From Nostoc sp. DedSLP01 (GTDB lineage: Bacteria; Cyanobacteriota; Cyanobacteriia; Cyanobacteriales; Nostocaceae), in contig JAVRCJ020000004.1 in NCBI GenBank assembly GCA_034530875.2, positions 1-64,000 of the forward strand: a stretch of 64,000 nucleotides of DNA, written 5' to 3'. Position numbers and translations under genes: made by a program. Under the pieces are notes generated by a model. It did no database searches. It had not been told where the DNA came from and saw only the letters and a program-made list of their open reading frames with translations. This document shows positions 1-64,000 of this stretch, in pieces. Every line of letters starts with the position of its first letter. Within the stretch, counting starts at the first letter, position 1.

Positions 1-253
1 TTGGAACACTTGCAAAGACAGATGGGCTTGAATACACATAGTCAAACATCTGTCAATGCGTAAGTCCTAGATGGGTATAAGTTGTTTTAGTTTTTTCTAG
101 TTAATTAATGACATTTTGAGCCAGTAATGTTTAGAGCAAATAATTGCAAATTTGACCATAATTATTAACTTTTGTCTCTAAAAGTTAAAGAGAATCTCAA
201 AGCGGGAATTATCTATATAGATAAAAAAAGATTTGTAAATAAAAATAAGATTT

Positions 254-3200
254 ATGTTGACGATCGCTGGTTATCGCATAAACGAGCTAATTTATTCCAG
301 TTCCAATACCCTAGTACATCGCGCTCTTAGGGAATTAGATCGAAAACCAGTCATTATTAAACTACTGCGACACGACTATCCCAGCTTCAGCGAATTGGTG
401 CAGTTTCGCAATCAGTATGCGATCGCTAAAAATCTCGACATCCCAGGCATTGTCCAACCGCTGAGTCTAGAACCATACCAAAATGGCTATGCTTTGGTAA
501 TGAAAGACATTGGTGGCATCTCCCTACGCGATTACATCCAGGCTGCCCCTTTGAGGGTCGAACAATTCTGGCCAATTGCCCTGCAAATTGTAGATATCCT
601 CCACCAGCTATATCAGCAACGGATTATCCACAAAGACATTAAACCAGCTAATATTCTGATTCAACCAGAAACGGGGGAGATTAAGCTGATTGACTTTAGC
701 ATTGCCTCCCTGTTACCCCGCGAAACCCAAGAAATTCAAAATCCCAACATTCTAGAAGGCACACTCGCCTATATCTCACCGGAACAAACCGGGCGGATGA
801 ACCGGGGGATTGACTATCGCAGCGATTTCTATTCTTTGGGAGTTACCTTTTTTGAACTGCTCGCAGGACAGTTACCATTTCCAGTAGACGAACCAATGGA
901 AATGGTTCACGCCCATATAGCGAAACAACCGCCCTCTATCTGCGATCGCAATCCCGATCTGCCCATCATACTCGGTGAAATCATTTGCAAACTGATGGCC
1001 AAGAATGCGGAAGACCGCTATCAAAGCGCTCTCGGTCTCAAGCACGATCTGGTGCGATGCCAGGAAGAATATCATGTTGCGGGCAAACTCGCTTGGTTTG
1101 ATTTAGGCCAACGAGATATCAGCGATCGCTTTTTGATTCCCGAAAAACTCTACGGACGAGAACAAGAAGTTCAAAGCTTGCTTGATGCTTTTGGCCGAGT
1201 TGCCAACGGAGCCTCCGAACTGATGCTGGTGGCAGGTTTTTCCGGTATTGGCAAAACTGCCGTCGTCAATGAAGTGCATAAGCCGATTGTACGTTGGCAT
1301 GGCTATTTCATCAAAGGTAAATACGACCAGTTCAACCGCAATCTGCCGTTTAGTGCCTTTATCCAAGCCTTCCGCGACCTGATGGGTCAACTTCTAAGCA
1401 GTGATGACGCACAGTTAGCTGATTGGAAAGCGAAAATCCTGACGGCAGTGGGTGACAATGGCCAGGTACTCATCGAGGTGATTCCGGAACTCGAACAGGT
1501 CATCGGCCAACAACCCCCAGTACCAGAACTCTCCGGTAGTGCGGCTCAGAATCGTTTCAATCTGCTGTTCCAGAAGTTCATCACGGTGTTCACTACGCCA
1601 GAGCATCCACTAGTCATTTTCTTAGATGACTTGCAATGGGCTGATTCGGCTTCGCTGAACTTGCTGAAGCTACTGCTGACAGAACGCGATCGTGGTTATC
1701 TGTTCGTCATCGGAGCTTATCGGGATAACGAAGTGTTCCCGACTCATCCCTTGATGCTGATGCTTGATGAGGTTAAAAAAGCCCAAACCTTTATCCACAC
1801 CCTCACCCTACAACCCCTGAGCCAAGCCCATGTGAATCAGTTAACAGCAGATACGCTCAGTTGCTCAACTGAACTGGCTCAACCGCTTTCGGAGTTGGTC
1901 TATCAAAAAACCAACGGGAATCCCTTCTTCCTCACCCAATTTCTCAAAGCACTGCATGAAGACGGCTATATTTGGTTTGACTTTCAGACAGGACATTGGC
2001 AATGTGACTTGGCAACGGTGAAGTTACTCGCGCTCACGGATGATGTCGTCGAGTTCATGGCACTTCAGTTGCAAAAATTGCCGACTGCCACCCAGGCTGC
2101 TTTGAAACTGGCAGCTTGCATTGGCGCTCAGTTTGATTTGTCTACCTTGGCGATTGTCAATCAGCGATCGCCCGAAGATACCGCGCTCGATCTCTGGAAA
2201 GCCTTGCAAGAAGGCGTAATTCTGCCCATCAGTGATGTCTATAAGTTCTACCAATTATCAGAACTTCAGGTAGCAGAAGTCCAGCAGCCATTAACCTTTA
2301 ACTGTTCCTATCGCTTTCTCCACGATCGCGTCCAGCAAGCTGCTTATTCCCTCATCCCTGACGAGCAAAAACAGACGACTCATTACCAAATCGGACAACT
2401 TCTGCTGCAACAAGTTTCTCCAGCCGCTAGAGAAGAGCGCATTTTTGAAATCGTCAATCAGTTGAACTATGGAACCACGCTGATTGAAAAACAACAGCAA
2501 CGGGACGAACTCGCCCAACTCAACCTCACCGCTTGCCGCAAAGCCAGAGCCGCAACCGCCTATCATGCCGCCCGTGAATATGCCACAGTCGGGCTGCAAC
2601 TGCTGGGAGCAGACGCTTGGCAACGGGAGTACGAAATAACTCTATCCCTGCATGACTTAGCTGCCGAGGTTGCTTTTTTGGCTGGTGCTTTTGAACAGAT
2701 GGAGGAGTGGATTGAAGCGGTAATCGATCGTGCAAAAACGCCTCTAGAACGAGTGCCAGTTTATCAAGTCAGAATTCAGGCATTGGTCGCCCGCAATCAA
2801 TTTGTCGAGGCGATCGCGATCGGTCAATCAGTCTTCCGGATGTTGGGCGTGAACCTGCCAGACGAACCAACCCTAGACGACATTCGCCTCCTGAAGCAAG
2901 AAATTGATGCCTTAATTGAGGGTCGCTCCATCGAGTCATTCATTCATCTGCCGAAAATGACCGATCCGCAGCAATTAGCCATTATGCAAAATGCAGCGCG
3001 GCTGACACCAGTTTGTTACATGTCCGGCACAAAGCTTTATTTCCTAGTCGTGGCACTCCAGGTCAAATTATCGATTCAATTTGGCAACAGTCCGGTTTCG
3101 GCGTTTTGCTACGTGGGTTACGCCTTCCAACTGAGGATGCTGTGGAGCGATATGTCAAAAGTACCTCAGTTTGGGCAATTAGGATACCAACTCGCCTTAG

Positions 3201-5629
3201 AACCCGATGCCAAAAACATTCGAGCCGCAACTGCCATGTTAATGGGGGCTTACGTGGGTTCTTGGACGATCCATCTGCAAGACACGCTGCCTATTCTACT
3301 GGATGGATATCAAGCCGGGTTGGAAACCGGCAATCTAGAATTTATGGGCTACGATGCCCAGTTATACTGCTTCAATGCGTATTGGTACGGTCAACCGCTG
3401 GCTGAACTCGAACCCCAAATTCGTGCTTATTACCAGCAGTTGTCCGACCTCCACCAAGTCACCGCAGCAAACTGTGTATTGGCTTACTGGCAAGCGGCGC
3501 AAATTCTCTTAGGTCAGTCAGAACAAGAGATTCCCTTACGCCAGGATGCCTACGAACAGAAAGTTCTGGATGAGGCAAAAGTCGATTTTTACCGACTATC
3601 CTTCTTTTACCTTTATCGCTTCACGTTAAATTACTGGCTGCAAGACTTTGCCAAAGCCCAACACGATGCCGCTCAAACGCGACAGTATTTAGCTGGCGGG
3701 ATGGGAAGTATCGTTGAACCAATCTTCTATTTCTATGATTCTCTGACCGTACTGGCTCATCCTGGCGAATCAATTTCCCCCTCAGAACCGCAATGGCAGC
3801 AAATAGAAGAAAATCAAGCCAAGCTCAAAGATTGGGCAGATTACGGCCCGATGAATTACTTGCACAAATATCATTTAGTTGAAGGGGAAAAATATCGCGT
3901 TCTCGATCGCAAAACCGAAGCTATAGAATTTTACGATTTGGCGATCGCGGGTGCCAAAGCCAATGGCTATTCTCAGGAAGCAGCCCTTAGCAATGAACTG
4001 GCGGCAAAATTCTATCTGGATTGGAACAAAGAGCGCATCGCCCAAGCTTACTTGATTGAAGCCTACTATGGCTATGCTCGCTGGGGGGCGAAGGCCAAAC
4101 TCGCTGACTTGGAAACTCGCTATCCCCAACTGCTAGCTCCCATCCTCCAAGAGGCGCAGACACCACTTTCTATTGACGAAACCTTATTTTCCACTGCAAC
4201 TGTCACCTCGACTAGTACTTCCTCCACCAGTCTTTCTGATTCTCTGGATCTGGTTGCCATCCTCAAAGCGTCGCAAACTCTTTCGGGTGAAATCGAGCTT
4301 GAGCCGTTAATTGGTACTCTCTTGCTAACGGTAATGCAAACCTCTGGTGCGACGCAGTGCGCTTTGATGTTGAGTGAGGGGCAAAATCTCACAGTTCAGG
4401 CTAGGGCAGAACTTACGGCATCGCGCCAAATCGAAACGCAGATTCTACATCCAACCCAGTCGCTTGTTGATAGTGGTATAGTGCCCATCAGTCTGGTAAC
4501 AAAAGTCAAACGCAGCTTGCAACCTGCTGTGATTAGCAACGCTGCACAAGAGCCGCTATTGCTCGGCGATGCGTATATCCAAAACCAACAGCCCAAGAGT
4601 TTGCTGTGCAGCCCGATTCTGCAACAGGGTAAGTTGCTGGGCATAGTCTATCTAGAAAATAACCTGGCAACGGGAGCCTTTACCCGCGATCGCGTTGAAG
4701 TGCTGAATCTGCTGTGCGCCCAAGCTGCGATTTCACTGGAAAATGCTCGTCTCTATCAGCAAGCCCAAGCATATACTCAACAGCTCCAAGAATCTCAGCT
4801 TCAGATTGTGCAAAGCGAAAAAATGGCGACTTTGGGTAATTTGGTAGCAGGGGTGGCTCACGAAATTAATAACCCCGTCGGCTTCCTCAACGGCAGTATT
4901 AACAATGCCAAAGATTATGTACTCGACCTGTGTGAGTATTTACACATCTATCAGCAGCACCAGCCACCTACGGGTGCGGTGGCCGAATTAGCCGAAGAAC
5001 TTGACCTGGAGTTTATGTTGGAGGATTTACCTAAGTTAATTGACTCAATGAAAGGCGCAACCGATCGCATTAAAGGCATCAGTACCAGCTTGCGTACCTT
5101 CTCTCGTGCCGATACAGAACACAAAGTTAAAGTCAACTTGCACGAAGGGTTAGATAGTACGCTGTTGATTCTCAAGTATCGGCTCAAAGCCAATGAAAAT
5201 CGGCCTGCCATTGGAGTTATCCGCAACTACGGTGACATTCCTGAAATTGATTGCTTCCCCGGTCAGCTTAACCAGGTGTTTATGAACATTCTGGCTAATG
5301 CGATTGATATGTTCGATGAAATAGCACAGCAAACAACCTTTGAAGAGTTAGAAAATCATCCCCAACAAATCGCGATTCGCACTGCATTATTATCCGAACA
5401 AAATGCAGTTGAAATTTGTATTTCTGACAACGGTAAAGGCATGAATGAAGAAGTTAAATCTAAGATTTTCGAGCGTTTGTTTACCACTAAAGAGGTTGGC
5501 AAAGGAACGGGGTTAGGCTTGGCGATCGCCCGTCAGATTGTCGTCGAGAAACATGATGGTCGGCTGGAAGTTCAGTCCCAATTAGGACAAGGCTCTGAGT
5601 TTTCCATCTCACTCCCGGTTCGGGGTTAA
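254..5629 (+). CDS. HstK-type hybrid Ser/Thr kinase - AAA ATPase - GAF - histidine kinase
   Basis: HKDIKPAN/DFS/SPEQ kinase motifs, Walker A GFSGIGKT, FLDDLQWAD, GAF region (YLENN..GAFT), H-box AHEINNP, N-box QVFMNILANA, G boxes DNGKG and GKGTGLGL. Confidence 0.92.
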   Translation: MLTIAGYRINELIYSSSNTLVHRALRELDRKPVIIKLLRHDYPSFSELVQFRNQYAIAKNLDIPGIVQPLSLEPYQNGYALVMKDIGGISLRDYIQAAPLRVEQFWPIALQIVDILHQLYQQRIIHKDIKPANILIQPETGEIKLIDFSIASLLPRETQEIQNPNILEGTLAYISPEQTGRMNRGIDYRSDFYSLGVTFFELLAGQLPFPVDEPMEMVHAHIAKQPPSICDRNPDLPIILGEIICKLMAKNAEDRYQSALGLKHDLVRCQEEYHVAGKLAWFDLGQRDISDRFLIPEKLYGREQEVQSLLDAFGRVANGASELMLVAGFSGIGKTAVVNEVHKPIVRWHGYFIKGKYDQFNRNLPFSAFIQAFRDLMGQLLSSDDAQLADWKAKILTAVGDNGQVLIEVIPELEQVIGQQPPVPELSGSAAQNRFNLLFQKFITVFTTPEHPLVIFLDDLQWADSASLNLLKLLLTERDRGYLFVIGAYRDNEVFPTHPLMLMLDEVKKAQTFIHTLTLQPLSQAHVNQLTADTLSCSTELAQPLSELVYQKTNGNPFFLTQFLKALHEDGYIWFDFQTGHWQCDLATVKLLALTDDVVEFMALQLQKLPTATQAALKLAACIGAQFDLSTLAIVNQRSPEDTALDLWKALQEGVILPISDVYKFYQLSELQVAEVQQPLTFNCSYRFLHDRVQQAAYSLIPDEQKQTTHYQIGQLLLQQVSPAAREERIFEIVNQLNYGTTLIEKQQQRDELAQLNLTACRKARAATAYHAAREYATVGLQLLGADAWQREYEITLSLHDLAAEVAFLAGAFEQMEEWIEAVIDRAKTPLERVPVYQVRIQALVARNQFVEAIAIGQSVFRMLGVNLPDEPTLDDIRLLKQEIDALIEGRSIESFIHLPKMTDPQQLAIMQNAARLTPVCYMSGTKLYFLVVALQVKLSIQFGNSPVSAFCYVGYAFQLRMLWSDMSKVPQFGQLGYQLALEPDAKNIRAATAMLMGAYVGSWTIHLQDTLPILLDGYQAGLETGNLEFMGYDAQLYCFNAYWYGQPLAELEPQIRAYYQQLSDLHQVTAANCVLAYWQAAQILLGQSEQEIPLRQDAYEQKVLDEAKVDFYRLSFFYLYRFTLNYWLQDFAKAQHDAAQTRQYLAGGMGSIVEPIFYFYDSLTVLAHPGESISPSEPQWQQIEENQAKLKDWADYGPMNYLHKYHLVEGEKYRVLDRKTEAIEFYDLAIAGAKANGYSQEAALSNELAAKFYLDWNKERIAQAYLIEAYYGYARWGAKAKLADLETRYPQLLAPILQEAQTPLSIDETLFSTATVTSTSTSSTSLSDSLDLVAILKASQTLSGEIELEPLIGTLLLTVMQTSGATQCALMLSEGQNLTVQARAELTASRQIETQILHPTQSLVDSGIVPISLVTKVKRSLQPAVISNAAQEPLLLGDAYIQNQQPKSLLCSPILQQGKLLGIVYLENNLATGAFTRDRVEVLNLLCAQAAISLENARLYQQAQAYTQQLQESQLQIVQSEKMATLGNLVAGVAHEINNPVGFLNGSINNAKDYVLDLCEYLHIYQQHQPPTGAVAELAEELDLEFMLEDLPKLIDSMKGATDRIKGISTSLRTFSRADTEHKVKVNLHEGLDSTLLILKYRLKANENRPAIGVIRNYGDIPEIDCFPGQLNQVFMNILANAIDMFDEIAQQTTFEELENHPQQIAIRTALLSEQNAVEICISDNGKGMNEEVKSKIFERLFTTKEVGKGTGLGLAIARQIVVEKHDGRLEVQSQLGQGSEFSISLPVRG

Positions 5630-5752
5630 ATCAACCATCGCTGCGGCACAGTACAACAACTGTGTTGCAGCCGACAGATTATACCATTTGACTAAAATAA
5701 TGGAACAGATTTATTTAACCATTGAAAGCTTTGCCCAATCTTAGTTTTTGAA

Positions 5753-5785
5753 TTGCTTTAGCGTTGCCCCGCAACGCTAAAGCAA
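5753..5785. terminator. Perfect 15-bp-stem hairpin between convergent genes, probable bidirectional terminator or dispersed repeat
   Basis: TTGCTTTAGCGTTGC-ccc-GCAACGCTAAAGCAA. Confidence 0.55.
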
Positions 5786-5937
5786 CGCTCATGCTTGGTA
5801 GAGCCTTATAATATCTCTTTCTCTTCCTTGAGTCAGTGTTGAGTGAACTCTACCTTTGACTACCTTCCAAACTTTTGGTTCTAACTCTCCATAGAGCGAT
5901 CGCACTTGTATATTATTGTTGTTGGCGATCGCCATTT

Positions 5938-6522
5938 TCAATCATGAACCGTACTATCGGGCATGATTGCTCCCTGGAAATCAGCGTCAGTGAGAATTGC
6001 TCCGGTTAAGTCTGCTCCTCGCAGATTCGCCTTTCGCAGAATCCATTGAGATCTGCATAGCTGAGATCTGCTCCTTGCAAACTAGCTTGACTGAGATCTG
6101 TTGCCAAATTTCCCCATTGTGTTGTGTGGCTCAAATTTGCTCGACACAACTTTGCTTTATCTAGGTTGGCGTGATGAAGTAAAGCTGCTCTCAAATCCGC
6201 GTAGCTCAAATCTGCATCGCTTAAAACCGCATATCCTAAGTCAGTGCGTTGATTGGAACTAGGACGCAAGTCTGTTTGAATAAGCAAAGAACCAGAGAGC
6301 TTTGCATGATTCAAGTTAGCACCACATAAACTAGCTTTGATTAAGTTGGCTTTGTCTAAGCGCGTCTCAACCAGCTTGGCACCAGTCAAATCAGCCTCAC
6401 GCAGAATAGCACCATATAAGTCGGCTTGACTTAAGTCTATTCCCCAAAGAATCGCTTCACTGAGGTCTGCCTCCCGCAGACATGCTTGATTGAAGTTGGT
6501 TTTACCCAGCCGTGTCTGGCGT
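5938..6522 (-). pseudogene. hetL: hetL pentapeptide-repeat protein pseudogene (5'-truncated by the CAST end, frameshift at ~6043)
   Basis: RQTRLGK..CLREADLSEAILWGIDLS..DLRPSSNQRTDLGY..QWGNLA match HetL as recalled from Anabaena PCC 7120; after the frameshift the frame continues ILRKANLRGADLTGAILTDADFQGAIMPDSTVHD* to TGA at 5940-5938; the first ~40 codons are replaced by the transposon end. Confidence 0.88.
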
Positions 6523-6760
6523 TGTACATTCACTAATTAGATGTCGTTGTTTAACAAATTAAGGTCGCCAGACAGAAATGACAAAACCCTTTTACAGCAA
6601 GGGTTTTATTACTTTATACTAATGTCCAAAAGTGACTAAAAATTTTTTGCCCATTTCACAAATTGAGGTCGGAAAAGCAAAAAGTTTCACATTTTAAGCG
6701 TCTTTTATTTTCATGAGTGAGAAAGTGTGTTGTTGAAGGACTTCACGAATTAGATGTCGC
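6523..6760 (+). repeat. CAST right (tnsB-proximal) end with TnsB-binding repeats
   Basis: TGTACA terminus, then TTCACTAATTAGATGTCG, TTAACAAATTAAGGTCG, TTCACAAATTGAGGTCG (~6656), TTCACGAATTAGATGTCG (~6742). Confidence 0.88.
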
Positions 6761-6774
6761 ATTCTTGAGCGCAG

Positions 6775-7235
6775 CAATGTATTTACTCAATATAAGGGTA
6801 TCTTCTATTTGGTAGCAGCGCAAACTGTCTAAGCGTGCCGAAGATCGTAAGTTGGAAAGTTTACGTCGTAGCGTTTCAATGCTTTATAAGCTCGGTTTCT
6901 CAAATCTTTCCATATCAGACCCTTCACATTCACTGTGGAGGGTTTTGATTTTCCAATAAATTCCAGTGCATTACCCATTCAGGGGAGAGGTACTCCAACC
7001 TTGGTTTTACCATTGGCGATAGTACTGGTGTAAGGTGCTTTGGTGCTAATAGTCGTAAAACATATTTTATTGCGGCGAAGTCAGAAGCAAGCAATGACTC
7101 CAAATACCCATCTAAGTAGCCAAATATCAGTCCTGTGATTTTTTTCTTGACCTGTCTTTTGGTTTTTGCCCAATCAATAACAATCAATCATAAACTCGCA
7201 TTTCTAGTTCTGCTTCTTGCTTCTTGAACCCTAGC
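6775..7235 (-). pseudogene. Degenerate tyrosine recombinase/integrase remnant
   Basis: Minus-strand frames read WVFGVIACF*LRRNK..PYT..NGKT / LSPEWVMHWNL / ALKRYDVNFPTYDLRHA*, the R..K..H-x-x-R-type core of cyanobacterial integrases, broken by stops and frameshifts. Confidence 0.65.
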
Positions 7236-7418
7236 CTAGAGTTAGACCTAGAAACAGAAGCTCATAAGTGGAGAAGACGTTATGAGTCAATAGTTAGCTA
7301 TATAGCTTCATATTTCTCTCAGCTTGAATTGGATAACATAATATTTCCTAATCGTAATTAATCTTCATCTAGTTTTTACCTCTCAAAAATATTTTGAGGG
7401 GTCGTTGATAAATAACTT

Positions 7419-7450
7419 TACACACAATAAGTTTAGTTTTGCACACTATA
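7419..7450 (+). promoter_or_regulatory. Candidate operator upstream of tnsB, shared with the cas12k promoter
   Basis: TACACACAATAAGTTTAGTTTTGCACACTATA, 27/32 identical to 28440-28471. Confidence 0.65.
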
Positions 7451-7604
7451 TGATAATGTAACAATATTCGTACAATCCAATTCGGAATATAAATTGAGTC
7501 ATTATCTGACTACAATCTCCAATCTCAGAGGATATTTAATGCTTTACATAATTAGGTCAAACTTGCAAAGTTAAAGATTTTATCTTCAAATTTTTAAGTT
7601 AATA

Positions 7605-9344
7605 ATGTATCAAAAATTAAAAGATACTTATCCTGCAAACGAAGATGATGCTGTTGAATCACAACATCAAAATGCTACAACCTCTTCTAAATTGCCGTCA
7701 GAGGAGTTAATAACTGACGAAGTAAAGCTGAGGATGGAGGTAATTCAAAGCTTAACTGAGCCATGCGATCGCAAAACCTACAGTGAGAAAAAGAAAAATG
7801 CTGCCGAAAAATTGGGTGTAACAATTCGTCAGGTAGAGCGATTGCTGAAAAAATGGCAGGAAGAAAGGTTAGTTGGGCTTGCGACAATACGTTCAGACAA
7901 AGGAAAATACCGCTTAAATCAAGAATGGGTAGATTTCATAATTAAGACTTACATCGATGGCAATAAGAACGGTAAACGAATGACCCGCCATCAGGTATTT
8001 TTAAAGGTTAAAGGTAAAGCTAAGGTAGAAGGTCTAAAAAAAGGTGAGTATCCTAGTCACCAGTCAATTTATAGAATTCTAGATAAACATATTGAGGAAA
8101 AAGAAAGAAAAGACAAGGCACGTAGTCCTGGCTACTCAGGAGAAAAACTCACCCACATGACCCGCGATGGTCGAGAGTTGGAAGTTGAGGGCAGTAATGA
8201 TGTCTGGCAATGTGACCATACTCGCTTAGATGTAAGGTTGGTGGACGAGTATGGAGTCCTAGACCGTCCTTGGTTAACTATTGTGATTGACTCCTACTCT
8301 CGTTGTGTAATGGGTTTTTATTTGGGATTTGATCACCCTAGTTCTCAAATTGATGCTCTAGCTTTACGTCATGCAATTTTGCCCAAGTCTTATGGTTCTG
8401 AGTATCAATTACGTAACGAATGGGTAGCTTACGGAAAACCTAACTACTTTTACACTGACGGCGGTAAAGATTTTACTTCTATCCACACCACAGAACAAGT
8501 TGCAGTGCAAATAGGTTTTACTTGCGCTCTGAGAAGACGACCATCTGATGGTGGAATTGTTGAACGTTTTTTCAAAACGCTTAACGAGCAAGTATTAAAT
8601 ACTCTTGCTGGATATACAGGCTCAAATGTTCAAAAACGCCCAGACAACGTTGATAAACATGCTTGCCTGACTCTCAAGAATGTAGAGATGGTATTAGTAG
8701 GCTACATAGTTAATGAGTACAACCCGCACACAGATGGCAGGATGAAAGACCAATCTCGAATTGGGCGTTGGGAAGCTGGATTGATGACAGAACCATATCT
8801 TTATAATGAATTGGACTTAGCAATTTGTTTAATGAAACAAGAACGGCGCAAAGTTCAAAAGTATGGCTGTATTCAATTTGAAAATTTGACTTATCGGGCA
8901 GACCATTTGAGAGGTCGAGATGGAGAAACTATAGCACTAAGATATGACCCTGCCGATGTAACTACACTTCTTGTATACGAAATTAATGCAGACGGCACAG
9001 AAGAGTTTCTCGATTATGCCCATGCTCAAGGTTTAGAAACAGAACACCTATCCTTAAGAGAACTCAAGGCAATTAATAAGCGGTTAAAAGAAGCAAGTGA
9101 AGAAATCAATAATGACTCAATTTTAGAAGCAATGCTCAACCGCCAAGCTTTTGTAGAGCAAACAGTTAAACAAAACCGTAAACAACGCAGACAAGCAGCA
9201 AATGAGCAAGTTAATCCTGTGGAGCCAGTAGCTAAAAAATTTGCTGTTCCTGAACCTAAAGAAGTCGAAACAGAAGGTGATACAGAAGTGCAAATACCAA
9301 AGTATGAAGTTCGCTATATGGATGAATTTCTTGAAGAGGATTAG
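7605..9344 (+). CDS. tnsB: TnsB DDE transposase (Mu-like)
   Basis: N-terminal HTH (AAEKLGVTIRQVERL), WQCDHT, YTDGGKDF, GIVERFFKT catalytic triad, C-terminal IQFENL..Y. Confidence 0.96.
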   Translation: MYQKLKDTYPANEDDAVESQHQNATTSSKLPSEELITDEVKLRMEVIQSLTEPCDRKTYSEKKKNAAEKLGVTIRQVERLLKKWQEERLVGLATIRSDKGKYRLNQEWVDFIIKTYIDGNKNGKRMTRHQVFLKVKGKAKVEGLKKGEYPSHQSIYRILDKHIEEKERKDKARSPGYSGEKLTHMTRDGRELEVEGSNDVWQCDHTRLDVRLVDEYGVLDRPWLTIVIDSYSRCVMGFYLGFDHPSSQIDALALRHAILPKSYGSEYQLRNEWVAYGKPNYFYTDGGKDFTSIHTTEQVAVQIGFTCALRRRPSDGGIVERFFKTLNEQVLNTLAGYTGSNVQKRPDNVDKHACLTLKNVEMVLVGYIVNEYNPHTDGRMKDQSRIGRWEAGLMTEPYLYNELDLAICLMKQERRKVQKYGCIQFENLTYRADHLRGRDGETIALRYDPADVTTLLVYEINADGTEEFLDYAHAQGLETEHLSLRELKAINKRLKEASEEINNDSILEAMLNRQAFVEQTVKQNRKQRRQAANEQVNPVEPVAKKFAVPEPKEVETEGDTEVQIPKYEVRYMDEFLEED

Positions 9345-9353
9345 GTACAGAAT

Positions 9354-10181
9354 ATGACAGATACAAAACAATTAGAATTTTTTGAGGAACCTACGCCGGA
9401 AATCCAAGCTTACATCGAACGTTTGAGCCGCGCTCCTTACTTAGAATTAGAGCAAGTTAAACATTGTCACGCTTGGATGTATGAGTTAGTTATTTCTAGG
9501 ATGACTGGTCTATTGGTAGGAGAATCACGCTCTGGAAAAACAGTAACTTGTAAATCTTTTATAAAGAATTACAACAAATTAAAGCAAGGGCAAGAACAGC
9601 GTATAAAGCCAGTAGTTTATATTCAAATTCCAAGAAATTGTGGTTCCCGAGATTTTTTTATTAAAATTCTTAAAGCTTTAAATAAACCATCGAATGGAAC
9701 AATTTCGGATTTGAGAGAACGGGCACTTGATAGTCTTGAAATACATCAAGTTGAGATGCTAATTATTGATGAAGCAAATCACTTGAAATTTGAAACATTT
9801 TCAGATGTGCGGCATATCTATGATGACGATAATTTAAAAATTTCGGTTCTATTAGTAGGTACTACCAGTCGATTATTGACAGTGGTAAAACGTGATGAAC
9901 AAGTTCTTAATAGGTTTTTAGAACAGTTTCAACTAGATAAATTGGAAGACAAGCAATTTCAGCAAATAATTCAGGTTTGGGAACAAGATGTGCTTAGATT
10001 GCCCGAAGAATCAAAATTGGCAAGTGGAGATAACTTAAAGCTTTTGAAGCAGTCAACCAAAAAATTAATTGGTAGGTTAGATATGATACTTCGTAAAGCT
10101 GCTATTCGTTCATTATTGAGAGGTTATAAAAAAGTAGATCGGGGTGTTTTAAAAGAAATTATTCAAGCAACAAAATTCTAA
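9354..10181 (+). CDS. tnsC: TnsC (TniB) AAA+ ATPase
   Basis: Walker A GESRSGKT, Walker B LIIDEA; directly follows tnsB. Confidence 0.95.
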   Translation: MTDTKQLEFFEEPTPEIQAYIERLSRAPYLELEQVKHCHAWMYELVISRMTGLLVGESRSGKTVTCKSFIKNYNKLKQGQEQRIKPVVYIQIPRNCGSRDFFIKILKALNKPSNGTISDLRERALDSLEIHQVEMLIIDEANHLKFETFSDVRHIYDDDNLKISVLLVGTTSRLLTVVKRDEQVLNRFLEQFQLDKLEDKQFQQIIQVWEQDVLRLPEESKLASGDNLKLLKQSTKKLIGRLDMILRKAAIRSLLRGYKKVDRGVLKEIIQATKF

Positions 10182-10182
10182 A

Positions 10183-10704
10183 ATGGAAGAAAGCATAAAT
10201 GAAAACAGGAAACTTTGGTTAACCAGAGTTAAGCCACTAGAAAGGGAAAGCATCAGTCACTTTTTAGGTAGATTTCGGCGAGAGAAAGGAAATAAATTTT
10301 CTGCCCCTAGTGGATTGGGCGATGTCGCAGGGCTTGGGGTTGTGTTAGCGCGTTGGGAAAAGTTTTACTTCATTCCCTTCCCTGCTCATCAGGAGTTAGA
10401 AGCACTAGCATCTGTAGTACAAGTTGATGTAGATAGATTGCGACAGATGTTGCCACCTCCTGGTGTCAGCATGAAACATAGCCCAATTCGCTTGTGTGGA
10501 GCCTGCTATACTGAGTCACCCTGCCATAAAATCGAGTGGCAGTTTAAAAAGACCGTGGGATGCGATCGCCATCAGCTACGCTTGTTATCAAAATGCCCTG
10601 TCTGCGAAAAGCCATTTCCAGTCCCCGCCTTATGGGTAGATGGAATGTGCAATAGATGTTTTACGCCTTTTGCAGAGATGGCACAATATCAAAAGCATTA
10701 CTAA
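10183..10704 (+). CDS. tniQ: TniQ target-selection protein (short V-K type)
   Basis: ESISHFLGRFRR, RWEKF, RLCGAC..CH..W, C-x2-H..LLSKCPVC zinc-binding motifs. Confidence 0.95.
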   Translation: MEESINENRKLWLTRVKPLERESISHFLGRFRREKGNKFSAPSGLGDVAGLGVVLARWEKFYFIPFPAHQELEALASVVQVDVDRLRQMLPPPGVSMKHSPIRLCGACYTESPCHKIEWQFKKTVGCDRHQLRLLSKCPVCEKPFPVPALWVDGMCNRCFTPFAEMAQYQKHY

Positions 10705-11010
10705 ATAAAAACTTTGGCTTTACAATAATAAGTCAACTTATTTAAAATATTGCGATCGCACGGCTTAGTCCATTTCTACAACAGCACACTTCAACGCCCA
10801 AAGTAGTTAGAATGCGATCGCCTAATTCAAGCGTTGATGCAGCAGTGATGTCATATCCCTAAAATCTATGATTATCAAGCTTAAAAGCAGTAAATATACT
10901 GACTCATAATTAGCTTAGTTTCTCTTATGCTTGTAACAAACAATACCTGGCTATCAAAAGCTGTAGACATTTGTTACCAGAAAAATCTGCCACAAGGGAA
11001 ACACTTCAAC

Positions 11011-14000
11011 ATGGTTGTTCGGCTTGAGAATCTGACAAAAGGCACACAAGTACAAGGGATTTTGCCCAACAATATTGTTACTATCGTTGATGCTCAGTGG
11101 CATGGTTCTGATGTTGTTGAACTTACTTATAAAGATGCTAGTGGCACGCTAGGGCATGAGTTGGTATTTCGAGATAAAGAAACTACCCTGGAAATTATCA
11201 CTTCTGGTGGTGCTTGGAGTTTTACTGCTGATGGTGCTAACTTTCGTCTAGTATCAGAAGCCCACCGTATTCGCCTAGCTTATCTGTTTGACCCTTTACT
11301 AGCTGTTCACACCTCTCTAGTCGAACCGCTACCGCACCAAATTACTGCCGTTTACGGAGAAATGTTGACTCGTCAACCTCTGCGCTTTCTGTTAGCAGAT
11401 GACCCAGGTGCAGGTAAAACTATTATGGCTGGGTTGCTGATTCGAGAATTGCTCATCCGTGGGGATTTGCATCGTTGCCTTGTGGTTTGTCCTGGCAGTT
11501 TAGCTCCACAATGGCAAGATGAATTATCACAAAAGTTTCATTTGCGCTTTGAAATTCTCACTAATGACCGTATTGAATCAGCAGTCAGTGGAAATGCTTT
11601 CGCTGAAATACCATTACTGATTACACGATTAGATCAACTTAGTCGCAACCAAAATTTACAAGCGAAACTGTCGCAGACAGACTGGGATTTAGTTATTTGT
11701 GATGAAGCTCATAAAATGTCAGCTTCATTTTTTGGTGGAGAAATCCAAGAGACAAAGCGGTACAAACTGGGCAAGCTATTATCGAGTTTAACCAGGCACT
11801 TTTTGTTAATGTCAGCAACGCCGCATAACGGTAAAGAAGAAGACTTTCAGTTGTTTATGGCGTTGTTGGATGGTGATAGATTTGAAGGACGTTTCCGCGA
11901 TGGTGTCCACGTTGTAGATACTTCTGACTTGATGCGGCGTTTGGTTAAAGAAGATTTGCTCAAATTTGATGGCAAGCCATTATTTCCAGAACGTCAAGCC
12001 AGCACGATAGAATACGAACTCTCCGATTTAGAAGCGGTACTTTATAAGCGAGTTACTGAGTACGTCCGTGAGGAGTTCAATCGTGCTGATGCTTTAGAAA
12101 ATGAAGGACGCAAAGGTACGGTGGGCTTTGCTTTAACTATTTTGCAACGCCGACTTGCTTCATCCCCAGAAGCTATTTCTCAATCACTGCTACGCCGTCG
12201 AGAAAGGTTGCAAAAACGGTTGCGAGAAGAAGAATCGTTGAAGCGAGGAACTAATGCAACTATTGCATTTAAACAGGTTCTGGATTTAGAAGACATAGAA
12301 GATGATTTAGAAGATATTTCTGTTGAAGAACGAGAAGCAACAGAACAAGAAGTGGTTGATTTAGCTACAGCATCGCGGACGATCGCAGAATTGCAAACAG
12401 AAATTAAGCTTTTACAAGAATTAGAACAACTGGCTTTGCGTGTCCGACGTAGTGGTAAAGATAAAAAATGGGAAGAACTCTCGAATCTGCTACAAAACAA
12501 TGCCGAAATGTTTAATGCTGAGGGACATCGGCGCAAACTAGTGATTTTTACCGAACATCGGGACACATTAAATTATTTGACAGACAGGATTCGGACGCTA
12601 CTGGGACGTAATGAAGCCGTGGTAACGATTCATGGCGCAATGGGACGCGAAGAACGTCGTAAAGCACAGGACGCATTTACCCAAGATATTGAAGTGCAAG
12701 TCTTAATCGCCACTGATGCTGCGGGTGAGGGGATTAACTTGCAAAGGGCGCATCTCATGGTTAATTACGATTTACCTTGGAATCCTAACCGCCTCGAACA
12801 ACGCTTCGGCCGAATTCACCGGATTGGGCAAACAGAGGTTTGCCACTTATGGAATTTAGTTGCTAAAGACACCCGTGAAGGTGATGTGTATTTAGCATTG
12901 TTAAAAAAGGTGGAAGCAGAACGGGAAGCACTGGGGGGTAAAGTATTTGATGTGCTGGGGAAAGCGATCGCAGGCAAGGAACTGAGAGAATTGCTGATAG
13001 AAGCAATTCGTTATGGCGATCGACCAGAGGTACGAGACAAGCTCAACCAAGTTGTCAACGATAAACTTGACCAACAACGACTGCGGGAACTTCTAGAAGA
13101 ACAAGCTTTGGCACATGATGCAATGGATATTGCCAAAGTTCAAAAAATCCGAGAGGAAATGGAAAGGGCAGAGGCAAGGCGGTTGCAACCGCACTTTATA
13201 GCTTCATTCTTCCTAGAAGCATTTGTCCAGCTTGGTGGAACAGTACGTCAGCGAGAACCCCAACGCTATGAAATTACTCACGTTCCATCTGTCATCCGTA
13301 ACCGAGGGCGGCAAATTGGAGTAGGAGAGCCATTACTACAGCGTTACGAACGTATTTGCTTTGAAAAAGATTTGATTAGTATTCCTGGTAAACCTCTAGC
13401 AGCTTTTATCTGTTCCGGTCATCCTTTGTTAGATGTCACAATTGACCTGACTTTGGAACGACATCGAGATTTGTTGAAACAGGGTACTATTTTGGTGGAT
13501 GAGAATGATTCTAGCGAAGAAACCCGCGCCCTAATTTATCTAGAACATTCCATACAAGATGCACGAACCAATATCAATGGTGCTAGGCGTTTAGTCTCAC
13601 GGCGAATGCAATATGTAGAAATTAACCCAGAGGGAAATGCCTACAATGCCGGATACGCACCGTACCTCAATTACCGTCCACTGACGGATGAAGAAAAAGA
13701 TATTTTGGCAGCAGTGTTAGAAGAATCTTGGCTACGAGAAGATTTAGAAGCAAAAGCCAAGACTCACGCGATCGCTCACCTTGTTCCCCAGCATCTTCAA
13801 GAACTCAGGCAGCGCAAAGAAGAACTAATTGCTAAGACGATGACGGCAGTAAAAGATAGATTGACCAAGGAGATCAATTACTGGGATCATCGGGCAGAAG
13901 AATTGAAAATACAAGAAGAAGCTGGTAAACCCAATGCCAAAATTAACTCAGCTAAAGCACGTCAACGAGCAGATGATTTGCAAGGGCGGTTAATGCTGCG

Positions 14001-14538
14001 TTTAGAGGAATTGGAGCAAGAACGTAGATTATCACCATTACCGCCTTTAGTAGTTGGGGGTGCGTTAATAGTATCAATGAGTTTGCTGCAACGACTACAA
14101 GGTAAATCACAACCTGCAAAGGATATGTTTGCCAAGGATACAGAACGGGTAGAAAAGGCTGCAATGGCCGCTGTAATGGACGCAGAACGAACATTAGGTT
14201 ATGAACCAATAGATGTCAGTAACCAAAAGTGTGGTTACGATATTGAATCGCGCATTCCAGAAACAGGACAGTTGCGATTTATTGAAGTTAAAGGGCGAAT
14301 TACAGGGGCTAAAACTGTGACAGTAACGAAAAATGAAATTATTACGGCTCTAAACAAGCCAGACAATTTCATTTTGGCATTGGTACAAGTACCTTTAACA
14401 GCAGGATTGGATAGTAATGATTCTATTCGTTACTTACAGCGTCCGTTCCATAAAGAGCCAGATTTTGCAGTAACAAGTGTTAATTATGATTGGCTGGAGT
14501 TGTGGCAACAAGGAACTGAGCCAGTTTGGATTTTGTAA
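11011..14538 (+). CDS. SNF2-family helicase with C-terminal DUF3883 (PD-(D/E)xK) nuclease
   Basis: LLADDPGAGKT, DEAH, SATP, EQRFGRIHRIGQ; C-terminal GYDIES..FIEVKG; the ATG at 11011 is more likely the start than 10927. Confidence 0.9.
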   Translation: MVVRLENLTKGTQVQGILPNNIVTIVDAQWHGSDVVELTYKDASGTLGHELVFRDKETTLEIITSGGAWSFTADGANFRLVSEAHRIRLAYLFDPLLAVHTSLVEPLPHQITAVYGEMLTRQPLRFLLADDPGAGKTIMAGLLIRELLIRGDLHRCLVVCPGSLAPQWQDELSQKFHLRFEILTNDRIESAVSGNAFAEIPLLITRLDQLSRNQNLQAKLSQTDWDLVICDEAHKMSASFFGGEIQETKRYKLGKLLSSLTRHFLLMSATPHNGKEEDFQLFMALLDGDRFEGRFRDGVHVVDTSDLMRRLVKEDLLKFDGKPLFPERQASTIEYELSDLEAVLYKRVTEYVREEFNRADALENEGRKGTVGFALTILQRRLASSPEAISQSLLRRRERLQKRLREEESLKRGTNATIAFKQVLDLEDIEDDLEDISVEEREATEQEVVDLATASRTIAELQTEIKLLQELEQLALRVRRSGKDKKWEELSNLLQNNAEMFNAEGHRRKLVIFTEHRDTLNYLTDRIRTLLGRNEAVVTIHGAMGREERRKAQDAFTQDIEVQVLIATDAAGEGINLQRAHLMVNYDLPWNPNRLEQRFGRIHRIGQTEVCHLWNLVAKDTREGDVYLALLKKVEAEREALGGKVFDVLGKAIAGKELRELLIEAIRYGDRPEVRDKLNQVVNDKLDQQRLRELLEEQALAHDAMDIAKVQKIREEMERAEARRLQPHFIASFFLEAFVQLGGTVRQREPQRYEITHVPSVIRNRGRQIGVGEPLLQRYERICFEKDLISIPGKPLAAFICSGHPLLDVTIDLTLERHRDLLKQGTILVDENDSSEETRALIYLEHSIQDARTNINGARRLVSRRMQYVEINPEGNAYNAGYAPYLNYRPLTDEEKDILAAVLEESWLREDLEAKAKTHAIAHLVPQHLQELRQRKEELIAKTMTAVKDRLTKEINYWDHRAEELKIQEEAGKPNAKINSAKARQRADDLQGRLMLRLEELEQERRLSPLPPLVVGGALIVSMSLLQRLQGKSQPAKDMFAKDTERVEKAAMAAVMDAERTLGYEPIDVSNQKCGYDIESRIPETGQLRFIEVKGRITGAKTVTVTKNEIITALNKPDNFILALVQVPLTAGLDSNDSIRYLQRPFHKEPDFAVTSVNYDWLELWQQGTEPVWIL

Positions 14539-14609
14539 CTAAAGCTACAGCATTACTTTATTTTTAATAATCTGACATCTAACAATATTGAATTATCGAA
14601 AGGCATTAT

Positions 14610-17600
14610 ATGAGTTCTGGAATACTTAATGAAGTCATTGGTGGGAAATACGATATAAAAGCTCTACTGGGTGAGGGAGGTAGTGGAATTGTATATCTTG
14701 CCAAAAAGCTGAAAACAAATGAACGATATGCAATCAAGACAATTTCTACTGCCGACAAGAATGCTCTAAAACTTTTAGAAAGAGAAACTCAAACTCTAAA
14801 GCGTTTAAATCATCCAAGTATAGTTAAATTTATTGAAGATGGTTATGAAACATCACATAATCTTGTCTATTTGGTTTTGGAGTATTTAGAAGGAGAAAAT
14901 ATTAATAACTATTTTGATAATGGAGTTGATATAAAAACAAAAATAGATTTATTTTTACAAATTCTTGATGCTGTAAGCCATGCTCATGCTAAAGATGTAA
15001 TTCATAGGGATATTAAGCCAGATAATATTATGGTTGTAGAAAACAATGAACAACCATTAGCTAAAATTTTAGATTTTGGTATCTCCATTATTACAACTAC
15101 TATTCTAACTAATACTATAAGAAGCTATCACACACCGTTATTTGCTGCACCCGAACAAATTCTACTAAAAGGTGTATATAGAGATTCTGATATATACTCT
15201 TTAGCGATGACATTTTTATATTTATTATCTACTAATGAAGCTAAAATTGATTTTCGAGATGAGCAAAAAAAAGAAATACTTTATAATTCTGCTCTAGCAA
15301 ACTTGAATATTAATAGTAATCTAAGAGACTCACTAATAGAGGTATTAACAAGAGCAACAGATGAAATTCGGGATAAAAGACCTAAGATTGATGAAATTAG
15401 GGTAGCTCTTAGTAGAATCAAAGATGATATATCTGATAAGTTGACTGTTTTATTTAGCGTAACTCGTAAATTGAAAGATGAAGTATCTAATTCAAATAAA
15501 TATGATGGGCTGTCTTTAAAAGTTAAAAGGCATATAGAATCCAGATTAAAAAATAACTCTAGTTTTATTTATATTATCAAAAGCCGTAAACAAGAACAAC
15601 AAAATAAGTTAACGGTTGAAATTGGTGTAGAATCACAAACTTATACGTATTGGGGTTTTATAAATCTAGACACTCCTAACGAAATTGTCTTATATAAAGA
15701 GAATAACTTTGTTAATCCTCAACAGTCAGAAAGGCTATTTGAAAATGGTGTATTGGTAAAAGTCGATCCAATTGTAGAAGTAGAAGGTACTCCAAGAAGA
15801 AAGAATGACTTAAGTGATTTAGTAAACCAAATTTTACAGAAAGAACAACAAGTTAAAAATGAAATAGAAAGTAACAAAGGAGTAGATAATACATTTAGCC
15901 GATGGCAAAGTGTTATTGAAATAGAAGAAAAGATAATTAGTGAAAGGAAACAGAGTTTTGCTTATTCCAAAGTTGAATATGATAGAGATAATCAACGATT
16001 AATTGTCACTTTAAGCAATCCTATATCTCTAGATGAATTTGAGCAAATTACATCACCACCACTACCTGTAACTATCTCAGTCAAGAGACAATCACCTCCG
16101 TATCGTGAAAGTCAGTTTTCTGTAGGAGACATAATAGACGGAGATAAATCCAAAAATGGAGAAATGGTTGTAACATTACATATCAGCATCGGAGATTTTT
16201 GTAATCCTGATGTATTTGAATCTCTTTTAGAAAAAGGAAGAATAGAACGTGATTTTAAAGCACAGGAATCGGAAATAGGACGCAGAAGAAAAGCACTAAG
16301 GGCAATTAGATATGGTGATTCGGAAAATACTACTTTATGCAAAGTTATATCCGATCCAGCTAACTCATTACCTGTAGAACCCCTAGTTATCAATCAATTT
16401 TTTAATCAACAACTTGATAGCTCACAACAGCAATCTGTATGTAAAGCCTTAGCAACTGAGGATATATTTTTAATCCAAGGGCCTCCAGGAACTGGGAAAA
16501 CTTCAGTAATTACAGAAATAGTATTACAAATATTACGTAGATACCCAAATGATAAAATTTTGATTTCTTCTCAATCCAATATTGCTGTAGATAATGTCTT
16601 AACTAGGCTCTCTACTATCAAGCTTGATTCTATAGATATTAAGGTTTTAAGGATTGGTAGAGAAGAGAAGATTGAAGATGAAGCTAGACAATTTGAAATA
16701 GAAAGAGCAATTATTAATTGGCAGGAATCAATTAGAACAAAATCATTGGCTCATTGGCAACAATATGAAAACCAGAATCTAGAACTGCTTTTGGGTGTAA
16801 AGAAAATTGCAGATATTGAATCTTTGAAAACTCTGCTTGAGCAAGTTAAGCATTTAACAGAACAGATTACCGAAGCAATAAAAGGTTTTAATTCAGAGTT
16901 AGTTATCTCTTCCCTAAATACCTCTTCGCAACAGGCCGCTGATTTAGCTTGCGAGTTAATATATGAAAAGCTATTATTAGAAGAAAAAATCTTAGGAAGA
17001 ATTAAAGATTATGTAGAAAACTTTGGCATAGAGTATCCAGAGAAAAAGTTACTATCTTATTGGATAGATGAAGAGTATAGACGATTGCAGGCTGTTCTAG
17101 GCGATAATAATGAACACTACAAAAACTTTTTTAACTTAAGAAAGTTAAAGGAAGAATGGAATGAAAGGCTAAAACGAAAACAAATAGATTTAGTATCAAT
17201 ATTTTTAGATGGTGTCAATGTAGTTGGTGCTACCTGCTTAGGTATTGCTAATCTTAAAGATTTGAAATTTGATTGGGTGATTGTTGACGAGGCTGGTCGT
17301 TCTACTGCTCCAGAAACTTTTGTACCAATGGCGAGGGGTAAGAAAATAATATTGGTCGGCGACCACAAACAGTTACCACCAATCATTGATAGAGATTTAC
17401 AAAACCGGGTACTTAGTGAGAAAGATATTGAAAAACGCGCCCTGGAAGTCAGCCTTTTTGAATATCTATATGAAGAATTACCAAAGACAAAGAAAATCAC
17501 ACTCAACCATCAGTATAGGATGCACCCCGATATTGGGAATCTAGTTAGTACATTATTTTATGATAAGCAGGTTAAAAGTGAGCGTGTTGATCCAAATACC

Positions 17601-18167
17601 AAGCAACATCAGTTGAGTCAATTTAATAAAAGCGTCTACTGGATATCAACAAGCGATGTCAGCATCGAAAAATCAAAAGAAAGAAAAAGTGTAAATAGTT
17701 ACAGCAATAGTTATAATGCCAATCTCATCAAGGCTATTTTGAGTAACATTCAGCAGAATTGTCAGTCTAGCAATTTGCACAAAGAAGTTGGTGTCATAGC
17801 GGGCTATGCTTCACAAATAAGTACATTAGAAGCAACAGTTGCACCTCAAAATAAAAGTTTGTGGAAAAATATTCATATAGCCATGCACACAGTTGATGCC
17901 TTTCAAGGAAGAGAATGCGACATCATTATTTACGATCTAGTCAGAAGTAATCAACAAAAGCAACTTGGATTTACCTCCGATGACAGACGCTTGAATGTAG
18001 CTTTGTCTCGTGCTAAACAGTTATTAATTATAGTGGGCAATGATGTGATGGCTTATGAAGGTAGAAGTCCAAACAGGCTTCCTAACCCTTTCAAACCATT
18101 AATTGAATATATTGAGAGTAACCCAAGAGCTTGTGAAAGATTAGCATCTAGCCAATTTGTAATTTAA
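14610..18167 (+). CDS. Ser/Thr protein kinase fused to a Upf1/DNA2-like superfamily 1 helicase
   Basis: GEGGSGIVY, AIK, HRDIKPDN, DFG, APE; helicase motifs QGPPGTGKT, SNIAVDN, DEAG, VGDHKQLPP, QYRMHP, TVDAFQGRE, RLNVALSRAK. Confidence 0.92.
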   Translation: MSSGILNEVIGGKYDIKALLGEGGSGIVYLAKKLKTNERYAIKTISTADKNALKLLERETQTLKRLNHPSIVKFIEDGYETSHNLVYLVLEYLEGENINNYFDNGVDIKTKIDLFLQILDAVSHAHAKDVIHRDIKPDNIMVVENNEQPLAKILDFGISIITTTILTNTIRSYHTPLFAAPEQILLKGVYRDSDIYSLAMTFLYLLSTNEAKIDFRDEQKKEILYNSALANLNINSNLRDSLIEVLTRATDEIRDKRPKIDEIRVALSRIKDDISDKLTVLFSVTRKLKDEVSNSNKYDGLSLKVKRHIESRLKNNSSFIYIIKSRKQEQQNKLTVEIGVESQTYTYWGFINLDTPNEIVLYKENNFVNPQQSERLFENGVLVKVDPIVEVEGTPRRKNDLSDLVNQILQKEQQVKNEIESNKGVDNTFSRWQSVIEIEEKIISERKQSFAYSKVEYDRDNQRLIVTLSNPISLDEFEQITSPPLPVTISVKRQSPPYRESQFSVGDIIDGDKSKNGEMVVTLHISIGDFCNPDVFESLLEKGRIERDFKAQESEIGRRRKALRAIRYGDSENTTLCKVISDPANSLPVEPLVINQFFNQQLDSSQQQSVCKALATEDIFLIQGPPGTGKTSVITEIVLQILRRYPNDKILISSQSNIAVDNVLTRLSTIKLDSIDIKVLRIGREEKIEDEARQFEIERAIINWQESIRTKSLAHWQQYENQNLELLLGVKKIADIESLKTLLEQVKHLTEQITEAIKGFNSELVISSLNTSSQQAADLACELIYEKLLLEEKILGRIKDYVENFGIEYPEKKLLSYWIDEEYRRLQAVLGDNNEHYKNFFNLRKLKEEWNERLKRKQIDLVSIFLDGVNVVGATCLGIANLKDLKFDWVIVDEAGRSTAPETFVPMARGKKIILVGDHKQLPPIIDRDLQNRVLSEKDIEKRALEVSLFEYLYEELPKTKKITLNHQYRMHPDIGNLVSTLFYDKQVKSERVDPNTKQHQLSQFNKSVYWISTSDVSIEKSKERKSVNSYSNSYNANLIKAILSNIQQNCQSSNLHKEVGVIAGYASQISTLEATVAPQNKSLWKNIHIAMHTVDAFQGRECDIIIYDLVRSNQQKQLGFTSDDRRLNVALSRAKQLLIIVGNDVMAYEGRSPNRLPNPFKPLIEYIESNPRACERLASSQFVI

Positions 18168-18183
18168 TATATCTACCTACACA

Positions 18184-19620
18184 ATGTCTGATTTAACTAT
18201 CGATTTTCAAAACAAAATAAGAAAATATCACTCACTGCCTGAAGCTGTAGTGATTGATTACAAAAAAATTGGGTATCCTTTTTATATGGTTATACTTGAT
18301 TTGACGTACTTATCTAATAGAAATTTAGAACTTCAAGAAGAGTTTGTTATTAAATGTATTACAAACGGGTTATTAAGCCAAAATAAAATATCTAGTTTTC
18401 TGGGAGTAGATGACCATTTTGTTGAGAAAGTTTTATCGGGTTTAATCTCAAAAAACCTTGTTATAAAAGAAGAAAATTTCAAAGCAACCGAGATAGCACT
18501 AGATGCTCTTGAAAGACAGACTGTCTTAGATACAGTATCTGAGACAAAAACATTTTATATAGATGCTTTAAATGGCAAGCTATATGATTACTTTCAAGTC
18601 AAAAGAGTAGGCAATAATGATGCGTACTTATTAAAGGCAGAAGTTCCTAAACCAAGGAAAGGTAAAGTAGAGGATGTTATTGATTACTATGAAGAAATTG
18701 AAAAAGCTTTAGGGACATTAAGTCGGCAAAATCAAGTTGAACTAATACAAGTCAATAATATTGAAAAAGTTTATCCACAGTGGCATGAAGTTATGTTAGT
18801 TTTTTATAAAAATCATCCAGATGACACTGAAGTAGGATATGAAACTTTTTCAAGAGATTCTATTCAATTAGACTATAGAAAAACTATAGAACAACTATAT
18901 AATCAAGGGAAAAAGGTACTTAATGATATACTTTACCTTGATATAAGTAATAATGAAGAGAAAGCTGAAATAGAAAAATCAAATAATGAAGTTATTAAAG
19001 GTATTTTTAAAGATGATATTCAAGCCGTCGAACGACTCACTATAAAAATTAATGCTCTTAATGAAACTGATTCATTTACAGATAATCAAATTCATTCAAT
19101 TAATGAGCAAAGAAAAACCCTGAGTCAACAACTTAAGGAAATAAAAACTCAAAGTAAGATTTCGGAGATAATTCACACTTCAGAGCATCGTAACTATCTG
19201 TTCAAAGCTTTACAAGAAGCTAAAAATCGAATAATGATAATCTCTCCTTGGATACGCAGCAATGTGGTTGATATTAATTTTCTAGCGAAATTAGAAGATA
19301 CATTAATCAGGAAATGTCAAGTCTATATTTTGTATGGAATCAAGCAAAAAAGTGGTTGGGGTCAACAAAACGACCAATTTGCTATTAAACAATTAGAAGA
19401 TTTAGCTAGCAAATATAAAAATTTTCAGTTTGATAAAGTAAAAAATACTCACCGTAAGATTATTGTATGTGATGATAAGTTTGGCATAGTGACAAGCTTT
19501 AATTTTTTATCATTTAGAGCTGACCCCAGCCTAACTTATAGGGATGAATTAGGTGTTATTCTCAGAGACAAAGAAACTATTGACAGTCTGTTTCAAAGTG
19601 GGCTTTCACTGTTATCTTAG
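18184..19620 (+). CDS. Protein with N-terminal wHTH-like region and C-terminal PLD (HKD) nuclease-like domain
   Basis: ISPWI, HRKIIVCD (HxKxxxxD), TSFNFLS, ELG; SQNKISSFLGVDDHFVEKVLSGL resembles a wHTH; starts 16 bp after the kinase-helicase gene. Confidence 0.8.
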   Translation: MSDLTIDFQNKIRKYHSLPEAVVIDYKKIGYPFYMVILDLTYLSNRNLELQEEFVIKCITNGLLSQNKISSFLGVDDHFVEKVLSGLISKNLVIKEENFKATEIALDALERQTVLDTVSETKTFYIDALNGKLYDYFQVKRVGNNDAYLLKAEVPKPRKGKVEDVIDYYEEIEKALGTLSRQNQVELIQVNNIEKVYPQWHEVMLVFYKNHPDDTEVGYETFSRDSIQLDYRKTIEQLYNQGKKVLNDILYLDISNNEEKAEIEKSNNEVIKGIFKDDIQAVERLTIKINALNETDSFTDNQIHSINEQRKTLSQQLKEIKTQSKISEIIHTSEHRNYLFKALQEAKNRIMIISPWIRSNVVDINFLAKLEDTLIRKCQVYILYGIKQKSGWGQQNDQFAIKQLEDLASKYKNFQFDKVKNTHRKIIVCDDKFGIVTSFNFLSFRADPSLTYRDELGVILRDKETIDSLFQSGLSLLS

Positions 19621-19674
19621 AATGTCTGAGAATTTATACAACTGGTTTTGTATGCACTGAATTTAGCCAGTATA

Positions 19675-20334
19675 CTACTTTTCATCGCTAACTATATACA
19701 TAAACTTTTTTCCAAAGTTACTGATATATATGTTTTCAGAGTTCATATCATTGTGTCTTGGTTTTCCTTGTAGAGTATTTGCATAACATAACTCTCTAGC
19801 TACCAAGTTAAATAAACTATCAATTATCATGTCCTCTGTAACCTCTATTCCTCTTTGTTGAAGTGCTATTTTTAATTCAGTGTTGGTTAATCTATTAGCT
19901 TTCTGGCGGTAATCAGAGATAATTTCTAAAACATTTGCATCTACGCCATCTAATAATTTTAAAGTTTCTATATATATAGGATGAATTGAATTACCTAAAA
20001 TAGCTGATTCCAGTAAATTTATCCATTTTTCTCTGATTAGCTCATTTTTATGTCCGATATATACTCCCTCCAAAATTGGCTGGAGTATTTCAGGGTCAAT
20101 GTCTTGAACATCTTCTTCAATTTTTATACCTTTCGCTTTTAATCTTTCATAAATTTTCTCAACTGCACTACCTAAGTTTCTTAACTTTCTTTTTGATACG
20201 TTTCCAAGCTCCTCTATCTGTTCTCCAAACAATCCTTTCACTAAAAGTGTAATGCCTGCCTTAGTTACGTCATTTGTGAGTTCTGTAATTACGCTCAGTA
20301 TATCCATGCTTTTCTTTCTGCTTACTATACTCAA
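19675..20334 (-). CDS. Abi-alpha / DUF4393-like protein (start may be 20307)
   Basis: PEILQPILE..ELIREKWINLL..IHPIYIETLKLLDGVDA pattern plus C-terminal wHTH-like NLVARELC..ISNFGKKF. Confidence 0.65.
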   Translation of the reverse strand: MSIVSRKKSMDILSVITELTNDVTKAGITLLVKGLFGEQIEELGNVSKRKLRNLGSAVEKIYERLKAKGIKIEEDVQDIDPEILQPILEGVYIGHKNELIREKWINLLESAILGNSIHPIYIETLKLLDGVDANVLEIISDYRQKANRLTNTELKIALQQRGIEVTEDMIIDSLFNLVARELCYANTLQGKPRHNDMNSENIYISNFGKKFMYIVSDEK

Positions 20335-20696
20335 ATAGGATTTCTATGAGTTTAATTTAATACATCTGTTCTATTTACTCCACTTGACTGTGCCAGTTGC
20401 CTAAGTCCTGACTGATTATTTTGCGGTGCGATCGCAATTATCAACAGATTCGTCAGGTAAGGACATTCCCTAGATTTTCCAGCCCAAGAGAAATTACTGA
20501 GGTCATCAAATAGCTGTACAACTAAAATTACCAGATGAAGCTCTGTAATTTTAGTTAAGCTAGCAGCAATCAACAAAGACTAATTAGCCTCCCAATGCTT
20601 GATGCAAATATTCCGTAAGTCTACTGGCACGGAATATTTTGTGTTGCTTCTTGCTGAGACTTGCGGGCTTCAATATATACTAGCCTGGCAAAATGA

Positions 20697-23498
20697 ATGT
20701 ACCGCAAGAAGCTAATCGAAGTCGCATTACCACTGGAAGTAATTAACAAATTATCTGCTGAAGAAAAAGCTGTGCCTCGCCGTGGGCATCCCCAAACAAT
20801 ACATCTCTGGTTTGCAAGACGACCTTTAGCAGCTTGTCGAGCAGTGATTTTTGCTTCATTAGTAGATGACCCATCTAGTGATCTCGAAAATTTTCCAACC
20901 GAAGAAGAACAAGCCAAAGAGCGTCAGCGGCTTTTCAATATTATTGAGCAACTTGTGAAATGGGAAAATAGCAACAACCCAAGTATATTAGAAGAAGCAC
21001 GGACAGAAATTCTGAAATCCACCAATGGAAATCCACCGCCTGTACTTGATCCCTTTTGCGGTGGTGGTTCTATACCTTTAGAAGCTCAACGGTTAGGGCT
21101 AGAAGCTTATGCCAGTGATCTTAATCCAGTACCTGTTCTGATCAATAAAGCACTAATCGAAATTCCTCCCAAATTTGCAGGTAGACCACCCGTGAATCCA
21201 GAAGCACGGCAAAAAACAGACTATAGCCGAACTTGGTGTGGTGTGAAAGGACTAGCAGAAGATGTGCGTTACTACGGTCAATGGATTCGAGATGAAGCAG
21301 AAAAACGTATTGGTCATCTTTACCCAAAAGTAAAACTTCCGAAAGAACATGGCGGAGGAGAAGCGAAAGTATTAGCTTGGTTCTGGGCAAAAACTGTCAA
21401 ATGTCCAAACCCCGCCTGTAATGCAGTAATTCCCTTAGCTCGTTCATTTACAGTCTCAGTTAAAAAGAAAGAAAAAACTTGGGCTGAACCAATAATAGAT
21501 CATAGCCAAAAGCATCCAATAATACGTTTTCAGATTCAGACAGGTGATAAAAACCCACCAGATGGAACAGTGAATCGTCGAGGCACTATCTGTATTTGTT
21601 GTAGTACTCCAATACCTCTTGACTATCTGCGAACAGAAGGGATAGCAAGCAGGATAAAAAAACAAATGACAGCAATTGTTGCTGAAGGACACAGAGGGCG
21701 AGTATATTTGTCACCTGATGAGGAACAAGAAAAAATAGCAAATCAAGCTAAACCAAAGTGGATACCAGATAGAGTACTTTCGACGCATTCCCAGTACATG
21801 GCTGCACCACGCTATGGTATGACCAAACACTCTGACCTATTCACACCAAGACAACTTGTGCTTCTGACGACAATCAGCGATTTAATAAGTGAAGTTCGCC
21901 AGCAAGTATTACAAGATGCGATAACAACAGGGTCATTTGATGAAGGTATTTCTTTAAGTAATGGTGGAACTGGAGTAAAAGCTTACGCAGAAGCAGTCAC
22001 AGTTTACCTTAGTTGTGCAATAAGTCGCCTTGCAGATTATAACAACACTATTTGTTCATGGAATATCAAAGGTGGAAGTGTTGGTCATTTATTCACTAGA
22101 CAAGCAATACCAATGTCATGGGATTTCATTGAAGTCAACCCTTTAGAAAAGATGAGTGGTAATTGGCTTGGTGGAATTGAATGGATAAGTGATGTTCTTG
22201 AAAATCTTGTTGCCACAAAAAGTTGTTCCGTAATTCAGCAAGATGCAGTAGTGCTTGAAACAAAGGTGAGGCCTTGTATTAGCACCGATCCTCCCTACTA
22301 TGACAATGTACCATATGCTGATTTATCTGATTTCTTTTATATTTGGTTGCAACCTTCGTTAAACGAAATTTATCCTGATTTATTTAGAGCGTCACTCACT
22401 CCGAAAATACAAGAACTGGTGGCAGATCAATTTCGTTTTGGTAGCCGTGAAAAAGCTCGGCAAGTCTTTGAAGACAGGTTAAGCAAAGCTTTTTATCGTA
22501 TGCGTGAAGTAGCGAATTATGATTATCCACTGACAATCTTTTACGCTTTTAAACAGTCAGAAATTGAAGAAGATGATGGTAAGAGTAGCCATAACACTGT
22601 AGTAGCATCTACTGGCTGGGAAACGATGCTTGAAGGTTTACTAAAAGCAAACTTCGTTATTCAAGGAACTTGGCCAATGCGAACAGAACGTAATGCGCGA
22701 ACTCGTGGTATCGGCAGCAATGCTTTAGCCTCATCGATTGTCCTCGTCTGTCGCCCTCGCCCAGAAACCGCCCCATCTAGTACTCGTCGCCAATTTGTCA
22801 ATTATCTCAAACGTGAACTCCCCGACGCACTGCAAAAACTCCAACAAGGCAACATTGCCCCTGTAGACTTGGCACAAGCCAGCATCGGCCCTGGTATGGC
22901 GATTTACTCCCGCTACAGCAAAATCTTAGAAGCAGACGGCACGCCAATGTCAGTCCGCACCGCTCTACAACTAATTAACCAAACCTTAGACGAATTTTTC
23001 GCCGAACAAGAAGGAGAATTTGACGCTGAAACCCGCTTTGCCCTGATTTGGTTTGAACAGCACGCATTTAATGAAGGTTTATTTGGCGAAGCGGAAACCC
23101 TTTCCAAAGCTAAGAATACGGCAGTACAAGGCATGGTAGACGCTGGCATTCTCATAGCCAAGGCGGGTAAAGTACGACTGCTACGCCGCAACGAATTACC
23201 TAAAAACTGGAATCCCCAAACTGATAACCGCCTTCCTGTCTGGGAAGCGACACAGCACATGATTCGAGAATTACAAGATGGTGCTGGAAATCAAGGTGCT
23301 GCGAATTTGCTCTGTCAACTGGGAACAATAGGAGAAGCAGCAAGGGAATTAGCTTATCGGCTGTATAACATTTGCGACAGAAAAGGCTGGGCTGCTGAAG
23401 GTGTCGCTTATAACAGCTTGGTAATCTCCTGGCCAGAAATTTCTCGCCTCGCTGCCCAAACCCAAGAAACAACTCCCGTACAAATGGCTTTACTTTAA
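20697..23498 (+). CDS. DUF1156 adenine-specific DNA methyltransferase
   Basis: KKLIEVALPL, HLWFARRPLAACRA, motif I DPFCGGGSIPLEA, motif IV TDPPYYD, CPNPAC zinc ribbon. Confidence 0.92.
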   Translation: MYRKKLIEVALPLEVINKLSAEEKAVPRRGHPQTIHLWFARRPLAACRAVIFASLVDDPSSDLENFPTEEEQAKERQRLFNIIEQLVKWENSNNPSILEEARTEILKSTNGNPPPVLDPFCGGGSIPLEAQRLGLEAYASDLNPVPVLINKALIEIPPKFAGRPPVNPEARQKTDYSRTWCGVKGLAEDVRYYGQWIRDEAEKRIGHLYPKVKLPKEHGGGEAKVLAWFWAKTVKCPNPACNAVIPLARSFTVSVKKKEKTWAEPIIDHSQKHPIIRFQIQTGDKNPPDGTVNRRGTICICCSTPIPLDYLRTEGIASRIKKQMTAIVAEGHRGRVYLSPDEEQEKIANQAKPKWIPDRVLSTHSQYMAAPRYGMTKHSDLFTPRQLVLLTTISDLISEVRQQVLQDAITTGSFDEGISLSNGGTGVKAYAEAVTVYLSCAISRLADYNNTICSWNIKGGSVGHLFTRQAIPMSWDFIEVNPLEKMSGNWLGGIEWISDVLENLVATKSCSVIQQDAVVLETKVRPCISTDPPYYDNVPYADLSDFFYIWLQPSLNEIYPDLFRASLTPKIQELVADQFRFGSREKARQVFEDRLSKAFYRMREVANYDYPLTIFYAFKQSEIEEDDGKSSHNTVVASTGWETMLEGLLKANFVIQGTWPMRTERNARTRGIGSNALASSIVLVCRPRPETAPSSTRRQFVNYLKRELPDALQKLQQGNIAPVDLAQASIGPGMAIYSRYSKILEADGTPMSVRTALQLINQTLDEFFAEQEGEFDAETRFALIWFEQHAFNEGLFGEAETLSKAKNTAVQGMVDAGILIAKAGKVRLLRRNELPKNWNPQTDNRLPVWEATQHMIRELQDGAGNQGAANLLCQLGTIGEAARELAYRLYNICDRKGWAAEGVAYNSLVISWPEISRLAAQTQETTPVQMALL

Positions 23499-23613
23499 TA
23501 TTCTCTTTTTTAGCCTCAGCTAAAAACACATTATGGCTGGCTCTAAACATAGAGTCAGTTACTTTCTCATGGTCAAAGCCGGGATTTATGAAAAATTAGT
23601 ATAAAAAATAACT

Positions 23614-26600
23614 ATGTCAATTAGTAACCGCGAAAGAGTTGGCAGGGCGTTAGAACTTTTGAGAGATGGCTTATATCCCTTTGTAGAACGTGAGATGCGT
23701 TCGGTTTTTGGTGATAAATGGCTAGTTGCCGCTACATCTTTTGTTCCAGAAGACCATACCCTACGGCGTACTGTTCAACAAATTCTCAAGCAGGATGAAT
23801 CAGCCATCCTGAAGCTCATGTCTGGTCAATGGCGTGATGTCTTTAAAAAGACACTGGGAAATGCAGAAAGAAGCTTAGTTGGAGAACTCATTGACACTCG
23901 CAACTCTTGGGCGCATAACAAACCATTTTCTACAGATGATGCCTATCGCGCTCTTGATAGTGTTTCACGGTTACTTTCATCCATCTCTGCACCAGAAGCA
24001 GACGAAGTTGACAAGCAAAAACAAGAACTTTTACGAGTACGCTTTACAGAACAAGCCCGTCGGGAAACTCGCCGCGCTACTCTCCAACCTGTAGAAGGCA
24101 ATCCTACAGGGGGTTTAAAACCCTGGCGAGAAATTGTCACACCACACCCAGATGTTGCCAGTGGTCGCTATCAAGAAGCAGAATTTGCTGCTGACCTCTG
24201 GCAAGTTTATTTAGATGAAGGTTCTGATGAATACCGTATACCTACAGAGTTTTTTAGCCGTACTTTCCTCACTGAAGGGTTGAAACAACTGCTGACAAAT
24301 GCCTTAGTGCGTCTTGCTGGGAATGGAGGCGACCCTGTTATCGAACTGCAAACTAACTTTGGTGGCGGCAAAACTCACGCGATGCTGGCACTATACCATC
24401 TATTTATGGGAGTCCCAGTATCCAAATTACCAGGATTGGAGCCTGTACTAGCAGCAGCGAATGTTTCACCACCTGCAAAAGTAAATACAGCTGTACTCGT
24501 AGGCAATAAAATTTCTCCTGGTGAGGCTCAAACTAAAAAAGATGGCACTGTTATTCGCACACTTTGGGGCGAACTAGCTTGGCAATTGGGTGGTAGAGAA
24601 GCTTACGAAATGGTTCGTCAAGCAGATGAAACCTCAACTAACCCAGGCGATAACTTACGATTGTTATTTAACCGTTATGCACCCTGTTTGATTCTCATTG
24701 ATGAATGGGTGGCTTACGCCCGACAACTACACGAAATTAATGATCTACCAGGGGGGAGTTTTGACACTCACTTTACCTTTGCTCAAACTTTGAGCGAGTC
24801 AGCCAAAAATGCTAAACAAACTCTGTTGGTTGTAAGTATTCCGGCATCAGATAATGAAATTGGTGGCGATCGCGGTAAAGCAGCCTTAAGTAGACTCAAA
24901 AATGCTATCGGTAGAGTCGAATCTCCTTGGCGACCAGCAAGTGCCGATGAAAGTTTTGAAATTGTGCGGCGACGCTTGTTCCAACCCATCATCGAAGAAA
25001 GTGGCTTTGTTGCCCGTGATGCGGTCATCCGTGCTTTTGGGGAGATGTACCAAAACCAATCTCAAGAATTTCCCAGCGAGTGTCGAGAAGCCAGTTACAA
25101 GCGACGGCTAGAAAATGCCTACCCCATTCATCCAGAACTTTTTGACCGACTTTATAATGACTGGTCAACTCTCGACAAATTCCAACGCACACGGGGTGTG
25201 CTGAGATTAATGGCCAAAGTGATTCACTCCTTATGGGAAGGTCAGGACAAGAGCTTGTTAATCATGCCTGCCAGCGTGCCAATGGATGACGGACAGGTAC
25301 AAACAGAATTAACTCGCTACCTCGAAGATCACTGGGTGCCAGTAATTGAAAAAGATGTCGATGGTGATAATTCTCTACCTTTAGCGTGCGATCGCCAAAA
25401 CCCGAATTTAGGACGTTACTCTGCCTGTCGCCGCGTTGCCCGAACCATTTACCTTGGTTCCGCCCCCACTCTCAGGGCAGCTAATCGGGGTGTAGAAGAC
25501 AATCGAATTAAGTTGGGATGTGTCCAGCCTGGAGAAAGTGTAGCTACCTTTGGAGACGCACTGCGCCGACTTACTGACCAAGCCACTCACCTTTATATTG
25601 ATAACACTCGCTACTGGTTCTCAACTCAACCCAGTGTCACCAGACTTGCCCAAGACCGAGCCGAGCAAATCCAACAGGATCAGGATAAAGTTTGGGATGA
25701 AATCATTCGCAGACTGAGGGCTGACAAGCAAAGAGGAGAGTTTACGGCAGTGCATATTGCTCCTGATTCTTCTGCCGATGTGCCTGATGAAATGAATGCG
25801 AGGTTAGTTGTCTTAGGGCCACAGCATCCTCATAAAAATAAGGAAAGTAATACCCCAGCCCTAACCAGAGGAAACGAAATACTTCACAACAAGGGGGCCA
25901 GTCCACGGTACTGCAAAAATATGTTGTTATTTTTAGCAGCAGATAAAGCCAAACTGGAGCTATTAGAGCAATCTGTTTGTCAGTACTTAGCTTGGAATTC
26001 AATTGTCAGCGATAAAGAAGCTTTGAACTTAGATGTTTTTCAAAGCAATCAGGCAACAACTAAGCAACAGCAAACAGATAAAGATGTCAAAAGTTTAATC
26101 CAAGAAGCTTACATCTGGCTCATCGTGCCAAGTCAACCCGACCCTCAAGGGGAAATTGAATGGCAGGAAATCAGGTTACAAAAACAAGACTCTCCAATTC
26201 TACAAGCCAGCCGCAAAGCAGTACACGAAGAACACTTGATACCTAATTATGCTGCTAGTCGCCTACGCTTGGAAGCCCTTGATCCTTACCTTTGGCGAGA
26301 TGTAAATCACCTTGACCTCAAGAAATTGTGGGAGTACCTTGCTTATTACTTGTACTTACCACGCCTCAAAAATCAACAGGTATTATTACAAGCGATCGCA
26401 GAAGGTGTAGCATCCTTACTATTAAATGACAACTTTGCTTACGCCACAGGCTACGATGAATCAAAAGGACGTTATCTGGGTTTGAAAGCAGCTGAACATA
26501 TTACTGTAGCTCTTAGCAGCCAAAATTTAATAGTTAAACCAGAAGTAGCGCAACATCAGCTTGAGGAAGATGCTGCTAAACCTGTAACTCCACTAGTAGT

Positions 26601-26937
26601 TAAAGAACGAACAGGAAGCTATAAGACTGAAAAGGAAAAAACTATTGACACTGTAGTAACACCAGATGACTCGTCTAATGGCAAAGTAACTGTCATAGTT
26701 CCACCAAAACGTTTCTATGGTTCAGTCAAATTGGATGCATTGCGATTACGACGTGACGTAGGACAAATAGCAGACGAGGTTATTCAACACCTTAGTAGTT
26801 TGGTGGGTGCTGAAGTAGAAATTACTTTGGAACTTCAAGTCACTGTTCCAGAAGGTGTACCAGAGAATGTGATTCGCACAGTCAGCGAAAACTGTCGGGT
26901 TCTCAAATTTAGTAATCAGGAATTTGAACAAGAATGA
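23614..26937 (+). CDS. Swt1-type HEPN domain fused to DUF499 AAA+ ATPase
   Basis: HEPN RxxxxH motif RNSWAH; LKPWREIVTPH, EFAADL, Walker A QTNFGGGKTH, LILIDE, YPIHPE, FQRTRGVLRL. Confidence 0.9.
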   Translation: MSISNRERVGRALELLRDGLYPFVEREMRSVFGDKWLVAATSFVPEDHTLRRTVQQILKQDESAILKLMSGQWRDVFKKTLGNAERSLVGELIDTRNSWAHNKPFSTDDAYRALDSVSRLLSSISAPEADEVDKQKQELLRVRFTEQARRETRRATLQPVEGNPTGGLKPWREIVTPHPDVASGRYQEAEFAADLWQVYLDEGSDEYRIPTEFFSRTFLTEGLKQLLTNALVRLAGNGGDPVIELQTNFGGGKTHAMLALYHLFMGVPVSKLPGLEPVLAAANVSPPAKVNTAVLVGNKISPGEAQTKKDGTVIRTLWGELAWQLGGREAYEMVRQADETSTNPGDNLRLLFNRYAPCLILIDEWVAYARQLHEINDLPGGSFDTHFTFAQTLSESAKNAKQTLLVVSIPASDNEIGGDRGKAALSRLKNAIGRVESPWRPASADESFEIVRRRLFQPIIEESGFVARDAVIRAFGEMYQNQSQEFPSECREASYKRRLENAYPIHPELFDRLYNDWSTLDKFQRTRGVLRLMAKVIHSLWEGQDKSLLIMPASVPMDDGQVQTELTRYLEDHWVPVIEKDVDGDNSLPLACDRQNPNLGRYSACRRVARTIYLGSAPTLRAANRGVEDNRIKLGCVQPGESVATFGDALRRLTDQATHLYIDNTRYWFSTQPSVTRLAQDRAEQIQQDQDKVWDEIIRRLRADKQRGEFTAVHIAPDSSADVPDEMNARLVVLGPQHPHKNKESNTPALTRGNEILHNKGASPRYCKNMLLFLAADKAKLELLEQSVCQYLAWNSIVSDKEALNLDVFQSNQATTKQQQTDKDVKSLIQEAYIWLIVPSQPDPQGEIEWQEIRLQKQDSPILQASRKAVHEEHLIPNYAASRLRLEALDPYLWRDVNHLDLKKLWEYLAYYLYLPRLKNQQVLLQAIAEGVASLLLNDNFAYATGYDESKGRYLGLKAAEHITVALSSQNLIVKPEVAQHQLEEDAAKPVTPLVVKERTGSYKTEKEKTIDTVVTPDDSSNGKVTVIVPPKRFYGSVKLDALRLRRDVGQIADEVIQHLSSLVGAEVEITLELQVTVPEGVPENVIRTVSENCRVLKFSNQEFEQE

Positions 26938-27182
26938 AGTTGAGGTAAATAAAACTTGTTAGATAAACTGTCGCGTCTTTACTTTTCCAAAGCATTTTTG
27001 ATTTATCACGAGTTATCGGTATTTAAAAAGTGCAACTTGTAAGCGCGACAGCTTGGTAATAAGGTAAAGCATTATGTCACTCTCAAAGAAGTAACGGTAA
27101 GAAGTGCGATCGCTGTATTAATTTTAGTAAATACCAAATTATTACCCGTAATAACGAAATTCCTAGTCAATCGTCCCTAATA

Positions 27183-27220
27183 AAGCTAAACCCGTCAGAT
27201 GTCTGACGGGCTTTTTAGCA
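27183..27220. terminator. Hairpin, probable terminator
   Basis: CCCGTCAGA-tg-TCTGACGGG followed by a T-run. Confidence 0.5.
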
Positions 27221-27280
27221 CTTTGGGAGCAGAATTGATAATTTCATCTATCCATTGCCTGAGAGAATCGTTTTCTTCTC

Positions 27281-27538
27281 TCAGGCTGCTAATTTTCCCA
27301 AGTATTCATTCTGGAGTACAGCAACCTGTTGCTTTAAGGTCTCTAAGTCCGCTTGCATTTTGGCTAAATCTGGAGTTCCTTGGGATTCTTCAGCCAGGTA
27401 AGAACGAATCCAACCCATGATTAATTCTGAGGCTGTCTTTCCCTCAGTTTTAACTTTGTCCATAAAAGCTTCTTTAGTCTCATCGTCCATTCTGACAATG
27501 ATTTGATTACTCAGCTTTGTTGTTTGTCGTTTTACCAT
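27281..27538 (-). CDS. Ribbon-helix-helix (CopG/Arc-like) small regulator with coiled-coil tail
   Basis: QIIVRMDDETKEAFMDKVKTEGKTASELIMGWIRSYL fits a beta-alpha-alpha RHH pattern. Confidence 0.7.
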   Translation of the reverse strand: MVKRQTTKLSNQIIVRMDDETKEAFMDKVKTEGKTASELIMGWIRSYLAEESQGTPDLAKMQADLETLKQQVAVLQNEYLGKLAA

Positions 27539-27735
27539 ATTCCTTTGTGCTTGAAATTATTAATCTGTAATAACTCTATTTACCTTAATTGTGACGAATT
27601 TTAAAAATTTTGTAGTAACGCTATTGTTTTGGTAACAACAAGTAATTACAATAGAGTAACAAAGCAAAGGCGATCGCTTGTCTCTGGCCGGAGGGCGATC
27701 GCCTTTTGTTCAACCCCATCAATGAGGTTACTCAG

Positions 27736-28038
27736 ATGATTGTACAAGATGAGTTTAGCAACTCAGTTTCAACTGAATTAGAGTTTGAGGAGTATATTGA
27801 CCACCTTGCTGACCCAGTACCACCAGAAATTGAAATTGACTCAGTACCAGATGAGCTTGGAGAACTGTATCGAGTTTGGAACAGTTACCATCTGTTGGGT
27901 ACTTTTTATCATAATCTTGAGGGTAAATGGGTAGCACAACCCTGTAATAGTGATGAAAGACCCTGTTGTGATACTCCTGAATTAGCTCAAGTTTTCATTA
28001 TTGCTGTTAACGGATTGCTAGTTGCAGATGTAGCATAA
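27736..28038 (+). CDS. Small acidic hypothetical protein, divergent from the RHH gene
   Basis: ORF with RBS GAGG upstream of ATG 27736; GELYRVW..LLGTFY..W motif. Confidence 0.65.
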   Translation: MIVQDEFSNSVSTELEFEEYIDHLADPVPPEIEIDSVPDELGELYRVWNSYHLLGTFYHNLEGKWVAQPCNSDERPCCDTPELAQVFIIAVNGLLVADVA

Positions 28039-28157
28039 CAGCATTTATCAACTTTCCCCCATCACCCAGAGACGTGGTGAAATTCACGTCTCTTTCTTAC
28101 TCAGCAACTGCTTCAATATGAATTTTTATTTCTCATATCAGTGCTGACGCATCTTGA

Positions 28158-28406
28158 TTACAAATCAGTCTCTACCTCAACACTGTAATTCGTGAAGAGA
28201 GCAGAAATAGAGATGTTCAGAGCCTTTGCCAGTTTTTCAATGTTTTTGAGCGAGGGATTGCGGCTTCCCGTTTCGATACTAGAAATGTAATTACGATGAA
28301 GGCCGGCTTTTTCAGCCAGTTCTTCCTGAGAGTAATCCAATTCTCTGCGTCTTCGTCTGATCGCTTTTCCAAAGCGATATTCAATGTTCGAGTTATTTTG
28401 CCTCAC
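28158..28406 (-). CDS. XRE/HTH_3 (C-protein-like) transcriptional regulator, divergent from cas12k in the CvkR position
   Basis: FGKAIRRRRRELDYSQEELAEKAGLHRNYISSIETGSRNPSLKNIEKLAKAL is a canonical XRE HTH. Confidence 0.9.
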   Translation of the reverse strand: MRQNNSNIEYRFGKAIRRRRRELDYSQEELAEKAGLHRNYISSIETGSRNPSLKNIEKLAKALNISISALFTNYSVEVETDL

Positions 28407-28439
28407 AGCCTAATGGTGAGGTAGTACCGATAATAAATC

Positions 28440-28476
28440 TACACATAATAAATGTTTTTTTGCACACTATAAGTGT
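28440..28476 (+). promoter_or_regulatory. Candidate double operator in the regulator/cas12k divergent promoter
   Basis: Two palindromes 21 bp apart: ACAT-aataa-ATGT (28443-28455) and ACACT-ata-AGTGT (28464-28476); motif repeated upstream of tnsB. Confidence 0.65.
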
Positions 28477-28525
28477 TATTTTGAGAAAACTGGTGCATTT
28501 AGTACAGTGTGGAGGCTAAAAAATT

Positions 28526-30451
28526 ATGAGTGTGATAACGATTCAATGTCGTCTAGTTGCCAGTGAATCTACTCGCCGTTATCTTTGGCACATGATGACA
28601 GAGAAAAATACACCTCTAATTAACGAATTACTTGAGCAGGTAAGAAAGCATTCTGATATAGAAAAGTGGTTGAAGAAAGGTAAACTTCCTGATGGAGTAG
28701 TCAAACCACTATGCGACTCCCTGATAGCTCAAGAACGCTTTGCCGATCAGCCCAAGCGTTTTTACAAATCAGCTATTGAGGTAGTGGAGTATATTTACAA
28801 ATCTTGGTTGGCTTTACAGAAGGAGCGACAACAAAAAATAGACAAAAAAGAGCATTGGCTTAATATACTTAAAAGTGATATAGAACTTCAGCAAGAATGT
28901 AACCGTACTTTAGATGTTATTCGCGCTCAGGCTATTAAAATATTGCCTCAATATATTGCTAAGGCTGAAGAAAATAATACTCAAAATACTAATATTAAAA
29001 AGACAACTAAATCTAAAAAAAGTAAAAGTCACAAAGATAATTCCACACTGTTTGATATCTTATTTAAAGCTTACGATAAAGCAAAAAACCCTCTCAAACG
29101 ATGTACCCTTGCTTACCTGCTAAAAAATAACTGTCAGGTGACTGAGCTAGAGGAAAATCCTGAACAGTATGCTCTACGCCGTAGTAGGAAAGAGAAAGAG
29201 ATTGAACGTCTTAAAGAACAACTGAAATCGAGAAAACCTAATGGTCGCGATTTGAAAGGACAAGAATGGCTACAGACGCTCTTGACAGCAACGACAACAG
29301 TACCTGAAAGTGACAATGAAGCTGATGAATGGCAGAAATGTCTATTAAAAAAAACCAAGTATCTGCCGTTCCCAGTCCAATTTAATACCAATGAAGACTT
29401 AGTTTGGTCAAAAAATAAAAAAGGTCGTATATGTGTTAGCTTTGCAGGTAAGGGTTTAAGTGATTATACATTTGAAATCTACTGCGACAATAGACAACTT
29501 CATTGGTTTCAACGTTTTTTACAAGATCAGGAAATTAAACATAACAACAAAGGCAAGCATTCAGCAGCACTGTTTACTCTACGTTCAGGACGTTTAGCTT
29601 GGCAAGAAAATCAGGTAACAGGTTCTCCTTGGAACATTCACCGATTAACCCTTTCTTGCAGTCTTGACACTCGTTTCTGGACAACTGAAGGAAGTCACGA
29701 AGTTCAGCAGGAAAAAGCAAATGAAATTGCTCAAGAATTGCTCAATATGCAACAGAAGGGTAAGCTGAATCAGAATCAACAAAACTATGTTAAACGTCTA
29801 AATTCTACACTAACGAAATTAGCTCATCCTTTTCCTCGCCCCATTAAGCCCTTATATTTGGGAAAACCATCCATTATCGTTGGGGTCAGCCTTGGTTTAC
29901 AGAAACCAGCAACAGTTGCTGTAGTTGATGTTTCTACTAGCAAAGTTGTTGCCTATCGCAGTGTTAAACAGCTGCTAGGTAAAAATTACAAGTTACTTAA
30001 CCGCCAGCGGCAGCAGCAGCAACGTAATTCTCATGAACGCCACAAAGCTCAAAAAAACAACACACTAAATAAGTTATCAGAATCTGAGTTAGGAAAGCAC
30101 ATTGATAACTTACTAGCACAAGCAATTATCGCGTTAGCTAAAAATTATCAAGCCACCAGCATTGTTCTACCCACAATGAAAAATGTACGTGAGAGCATCC
30201 AAAGTGAAATAGAAGCTAGAGCAGTAAAAAGATGTCCTAATTACAAAGAAGGTCAGCAACAGTATGCTAAACAGTACCGCCAGAGCATTCACCTTTGGAG
30301 TTACAACAGATTGATGGAGTGTATTCAGACTCAAGCACGTAAGGCAAACATTTCTATAGAAGAAGGGCCACAACCTATTGTAGATAGTCCTCAAGAAAAA
30401 GCGCGAGATTTAGCGATCGCAGCTTACTATTTTCGTCAAAATAAATCTTAA
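28526..30451 (+). CDS. cas12k: Cas12k (C2c5), nuclease-inactive type V-K effector
   Basis: MSVITIQCRL start, NTPLINELL, YCDNRQLHWFQRF, GVSLG (RuvC-I D to S), IVLP (RuvC-II E to P), YAKQYR..HLWSY; 641 aa. Confidence 0.97.
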   Translation: MSVITIQCRLVASESTRRYLWHMMTEKNTPLINELLEQVRKHSDIEKWLKKGKLPDGVVKPLCDSLIAQERFADQPKRFYKSAIEVVEYIYKSWLALQKERQQKIDKKEHWLNILKSDIELQQECNRTLDVIRAQAIKILPQYIAKAEENNTQNTNIKKTTKSKKSKSHKDNSTLFDILFKAYDKAKNPLKRCTLAYLLKNNCQVTELEENPEQYALRRSRKEKEIERLKEQLKSRKPNGRDLKGQEWLQTLLTATTTVPESDNEADEWQKCLLKKTKYLPFPVQFNTNEDLVWSKNKKGRICVSFAGKGLSDYTFEIYCDNRQLHWFQRFLQDQEIKHNNKGKHSAALFTLRSGRLAWQENQVTGSPWNIHRLTLSCSLDTRFWTTEGSHEVQQEKANEIAQELLNMQQKGKLNQNQQNYVKRLNSTLTKLAHPFPRPIKPLYLGKPSIIVGVSLGLQKPATVAVVDVSTSKVVAYRSVKQLLGKNYKLLNRQRQQQQRNSHERHKAQKNNTLNKLSESELGKHIDNLLAQAIIALAKNYQATSIVLPTMKNVRESIQSEIEARAVKRCPNYKEGQQQYAKQYRQSIHLWSYNRLMECIQTQARKANISIEEGPQPIVDSPQEKARDLAIAAYYFRQNKS

Positions 30452-30490
30452 TCTTCAGATTGAGCAAATATACTGAACGTTGACAATAAA

Positions 30491-30712
30491 ATAAGTAATA
30501 GCGCCGCAGTTCATGTTCTTTGTAACCGCTGAACTGTGAAAAATCTGGGGTAGTTTGACTATTGGAAGATAGTCTTGCTTTCTGACCCTAGTAGCTGCTC
30601 ACCCTGATGCTGCTGTCTCCGGACAGGAATAAGGTGCGCTCCCAGCAATAAGGGCGCGGATATACTGCTGTAGTGGCTACTAAATCACCTCCGACCAAGG
30701 GGGAACCCATAC
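30491..30712 (+). ncRNA. Type V-K tracrRNA
   Basis: Blocks conserved with the ShCAST tracrRNA: AATAGCGCCGCAGTTCATG, CTTGCTTTCTGACCC, GCTGCTCACCCTGATGCTGCTGTC, GGTGCGCTCCCAGCAATAAGGGCGCGGAT, CAAGGGGGAACCC; ends approximate. Confidence 0.92.
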
Positions 30713-30903
30713 CAATCCTTGTTTCCAAGCATTAGAAGAGATTAAAAATTTTCAGTCGATTCGCACTTGCTTGTAGTGAAAGGATTTTAGCGTTTAATGG
30801 GACACAGTTTGCTCATTCAAACGGTAGTTGAAGAAGCATGGAATATAGATCCGCGCTATCAATTCTGGAATCCTGCGAAAAACAAGGATTTTATAGAGGA
30901 AGG

Positions 30904-31157
30904 GTTACAATAGCCCTTCCCATGTTGAGCGGGTTGAAAGTCTCCAGACTGTCAAGCCTCCCTGGTAGCTATCAGGTTACAATGGCCCTTCCCGTGTTGA
31001 GCGGGTTGAAAGACACTAGCTATAAATAGTTATTTAAAAATTGCAGGTTACAATGGCCCTTCCCGTGTTGAGCGGGTTGAAAGTTAATAATCCAGGGTTT
31101 GCTACTGTGTCTACAATGCGGTTACAATGACCCTTCCCGCGTTGAGCGAGTTGAAAG
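30904..31157 (+). CRISPR. CRISPR array: four 37-nt repeats (GTTACAATGGCCCTTCCCGTGTTGAGCGGGTTGAAAG) with spacers of 35, 34 and 37 nt
   Basis: Repeats at 30904, 30976, 31047, 31121 with the V-K-type GGGTTGAAAG 3' end; degenerate repeats follow at ~31194 and ~31262. Confidence 0.95.
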
Positions 31158-31325
31158 AAAATTATTTGCCTTAGCTGTTCACAAAATAAATTTGTTACAA
31201 AGCCTCCTCCTGCAAGAATGTATTAAAAATGTAGTACCTAAAGATGAACAAAAAAGGACAAGTTATATAAATTCTTTGAGTCCAGGACTGTTGAAAATCT
31301 AAAGAAAATTACGAGATATGGGTAT

Positions 31326-31353
31326 GGGTTGAAAGGGTTCAAATCCGTCTGCT
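31326..31353 (+). CRISPR. Delocalised truncated repeat plus short homing spacer targeting tRNA-Thr
   Basis: GGGTTGAAAG (31326-31335) then GGTTCAAATCCGTCTGCT (31336-31353); 17/18 match to the tRNA sequence GGTTCAAATCCGACTGCT preceded by a GTC PAM. Confidence 0.92.
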
Positions 31354-31537
31354 TAGCTTTTGCTGCCAAACATGGTGGTATGACTAATTTTTTGCGAAAT
31401 CAAGAACAAAAGTTCTTTGTTTAACCAAGGTACAGTAAAAGTTTTTAGAGCTTGAGTTAAACTTAAGCTTATAGTGTTCTATTTAGGACAGTCTGATGTT
31501 GACCAGTTACCGCAGATAGCCAAGAAGTCTCTAAATA

Positions 31538-31662
31538 TTGCGACATTAATTTGTGAACGGTTATCTTGCATGAACTGCGACATCAATTAGTGAAAGAGCG
31601 ACATTAATGTGTGAAAAACGACGTTAATGTGTGAACGACGACATCTAATTTGTGAATGTACA
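31538..31662 (-). repeat. CAST left (PAM-proximal) end with five TnsB-binding repeats
   Basis: On the minus strand TGTACA then TTCACAAATTAGATGTCG, TTCACACATTAACGTCG, TTCACACATTAATGTCG, TTCACTAATTGATGTCG, TTCACAAATTAATGTCG. Confidence 0.92.
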
Positions 31663-31697
31663 TGCGAGGTTTTGGTTGAATGTACAACAGTACAGAA

Positions 31698-31769
31698 AGC
31701 CAGCAGTCGGATTTGAACCGACGACCTTCCGATTACAAGTCGGATGCACTACCACTGTGCTATGCTGGC
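31698..31769 (-). tRNA. trnT: tRNA-Thr (TGT), CAST homing target
   Basis: GCCAGCA acceptor stem, D-loop AGTGGTA, anticodon loop CTTGTAA, T-loop GGTTCAAATCC; no encoded CCA. Confidence 0.96.
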
Positions 31770-32215
31770 TAGTTGGATGTAGGTTTTGATTTGAATTTGC
31801 AACCACAATTTATAATTTTAGCATAATAAATCTATTTGTCTAGCAATATCGCTAAAAAATTTTGTCTAGAAAATAGTGACTAATTCTTTCCCTTTTACAT
31901 GCATCCCTTTGCCCCAAGAGTGCAAAAAGAGTTTTGCACTCTTACTCCATGAGTTGCGCTCACAAGGAACAATGAAAATTTCTTTTCCCTATTCCCCATG
32001 CCCCTAATCCCCACTTCGTGGGGGCCCCGAGTTCCCCATTCCCTACTCCCTATTTTCAAGGCAGGTCTATTGCATTTGCCCGGTAAAGCCGGGTTTTTTG
32101 ATGTTTCATTTGATTTGTCCTTAAATATTTGTGGTTTGTGTGATGATTGTCTGTTGACCCTTGACTATTGGCCATAGACCATTGACTATAGCGATCGACA
32201 AACTACAACCGACAA

Positions 32216-33328
32216 ATGACTAATAAAAAGCAAGTTTGCATTATTTTAGGTACTCGTCCGGAAGCGATTAAACTAGCTCCGGTGATTCAAGTTTTCCAAA
32301 ACTGTCCAGATTTTGAGACGCAAGTAATTTTAACCGGACAACATCGAGAGATGGTTGAGCAAGTCATGCAACTGTTTAATATCAAGGCAGATTATGACTT
32401 GGAAATTATGCAGACGAAGCAATCTTTAAGTGACATAACCTGTCGTAGTTTACAAGGGTTGGAGAAATTATTTCAGCACAAAAAGCCAGATTTAGTTGTG
32501 GTGCAAGGAGACACTACCACTGCTTTTGCAGCGGCTTTGGCAGCTTTTTATCAAAAAATTCCTGTTGGTCACGTAGAAGCAGGGTTAAGAACTGATGATA
32601 TATTCAATCCTTACCCAGAAGAAGCTAATCGGCGGTTGATTTCTCAAATTACTCAGTTGCACTTTGCGCCAACTCCTTGGGCTGTAGAAAATTTACAGCG
32701 TTCTGGTGTTTTGGGTGAAATTCACTTGACTGGCAACACGGTAATTGATGCATTGTTGAATGTTGCTGCAACCCAAGTCAGCTGCAATATACCAGGTTTA
32801 GACTGGAATGGATATCGCGTTTTGTTAGCAACGGTGCATCGTAGGGAGAATTGGGGAGAACCACTCGAATCGATCGCGGCTGGGTTTTTACAAATCTTAG
32901 ATAAGTTTCCCGATACGGCTTTGCTGTTACCATTACACCGCAATCCTACAGTGCGAGTGCCATTACAAGAATTTTTAGGAAATCATCCGCGAATTTTCTT
33001 AACAGAACCTCTGGATTATGGGGAACTGGTGGGAGCAATTGGGCGATCGCATCTTTTGCTTACTGACTCCGGTGGTTTGCAAGAAGAAGCCCCCAGTTTA
33101 GGAAAACCAGTATTAGTTTTGAGAGACACCACCGAAAGACCAGAGGCTGTAACAGCTGGTACTGCAAAACTTGTGGGAACTGAAACTCAAAATATTTTTG
33201 CAGCTGCTAGCGAATTACTCAGCGACCAAGCTGCTTATGAAGCAATGGCAAATGCTATTAATCCCTTTGGAGATGGCCATGCAGCAGAACGGATTTTACA
33301 GATCGTGCAAAAGTACTTGGGTATTTGA
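32216..33328 (+). CDS. wecB: UDP-N-acetylglucosamine 2-epimerase (non-hydrolysing)
   Basis: GTRPEAIK, TGQHREM, QGDTTT, HVEAGLR, HRREN, TDSGGLQEEAP, NPFGDG. Confidence 0.95.
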   Translation: MTNKKQVCIILGTRPEAIKLAPVIQVFQNCPDFETQVILTGQHREMVEQVMQLFNIKADYDLEIMQTKQSLSDITCRSLQGLEKLFQHKKPDLVVVQGDTTTAFAAALAAFYQKIPVGHVEAGLRTDDIFNPYPEEANRRLISQITQLHFAPTPWAVENLQRSGVLGEIHLTGNTVIDALLNVAATQVSCNIPGLDWNGYRVLLATVHRRENWGEPLESIAAGFLQILDKFPDTALLLPLHRNPTVRVPLQEFLGNHPRIFLTEPLDYGELVGAIGRSHLLLTDSGGLQEEAPSLGKPVLVLRDTTERPEAVTAGTAKLVGTETQNIFAAASELLSDQAAYEAMANAINPFGDGHAAERILQIVQKYLGI

Positions 33329-33704
33329 TTAGCAGTATCAACACTAGCAATCTAAATTAAACATAAATCCCAACTTTTCGTTTATGAACAAAAATTCAGA
33401 ACTCACGAACAAAGCTAACGAGTTCGTGAGCATTTGAATATTGGTTTAAAACCTTGCCCCATATAGGTGCAAAAAATTTTATAGCAATTTGTAATCAGAT
33501 ACAGGGTGCATAGCTGCAACACAGCATAATTCATAAGTCAGAAGGGGAGCAACGAAAGCTCCGCCTTGCTGACTAAGTTGAAATTAAATTTTTTGACCCA
33601 CGGAGGTGGGTTTTTGTTTGTCTAGACGCGGGGAAAAGGGAAAAAGTTTGAAATTGCCCTTTTGCCTTTCCCCTTTAACCGAACCGTATTGCCTACAACA
33701 CGAT

Positions 33705-34919
33705 CTATTTCCGTGAAAATTGCTGTAATATCCATTCAGAATTGAAGATAGCCCGGTAGATAGGATTTTTAATTCTCAGATAGCCTTGACGTTTCTCAAC
33801 TAATCCGGATAATAAAAGTTCTGTGTGTTCTGGACTATCATCATTAGGTATTAAGTATTGGATATTGGAAGAAGCGGCACAGCGTAAAGAGTAACTGCGA
33901 TTTACATTCTGCTCCTCTATTTCCTCTGTTTGTAATATCTGCTGATAAAGATTTAGCAAACGTCCTGCTTGTTGCTGGTTGAAAAAAAGTAAGCGATCGC
34001 GAATGGTACGGAGGTGTTGCGGTTCGTCTTGTGATTCCCAGTCTTGAATAATATGCGATCGCACCAATTGTTTTAACCAAGCAGCTTCTGTATTGGGAGA
34101 TAAATCAATTTTCCCTGTTGATGTCTTTAAAGCAGTTTGTACAACTAACTGACAGAGTTTTTGGGTTAGGAAGGGTTGCCCACCACTCCAATAAATAATC
34201 TCTTTTAGCACCGCTTCTGGTTGACTAATTACTATTTTTAAACCTTCTAATAATGGTTGAGCTTCATTTAATCCAAAACCGGATAATTCTATTGCCGTAC
34301 CAATGTTAAAAGGCGTTTGGTGTTTGTCTACAATTAAATATGATGGACTAGTTACCCCAAATAATGCAAATCCCACACCTGGAAAATTTGAATCGCATGT
34401 TTTTTGATTGTGGCAATCGCAAATCCAGGCAAAAAAGTCAGTGAGAGGAAACTTCAAACTCAGCAAGCTATCAATTTCATCAATGAAGATAAAAATGCGT
34501 TTAGCTTGACCTTCTCTTCCACCATTGCTTTGAACATTTGGTAGTAACAATTCCTCCACAAATTTATATAGTTTTTGCACAGGAGAAAGACTTGCTTGCA
34601 TCTTCCACCAATGGTTAAAGTTAACTTGTTCTACCAAATTTAAAGCGTATAACAAACTGATAATAATACTTTTATACCATTGCGCTACTGTAATATCTTC
34701 ACTAATTAATTGCGTGGCATCTAAATACACACATTTGTAACCTTCTTTTCTCAGGCGATGGCTTATTCGTTGTAATAATGACGATTTACCCATTTGCCGA
34801 GAACTGAAGACGTAACAAAAATTACGAGCTTTTAAATTAGTATAAAGTTTATTGTCTGCCTGACGAACAATATATGTGGGATCGTCAGTATGGAGACTAC
34901 CGCCAACTTGGTATCTCAT
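33705..34919 (-). CDS. AAA-like (AAA_35) domain protein with no C-terminal sensor repeats
   Basis: YQVGGSL..YIVRQAD, SRQMGKSSL, FIDEIDS, TPFNIG, GGQPFLTQKLC, EPQHLRTIRDRL. Confidence 0.85.
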   Translation of the reverse strand: MRYQVGGSLHTDDPTYIVRQADNKLYTNLKARNFCYVFSSRQMGKSSLLQRISHRLRKEGYKCVYLDATQLISEDITVAQWYKSIIISLLYALNLVEQVNFNHWWKMQASLSPVQKLYKFVEELLLPNVQSNGGREGQAKRIFIFIDEIDSLLSLKFPLTDFFAWICDCHNQKTCDSNFPGVGFALFGVTSPSYLIVDKHQTPFNIGTAIELSGFGLNEAQPLLEGLKIVISQPEAVLKEIIYWSGGQPFLTQKLCQLVVQTALKTSTGKIDLSPNTEAAWLKQLVRSHIIQDWESQDEPQHLRTIRDRLLFFNQQQAGRLLNLYQQILQTEEIEEQNVNRSYSLRCAASSNIQYLIPNDDSPEHTELLLSGLVEKRQGYLRIKNPIYRAIFNSEWILQQFSRK

Positions 34920-35780
34920 TTGAGGAAAACCTATAATAGATAATTTAATTTCAGGAAACTAGGGATCGAAAATGAGGGAGATGCAAATGTAAGAATTCAG
35001 CACCCAAAAGTCAGAAGTCAGAATGGGTATGAAATTTAATATGATTGGCAATTTATCTATTAAGTAAGCGAACATAATTAAATCTAAAATTCAAAGCAGC
35101 AAAACCTTTTACTGTTGAGGATTTTACCTCCTGCCTCCTGCCTTCTACTTATATATTTTACAGAAATCTCCAATTTAATAACGCAAGTTTTTTAGAAAAT
35201 TTCTTTATTAATATCCAAATTCAACAAAATTATTCATTTATTTTTCATAGCGTTCTTCCATAATTCGTGAAATTTATTATTAAGATAGGTTACAGGAAAT
35301 AAAATTACATATCTACTGTGATTTTTTACAAATAATTTAGGACTGCTATCTTTTGGTCTTTAACAATAATTCAGAAGCTGTGGGTCAGAAAGATAACTAG
35401 AATTGTCTGCTGCTGGTAAATATAGCTTAGTGTGACTTCAGAAGATAAGCGGTGAAAAGTGACAGCTTTAATATTATATAATTACCAATTTTTAGATTAA
35501 CTGTCTTGTCAATTATTTTTTAAGTGTCCGATTTGGGATTGCCTTTTATCGATAATGATGAGAATATACAAACTGAATAATTTCAAATTCTCCATCAATA
35601 ATCCAAATTAAATAAACTTTTTTGGTAAGAAATAACCTCCTTATTAAGGCAATAGGTAAAAGCTTGCTAATCTTGATTTATTGACATAATTTTTATTAAC
35701 TGTAGCCTAGTTAAAAAAAGAAGTTTCAAAAATAAACCAATCATAGTTAAATTTGCTGTTTTTTAGTAAGAGTAAACATC

Positions 35781-36158
35781 ATGGCTTCATTCAACCAAAA
35801 ATTGGCTCAAGTATTAGCTCAAGGAAAAGGTATTCAACTTTCTGGAAGCCCGATTAAAACGGAAAACTTTTTGATTCAAAAAACCCTAAAAGATGGGGGT
35901 AAAATTCGATTTAAAATTCGTTATTCTGCCGAACTAAAGAGTTTCTGTTTGCTAGAAGTGTTTTTAATGAGAGCGAACGCTGAAACACCAACTTCTACCA
36001 TGAGTATTCCTAATAGTGGCTCTACAGGTCAAGTTCAAGAGCAGGAACAAGAATTTAGTATTTGGGAACCCGGAAATTATTACTTCTTTTTTAAAATGTC
36101 TTCTAACAATGGTCAATTTTTAATTGAGGAATATCAGCTTTATTGGTTAGCAAGTTAA
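35781..36158 (+). CDS. Hypothetical 125-aa beta-rich protein
   Basis: Clean ATG ORF in AT-rich surroundings; no recognised motif. Confidence 0.65.
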   Translation: MASFNQKLAQVLAQGKGIQLSGSPIKTENFLIQKTLKDGGKIRFKIRYSAELKSFCLLEVFLMRANAETPTSTMSIPNSGSTGQVQEQEQEFSIWEPGNYYFFFKMSSNNGQFLIEEYQLYWLAS

Positions 36159-36485
36159 TTTGCGATCGCTACTAATTATCAAATTAGCAATACCAAATTT
36201 ATAATCTGGTTTAACTAGTCTAACACAACTGAAAATATTAATCCTACCTTTGCTAAAAAATTCAATTTGGAATTCCTCTTACACCGAACAAAACTGCTTA
36301 ACCATTAGTTGACTCTAATTAACAATAAACTCTCCTTTTTTGACTAGAAAAATATCAAAATAACGCCAGAAGGCCAACTAAAATAACAAAAGATTTCTTT
36401 TTTGACAAATAGCTAAAAAGCTTACTGAAAGAAACTTGTTTCTTTTGACTTTGACCTTCTGGATGATTAAGAGTTTTCAAGGTGA

Positions 36486-37907
36486 TTATTTAAGGATTGT
36501 AGACAGTTGTTTTTGAAAGTAAATGCGGTAAAGTTCGCAACGGGATAAAATGCGATCGCTTTCATAGCGAATCAACCCCAAGCTTTCAAGCTTGTGAGCA
36601 TCAATGGGATTGATAGAAACGCTTTGCTTTTTAAGCACAATTTCAAAATATGCCTTTGCTAAATTGGGATTTTCTTGCAAGATTGCCCAGTGTCGCCATA
36701 AATGATGGCGGTATATACCACCATTAGCCATCGCTTCCTTGACCAAATTTTCTAAGGCGATTCTTTGACAGGATAGATGATAAAGTCCAATCCGAATCAG
36801 TGCTGGATGTCCCCCCACCAACGACATAAGTTGGCGAACTTCTTCACTAGAAGACCAGTTTAGCCCGTGTCGGCGGGCTAGGTATTTTACTTGTTCCTTG
36901 GTAAATTCGCCCAGACGGATAGGTAGACCTATATTCAAAGGTGAGTGGTTGATATCCTCGTATACATAGACTTCTGTGGAGTAAGCTACCACTAGCCTCA
37001 GCTTCTGCAAGTTGGTATTTTGTCGTGCTGCTTCATACCAAGAACGCAAGCAAGCAAAAAACTCCTGAGCAATTTCAGGATGTTCAAATAATGTGTCAAT
37101 CTCGTTTAATACAAAAACTACTGGACTTTCGACCTGCTGAAGTAAATAGGATTGTAAGTATAAAGTGCAACTCAATTTACAGCCTATTTCCTCATCCCAC
37201 TTATTATCCAGCTTTGGGTCAATGCCTAATTCTGTTGCAAGCCGCCAGCAAATACAACGCAAAAGCTTGTTTAAGTCTGTCAGACAGCTTGCATCTATTT
37301 GGTTAAAATTCAGGTTAACCGTGCGATAACCTTGCGTCTGGGCAAAAGTTAACAATCGCAGCACTAGAGAACTTTTACCCATCTCTTTTGGCGCTCTAAT
37401 CCAAATCGCAGAGCCTGGTTGAGTGACTTCTCGATAAACTAGTTCCTCAATCGGAGGCCGATCTATATAAAAGGGTGAATCCAAAGGTACAGGCCCGTCT
37501 GGGTATGACCAGAGATTTTCGAGTTGCTGCCAGTTTTTGGTAACAAATGAGTCTAAATATAAAGGCTCAAAGAAATTTATTTCTTTTGTATTTAAGCTCA
37601 GTGGCAGACTTTTAAAACCTTCAGTCTCATTCGGTTCGCTGAGAATCGCATAGTCTTCACTGCGTAATTCGAGGTTAAAGGCGCTAAAGCATAATTTTAG
37701 GGTTTTTTGATCCACACCTGTATTCAACGACCATAATCGGCTGAGAGTTTTGGTTGAAACATTCATGCGAACCCGTAGATCTTTGAGAGTAAAGCGATCG
37801 CCTCTGTTTTGTACCTTTTCTACAGCTAAAATCGCCGCTTGTAACCGCTGTAACCCAGTAGGAGTTAGCACAAGTCCTCGCTTTCGCGTGCCCTTCAACT
37901 GTTTCAT
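36486..37907 (-). CDS. N-terminal HTH fused to AAA_35 domain protein
   Basis: RKRGLVLT..G..RLQ..FTLKDL..TLSRL..VDQKTL..F HTH; PDGPVPLDSPFYIDR, degenerate Walker A APKEMGKSS, Walker B NEID, GGHPAL. Confidence 0.85.
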   Translation of the reverse strand: MKQLKGTRKRGLVLTPTGLQRLQAAILAVEKVQNRGDRFTLKDLRVRMNVSTKTLSRLWSLNTGVDQKTLKLCFSAFNLELRSEDYAILSEPNETEGFKSLPLSLNTKEINFFEPLYLDSFVTKNWQQLENLWSYPDGPVPLDSPFYIDRPPIEELVYREVTQPGSAIWIRAPKEMGKSSLVLRLLTFAQTQGYRTVNLNFNQIDASCLTDLNKLLRCICWRLATELGIDPKLDNKWDEEIGCKLSCTLYLQSYLLQQVESPVVFVLNEIDTLFEHPEIAQEFFACLRSWYEAARQNTNLQKLRLVVAYSTEVYVYEDINHSPLNIGLPIRLGEFTKEQVKYLARRHGLNWSSSEEVRQLMSLVGGHPALIRIGLYHLSCQRIALENLVKEAMANGGIYRHHLWRHWAILQENPNLAKAYFEIVLKKQSVSINPIDAHKLESLGLIRYESDRILSRCELYRIYFQKQLSTILK

Positions 37908-38177
37908 ACCGCTAATTATTAGTTAACTGCCTTGCGTGTGTCTTTATTCTTTCATGTTTTTAGCCGCTTATTCAACTGTTATTTGAATGTTAATTTTTAT
38001 AAGTTTTTATGTATTAAAAACTACTTATTTTTTATGGATGCTGTTAAGTAAGTGGGTATAAATAAACATAACTATTAATTAGATTTATCGGAATTTATTA
38101 TCCCCTATAGATACTCTTCTCTATGTCGATTTTTATAATCTCTCAAAAAACTAATGCGATAAGCTCCTCATTTCTTA

Positions 38178-38340
38178 GAGGTTGTTTGAAAAGTGGTTGG
38201 CTGTAATTTTAGGCGTTTCTAGATCCCCCCTAACCCCCCTTAAAAAGGGGGGAACCAAAATCAAAGTCCCTCTTTTTAAGAGGGATTTAGGGAGATCTAG
38301 AGTGTTTGGCTACCAACAATAGGGCTTTTCAAACATCTTC
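38178..38340. mobile_element. MITE with nested palindromic repeat
   Basis: TIRs GAGGTTGTTTGAAAAG / CTTTTCAAACATCTTC flanked by a TTA duplication; internal TAGATCCCCC..GGGAGATCTA unit. Confidence 0.7.
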
Positions 38341-38808
38341 TTAGAGAGATATCAAAGCTCAAAGCCTCTCGTTTTTATCAGAAATGCTTTTATAAAAAGT
38401 GTAATAATCAACATATATTTTTATGTAGTAAGCGTAAAAAATGCGCTATTCTACTATATTAGCTACTGATGCTCGTTTTAAAAAGTATTTTTTGTAACAT
38501 TTAAAAATAAATAGCGTCTGAATATAAATAAGTTTTTTTATCTTCAATGTCCGAGCTTATTATTTCAAGTTATTTAATAATTTATTTAGTATCGATCTAA
38601 ATTTTATAGTGCAGATGTATTGAAAAAATCTAGAAAAGCGTACAGCAGATCTAAGCTTTTACTTACTTTTGTACTGGGCGCTATCTCTTACTGACATCTC
38701 AGCTATAAATGTAACAAACAATAGGGGCACAGCAATGCTATGCCCCTACAAAAAGATTGTATTGTATCGAACTTAAGTACTGTAAGTACAGCAGCTTTTA
38801 CACGTGAT

Positions 38809-39204
38809 TTAGCGTTGAACTTTTCCAGAGAGATTCTTGCCAGCTTGGGCTGCACTATCACCTACATCACTAGCAGTATTCTTAGCGCCTTCTACATACC
38901 CAGACCCAAATTGTTTAAACGCTTCTGCTGACTCTTGTCCAATTTTCTTAAGTCTTTCGCCAGGAGCGCCTTCGGTTTCACGAGCTTCTCGATTCCACTG
39001 GCCTGTGGTTTTCGGTCTGCGAGCATCATCTTGCTGTACCTGTTGACGAACTCTCTCACCTAAGTTTTGGTTATTGTTCCCAGAAGTAACATTTGTCGTC
39101 AGGACTAGAAAGCCAACTAAAACCACAGCGAAAAAACGCTTTACCTGAAGTCCTTTAAGCGCAGAACTAATATGAGCGATCGCGTTAGAAATCAAATTTG
39201 TCAT
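38809..39204 (-). CDS. Hypothetical membrane-anchored hydrophilic (LEA-like) protein
   Basis: One hydrophobic segment FFAVVLVGFLVL followed by RPKTTGQW..EARET..ESAEAFKQFG. Confidence 0.75.
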   Translation of the reverse strand: MTNLISNAIAHISSALKGLQVKRFFAVVLVGFLVLTTNVTSGNNNQNLGERVRQQVQQDDARRPKTTGQWNREARETEGAPGERLKKIGQESAEAFKQFGSGYVEGAKNTASDVGDSAAQAGKNLSGKVQR

Positions 39205-40015
39205 GGTAATTAGGTTGTTTTTTTCAGTACAGATAAAGATTAGCTATAAATCAAAAATTATCCTTCTAACAAAAGGCATAACTCAATTCGGAGAAATCAA
39301 AGCTTTTTCAATCCTGAGTATGAGGAGATTTACCAAATAATAGAGTTTCTTTTGATTAAAGAATATATGGACTAACTAAAAAAAGGCAATTATAGCAATT
39401 TTATTTAAACCACAAGGGTAAAATCCCTGACTTCTGCAAACAGTCAGACATGTCGTCCCTGAGAAATTATTTAAGTAGCGCTTTCTGCTCAAATGAACAA
39501 GAACATTTATTAGTGATTCTCCAAACAAAATCTTGAGTTTTTGTTTGCACTCTAACTTTTCTTACAACTTCTACAAAATATTCAAAAAGCTTCCTAAGTC
39601 AAGAATCTACTACAAAAGAAGGTTTGAGAGCAGTTTTTTTTACCATTTCATAAGGTGACAATGAGTCAAATTAGGAACAATACCTTGGAAATAGCTTGAT
39701 TTTACCAGTTAAACCACCTTTTTGTTACTGATGCTTGAGATTCCTGACCATGCCAAATGTAGCACCCAATACAATTTGAGTGCTACATTTGTTTTTTAAT
39801 ACAAGATATAGTTTAAAAAAACATACGTCTTTAGATATAAAAATTTTGTATCTAAAGGAATAGATGTTTATGTCTAATTAATTTCTTCTTGAAAATGCAT
39901 AGTTCTGGAAGAGTTACTAATAGCAGCTAAAAATCGCACTACTTTTAGTCTGCCAGGATATCGAGCAACATTTTTCTTCTCAAAACAATAATTGGTTCGG
40001 GTGGAAAGCTAAAGG

Positions 40016-42784
40016 ATGAAATACTGGATCGCTAAATTAATAATCTTTATAGTTTTACTGTACAACTTGTTAGTAGTGACGGATTACGCAGCAGCTAACG
40101 AACTGGAAAATATTGATGTTGAGTCATTAGATACACTTCCAGTAATTGAAAATTTAGCGAGTGCTGACAATAATTTTAGTAACAGTAAAAAAGAAGATTT
40201 TTGGCGATTTAACGAAATAGTAAAAAACTCCAGAAAACGAGAAGGGCTTTTCGCGCTTTATTCTAATGATGACTCAGGGAAAATATACTTAGAAATTAAG
40301 CCAGAGCAACTCAACAAAAATTATTTAGCTTCCATTACATTAGAATCAGGCGTTGGTCAAAATGGGATTTATAGTGGTTCGCCTCTTGGTGATTTTTTAT
40401 TTTATTTTCGGCCGATTAACAATAAATTGCATTTTGTAGTGCGGAATGTAAAATTCCGTACAGAAAGTAAAGCAGAACAGCGATCGCTGGCTCGTTCGTT
40501 TAGCGACTCAGTTCTTTATTCACTCGAAATCGATAGCATTCATCCGTTCAACAAAAATATTTTGATTGACCTGGATGCCTTGCTAATGCAGGATTTTCCC
40601 GGATTAACCCCTTTATTAAAATACTATTTGCAGGCTGATTATCACTTAGATCCGAGCAAGTCTTATTTTGGTGATGTTAACAGCTTCCCCGAAAACATAG
40701 AAATTGATTCGATTTATGGCTTTTCCTCACCAGAAGGAGCAGATTTAGTCACCGTACCTGATAGTAGAGCGCTCAGTCTCAAGGTACATTACAGTTTTTC
40801 TCAACTCAGGGAAAACAACGGTTATGTTCCTAGACTTGCCGATGACAGAGTGGGATATTTTATTACTGCTTTTCAAGATTTTTCTAACAATAATTTTGAA
40901 GAAGAATTTGTACGTTACATCAATCGTTGGCATTTAGAACCATCAGATCCTAACGCAACTTTATCTCCACCGAAAAAACCAATTGTATTTTGGATTGAAA
41001 ATGCCGTGCCAGTAGAGTATCGGCAGGCAATTCGTGAAGGCGTCTTGATGTGGAACAAAGCCTTTGAAAAAGCCGGATTCCAAAATGCCATCGAAGTACA
41101 CCAAATGCCAGATGATGCTGATTGGCATCCAGCAGACGTGCGCTACAACACTATCCGCTGGTTTAATTCTTTGGATGCAGGTTTTGCCAAAGGCCCGACT
41201 CGCGTTAACCCACTCACCGGGGAAATATTAGATGCAGATATTATCGTAGATGCAAGTATGGTGCGTTCGATTCGGCAAACATACCACACCTACGTAGAAT
41301 CAAACAACAAGGGATTTGGGAATAGAAATATTTCTTTAGTGTCTGAATGCAAAGATGGGGAGTGGGGAAAAAAGGTAAAGGGTAATGGTTTCGATCCCAA
41401 TAATTTTAATTCTCAAGTGCTGAGTTCTAACGGAAATATCGATATTTGCTATGGAAAGGGATTTGTAAATCAGGCAAATATGGGGGTGCTGGCGTTGTCA
41501 ATTTTGCAAAACGCTGCACCGAATAGCGAAATTATACAAGAATACGTGCATCAATATTTGCGTTCTCTCATCGCTCATGAAGTCGGGCATACTCTGGGTT
41601 TGCGCCACAACTTTCATGGCAGCACTATGTTATCACCTCAAGAGTTAAATAACACTGAAATTACTCACACTAAAGGTTTAGTCAGTTCGGTGATGGACTA
41701 TCTACCTGTGAATCTAGCACCACAGGGACTAGAGCAAGGTGACTATTTTCCAGAGATTGTCGGCCCTTACGATGAATGGGCAATTGAGTATGGTTATAAA
41801 ATAAATCCATCCGCAGAAATTGAAGCAACGATTCCAGAAGCAGAAAAAAGTTTTTTGGAAAAGATTGCTTTGGCGGCACCTCAACCAGAATTATCCTATG
41901 CAACAGATGAAGATATCTCAGACATCAATCCTTTAGCCAATGTTTGGGATATGAGTAATGACGTGCTAGTTTATTCCCAATGGCAGATGGATAATGCCCG
42001 CGTCATGTGGCAACGTCTTGAAAATAGTTATTTATCACCAGGAGAAAGTTACAGTAACCTGCGTGTCTTATTCGATAGAGTACTTCGATATTATTTTAGT
42101 AACGCTCAATTACTTTCTCAGTATATTGCCGGGCAATCATTCCGGCGTCTTCATGTCGGCGATGATAATTCCTGGGCTTTTGTACCAGTTTCATTATTAA
42201 AACAACGTCAAGCATTGACGAAATTGCAAGAGTATGTTTTTGCTGAAAATGCTTTTAATTTCTCCCCACAATTGTTGAATCAGTTAGCACCATCGCGCTG
42301 GCAACATTGGGGGAGTTTGATACCAAACTATCGCCTTGATTATCCGATTCACGATCGCATTTTGAGTTTCCAAACTGCGATACTGCGATCGCTATTAGAT
42401 GGCGAACGTTTAAGTCGCTTACAAGATATAGAATTAAAAACCCAGCCTGGAGAAGCGCTGACCATTCCAGAATTGTTTGATATCCTGCAAACAAGTATTT
42501 GGAAAGAAGTTTTAGTTGCAGGAGAATTTAAGCCAATTTCTAGCATCCGGCGTTCATTGCAACAAGAATATTTGAATATTTTACTAGGGATGATGTTGCA
42601 TACTACAGATGCACCTGAAGATGGGAGAACGCTGGCTTGGTATGAATTGCGCCGGCTGCAAAAAGCAATCGATCTGACGCTAAAACAACTGAGTGAAAAC
42701 ATTGATGTTTACACCTTAGCTCACTTGGAAGTTTCTGGCGATCGCATTACAAAAGCATTAAATGCACAGTTAGTATCGAAGTAG
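40016..42784 (+). CDS. Secreted zinc-dependent metalloprotease (DUF5117/DUF4953 type)
   Basis: Signal peptide; PRLADDRVGYF; HEVGHTLGLRHNF; Met-turn SSVMDY. Confidence 0.9.
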   Translation: MKYWIAKLIIFIVLLYNLLVVTDYAAANELENIDVESLDTLPVIENLASADNNFSNSKKEDFWRFNEIVKNSRKREGLFALYSNDDSGKIYLEIKPEQLNKNYLASITLESGVGQNGIYSGSPLGDFLFYFRPINNKLHFVVRNVKFRTESKAEQRSLARSFSDSVLYSLEIDSIHPFNKNILIDLDALLMQDFPGLTPLLKYYLQADYHLDPSKSYFGDVNSFPENIEIDSIYGFSSPEGADLVTVPDSRALSLKVHYSFSQLRENNGYVPRLADDRVGYFITAFQDFSNNNFEEEFVRYINRWHLEPSDPNATLSPPKKPIVFWIENAVPVEYRQAIREGVLMWNKAFEKAGFQNAIEVHQMPDDADWHPADVRYNTIRWFNSLDAGFAKGPTRVNPLTGEILDADIIVDASMVRSIRQTYHTYVESNNKGFGNRNISLVSECKDGEWGKKVKGNGFDPNNFNSQVLSSNGNIDICYGKGFVNQANMGVLALSILQNAAPNSEIIQEYVHQYLRSLIAHEVGHTLGLRHNFHGSTMLSPQELNNTEITHTKGLVSSVMDYLPVNLAPQGLEQGDYFPEIVGPYDEWAIEYGYKINPSAEIEATIPEAEKSFLEKIALAAPQPELSYATDEDISDINPLANVWDMSNDVLVYSQWQMDNARVMWQRLENSYLSPGESYSNLRVLFDRVLRYYFSNAQLLSQYIAGQSFRRLHVGDDNSWAFVPVSLLKQRQALTKLQEYVFAENAFNFSPQLLNQLAPSRWQHWGSLIPNYRLDYPIHDRILSFQTAILRSLLDGERLSRLQDIELKTQPGEALTIPELFDILQTSIWKEVLVAGEFKPISSIRRSLQQEYLNILLGMMLHTTDAPEDGRTLAWYELRRLQKAIDLTLKQLSENIDVYTLAHLEVSGDRITKALNAQLVSK

Positions 42785-42838
42785 TCATTAGTCATTGGTC
42801 ATTAGTCATTGGTCATGAGACTTGCCCCAATCATCAAT

Positions 42839-42960
42839 AGACCTCTTGCAAAAAGAGTTTTGTAAGAGGGGGCAAAGGGACGTATGTAAAAGGGAAAGGG
42901 TTTTTTCTTATCCCTTTCCCCTTTCTCCCTTACCCTTTTCCCGACTTCTGCAAGAAGTCT
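42839..42960. mobile_element. MITE, copy 1
   Basis: TIRs AGACCTCTTGCA / TGCAAGAAGTCT, 3-bp duplication AAT. Confidence 0.75.
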
Positions 42961-42962
42961 AA

Positions 42963-43895
42963 TCATCTAAGATATCGCTGCAAGAGGCCAATGACGACTT
43001 CTGGTACTTCTAAATGAGGTAAGATGCCGGCATCAGGGATTGGATAAAACTTTTCTATTGCATTAGGGTTTAGATTTGCCAATCTTCGTCCTAATTTGAT
43101 GCTAGTAAATTGGGCTTTTTCTCCCCAAAATATAACTGTGGGAATTGTTAATTGTTGAATATATAAACTCAAGTCAAAGTAAAGACTACCTTGTAAAAAT
43201 GCTAAAGCTGCAAATTTGGCATTGGGTTGTTGTGCAGAAGTTAAATAAGCTTCTACCATCTCTTGAGATACTCGTTGCGATTTGGCAAAAAGAAAATTTT
43301 CTAAAAAGTTTCGGACTGCAATTTCATTTTCAGCACCAAGAATATAAATCAAATCGTCTAATAGAGGCGTGTTGATGGCTGCTAGCGGAAGTCTGCGTCC
43401 GATACCTTGTCCAAAGTCATCAAACCCAGAAGGACAGACCAAAAATAATCTTTGGAATAAATTCGGTTGCATAATAGCTAGGCGAATCGCAAAAGCTGCT
43501 GTCAGCGACGAGGCTACCACTGTTACAGGCTGGCTACAGGTTTGGATGATAAACTCGGCGATGGTGCTAAGGTAATCTCTAATTTGATAGTCTCTGACTG
43601 GATGAGCCGATTCTCCCCAACCGATTAAATCAGGGGCTAAAATCTGGTAATTATAGGCAAAAGCTGGATAAACTTTAGACCATTCATAAGCAGATGCTCC
43701 ACCACCAAAGTTATGTAGAAATAGAAGTGGTGGTAAATCTTTCGTGTTAGCAATGTCTTTACTAACGCTTTCTGTATTAGATTCTGGATCTTGAGCGATC
43801 GCCCAAGATATATTCCTTTGAGTATAGTAAACCATAGCCCCCAAGGATGTATGGATGACTTGATGTCCAAAGCCAGGAGGTTGAAATTTAAGCAT
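42963..43895 (-). CDS. Alpha/beta fold hydrolase
   Basis: FLHNFGGG, APDLIGWGES, VASSL, LPHLE. Confidence 0.88.
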   Translation of the reverse strand: MLKFQPPGFGHQVIHTSLGAMVYYTQRNISWAIAQDPESNTESVSKDIANTKDLPPLLFLHNFGGGASAYEWSKVYPAFAYNYQILAPDLIGWGESAHPVRDYQIRDYLSTIAEFIIQTCSQPVTVVASSLTAAFAIRLAIMQPNLFQRLFLVCPSGFDDFGQGIGRRLPLAAINTPLLDDLIYILGAENEIAVRNFLENFLFAKSQRVSQEMVEAYLTSAQQPNAKFAALAFLQGSLYFDLSLYIQQLTIPTVIFWGEKAQFTSIKLGRRLANLNPNAIEKFYPIPDAGILPHLEVPEVVIGLLQRYLR

Positions 43896-44070
43896 AAAAT
43901 TAAAAAATTGAGTTTAATGCGATCGTTAATAATTCATAATTCAGAATTCAGCAGTCAATAATCAGAAGTGATATTTTATTTTCATCAAGAGGTCGATCGC
44001 TCAATTTTTCTTCTGATTGTTTAACTCTTTTGACTGGAGAATTATGACTTGTGAATTCTGAGATTTATTT

Positions 44071-44574
44071 TTACTTTTGGTTGCTATCTGGTGTAACCTG
44101 AACAAGTTGATAAAGGTTATCACCACTAATATTATAGATTGCGCCAAAACCAATTACAAAACGACCTTCACGGGGAGTTAGCTGAAAAATCCGAAAATCG
44201 GATAAGCTACGCAAAACTTCTATAATTTGACCAAATCGACCTTGAAACTGTTCAACAATTTGATTCCACTTGTCAGTTTCACGCTCTATCAAAGTTGCTG
44301 TACAATCAAAACTCAAACGGGTACGACCAAAAATTTGCTTAGTTTTGTCTTCATCTTCGATAAATAAAACACTAACATTAGGATTGGCGTCGAGATTTGT
44401 TGTGTGAGTTGCAAGAGCGCTGACGTAAATGTAAATGTTTTTGGAATTATCGATTACAAAGGGAGCATAACTAGCGTTGGGTATTCCCTGTGCGCTAACG
44501 GTACTAATGATTATGCTTTGAAATTTTTCAGGAAATTTTTCGTACTCAGATTGGATGTTTTCCAGTTGACTCAT
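44071..44574 (-). CDS. HugZ/pyridoxamine 5'-phosphate oxidase family heme-utilisation protein
   Basis: PNASYAPF, YVSALATHT, LFIEDE, GRFVIGFG; start probably ATG 44574. Confidence 0.85.
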   Translation of the reverse strand: MSQLENIQSEYEKFPEKFQSIIISTVSAQGIPNASYAPFVIDNSKNIYIYVSALATHTTNLDANPNVSVLFIEDEDKTKQIFGRTRLSFDCTATLIERETDKWNQIVEQFQGRFGQIIEVLRSLSDFRIFQLTPREGRFVIGFGAIYNISGDNLYQLVQVTPDSNQK

Positions 44575-44651
44575 AATCGAGCTTTTATTTAAAAATAACA
44601 ATTAATTCTTTATTTTAACGTAAATTGCCTTTTTCTCATTCATCCCATAGT

Positions 44652-44768
44652 AGACCTCTTACAAAAGTGCTTTTTGCACTCTTGTGGGAAAAGGTTAAAG
44701 GGTAAAGGGAAAATAGCAGACCTTTCCCCATTTCCCCTTCCCCTTTTCCCGACTTCTGCAAGAAGTCT
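44652..44768. mobile_element. MITE, copy 2
   Basis: TIRs AGACCTCTTACA / TGCAAGAAGTCT, 3-bp duplication AGT. Confidence 0.75.
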
Positions 44769-45201
44769 AGTGATGTTTATGGCTAATGGCTAATACTATT
44801 TGGCGAAATATTTGCTAAAGATACATCGGATAGAGGCTTACAGCACTGCGCCCATAGAGTTGATTGAAATGTTGCAAAGATTGTTGTCAATACTATAAAA
44901 TCTGTGAAAAAAATCACACTATGCTTAACGAATACCATCTTCTATAAGAAAACCTTCAATTTACTAAAATCTACAATGATAGTTTGCAAATAATTTATTA
45001 ACTAAGTTAATTAAACTTCATCGATTATGGAAACTAGAGCTTTGTAACAAAAGATAGGCAATAATACGATACAAATGAAGTACAGAAGAAAGCAATAATT
45101 AACAAACTTTGAGCGTAATAACTATATATAGCAATTTACGATCTAGTTATCGTTCAAGTATTAAACTGTAAGAGAAAGCACCTGAGTAAGCGGAAACAAC
45201 A

Positions 45202-45699
45202 ATGTCTATTGTTTATGCGATCGCTCCATGTACGCTAGGATATCTGCTTGTGGCAACAACACAAAAGGGCATCTGCGCGGTAAGATTAGGCGATCGACCA
45301 GAGAAATTGAAACAAACTTTCACCGAAGAATTTCACCAAGCCCACATAGTCCGCGATGACGAAACACACCAAGATTGGATACATACAATCCTCAACTTGA
45401 TGGTGGGAGGTAAAGCACATCTCGATTTACCGCTTGATGTGCGCGGGACAGCATTTCAGAAACAGGTATGGCAAGCATTACAGAAAATTCCCTATGGCCA
45501 AACGCGCACTTACACTGATATTGCCCGTGAGATTGCCAAACCCCAGGCATTCCGCGCAGTGGCAAATGCTTGTGGAGCTAACCCGGTAGCGCTGATTGTA
45601 CCATGTCACCGCGTGTTGCGAAGTGATGGCAGTCTTGGTGGCTATCGGTGGGGAATTGAACGCAAACAAAAGCTGATTACACAAGAATCACAACGCTAA
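45202..45699 (+). CDS. ogt: Methylated-DNA--protein-cysteine methyltransferase
   Basis: GTAFQKQVW, IPYG, RAVANAC, active site PCHRV. Confidence 0.92.
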   Translation: MSIVYAIAPCTLGYLLVATTQKGICAVRLGDRPEKLKQTFTEEFHQAHIVRDDETHQDWIHTILNLMVGGKAHLDLPLDVRGTAFQKQVWQALQKIPYGQTRTYTDIAREIAKPQAFRAVANACGANPVALIVPCHRVLRSDGSLGGYRWGIERKQKLITQESQR

Positions 45700-45928
45700 A
45701 GACGGGATTAGGGCATAGGACAGGGAAAATGCATCTTATTTACTAATAAAAACTAAATAAGGGTTCAAAATGACATAGATAACTGTAAAAATTACTCAAT
45801 TTTATAAGCAAAATAAATCAACAATCTTTTAGCGTCTAGGATAATGAGAAAGGCTCTCTTAGACGATTCAAATCTATGGCTAGAGCCTTTCGTCTTTAAA
45901 TGCAGGGTATGCTTGCTTATTATATTGC

Positions 45929-46375
45929 TTACATAGAGCGATAATTACCAATCACTTTACATTCAATTCGACCACGCTCTCCTATGCCACTTCCACCACG
46001 AGCATTGTAACTAACTATCACCCTTACAGGTATACCAACTGTTATCTCTTGTCCTATATCAGGGAGAAAGACCTTGCGCTCTTCGTACTCGAATCTGGGG
46101 GGGAAGCAACCTGAACCAGTTCCACGTTCATCTAGTGGCTCAACTTTAACTGACTCAGGAATAATAGCCCAAGGTGCATTAGGTCTTTCTGAAGGCTGAT
46201 CGGGCCATATAATGTCACCAGAGCATGATTTACGTCCGCTTCCAATACTTGTAGCCCCAGAAGTACACCCTCCTTGGTCATTAAAGGGTCTGTCTATTGG
46301 TTGTGCAAAGACAGGAGAAATGACCATAGTATAAAGAATAGAAATAATGGAAAAAGGAAAAAAAATTCTTTTCAT
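45929..46375 (-). CDS. Hypothetical secreted protein with four cysteines
   Basis: Signal peptide ending VFA-Q; no recognised domain. Confidence 0.65.
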   Translation of the reverse strand: MKRIFFPFSIISILYTMVISPVFAQPIDRPFNDQGGCTSGATSIGSGRKSCSGDIIWPDQPSERPNAPWAIIPESVKVEPLDERGTGSGCFPPRFEYEERKVFLPDIGQEITVGIPVRVIVSYNARGGSGIGERGRIECKVIGNYRSM

Positions 46376-47092
46376 GGTTAATCAGATTTCCATTAGGTAA
46401 AAAGTATTTCTATTGCATTAAACAATACCTTTTGTCAAAAACAGGGGTAATCTAACTTTTACCAAAACAGCCCAAAACAAGTGCGGGCTTGAATATTAAG
46501 CAAAATGTCAAATGTGAAGCAGACTTACAGGAAAGTAAAAATTAAAATTACTCCTACAAAAGCCATACAAGATTTTATAGGCTCAGTTTTTTATCTCAGA
46601 GCAAAAACAAGCGTATAAAATCTTATATTTTTATCTATATTCATACTTTATATTGGCGAAGGTATTGATGAAACAGAAAAAGTACATAACTAATAATGTA
46701 TAGTTGAATATACTGAAAAATATCAAAAATATATAAATCTCAATAACTATAGGGAGCAAGGCAATTTTCTGAAGTCAGACAAAAAATGAGCGATGCCTTC
46801 GGGAGCATCCGAAGAGGACAAGGGGAAAGACTTGTTGCAAGTTCTCATACCAATTGGAAAAAAGAATGCGGCAGATACATAAGCTCAAACCTTCGCGATC
46901 GCGCTCTTTTATTAATCTCATCAGAGAATAATATAGTAAAGTACCGCAAACTTTTAGCTGGGCTATGTTTGGGGGATAGAACTTTCATCAATAAATAAAC
47001 CGATTATAAACTTTGTTAATTAAAATATTTCTCACTATTAAAAGGTGATTTTATGAGAATAAACTTCAATATATACTTAAAAGAGGTAAAAA

Positions 47093-47956
47093 ATGCCAAA
47101 AGATTCAATATTTAGTAATCGTACAGCAGTATTGGCAACAATGCACCGAAAAGAAAAAGCGATCGCTCCAATTTTAGAAACAGAATTAGGAATTAAAGTT
47201 ATCGTTCCTCAAGATTTTAATACTGATGTTTTCGGTACATTTACTAGAGAAATAAAACGTCCGGCTAATCAAATTGAAACTGCGAGGCTGAAAGCAAAAC
47301 AAGCATTAGAATTGACTGGCGAAAGTACAGCCTTAGCTAGCGAAGGTAGTTTTGTTCCTCATCCAGGTATTCCTTTTCTTTATAGTAATAGAGAAATAGT
47401 AATTATTTTAGATAAAAACTTAAATTTAGAAATTATTGGCGAGGAATTTTCTTTAGAAACTAATCATAATCATACTGTTGTAGAAAACGTTGAACAAGCA
47501 TTACAGTTTGCAAAAAAAGTAGGCTTTCCTGAACATGGTTTAATCGTCATGTTTAGCGAAGATGCTCAAGGCAATGGGGAAATTATTAAAGGAATTATTA
47601 CAGAAAAAGAACTTGTAGAAGCTGTAAATTCTGTTATTAAAAACTCACCGACAGGGAAAGCTCATCTGGAAACAGATATGCGGGCAATGTATAACCCTAC
47701 ACGTATGCAGAATATTGCTAAAGCTACTCAAGATTTAATCAGAAAAATTAAAAGTTTTTGTCCAGAATGTTCTACCCCTGGTTTCCAAGTTATTAAAAGA
47801 ATTCCGGGATTACCTTGTGGACTATGCCAGATGCCGACTCCTTTAACTCTTAATGTTATTTATCAATGTCAAAAATGTGGATTTAGTAAAGAAAAACTAT
47901 TTCCGAATGGAAGCGAATACGCCGATCCAGCACAATGTATGTATTGCAATCCTTAG
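47093..47956 (+). CDS. Conserved protein with C-terminal Cys-rich zinc ribbons (DUF6671-like)
   Basis: LATMHRKE, TDVFGTFT, ASEGSF, ETDMRAMYNPTRM, CPEC/CGLC/CQKC/CMYCNP. Confidence 0.8.
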   Translation: MPKDSIFSNRTAVLATMHRKEKAIAPILETELGIKVIVPQDFNTDVFGTFTREIKRPANQIETARLKAKQALELTGESTALASEGSFVPHPGIPFLYSNREIVIILDKNLNLEIIGEEFSLETNHNHTVVENVEQALQFAKKVGFPEHGLIVMFSEDAQGNGEIIKGIITEKELVEAVNSVIKNSPTGKAHLETDMRAMYNPTRMQNIAKATQDLIRKIKSFCPECSTPGFQVIKRIPGLPCGLCQMPTPLTLNVIYQCQKCGFSKEKLFPNGSEYADPAQCMYCNP

Positions 47957-47961
47957 ATAAC

Positions 47962-48050
47962 GAAGGCAGGAGGCAGGAGGCCATTTTTGTAACCAGGATT
48001 TATATCCCATTCCAAAAACTTTGAACGAAGTACGGTTTTAGACCCGATTG
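47962..48050 (+). repeat. ~85-bp dispersed repeat, copy 1
   Basis: GAAGGCAGGAGGCC.TTTTTGTAAC.AGGATTTATA..TTCCAAAAACTTTG..AAGTACGGTTTTAGACC.GATTG, also at 61276-61357. Confidence 0.75.
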
Positions 48051-48140
48051 ATTGTGCGGATTGCGTTCTACAAAATAAATTACGGGTGCTGTATCGAGGA
48101 ATAAGCGAGAAACTCCAGACAACGCATCACTAATCCTCAT
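48051..48140 (-). pseudogene. vapC: Truncated VapC/PIN toxin (only ~30 N-terminal codons remain)
   Basis: ATGA overlap with the upstream gene; MRISDALSGVSRLFLDTAPVIYFVERNP contains the first PIN aspartate; homology stops at the dispersed repeat. Confidence 0.75.
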
Positions 48141-48388
48141 TCCTCTCCTCGCAATAACGGTTCTCGATGCTCATCTCCTTCCTGTCGAGTCCGCGAAACC
48201 CATTCTTGAGCATCTTCACCTAATAAAGGATAGGGTGCCATACCTTTCAAATCGCTCCACTTGCGTTTTGGCTGCGCTTGCGTGATGTGTTTCTTCACGC
48301 GTTCCACTAAATGCCCCATCACTGTCAATTGTTCTTCTGGAGTCAGTTGTTCAATCTCGCTTAAAATTTTCTCAAGTGACAAACTCAT
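48137..48388 (-). CDS. Putative VapB-type antitoxin
   Basis: 83 aa, RKWSDLKG..GEDAQEWVSRTR; translationally coupled to the PIN remnant. Confidence 0.75.
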   Translation of the reverse strand: MSLSLEKILSEIEQLTPEEQLTVMGHLVERVKKHITQAQPKRKWSDLKGMAPYPLLGEDAQEWVSRTRQEGDEHREPLLRGEE

Positions 48389-48645
48389 GAAATTAAACTC
48401 TTGCCAACTGCTGTAAATTTTAGCTTAATTCGGCAGAAATCCCACTTCTAAAGATATTGCCGAATATAAGATGAATAGCCAGACAAAAACATAAGTTTAA
48501 TAATAGATTGGGCATCACGGTAAGCCCAATAAAATCTAAAACACTTGGGTTCATTTGGCTACGGCTACTACGTCTAAAAGAAAAGCCCTCTAGTTACTAG
48601 TTAGAAGAGGGCTTTGTGATATGACAAATAACAAATGACAAATAA

Positions 48646-49812
48646 CTAAATACGCGAGTTGACAAATTTCTCTAACCTATCCATACCCTTTTCAATTGTT
48701 GCCAAATCAGTGGCGTAGGAAAGGCGAATGTTGTCATCAGCACCAAAGGCAATTCCGGGAATGACTGCGACTTGATGTTCTTCTAGCAAGGCGTCGCAAA
48801 ATTCCAAAGATTTTAGACCGGTTTTGCTGATATCGGGAAACAGATAAAAAGCGCCATCCGGTTTAGGGGTACTCAGTCCGGGAATGACGTTGAGTCTGTC
48901 TAACATTACCTGTCGGCGTTTGGCGAATGCTTGGCGCATTTCTTCTACGCAGTCTTGGGGACTTTCTAGCGCTGCGATCGCTCCATATTGAGCAAAGGTA
49001 CACACGTTAGATGTACTATGCCCTTGAATAGAACTCGTGGCTTTAATAATTTCCACTGGCCCCGCTAAATAACCAAGTCTCCAACCAGTCATCGAGTAAG
49101 CTTTGGCAAACCCATTACTGATTAAAGTCCGGCTAAAAATTTCCTGACCTAGAGAACCAATGCTGATATGTTCTGCACCATCGTAGAGAATTTTTTCGTA
49201 AATCTCATCAGAAACAACAAAGATATCTGCATCAACTATTACCTGTGCCAATGCTTTGATTTCATCTGGCGTGTAAACCATCCCCGTAGGATTGGATGGA
49301 GAGTTGAGGATAAATAGCTTTGTTTTGGGGGTGATGGCTTTACGGAGTTGTTCGGGAGTAATTTTATAGCCCGTACTTGCATCTGTGGGAACAATCTTGG
49401 AAACTCCGCCGACTAATGTCACCATTTCCGGATAACTTAGCCAGTAAGGTGCCGGGATAATGACCTCATCACCTGGATCGATTAACGCCACAATTAAATT
49501 GTACAGAGAATGCTTACCGCCATTAGTGACGATGACATTCTCCGGCTTATAATCAAGACCGTTATCAGTTTTAAGCTTACGGGCGATCGCTTCCCTTAGC
49601 TTTGGTTCTCCGGCTGCTGCACCGTACTTGGTTTTGCCTTCATCCAAAGCTTTTGCTGCTGCGGCTTTGATATGCGCTGGCGTATCAAAATCTGGTTCCC
49701 CAGCGCTAAAACTACAAACATCTATACCCTCTGCCTTCATTGCCTTAGCCTTGGCTGCGATCGCTAAGGTTAATGAAGGTTTTACCTGACTTACTCTTTC
49801 TGCCAGCTTCAT
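48646..49812 (-). CDS. aspC: Aspartate aminotransferase (class I PLP enzyme)
   Basis: [43 protein letters not shown]; start probably 49812. Confidence 0.92.
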
Positions 49813-50043
49813 TCTTAGTTTTTTTGGCAAATCTTTCACTTACTTAAGCATATCCCAGAATACCCACCGAGATTTGCCTTTTGCAAGATGACAAACAAAA
49901 AAAACATCATATCGCGTTTAGAGGCAGTGGGGCAGAGGGTCTTGCCCCCCTAAGCTGTTAAGCATTTAATTTACACATTGAGACGGCAAGGGGCAGGGTT
50001 TGCAGCTTTTATTACTATGAAAATAGTGCAATTTAAAGGACGA

Positions 50044-50667
50044 TTAGCTTACCTTGGCTGTAGCTACCATTAATCCCCAAAACAAACCGAAACGAACTTT
50101 AGTCGCACGAGAAACTACAAGATTGGCAGAAGTTAAGAAACGATGAAATTCATCTTGGGTATAACATTGCCGATGCGCTGGGTCAAAAATCTTGAGTATC
50201 GCGTCCAAAATTTTGCAAAATAAATAATCTTTACACCAATCTAAAATTACAATTTTGCCATTGGGTTTGAGTACGCGTTGCATTTCGATTAATGCTGTCG
50301 ATGGCTCGTTAAAGTAATGGAATGAACTGGCAGACACAATTATATCAAAACTATTGTCAGCAAACGGTAACGCTGAGGCACTGGCATTATGAAATGAAAC
50401 TTGGGGATAAATTCTACATTTTTCTTGAGCAATTGCTAACATTTCTTCTGAAATATCTACTCCGACAATTTTTAGATTTGGATTTTTAGCTAATAGCAAC
50501 TTTTCAAACTCACCTGTTCCGCAAGCAACATCAAGTACAGTATCTAGTGGTGAGATTTCTGCCCAGGTTTTGAGAAAAGAAAGCGTATTATAAATATAAT
50601 TTTTCCAACGGCGATCGTATATAGATGCCAGATGGTTGTATTGTTTGCGAACTGTGGTTTCGATCAT
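50044..50667 (-). CDS. Class I SAM-dependent methyltransferase
   Basis: VLDVACGTG, GVDISEEML, LPFADNSFD, RVLKPNG. Confidence 0.9.
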   Translation of the reverse strand: MIETTVRKQYNHLASIYDRRWKNYIYNTLSFLKTWAEISPLDTVLDVACGTGEFEKLLLAKNPNLKIVGVDISEEMLAIAQEKCRIYPQVSFHNASASALPFADNSFDIIVSASSFHYFNEPSTALIEMQRVLKPNGKIVILDWCKDYLFCKILDAILKIFDPAHRQCYTQDEFHRFLTSANLVVSRATKVRFGLFWGLMVATAKVS

Positions 50668-50852
50668 TTCTGACTTGAAAAAGGGTGTAGGGTGTGGGGT
50701 TGCAGGTTCGGGAATATTCCTTTTTCCTGCACGATCGTGAAATTTATTTTATTGCGATTTCCTCCTGCCTTCTGCCTAAAGATACAAGCTTTTTAGCAGT
50801 AGTTTATGTGAATCTCGACTGAGGAAAGTAGTTATCTTTATACATAGGGATT

Positions 50853-53195
50853 ATGCCGCAATATTTTGGACAGCTGCATACAGCCGAGTCGCCTTGGTCA
50901 ATTTTAGGAGCAGTACAAGCAATACAACAAGACGATCGCCATATCCTCCTCAAATGCGGCATTCCCTGTTTAAAGATTAGCGTTCTAGCGCCAAACTTAA
51001 TTCGTGTCAGGATGACGCCGACTGGTGAATTTTCCCCGAGGCGATCGTGGGCTGTAACGCCAGCGGATGAAGAATGGCCAAAAGTACCATTTGAGGTACG
51101 AGAACAAGCACAGACGATAGAAATTACAACCGAGGAATTGTCTGTTGTCGTCTCTCGCAATCCTTGTCGGATTCAGTGCTTCGACTCAGCAGGGCAGCCC
51201 TTTGCTGAAGATGCAGATATGGGAATGGCATGGCGGACTGGTGCTGTTGCTGGGTGGAAGCGGATAGAAGCAGAAGAACATTTTTATGGTTTCGGCGAAC
51301 GTACTGGCTTATTAGATCGGCGATCGCAAGTCACAACTAACTGGACAACTGATGCCCTTGATTATGGGGTTCTGACAGATAGTATGTATCAAGCAATTCC
51401 CTTTTTTATCGCCTTGCGTCCGGGGTTGGGTTACGGCCTTTTTTTGAATACTACTTTTTGGAGCAGATTCGATATGGGCGCACAGCAACCTGGAATCTGG
51501 CGCATGGAAACTCAAGGAAGCGAACTCGATTATTACATTATTTACGGCCCGGAACCTGCAAAAATTATCCAGACTTACACCCAGCTAACTGGACGGATGC
51601 CCTTACCACCCAAATGGTCGTTAGGTTACCACCAATGCCGCTGGAGTTACGAATCACAGGATATCGTACAGAAACTAGCACAGGAATTTCGCCAAAGACA
51701 AATTCCTTGTGATGTTATCCATTTAGATATTGACTACATGAGTGGCTATCGGGTTTTTACCTGGAGTCCCAAGCGATTTGCTAACCCTCAAGAATTAATT
51801 CAAAATCTCAAGCAAAATGGCTTTAAAGTCACGACAATTATCGATCCAGGGGTAAAGTACGAACCAGAAGCAGATTACAAAGTATTTGATGAGGGATTAA
51901 AGAACGATTATTTTGTCCGTAAAACTAACGGTCAGCTATTCCACGGTTATGTTTGGCCTGACAAAGCTGTGTTTCCTGATTATCTGCGTCCCGAAGTTCG
52001 AGAATGGTGGGGAGATTTACTCAAGAGCTTAACCGACATCGGTGTTGCGGGTATCTGGAATGACATGAATGAACCCGCACTAGACGATCGCCCATTCGGC
52101 GACCCTGGCAACAAAATTTCCTTTCCCCTCGATGCCGCCCAAGGGTCAGCTGACGAAAGAACTAACCACGCTGAAACCCATAACCTGTACGGCTTAATGA
52201 TGGCACAGGCGTCTTATCAAGGACTTGCAAAATCGCGTCCGACAGAACGCTCCTTTTTCTTAACACGCTCAGGATTTGCAGGCATTCAGCGTTGGTCAGC
52301 AGTATGGACAGGAGACAATCAATCTCTGTGGGAATACTTAGAAATGTCCATACCAATGCTTTGTAACTTGGGGTTATCAGGGGTTCCCTTTGTGGGTGCT
52401 GATATTGGGGGATTTGCTGGGAATGCGACGGCGGAACTATTTGCTCGTTGGATGCAGTTGGGAATGCTTTATCCGGTCATGCGGGGACATTCAGCATTAA
52501 CAACAGCACAGCATGAACCTTGGACATTTGGCGATCGCGTTGAAAAAATTTGTCGCCAATACATTGAACTTCGTTACCAACTCTTACCCTACATTTACAC
52601 CCTTTTCTGGGAAGCCGCAACCACTGGCGCACCAATTCTGCGTCCCCTGCTTTATCATTTTCCCAATGACCCCAAGACTTTCGCCCTCGCAGACCAAGTA
52701 ATGCTTGGTTCATCATTACTAGCAGCACCAATTTATCGCCCAGGTGTCGAACACCGTGCCGTATATTTGCCTGAAGGTCATTGGTATGATTGGTGGAGTG
52801 GTGATACTTTTACAGGGCCGACTCATATTTTGGCACACGCACCACTCGAGCAAATGCCACTCTACGTCCGTGCTGGCTCAATTATTCCAATGGCACCAGT
52901 CATGCAATATGTAGATGAACGTCCCATAGACCAGATGAGGTTACGCATCTGGAAAGGCACAGGTGAGTTTACCCTTTATGAAGATGACGGTCATACTTTT
53001 GAATACAAAACAGGAGCCTTTTGCACAACAGTTTACCGCATTGATTCACAAGAGCAAGAAACTATTGTTGAAATTGAAACTAGAAAAGGAGAATTTTCAC
53101 CTGCAACACGTGAAATTATTGTGGAACTAGTTGGCATTGGCGAACAAAGCTTTGTAGATGATGGCACCGCACATCAGTTAAAGTTCTCTACTTAG
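50853..53195 (+). CDS. Glycoside hydrolase family 31 alpha-glucosidase
   Basis: YGFGE, GYHQCRWSY, LDIDYM, WNDMNEP, WTGDN, GADIGGF. Confidence 0.94.
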   Translation: MPQYFGQLHTAESPWSILGAVQAIQQDDRHILLKCGIPCLKISVLAPNLIRVRMTPTGEFSPRRSWAVTPADEEWPKVPFEVREQAQTIEITTEELSVVVSRNPCRIQCFDSAGQPFAEDADMGMAWRTGAVAGWKRIEAEEHFYGFGERTGLLDRRSQVTTNWTTDALDYGVLTDSMYQAIPFFIALRPGLGYGLFLNTTFWSRFDMGAQQPGIWRMETQGSELDYYIIYGPEPAKIIQTYTQLTGRMPLPPKWSLGYHQCRWSYESQDIVQKLAQEFRQRQIPCDVIHLDIDYMSGYRVFTWSPKRFANPQELIQNLKQNGFKVTTIIDPGVKYEPEADYKVFDEGLKNDYFVRKTNGQLFHGYVWPDKAVFPDYLRPEVREWWGDLLKSLTDIGVAGIWNDMNEPALDDRPFGDPGNKISFPLDAAQGSADERTNHAETHNLYGLMMAQASYQGLAKSRPTERSFFLTRSGFAGIQRWSAVWTGDNQSLWEYLEMSIPMLCNLGLSGVPFVGADIGGFAGNATAELFARWMQLGMLYPVMRGHSALTTAQHEPWTFGDRVEKICRQYIELRYQLLPYIYTLFWEAATTGAPILRPLLYHFPNDPKTFALADQVMLGSSLLAAPIYRPGVEHRAVYLPEGHWYDWWSGDTFTGPTHILAHAPLEQMPLYVRAGSIIPMAPVMQYVDERPIDQMRLRIWKGTGEFTLYEDDGHTFEYKTGAFCTTVYRIDSQEQETIVEIETRKGEFSPATREIIVELVGIGEQSFVDDGTAHQLKFST

Positions 53196-53399
53196 CTTTT
53201 TAGATTTTTTTCATTCCGAATTCCAAATTACGAATTAGGCGTAGGTTGGGTTGAGGAACGAAACCCAAAATTTTTGGTGTTGTTGGGTTTTACTACGTAC
53301 CCCCACGGAGAAGCAAGCTACAACCCAACCTCCAATTATCCTTCACTTTTTTAATTACAAATTACGTTAGCGTAGCCCATTACAAATGACGAATTAGTA

Positions 53400-54188
53400 T
53401 TAAGCTCCCATCCCAGAATACCGCTTTAAACCAATACGCCAAAGCAAGCGATTCGCACCTAAAAATATTAATATCCAACCCATCATTAAGAAAAATCCTT
53501 GCCATAAATCTACAGGTAACCCTACCAAAATACTTGCAGGAAAATTAACCAAATAGGGAAAAGGCGTAAACATAAGTATTTTCTGCACAGATTCTGGAAA
53601 AACCTCTAAGGGTGCTATCAAACCAGATAAAAATAGATAAAATAACAACCAAAAATTTTCTAAAGCAGTAGCCCGTTCTGTCCAAAAGGCAAACATAGCA
53701 AAGGTGTACTGAATTGTAAACCGTAAAATAAAAGCTAGCACTGCCGCCAATATAAACACCAAAAATTGGCTTAAACTTGGTATCCAAAAAGCTTGAGGAT
53801 AAAGAATAAAAAATAATCCGATTAATAAAAAAGCGAAGCTTAAGCGGGCAAATCTTTCCGCAATATGCCCTGCAAGATGATGCCATACTGGATCGAGTGG
53901 TTGTAGTAACTTGGGCGAAAGTTTGCCTTGTACCACCTCTCTTTCAAAGTCCCAAATTACCCAAACAACGGTAATTTGCCTAACAATAAAAACTGTAATG
54001 AAGTAACGCGCAAAATCTACAGGTGATAGCCCAAACTGTCCACCTTGAGACGCTTGTATCCATACACCCATGAGGATAATCGGCAAAGTGCCAGCTAAAA
54101 CCCATAAAATTAGTTCTGCTCGATACTCAAGCATATAGGCATAGTATACTGAGAGGAAGATTAAGGCTTTTCTAATTATTTTTTTCAT
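53400..54188 (-). CDS. ABC-2 family permease (DUF990 type)
   Basis: Multiple TM helices, EYRAE, GKLSPKLLQP, LSGLIAPL. Confidence 0.85.
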   Translation of the reverse strand: MKKIIRKALIFLSVYYAYMLEYRAELILWVLAGTLPIILMGVWIQASQGGQFGLSPVDFARYFITVFIVRQITVVWVIWDFEREVVQGKLSPKLLQPLDPVWHHLAGHIAERFARLSFAFLLIGLFFILYPQAFWIPSLSQFLVFILAAVLAFILRFTIQYTFAMFAFWTERATALENFWLLFYLFLSGLIAPLEVFPESVQKILMFTPFPYLVNFPASILVGLPVDLWQGFFLMMGWILIFLGANRLLWRIGLKRYSGMGA

Positions 54189-54246
54189 TATCTATTCACT
54201 TACCACAACAAAATTTAACCAGAATTCGGCAGTCAGAATTCAGCAC

Positions 54247-55233
54247 TTAAGAGTTAACAATCCCTTCCTGAAAAACTCGCCCAATCACTTCTTCCACTGG
54301 TGGTTCGGTTACTGTTAGATCGATTACCTCTAAATCCGCCAAAATTTTAGATACAGTACTGGTAAGAGTTTCTCGTGGTACTAAAAAACGCACTGTTCGC
54401 CCTTCTAAGAGTTGCACATCACCATAGGTTATGAGTTTTTCTTTGGCTAGAGGTTGGGCTAATTCGATATCAACTTCGCGGTAAGGAGCAAAACGTTCTA
54501 ATAACCCATCTAAGCTACCGTCATACATTAACGTTCCTTGGTGAATTAACAGCACCCGTTGACACAAAGCTGTGATGTCAGCCATGTAATGACTGGTTAA
54601 CAGTACTGTAGCTTGATAACGTTGATTGTACTCACGCAAAAAATCGCGGACTGCCGCTTGAGCATTGACATCCAGTCCCAGCGTTGGTTCATCTAGAAAC
54701 AATACGTGGGGACGGTGCAAAAGTGCTGCCAATAGTTCTGCCTTCATGCGCTCGCCCAAAGACAATTTCCGCACTGGTTGGGTAAGTTTGCCTTCCAAGG
54801 AAAGCATTTCTGTTAATTCTCCCACCCGCCGTTGAAAATCTTTGTCTGAGATATTGTAAACAGCAGCATTAATTCTTAAAGAATCCAGCGCTGGTAAGTC
54901 CCAAATTAACTGCTGCTTTTGCCCCATTACCAAGGTAATTTTTTGCAAAAATGCTTCTTGGCGGCGAAAGGGAACTTGTCCAGCTACTCTAACAGTACCG
55001 CTGGAAGGATGAATCAGCCCTGTGAGCATTTTGAGTGTGGTGGTTTTACCTGCACCATTTGGTCCCAAAAACCCCACTACTTCACCAGGAGTAATTTCAA
55101 AAGAAACATCCTGAACTGCTTTAATTGTGCGGTAGGTACGGCGGAAAAAATGGTTGATTGTACCTTGAATACCCGGATTTTTTACCGCCACTGGATAAGA
55201 TTTACTTAGTTTTTCAACTATGATAATTGACAT
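54247..55233 (-). CDS. ABC transporter ATP-binding protein
   Basis: GPNGAGKTT, LSLGERM, LFLDEPT, SHYM. Confidence 0.93.
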   Translation of the reverse strand: MSIIIVEKLSKSYPVAVKNPGIQGTINHFFRRTYRTIKAVQDVSFEITPGEVVGFLGPNGAGKTTTLKMLTGLIHPSSGTVRVAGQVPFRRQEAFLQKITLVMGQKQQLIWDLPALDSLRINAAVYNISDKDFQRRVGELTEMLSLEGKLTQPVRKLSLGERMKAELLAALLHRPHVLFLDEPTLGLDVNAQAAVRDFLREYNQRYQATVLLTSHYMADITALCQRVLLIHQGTLMYDGSLDGLLERFAPYREVDIELAQPLAKEKLITYGDVQLLEGRTVRFLVPRETLTSTVSKILADLEVIDLTVTEPPVEEVIGRVFQEGIVNS

Positions 55234-55737
55234 AATTTTTAATCTTAGAACTAGAGATAAGCAATTACAGCATTTTTTGGGTATTTAGACCACTAATTTA
55301 AGCAGGAGATAGGGAGTAGGCATTCGCGATGGAAAATTTTTCATCACCATGTATGTAAGTAGTTATTATCTCTTCCCTGTTAAGAATTCCCTACTTACTT
55401 GTAAGTAGGGAACGGTGTAGTTCAATTAGTTAAAATACCCTGTAAAAATTCAAAATCAAAAAAGTCTTTTGTTATCAAGCTATTAGCTATCCATCGTTTG
55501 CAATTTAAATGCAGATTAGTTCAAAGACAGATGAACACAGTTCGGCTATCTGCGTTCATCTGTAGTTCAGAGTATTTAAACGCGGATTTAGTCATCAGTT
55601 AGCATATAGAAATCCGATTTGATTTGGAGGATCGCTCGTAAGTGAGGGAACTCTTAACAGGCAAAAAAGTCTATCTAGCTTCGCAAAAATCAAGTAGGAG
55701 TCTATATTGGTAATTATCCAGCCAAAAGGCATAGATA

Positions 55738-57384
55738 TTACCGTAAACGCCCCGATCGCAGCGTACTAATAATTAGCCACAAACCCAATAAACTAGCGGC
55801 TGCAAACAAAACGCTGCTTAAAAAAGATAGCTGCGCTGTCTGCGCTCTGGTGCTAATAATTGCTGCTCCCATAATTAGCGAACCCACCAAAATGCTAAAA
55901 GACAATCGGTTAGCAGCGTCGTCCATAGTCCGCCGCACGCCGTCTAAGCCTCTGAGCGATAAATTCCACTGTAGGGTTTCGGAGGTTACTCGGTCTAACA
56001 ATAGTTCAATTTGCCGGGGAGATTGCAGGGACAGACTTTTTAGATCTAACGCTGTTCTTAAGAGCGATCGCACTGGATTATCGCCTAATAACTGGCGGCG
56101 AAACAAGTCTGTGATTAATGGCTTGACTTCATCAAAAAAATTCAAATCTGGATTGAATGTCCGGGCTACACCCTCTAAATTCGCTAGGGTTTTGGCATAC
56201 AATCCCATATTGCTCGGTAACCGAATTTTATTGTTGCGGGCAACTTGCAAAACTTCATAAATGATTTGGCTGAAGTTGATTTCCGTCAAGCTGACATTGT
56301 GATATTTTCGCAACATGCGATCGTAATCATTTTCTAAGCGCGACAAAATTACTGGCTGAGCAGAATCAGAAAGCTGCAAAGTCAGCTGAGCGCACCGCTG
56401 AGCGTCTAAATCCACGATCGCTAACAACATCTCTGTTAATATCTGCTGTGTGCGGGGATCGAGTCTTCCCACCATCCCACAGTCTAAAAGCGCAACGCGC
56501 CCATCTTTGAGATAAAACAAGTTTCCTGGATGGGGATCGGCATGAAAAAAGCCATCTATATATAGTTGCTGAAAAAATACCCGAAATAACAAAGTAGTTA
56601 TTTCTTTACGTTTTGTCCCAGCGTCTTTACCGTTGTTGATGCTGTCTAAATCCGCCGACAAAAACGGCACTCCATCCAACCATTCCATTACTAGTAATTT
56701 TTCTGTGGTCAAATCCCAGTAAATTTCTGCAACCACTATTTCTTTGGGATCGTACCAACGAGTGTTAGATAAATTGCGGCGCAATTGGTCTGTAAAACTC
56801 GCCTCGCGGGTAAAATCTAATTCGGCTTCTAGAGCTTTGGTAAATTCTTCAGCAATGGATTTAATTTCATAAGTTTGCCCAAAATCAGTACGCGCCACTA
56901 AATCGGCAATACCTTGAATTAAGGCAATATCTTGGGCAATAGTCAGATCGATTCCGGGACGCTGTACTTTCAAGGCGACTTCTCGACCATCAACTAATGT
57001 CGCTCGATGCGTCTGAGCAATCGATCCTGCCGCCACTGGAACGGGATTGATTGTACTGAAAGTTTCTGCCAGAGGGCGTTTTAACTCTTTGCGGATCGCT
57101 AATTCTATCTGCGACCACGGAACTGGCGGTACCTCGTCTTGCAGGGTTGACAGTTCTTCTATGTAGGCGGCGCTCAGTAAATCTGGACGAGTAGAGAGTA
57201 GCTGACCGAGTTTGACATAGACCGGACCTAAATCTACCAAAATATTTTTTAAAACCGCAGGCGTAGGTAGCTGGGGTTCATCAGCTTTGCCACCAGTTAG
57301 TAACCTTCGCATATAGTCCCAGCCATTGCGAAGGAAAACTTCAATGATTTCTCGTTGCCGGGGAACGGTTTGGGTTAGGAACAT
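55738..57384 (-). CDS. ABC1/UbiB (AarF) family atypical kinase
   Basis: LGPVYVKLGQLLS, AGSIAQTH, VALKVQRP, HADPHPGN, LDCGMVG; start probably MFLTQ at 57384 because the upstream extension is repeat-derived. Confidence 0.92.
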   Translation of the reverse strand: MFLTQTVPRQREIIEVFLRNGWDYMRRLLTGGKADEPQLPTPAVLKNILVDLGPVYVKLGQLLSTRPDLLSAAYIEELSTLQDEVPPVPWSQIELAIRKELKRPLAETFSTINPVPVAAGSIAQTHRATLVDGREVALKVQRPGIDLTIAQDIALIQGIADLVARTDFGQTYEIKSIAEEFTKALEAELDFTREASFTDQLRRNLSNTRWYDPKEIVVAEIYWDLTTEKLLVMEWLDGVPFLSADLDSINNGKDAGTKRKEITTLLFRVFFQQLYIDGFFHADPHPGNLFYLKDGRVALLDCGMVGRLDPRTQQILTEMLLAIVDLDAQRCAQLTLQLSDSAQPVILSRLENDYDRMLRKYHNVSLTEINFSQIIYEVLQVARNNKIRLPSNMGLYAKTLANLEGVARTFNPDLNFFDEVKPLITDLFRRQLLGDNPVRSLLRTALDLKSLSLQSPRQIELLLDRVTSETLQWNLSLRGLDGVRRTMDDAANRLSFSILVGSLIMGAAIISTRAQTAQLSFLSSVLFAAASLLGLWLIISTLRSGRLR

Positions 57385-57387
57385 TTT

Positions 57388-57500
57388 GGGATGTGGGGGG
57401 CAGGGGGCAGGGGGAGCAGGGGGGGCAGGGGAGGCAGGGGAGTGTGGGGGGAAAGATTGCTTCCCAATCCTCCCACACCTCCCACATCTCCCACACTTCC
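57388..57500. repeat. Tandem nonamer inverted-repeat cluster (STRR-like)
   Basis: GGGGCAGG(G) units followed by CCCACAC(C/T)T units. Confidence 0.7.
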
Positions 57501-57590
57501 TCGCTTGCCCAATACCTAATGCTCCCTTTTTGGACATTCAAGTTATAATGGAAAAATAGGCTTTTTAGCTTCTGCCAAGGGTTTTAACTT

Positions 57591-58757
57591 TTATAGCAGG
57601 TTAGTAAATCGGGAATCACTCTGAAGAATTTTCAGTATCTGCTTAATTTCCTGGGTACGTTCTTTTTTAACAACGAGGGTAACATTGCGATCGCGCACAA
57701 TGACTACATCCTCTAAACCAATAGTAACAACTACATCTTCGGGATTTGCAGCATAAACGATCGCCCCCTGTGTATCTAGTCCTACGTGAGTAGCAAGCTC
57801 TACATTGGGATTGTCTTCTGTTTTCAGTAAGCGTTCGATCGCATTCCAATCTCCGAGATCGTCCCAACCAAAGTCAACAGGCAAAACGTATGCTAGACTT
57901 GTCTTTTCCATGAGTGCATAGTCTATACTCTTCTTAGGTAACTGGGGATAGACATTAGGTCCCTGTTGTTCTAAAGGTTCAATAATTTCTGGAGCATGGG
58001 TGTGTAGTTCCTTGAGAACAACCCCAGCCCGAAAGATGAACATGCCACTATTCCAGCTAAAACGTCCCGTAGATAAAAAAGTTTCTGCTATTTCACGGTT
58101 GGGCTTTTCAGTAAAGCGGTTGACGTGATAAGCTGGCAGCTCGTTAAAGCTACCTATTTTTTCACCTTGTTCAATGTAACCGTAACCGGTTGATGGAAAA
58201 GTAGGCTTGATCCCCAATGTAACGATCGCTGCTGTGTTTGTCGCCAGTTGCGTGGCCGCGCTTAATGTGTCCTCAAACGCTTTTTGGTCGGCAATCCAGT
58301 GGTCAGCAGGGAAAAAGCCAATCACAGCGTCTTCACCATAACGCTGTTTGATTTCTAAACTTGCCCAAGCAACGGCTGCGGCTGTATCCCTTCCTTCTGA
58401 CTCAATTAGTAAGTTATTGGATGGTAGATTGGGTAATTGCTGCTTTACCCCTTCAGCTATCTGGCTAGAAGTGATTACCCACAAGGAATCCCAACCCGTT
58501 CGGGTTCGCCAGTCGCCTGCTGAGGAGCCAGCGCGGTCTTGGGGGTCTCCCCCATGAGCGACTGGCGTTGGAAACCCTCCCGCAGCGCTGGACTCACCGC
58601 CTGCTAGTGTTAACAAGCGATCGGCGGTTGCTTGTAATAAGCTTCTAGAGCTACCATCAAGGCTTAAAAATTGTTTGGGTCGGTCTCGTCGGCTTAAAGG
58701 CCAGAAACGTTCGCCCTTACCACCAGCAAGGATTACAGGGAACAATAAAGTATTCAT
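57591..58757 (-). CDS. manC: Mannose-1-phosphate guanylyltransferase carrying a 34-aa in-frame repeat-derived insertion
   Basis: LAGGKGERFWPLSR..PKQFL, GRDTA, PADH, TGYGYI, FTEKP, WNSGMF, SIDYALME, WDDLG. Confidence 0.92.
   Translation of the reverse strand: MNTLLFPVILAGGKGERFWPLSRRDRPKQFLSLDGSSRSLLQATADRLLTLAGGESSAAGGFPTPVAHGGDPQDRAGSSAGDWRTRTGWDSLWVITSSQIAEGVKQQLPNLPSNNLLIESEGRDTAAAVAWASLEIKQRYGEDAVIGFFPADHWIADQKAFEDTLSAATQLATNTAAIVTLGIKPTFPSTGYGYIEQGEKIGSFNELPAYHVNRFTEKPNREIAETFLSTGRFSWNSGMFIFRAGVVLKELHTHAPEIIEPLEQQGPNVYPQLPKKSIDYALMEKTSLAYVLPVDFGWDDLGDWNAIERLLKTEDNPNVELATHVGLDTQGAIVYAANPEDVVVTIGLEDVVIVRDRNVTLVVKKERTQEIKQILKILQSDSRFTNLL
58494..58595. mobile_element. Nested small dispersed repeats inserted in frame in manC (102 bp)
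   Basis: Outer CGCCAGTCGCCTGCTGAG/GGAAACCCTCCCGCAGCGCTGGACTC interrupted by an inverted 45-bp sister element (58525-58569); flanked by an ACC duplication. Confidence 0.75.
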
Positions 58758-58873
58758 GTTGTCATACAGGTCTACTGAAGAACATTACAAGTTTACAGTG
58801 AGCTTTTCCACTGGCAATATTTGTAGCTTGCATTAACATAACTTTTAGGGAGTGGTTCAGTGGGGAGATAATC

Positions 58874-60388
58874 GTGATAAAACAAGTCGAATGGTCGGAA
58901 AATCAGGTCACATCTCAACAAGTAGCATTGGAAAATGAAGTGCGATCGCCGCAACTTCAACATTCAGAAAATCAAGAAACATTTACGCCAGTAGCAGACC
59001 CCCAAGAGGAGGTAGAGCTAAACCAACCAGCCAATACCAATCGTAGCGTCGTCGAATCTGTAGGTACAATTCCCGATCAGTTTTTTGAGAGGCTGGGCTT
59101 AACCATGCCTCGATGGCTGTTTTGGATGATGACGGTTGTTATCGGCATTACTTTATCTGGATTGCTGGTTGCAACGTTAGCGCTGTGGACTCCGTTATGG
59201 AGCAATCTAGATCGAACAGATGACGATTTAGGAACTGCTAACAAAGACGAGCAAAAAGTCCCATTACCTGGTGAGTTATGGAGCAAACTCTCCCAGTACA
59301 AGCTTTCACGACCCATGAATATCTTAATTATGGGGATTGAACCAGTCAGCGGTACTGTGGATGGTTCGCCAGAAAGCTTTGCTGGTAAAAGCGACTCCAT
59401 GCTGCTAGTAAGGCTCAATCCTAGCGAAAAATCTGTACGGGTGCTTTCGATTCCTAGAGATACAATGATCGCCATCCCAGAAAAGGGAGAAAAGGGATTA
59501 ACTAAAGTATCTGATGCCAATGCCCAAGGCGGCCCAGTCTTGGCAGCACGGGTAGTTAGCCGCACCTTAAATAATGCTCCAATCGATCGCTATATTCGTA
59601 TTTCTACCAGCGGTTTACGCCAGTTAGTCGATCAATTAGGCGGTGTAGAAGTCTTTGTCCCCAAATCAATGGAATATAAAGACTCCAGCAGCCGACTGTC
59701 GATTAATTTAGTCAGTGGCTGGCAAACCCTCAACGGCGAACAAGCAGAACAGTTTGCTCGGTTCCGCGAACCAGGTTTGGGAGATCTGCCGAGAGTACAG
59801 CGTCAACAAGCACTCATAGCAGCACTGCTGCAACGCCTCAATAGTCCCACCCTCCTACCAAGGTTGCCTCAATTAACTCGCCTGATGCGAAAATATTTTG
59901 ACACCAACCTGAAAATGGAAGAAATGATGGCGTTGGTGAACTTCGGTCTGAATATAGATCGAGATAACTTCCAAATGACCGTTTTACCTGGGACGTTTAG
60001 CCGCTTTAGCAAAGACCCTGATAGCTATTGGCTGAACATGACCGGACAACAAAGCCTGTTGAATGATTATGTTGGGGTAAATGTACCTGGTCTCAAGCCA
60101 GATACACGGCGGGTTCCTAACCTCAAAATTGCTATTCAAAATGCCTCCAATCAACCTCAGCTAAGTGAAAAAGTTATTGCTTATCTTAAACAGAAAGGCT
60201 TTACTAATATTTACAAAGTGCCCGATTGGCCAGATACTCAACGTCAAACTCAGATTGTTGTCCAAAAAGGCAACCGCCGAGTTGGGACTGATTTGCAACA
60301 AATCTTAGGATTAGGTCAAATCGAGGTGGCGGCCATTGGTGATTTAGAATCCGATCTCACAATTCGCATTGGTAAAGATTGGAAATAG
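58874..60388 (+). CDS. LCP (LytR-CpsA-Psr) family protein with LytR_C domain
   Basis: TM helix, NILIMG, SDSMLL, LSIPRD, LGGVEV, ARFR..GDLPRVQRQQ, DLTIRIGKDW. Confidence 0.9.
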   Translation: MIKQVEWSENQVTSQQVALENEVRSPQLQHSENQETFTPVADPQEEVELNQPANTNRSVVESVGTIPDQFFERLGLTMPRWLFWMMTVVIGITLSGLLVATLALWTPLWSNLDRTDDDLGTANKDEQKVPLPGELWSKLSQYKLSRPMNILIMGIEPVSGTVDGSPESFAGKSDSMLLVRLNPSEKSVRVLSIPRDTMIAIPEKGEKGLTKVSDANAQGGPVLAARVVSRTLNNAPIDRYIRISTSGLRQLVDQLGGVEVFVPKSMEYKDSSSRLSINLVSGWQTLNGEQAEQFARFREPGLGDLPRVQRQQALIAALLQRLNSPTLLPRLPQLTRLMRKYFDTNLKMEEMMALVNFGLNIDRDNFQMTVLPGTFSRFSKDPDSYWLNMTGQQSLLNDYVGVNVPGLKPDTRRVPNLKIAIQNASNQPQLSEKVIAYLKQKGFTNIYKVPDWPDTQRQTQIVVQKGNRRVGTDLQQILGLGQIEVAAIGDLESDLTIRIGKDWK

Positions 60389-60690
60389 TCATTGGTCATT
60401 GTTAACTATCAAAGGACAGATGACAAACGGCAAAGTCTGAGCAGAGGAAACCTCCGTTCAGACTTTGTAATATAATGCCTGCCTAATTGCTTACCATGAC
60501 AGCCGTTTTCATCGTCTTGAACCACAATACAATCTTTTGTAGGGGCGTACAGTTAGCTGTACGTCCCTATTAATTAGGGTTTGCTGAAAATCTTTGCGTC
60601 CTCACCTCGCCCAAATAAGAAGCCTTTTACAAGGCATGATATTAAGAGAGGACAAAGCGCAAAATCTGAGTGTCGGCTTCCGGCGAACAG

Positions 60691-60735
60691 ACGGCAGTTC
60701 CTTTAAGCGGGGGAACCCCGCCAACGGACTGCCTC
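60691..60735 (+). repeat. 45-bp structured micro-element nested in another hairpin repeat
   Basis: ACGGCAGTTCCTTTAAGCGGGGGAACCCCGCCAACGGACTGCCTC; host repeat resembles 60432-60470. Confidence 0.7.
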
Positions 60736-60767
60736 AACTTTGTAAGAGAGAACAAATAATTAAAGTT

Positions 60768-61274
60768 ATGAAAAAGATTTTATTCCGCTTTTGGGGTTTG
60801 ATAGCGATTTTGCTACTAGCATGTATGTGGATAATACTTAATCCCAAACCGGCTTTTGCTCAGCTAAATACAATCAACTATAACAATATAAATTTAGAAA
60901 ATCGTGACTTTTCCCATGCTGACTTAGCGGGTGTAACTTTTGTTTCAGCAGAAATGCGAGGGACAAATTTTCAAGGTACGAATTTAACCAACGCAATTAT
61001 GACTAAAGGAGTTTTATTAAAAGCAAATTTGGAAGGCGCGAACCTGACTGGCGCTTTAGTCGATCGCGCGACTATGGATGGTGCTAACCTGAAAAATGCC
61101 ATATTTACAGAAGCAACTTTAACCCGCAGCCGCTTTTATGATGCTGATGTCACTGGCGCTGATTTTAGCGATGCTTTAATTGACCGCTATCAAGTCTCGC
61201 TATTGTGTGAAAGAGCCGATGGTGTAAATCCAGTTACAGGTGTGTCAACGCGGGATAGTTTGGGCTGTAATTAA
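60768..61274 (+). CDS. Exported/lumenal pentapeptide repeat protein
   Basis: Signal peptide ending PAFA, A(D/N)LxG repeats, C-terminal [20 protein letters not shown]; true start ATG 60768. Confidence 0.88.
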
Positions 61275-61275
61275 T

Positions 61276-61357
61276 GAAGGCAGGAGGCCGTTTTTGTAAC
61301 GAGGATTTATACGCCGTTCCAAAAACTTTGGACAAAGTACGGTTTTAGACCGGATTG
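61276..61357 (+). repeat. ~85-bp dispersed repeat, copy 2
   Basis: Near-identical to 47962-48050. Confidence 0.75.
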
Positions 61358-61658
61358 TTTCGATAAATAATTTCAGTTTTGAACTGCAAAATAGAAAATT
61401 TTGCCTCACAAATGGAAGATAAACCTACTTGATTAGGCTATAGATTTTTTTGTACTTGCTCAGAATTCATGAGCAAACACAAAATAAACTTAAAGCAACG
61501 TGAGTTCGACGGATAGAAAAGCCCAAAAAGCCCACTAGAGAGGAATTTGCTTAACTGGGCAGGTGAAGTGCGATCGCTACGATAGATGGAGAACGGATAA
61601 AAAAGTCACAAAAAAAGACCGAGACTAAGAATATCTAACAAAAATAAGGGTCTCGGCT

Positions 61659-62615
61659 ATGTCTACCATTGTATCGCGCCTCGACATCACACAAATTTTC
61701 TGCGATGTAGATGATTTCTGTCAGCAATGGGAAAACCTCTGGCAGCAAGTACCACAATTGCCATCGACAGCAGGAGAACAACGCAGCACTTCTCGGATGC
61801 ACTTATCAGAAGTCATGACCATAGTCATCGCATTTCATGGCAGTGGATATAAGACTTTCAAGGAATTCTATACTCTGCATGTGCTTGCAAGTTGGCGCGA
61901 AGCATTTCCGCATTTGGTCAGCTACACTCGGTTTGTAGAATTGATGCCTTGGTGCTTAATGCTATTATGTTGCTTTTTACATACACGCACAGGAGAAATG
62001 ACAGGGATCAGCTTTATCGATTCCACTCCGATAAATGTTTGTCATAACTGTCGGGCGCATTCTCACAAGGTATTTAAAGGATTAGTAAAATGGGGCAAAA
62101 ATTCTGTAGGCTGGCACTTTGGATTTAAACTGCATTTGATTATTAATGATTGTGGAGAATTACTCGCATTTTCACTAACTCCAGCCAATGTAGATGACCG
62201 AAAACCAGTCCCAGACATGACTAAAGACTTGATTGGTAACGCCAGTTGCTTCAAGTCGGCAGAGCCGCCCAACGCACTGGCTCAACTTTTTGGTGATAGA
62301 GGATACATCTCTCAAAAATTATTTGAACAGTTATATGAGCGAGGGTTGGAATTAATTACAAAATCTAAGAAGAAAATGAAAAATCGTTTGGTAAAACTAA
62401 TTGATAAAATTCTGTTACGCAAACGAGCAGTAATTGAGTCAGTCAATGACCACCTCAAAAATATATGTCAAATTGAACACTCTCGGCATCGTAGCCCATT
62501 TAACTTTTTAGTTAATTTGATGGCAGGGCTAACCGCTTATACATATTTACCCAAAAAACCATCTATTGACATTTACCCAAAAGACTTACCTACACTGCCT
62601 CCTGCTATTTTTTAG
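61659..62615 (+). CDS. IS982 transposase with a 15-aa in-frame insertion
   Basis: FCDVDDF, SFIDST, GWHFGFKLH, LFGDRGYIS, RAVIESVND..K, EHSRHRS. Confidence 0.9.
   Translation: MSTIVSRLDITQIFCDVDDFCQQWENLWQQVPQLPSTAGEQRSTSRMHLSEVMTIVIAFHGSGYKTFKEFYTLHVLASWREAFPHLVSYTRFVELMPWCLMLLCCFLHTRTGEMTGISFIDSTPINVCHNCRAHSHKVFKGLVKWGKNSVGWHFGFKLHLIINDCGELLAFSLTPANVDDRKPVPDMTKDLIGNASCFKSAEPPNALAQLFGDRGYISQKLFEQLYERGLELITKSKKKMKNRLVKLIDKILLRKRAVIESVNDHLKNICQIEHSRHRSPFNFLVNLMAGLTAYTYLPKKPSIDIYPKDLPTLPPAIF
62239..62283 (+). repeat. 45-bp structured micro-element inserted in frame in the transposase
   Basis: ACGCCAGTTGCTTCAAGTCGGCAGAGCCGCCCAACGCACTGGCTC; its removal restores GGT AAA CTT TTT GGT GAT (GKLFGD). 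Confidence 0.8.
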
Positions 62616-62905
62616 TTCTGTCGAACTCACGTTAAAGTTTAAAGGAAAAATATAAAATTTGTAAGATTACCGTAATTTTATTTTCCAGTATTTTTTTATT
62701 TTGAGGTATTAATTATACTATTTATAATCCTCTATTCATCAAATAATCAAACATTAAAAATCAGAGGAAATACTGTTATCAAAAACTAACATTTTTTTCT
62801 CTATGGTGCTCAATTAGACTATAAATTTTATTTTGAATTTACAATTCTAAATATTGAAATAGAGACGTAGCACTGCTACGTCTCTACATTTTTTTCACCA
62901 GATGG

Positions 62906-64000
62906 CTAATTTATATGGGCGATGGTAACACCACTCCCGCCATCTGATTGTTCTGCGGCTTCGTGGCTACTAACTCTCGGATGCTGGTGTAAAAAGGCGT
63001 GGACGCCTTGTCGCAATTTCCCAGTACCGTGTCCGTGAATAATCCATATTGGGCCTGTAGCTTCGGAGATGGCTTTGTCGAGAATCAATTCGGCATCAGC
63101 TACCCGTTTACCACGCAAATCAACTGTATTTCGTGAAGTGCGAATTGCTGGCACATTTTGCGGTGGTGGTGTAACTGCGGCTGGGGCTGGTTTGGGTTTG
63201 ACGACTGGTTCGGCTTTTTGACCATCTAAAGATTCTACGTCTTCCAACTTTACAGTCATTTTCATTAGCCCAAACCGAACGCTTAACTCTCCATCTGCAT
63301 CGGGTGCGGTTAACACTTCCGCTGTCTGCCCTAATTTAGGAACGCGGATGCGATCGCCTACTTTGGGCATAAACCCAGGTTTTGCTTTCAGTGGGGCTAC
63401 TGGCTGATATTGCTTGGCAATTTGATTTAAGGCGTTAGTCGCTTGTTGGGCGTCTTGGGCTGTGGGCGTACCTTGTTGCAAACGGCGGATGACTTGGGCA
63501 ATTTCATTTTTTGCTTGGGCGATCGCTTGTTGCACTGCTAGTTCCTGAGAAGCCCGCAAAGCGCTTTCTCTTTCTTCCAAGGCGGTAGCTTTGGCAGATA
63601 CTTCTTTATATAAACGTTCGGCTTGCTGCAACAATTTTTGAGCTTCCGCAGCTTTGGTTTCCTGGCGACGGCGTTGGGCTTCTAACCCAGCAATTACCTG
63701 ATTAACTTCGTCTGTTGCTTCTCCGACTTGAGTTTTCGCCTGTTCGACTACTTCTGCTTTTAATCCCAAGCGCAGCGCAATTGTTAAGGCATTAGAACGC
63801 CCAGGTATACCCCACAGCAGACGGTAAGTAGGCGAGAGAGTAGCTTCATCAAATTCTACAGAGGCATTTTCAAAGCGTTCATCCTCATATTTCAAGGCTT
63901 TGAGTTCGCCAAAGTGAGTGGTGGCGATGGTTAGTTGGGCGTGGTTAGCGAGATATTGCAACAAGGCGATCGCTAAAGCGCTTCCTTCAGCTGGATCTGT
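62906..64000 (-). CDS. mutS2: Endonuclease MutS2, 3' part (runs off the window)
   Basis: TDPAEGSAL, TTHFGELK, NASVEFD..PTYRL..GIPGRSNA, Smr domain DLRG..IIHGHGTGKLR..GGSGVT. Confidence 0.95.
   Translation of the reverse strand, partial: TDPAEGSALAIALLQYLANHAQLTIATTHFGELKALKYEDERFENASVEFDEATLSPTYRLLWGIPGRSNALTIALRLGLKAEVVEQAKTQVGEATDEVNQVIAGLEAQRRRQETKAAEAQKLLQQAERLYKEVSAKATALEERESALRASQELAVQQAIAQAKNEIAQVIRRLQQGTPTAQDAQQATNALNQIAKQYQPVAPLKAKPGFMPKVGDRIRVPKLGQTAEVLTAPDADGELSVRFGLMKMTVKLEDVESLDGQKAEPVVKPKPAPAAVTPPPQNVPAIRTSRNTVDLRGKRVADAELILDKAISEATGPIWIIHGHGTGKLRQGVHAFLHQHPRVSSHEAAEQSDGGSGVTIAHIN

Follow-up and report, generated by a model that had tools for sequence, protein, structure and literature searches.

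Two types of the anti-phage system Mokosh are among the closest described systems to the locus analysed here. Type I Mokosh, in the definition given in the available text of Millman et al. 2022 (bioRxiv 10.1101/2022.05.11.491447), consists of a gene for a COG1112 RNA helicase with an STK domain and a separate PLD-nuclease gene; the same text reports that E. coli Mokosh no longer defends when the helicase ATP site or the PLD active site is mutated. In one biochemical survey, type I Mokosh resisted purification. Type II Mokosh (MkoC, for example E. coli YjhR) has the same helicase and PLD domains, but in a single polypeptide that contains no kinase. The Hma system, with HmaA, HmaB and HmaC in that order, has been described with same-strand foreign genes embedded between its own (Payne et al. 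2021 and the available part of a 2024 preprint); the word "Mokosh" is absent from the main text of that preprint, as far as it is available. A literature search found no experiment on the present locus or on any cyanobacterial Mokosh.

The window is the whole 64,000-nucleotide stretch of Nostoc sp. DedSLP01 contig JAVRCJ020000004.1 that was analysed. The two genes at positions 14610-19620 of it are very probably a type I Mokosh system, predicted to act against phages and nested in an Hma operon on a type V-K CAST. Their features are:

14610-18167, plus strand: mkoA, 1185 amino acids, with a kinase, a middle region and an Upf1-like SF1B helicase
14649-15398, plus strand: kinase of MkoA (residues 14-263), Hanks Ser/Thr type, Pfam Pkinase E = 2.6e-40
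residues ~319-547 of MkoA: middle region, two beta-barrels and a long helix, model pLDDT 86.8
16410-18041, plus strand: helicase of MkoA (residues 601-1144), Upf1-like SF1B, Walker A K630
18184-19620, plus strand: mkoB, 478 amino acids, with a wHTH, a coiled coil and a single-HKD PLD domain
18331-18486, plus strand: wHTH of MkoB (residues 50-101), from the AF2 model, Foldseek and the family profile
residues 257-324 of MkoB: coiled coil
19159-19617, plus strand: PLD domain of MkoB (residues 326-478), PLDc_2 E = 7.4e-10
19450-19473, plus strand: HKD motif of MkoB (H423-x-K425-x4-D430), one copy

MkoA matches the PADLOC model MkoA PDLC03920 over nearly its entire length (E = 3.7e-215; residues 9-1176 on model positions 6-1106 of 1112). 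All kinase motifs are present, with Lys43, the His132-Arg133-Asp134 triad, Asn139 and Asp155-Phe156-Gly157. The helicase is recognized by the Pfam families AAA_11 (E = 5.5e-54) and AAA_12 (E = 3.2e-51), and contains the Walker A motif GPPGTGKT and a Walker B motif with Asp893-Glu894; the nearest solved chains are those of Upf1/Nam7 (E = 2.7e-41), IGHMBP2 and DNA2 (E = 1.8e-28). None of the 51 MkoA sequences compared shows a change at Lys43, the HRD motif, Asn139, the DFG residue Asp155, the Walker A and B motifs or motifs III, V and VI, despite a median kinase identity across the family of only 26%. Because the catalytic residues are invariant family-wide, we infer that kinase activity is catalytically required in type I Mokosh. 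The kinase also matches the PADLOC models of the stand-alone defence kinases PD-T4-6, Stk2 and mad6 (E from 1e-23 to 1e-50) which, unlike MkoA, have neither an SF1 helicase fusion nor a PLD partner.

MkoB is matched by the PADLOC model MkoB PDLC03922 (E = 4.9e-63), with the best stretch covering only positions 3-380 of 610. Four out of four further MkoB proteins cover the model to the same partial extent, so partial coverage is a property of the model. In the AF2 model of MkoB (pLDDT 80.6), helices 50-60, 66-73 and 77-89 are followed by strands 93-95 and 99-101; Foldseek matches this region to TrmBL2, and the family profile matches the MarR-type protein ZitR (E = 1.9e-4). The PLD domain resembles Nuc (1byr, TMt 0.70), NucT and Zucchini (mouse 4ggj, TMt 0.53), and 25 of 25 MkoB sequences keep His423, Lys425, Asp430, Ser438 and Asn440. 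The type II protein is recognizable in both subunits, positions 671-955 of the MkoC model matching MkoA residues 887-1154 and positions 965-1124 matching MkoB residues 307-465, but it lacks the wHTH/beta N-terminal half of MkoB. An Upf1-like helicase and a single-HKD PLD nuclease also meet in MOV10L1/Zucchini (PLD6) of the animal piRNA pathway, a link to Mokosh proposed in the available text of Cury et al.; those proteins are eukaryotic, membrane-anchored, without kinase or wHTH, and make small RNAs.

The two genes belong together across the family. From 191 MkoB relatives, 80 loci were kept, 69 of them with at least 3.6 kb of upstream DNA. A helicase lies directly upstream of mkoB, on the same strand, in 64 of these 69 loci, and kinase plus helicase in 60; in most of the nine evaluable loci without the full upstream partner, the match is partial or confined to the PLD domain, or a gene is disrupted. 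The stop-to-start distance is at most 30 nt in 40 of 48 intact pairs, and 16 nt here. The first-pass annotation of this DNA had placed both open reading frames correctly, and its reading of their spacing, the intact kinase and helicase motifs, the single HxKxxxxD motif, the wHTH-like N-terminus of the second protein and a PLD domain of the dimeric Nuc/Zucchini nuclease kind is upheld. Its view of a two-gene helicase/kinase and PLD-nuclease defence module also stands, and the co-occurrence of homologues that it proposed to check was found. It had also called the pair a candidate new anti-phage system that could not be matched to a named one, to be abandoned on a match to a described system; the pair matches one, so this claim falls.

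The surroundings of the pair consist of the following elements:

6551-6672, minus strand: left-end TnsB-binding-type repeats, two copies, from a motif search
7605-10704, plus strand: tnsB, tnsC and tniQ, PADLOC TnsB_V-K (E = 6e-198), TnsC_V-K (E = 1.6e-67) and TniQ_V-K (E = 4.4e-82)
10927-14538, plus strand: hmaA, SNF2 helicase with NOV_C, PADLOC HmaA E = 0, 1716 bits
~14560-19621, plus strand: mkoAB cassette, ~5.06 kb, its DNA 93-94% shared with copies in a different context
19675-20334, minus strand: Abi_alpha gene, 219 amino acids, TTG start, convergent with mkoB
20444-20415, minus strand: promoter-like site of abi, a consensus match only, from a promoter scan not above chance
20697-23498, plus strand: hmaB, DUF1156 N6-adenine methylase, PADLOC HmaB E = 0, Pfam DUF1156
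23614-26937, plus strand: hmaC, HEPN_Swt1 (residues 11-125) and DUF499 ATPase, PADLOC HmaC E = 0 over residues 168-1105, and Pfam
28526-30451, plus strand: cas12k, PADLOC Cas12k E ~1e-275
30903-31164, plus strand: short CRISPR array of the CAST, four repeats at a spacing of 71-74, repeat family D1
31540-31635, plus strand: right-end TnsB-binding-type repeats, four copies, from repeat and motif searches
31697-31770, minus strand: tRNA-Thr (TGT), ARAGORN and Rfam, 77 bits

The flanking "DUF499 operon" is Hma, with hmaA, hmaB and hmaC on one strand and in order, as in 13 cyanobacterial Hma loci. The whole Hma locus, including Mokosh and the Abi-alpha gene, forms the cargo of a type V-K CAST extending from about 6550 to 31635, as had been suggested from the letters alone. 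The element has tnsB, tnsC, tniQ and cas12k, an array, repeats at both ends and an adjacent tRNA gene. The TnsB-type motif occurs six times in the window, compared to 0.16 expected, twice at the left end (inverted) and four times at the right. The tRNA-Thr gene by the right end is likely the attachment site.

Four other genomes share the hmaA and hmaB flanks with 0.35-1.4 kb between them, compared to 6.2 kb here; in two of them the slot is empty and measures 353 nt and about 370 nt. Across the 13 loci it spans 0.56-4.2 kb and holds AriAB-like, ABC-ATPase, PIN, Uma2, PD-(D/E)XK, DUF29, MTase and DUF4365 genes, and in a further locus, with a fragmented hmaA, it contains TnpB. The mkoAB cassette and, separately, the Abi_alpha gene entered this variable slot. 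At the junction, alignment shows the hmaA stop changed from TAG to TGG, adding three codons. In one related genome, DNA matches span 14563-19621 of the window; in three contigs the match ends at 14558/14563 and at 19621, with flanks that differ from the window and are common among themselves; and in another related locus the alignment stops 1 nt past the mkoB stop. These shared boundaries indicate that the mobile unit is mkoAB by itself, ~5.06 kb long. The order hmaA-mkoA-mkoB-abi-hmaB recurs unbroken in a second strain that is about 95% alike.

The composition of the block is foreign. Its GC content (14539-20696) is 0.322 compared to 0.409 for the genome, a value reached by only 0.03% of 7,973 genome windows of the same size. 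Of the 50 HIP1 sites of the window, none falls within 13776-20427, an interval whose length is free of HIP1 in only 0.15% of genome windows; the SNF2 gene hmaA has two sites and the DUF499 gene hmaC three. The hmaB methylase gene also has none, which the first-pass annotation did not mention. That annotation had described an AT-rich, HIP1-free block between genes with HIP1 sites and had deduced horizontal acquisition; the counts agree, and outlier composition and a cassette shared with other contexts bear out the deduction.

A new, unnamed kinase-helicase/PLD system distinct from Mokosh, the reading originally given to the pair, is very improbable. It could appeal to the partial coverage of the MkoB model and to the divergence of the cyanobacterial clade, whose identity is only 24-31% to proteobacterial and actinobacterial pairs, and about 25-30% to enterobacterial, beta-proteobacterial and actinobacterial ones; but the MkoA model is matched full-length, four distant pairs from other phyla match the same two PADLOC models with equal coverage, and the pair corresponds to the published type I definition, as available, in architecture, gene order and motifs: an Upf1-like helicase, a kinase within the helicase gene, an adjacent PLD gene and conserved neighbours. 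Type I Mokosh is also what the PADLOC matches, the catalytic motifs and the tight spacing point to. Even less probable is a housekeeping role in RNA surveillance or signalling, with an Upf1-like RNA quality-control helicase joined to a kinase. The homology of the helicase to Upf1 and Sen1 and the ~90 kinase-domain matches in the genome would fit such a role, but the genome has a single copy of the pair, in a block of foreign composition, in a cassette that moves between contexts and within a defence operon on a transposon. Nor is it a Nostocaceae core pair: of 150 other Nostocaceae genomes sampled, only 6 carry most of it with a DNA identity of at least 68%, and one further genome has fragments. 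As raw counts with no baseline, 13 ORFs among the 94 that flank the genes match defence models, spread over 8 of the 10 related loci, and homologues protect E. coli according to the available text of Millman et al.

The Abi-alpha gene had been counted as part of the module. Its stated coordinates and its identification hold, with PF14337 (E = 8.5e-13) at 49.2 bits against a gathering cut-off of 29, and PADLOC PDC-S47 is weakly matched (E = 6.5e-6); the ORF has an ATG nine codons in from its TTG start. Its membership of the module does not hold. That Abi-alpha is a third component, an effector triggered or controlled by MkoAB, is highly unlikely. In its favour, a gap of 54 nt parts the gene from the stop codon of mkoB, the AT-rich, HIP1-free block includes both genes, and the second strain retains the arrangement. 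Against it, none of the 80 MkoB loci has an Abi_alpha match beside mkoB, the closest cassettes lose similarity 1 nt past the stop codon of mkoB, and abi reads in the opposite direction and has a promoter-like site of its own. Homologues with 56-58% amino acid identity stand alone in two other genomes, beside integrase and KfrA genes or ThiF and JAB genes. Abi-alpha is independent of Mokosh and a separate insertion, and is on the opposite strand to Hma, unlike the same-strand embedded genes described before. Somewhat less far-fetched, though still doubtful, is a coupling of Mokosh to Hma, in which the hma promoter would drive mkoAB as well, making one regulatory unit, and mkoAB would form a second layer against phages escaping Hma. 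The strand is the same, the mkoA start follows the hmaA stop after only 71 nt, in which no promoter- or terminator-like site is called, the order is kept in the second strain, and 96.7% of embedded genes share the orientation of their host system, for which co-regulation was proposed (Payne et al., available text). However, the promoter scan was not above chance and the two systems otherwise do not co-occur: the 80 MkoB loci contain no Hma, save for one weak helicase-domain match, and 20 cyanobacterial Hma stretches contain no Mokosh.

For the type I Mokosh pair of this locus, the likely mechanism is one in which the ATP-driven MkoA helicase would load onto phage-derived single-stranded RNA or a replication or transcription intermediate, which the MkoB PLD nuclease would then cut. 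By analogy with Nuc and Zucchini, MkoB would need to dimerise, two HKD motifs forming one active site, and its wHTH and coiled coil would aid binding and dimerisation. The kinase could phosphorylate MkoA itself, its partner MkoB, or a protein from the phage or the host; the suggestion of the first-pass annotation that it switches the nuclease is speculative.

The pair is therefore removed as a false lead to a new defence system; what is new here is only the context, AT-rich HIP1-free DNA nested in an Hma locus that is itself CAST cargo, and the cyanobacterial clade. As a compact, intact cyanobacterial pair it could serve as an extra candidate for the study of type I Mokosh. The locus is a clean natural case of three nested layers, Mokosh and Abi-alpha in Hma in a type V-K CAST, with exactly defined cassette borders. 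Tentatively, and with rather less probability than for the coupling to Hma discussed above, the nesting may be functional, Mokosh and Abi-alpha being transcribed with Hma as a layered defence in a 25-kb package moved by an RNA-guided transposon. In each of the 11 hosts examined, mkoAB of the cyanobacterial clade has AT-rich DNA with hardly any HIP1. On the same tentative view, this would reflect not a single recent transfer but a constant lateral flow of the discrete cassette by a route that needs no transposase, or else selection that keeps expression low.

The kinase-helicase and nuclease genes of the block constitute a known defence system in a new place: a type I Mokosh system, a new member from a cyanobacterial clade, nested in an Hma operon that is carried by a type V-K CRISPR-associated transposon (CAST). 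The first-pass annotation had proposed a new two-gene system without a named counterpart. This is refuted, as the two proteins match the PADLOC models MkoA and MkoB and fit the published definition of type I Mokosh, a COG1112/Upf1-like helicase gene including an STK domain and a separate PLD-nuclease gene (Millman et al., bioRxiv 10.1101/2022.05.11.491447); the pair is therefore already named. The three ORFs lie where that annotation placed them, and the locus is organized as follows.

7605-10704, TnsB, TnsC and TniQ genes (PADLOC, type V-K)
10927-14538, hmaA (PADLOC HmaA, E 0)
14610-18167, + strand, ORF1 (mkoA), 1185 aa; PADLOC MkoA, PDLC03920, E 3.7e-215, residues 9-1176 against model positions 6-1106 of 1112
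18184-19620, + strand, ORF2 (mkoB), 478 aa, starting 16 nt past ORF1; PADLOC MkoB, PDLC03922, E 4.9e-63
19675-20334, - strand, ORF3 (abi), 219 aa, convergent with ORF2
20697-23498, hmaB (PADLOC HmaB, E 0)
23614-26937, hmaC (PADLOC HmaC, E 0)
28526-30451, Cas12k gene (PADLOC, type V-K)
30903-31164, CRISPR array of 4 repeats
31697-31770, tRNA-Thr gene

The 610-position MkoB model is only partly covered, which is a property of the model, because four distant pairs match the same two PADLOC models with equal coverage. The PLD end of ORF2 has a further match, to the C-terminus of MkoC, which is a single-gene form.

The domains described from the sequence are all present. MkoA contains a complete Hanks kinase (Pkinase, E 2.6e-40), with Lys43, the HRD motif at 132-134, Asn139 and the DFG motif at 155-157, and a complete SF1 helicase of the Upf1/DNA2 type (AAA_11 and AAA_12; Walker A GPPGTGKT, Walker B DE and motifs III-VI), the closest solved structures being Upf1/Nam7, IGHMBP2, DNA2, Sen1 and ZNFX1. 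The middle region is confidently modelled as two beta-barrels and a long helix. Its fold matches are weak (TM 0.2-0.5, to eIF5B domains, ribosomal L35Ae-type barrels, Upf1, SETX and Sen1), and the model may tentatively be read as Upf1-type accessory barrels with a stalk helix. In the AlphaFold2 model of MkoB (16 homologues; pLDDT 80.6), an N-terminal half with a winged helix is followed by a coiled-coil (residues 257-324) and a C-terminal PLD domain. The winged helix, residues 50-101, has three helices and two strands; Foldseek relates the model to the wHTH/coiled-coil protein TrmBL2, and a profile built from 25 MkoB family members matches the MarR-type ZitR at positions 47-119 (E 1.9e-4). Foldseek also returned the nucleases Nuc (1byr, TMt 0.70), NucT and mouse Zucchini, and the single HxKxxxxD motif, from His423 to Asp430, lies inside the PLDc_2 domain. 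A predicted complex of MkoA 601-1185 with MkoB 225-478, run without controls, scored 0.00, which gives no answer either way on binding. ORF3 has a genuine Abi_alpha domain (49 bits; cut-off 29).

The two genes are kept together. Scanning one genome per species identified 191 MkoB relatives, of which 80 loci were kept; 69 of these have at least 3.6 kb of upstream sequence and were used for the synteny count. A helicase is located directly upstream on the same strand in 64 of the 69, and a kinase plus helicase in 60. Most of the nine exceptions match in part or through the PLD alone, or have interrupted genes; in seven of the 11 loci left out of the count, part of the partner is still visible. 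The hosts include Cyanobacteria, Beta- and Gammaproteobacteria, Actinobacteria and Planctomycetota, among others. Fifty intact full-length MkoA ORFs were recovered (1133-1229 aa), 48 with a called MkoB alongside, and the mkoA stop is within 30 nt of the mkoB start in 40 of these 48 pairs (longest-ORF start calls). In the flanks of other mkoAB loci, 13 of 94 ORFs, distributed over eight of ten loci, match PADLOC models (E ≤ 1e-10), one being TnpB-like and matching Cas12f models; this defence context is only suggestive.

Median identity to the MkoA of the window is 26% for the kinase and 31% for the helicase. The kinase residues Lys43, His132, Arg133, Asp134, Lys136, Asn139, Asp155 and Phe156 are invariant in 51 of 51 MkoA sequences, as are the helicase motif residues tested, except for a Tyr/His alternation in motif IV; in MkoB, His423, Lys425, Asp430, Ser438 and Asn440 are invariant (25/25). 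We take this conservation as evidence that kinase activity, not the fold alone, is probably needed in type I Mokosh. Mutation of the helicase ATP site or of the PLD active site abolishes Mokosh defence (Millman et al., bioRxiv 10.1101/2022.05.11.491447), and the part of that preprint available to us reports no kinase mutant. The need for both sites has been shown only in homologues.

The block was described as AT-rich and free of HIP1 sites, and both properties hold. The GC content of 14539-20696 is 0.322 versus 0.409 for the genome, a value as low being reached by 0.03% of 7,973 equal-sized genome windows, and 13776-20427 (6.65 kb) contains no HIP1 site, which is the case for 0.15% of genome windows of 6.65 kb. 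The SNF2 and DUF499 genes do contain several (two in hmaA, three in hmaC); hmaB has none. Cyanobacterial mkoAB pairs have a GC content of 0.28-0.34 and 0-2 HIP1 sites in all 11 loci examined (L002, L003, L006-L009, L013, L015, L016, L020 and L024), and their flanks (5-12 kb) have 0.35-0.46 and 3-25, respectively. The low GC content is a durable property of the cyanobacterial mkoAB clade and not merely the mark of one recent transfer.

The borders of the cassette are defined by its closest copies. Similarity to those in genome G412 and locus L001 (93-94% DNA identity) is limited to 14563-19621, ending 1 nt past the mkoB stop. Contigs from the public sequencing runs X5, X6 and X10 end at 14558/14563 and 19621 and have other flanks, common to all three; parts uncovered in these runs are no evidence of absence. 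A 17.8-kb contig of run X4, about 95% alike, spans 13500-20905 unbroken, revealing a second strain with the identical order hmaA-mkoA-mkoB-abi-hmaB. The mkoAB pair thus forms a discrete unit, about 5.06 kb long, that occurs in at least two contexts. No terminal repeats were seen at its borders on inspection by eye. The closest copy elsewhere (L001, G412:C112 and run X6) has a 701-nt internal deletion, corresponding to 17707-18409, in which the last part of mkoA and the first part of mkoB are lost, and is therefore decayed. Abi-alpha, which had been counted as part of the module, was found beside MkoB in none of the 80 loci, and the cassette similarity stops before it. Free-standing homologues occur in two other genomes (56-58% aa identity), and we regard the gene as a separate insertion.

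Of 401 genomes sampled from the taxonomic order, 71 contain HmaB relatives, and 20 of these stretches were fetched. In 13 of these, hmaA and hmaB are on the same strand, 0.56-4.2 kb apart, and the slot between them holds AriA/AriB-like genes, ABC-ATPase pairs, PIN, Uma2, PD-(D/E)XK, DUF29, a methylase or a DUF4365 gene; none of the compared cyanobacterial slots holds Mokosh or Abi-alpha. This variety matches the embedded genes reported for 62.7% of 1,485 Hma systems (Payne et al., bioRxiv 10.1101/2024.01.29.577857), in the main text of which the word Mokosh is absent. A fourteenth locus (L096 in genome G198, positions 5079-6302 and 6562-12712) has TnpB/IS605 OrfB in the slot; its hmaA is fragmented, with duplicate pieces of the gene lying upstream. 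In a DNA search covering 151 genomes of the family, the slot flanks (hmaA 3' end and hmaB 5' end) were separated by 348 bp in G444 (a 353-nt spacer with no ORF of at least 40 aa on that strand), about 370 bp in G404, 1.1 kb in G443, 1.4 kb in G379 (same genus) and 6.2 kb in the window. At the left junction (14527-14538), the codon that is the hmaA stop in relatives, TAG or TAA, is TGG here, making the ORF three codons longer, up to a new TAA. Compared with L085, L086 and L102, HmaB is 60-64% identical in amino-acid sequence versus 82-87% for HmaA and 88-93% for HmaC, and the X4 match ends about 200 nt into hmaB. From these sequences, the hmaB methylase, either alone or together with the slot, appears to be a hypervariable segment that Hma loci can exchange. 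Residues 11-125 of HmaC (23614-23990) form a Swt1-like HEPN domain (E 1.5e-40), outside the PADLOC HmaC match (168-1105); cyanobacterial HmaC relatives align from residue 1 and so appear to share it.

Repeats resembling TnsB sites are confined to 6551-6672 (inverted) and 31540-31635 (six matches versus 0.16 expected). Together with the CRISPR array and tRNA-Thr, they place the CAST at about 6550-31635, so that Hma and its insertions are CAST cargo. Tn7-like elements, among them 78 of type V-K from Cyanobacteria, are documented to have defence-rich cargo (Benler et al., PMC8649781). The 20 stretches revealed no CAST genes near the other Hma loci; Hma is thus not a regular cargo of such transposons. 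The interval from hmaC to cas12k contains two small ORFs on the - strand, 27281-27538 (85 aa) and 28158-28406 (82 aa); the second immediately precedes cas12k, in opposite orientation, at a place where V-K CASTs are reported to have a repressor gene. Just outside the left end, 254-5629 encodes a 1791-aa protein with Ser/Thr kinase, AAA_16 ATPase, GAF and histidine-kinase HisKA/HATPase_c domains; about 90 kinase-domain matches to MkoA occur genome-wide. At 33705-34919 (- strand), outside the CAST and past a UDP-GlcNAc 2-epimerase gene, lies an AAA_35 ATPase gene that weakly matches PADLOC mad8/PDC-S01.

As to mechanism, the Upf1-like helicase may engage phage RNA or an intermediate of replication or transcription, the single-HKD PLD domain would act as a dimeric nuclease by analogy to Nuc and Zucchini, and the kinase may phosphorylate some target. 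MkoA and MkoB have been linked to MOV10L1 and PLD6 (Cury et al., 10.1101/2022.12.12.520048). According to a survey preprint (10.1101/2025.07.10.664194), purification of type I Mokosh failed; type II is monomeric and active against one ssDNA phage only. No paper devoted to the mechanism of type I was found in the literature searched. Promoter-like (22 versus 27.9 expected) and terminator-like sites (3 versus 3.0) give no usable evidence on operon structure. The locus of this organism was present in none of the RNA runs; a small share is present in four metatranscriptome runs, and an RNA-library contig of X10 (5,741 nt, about 93% alike) spans the whole mkoAB of a relative, which is not proof of transcription. 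Beyond the identification itself, three by-products are useful: the exact borders of the cassette, a kinase site that is invariant across the family, and the AT-richness that persists in cyanobacterial cassettes.
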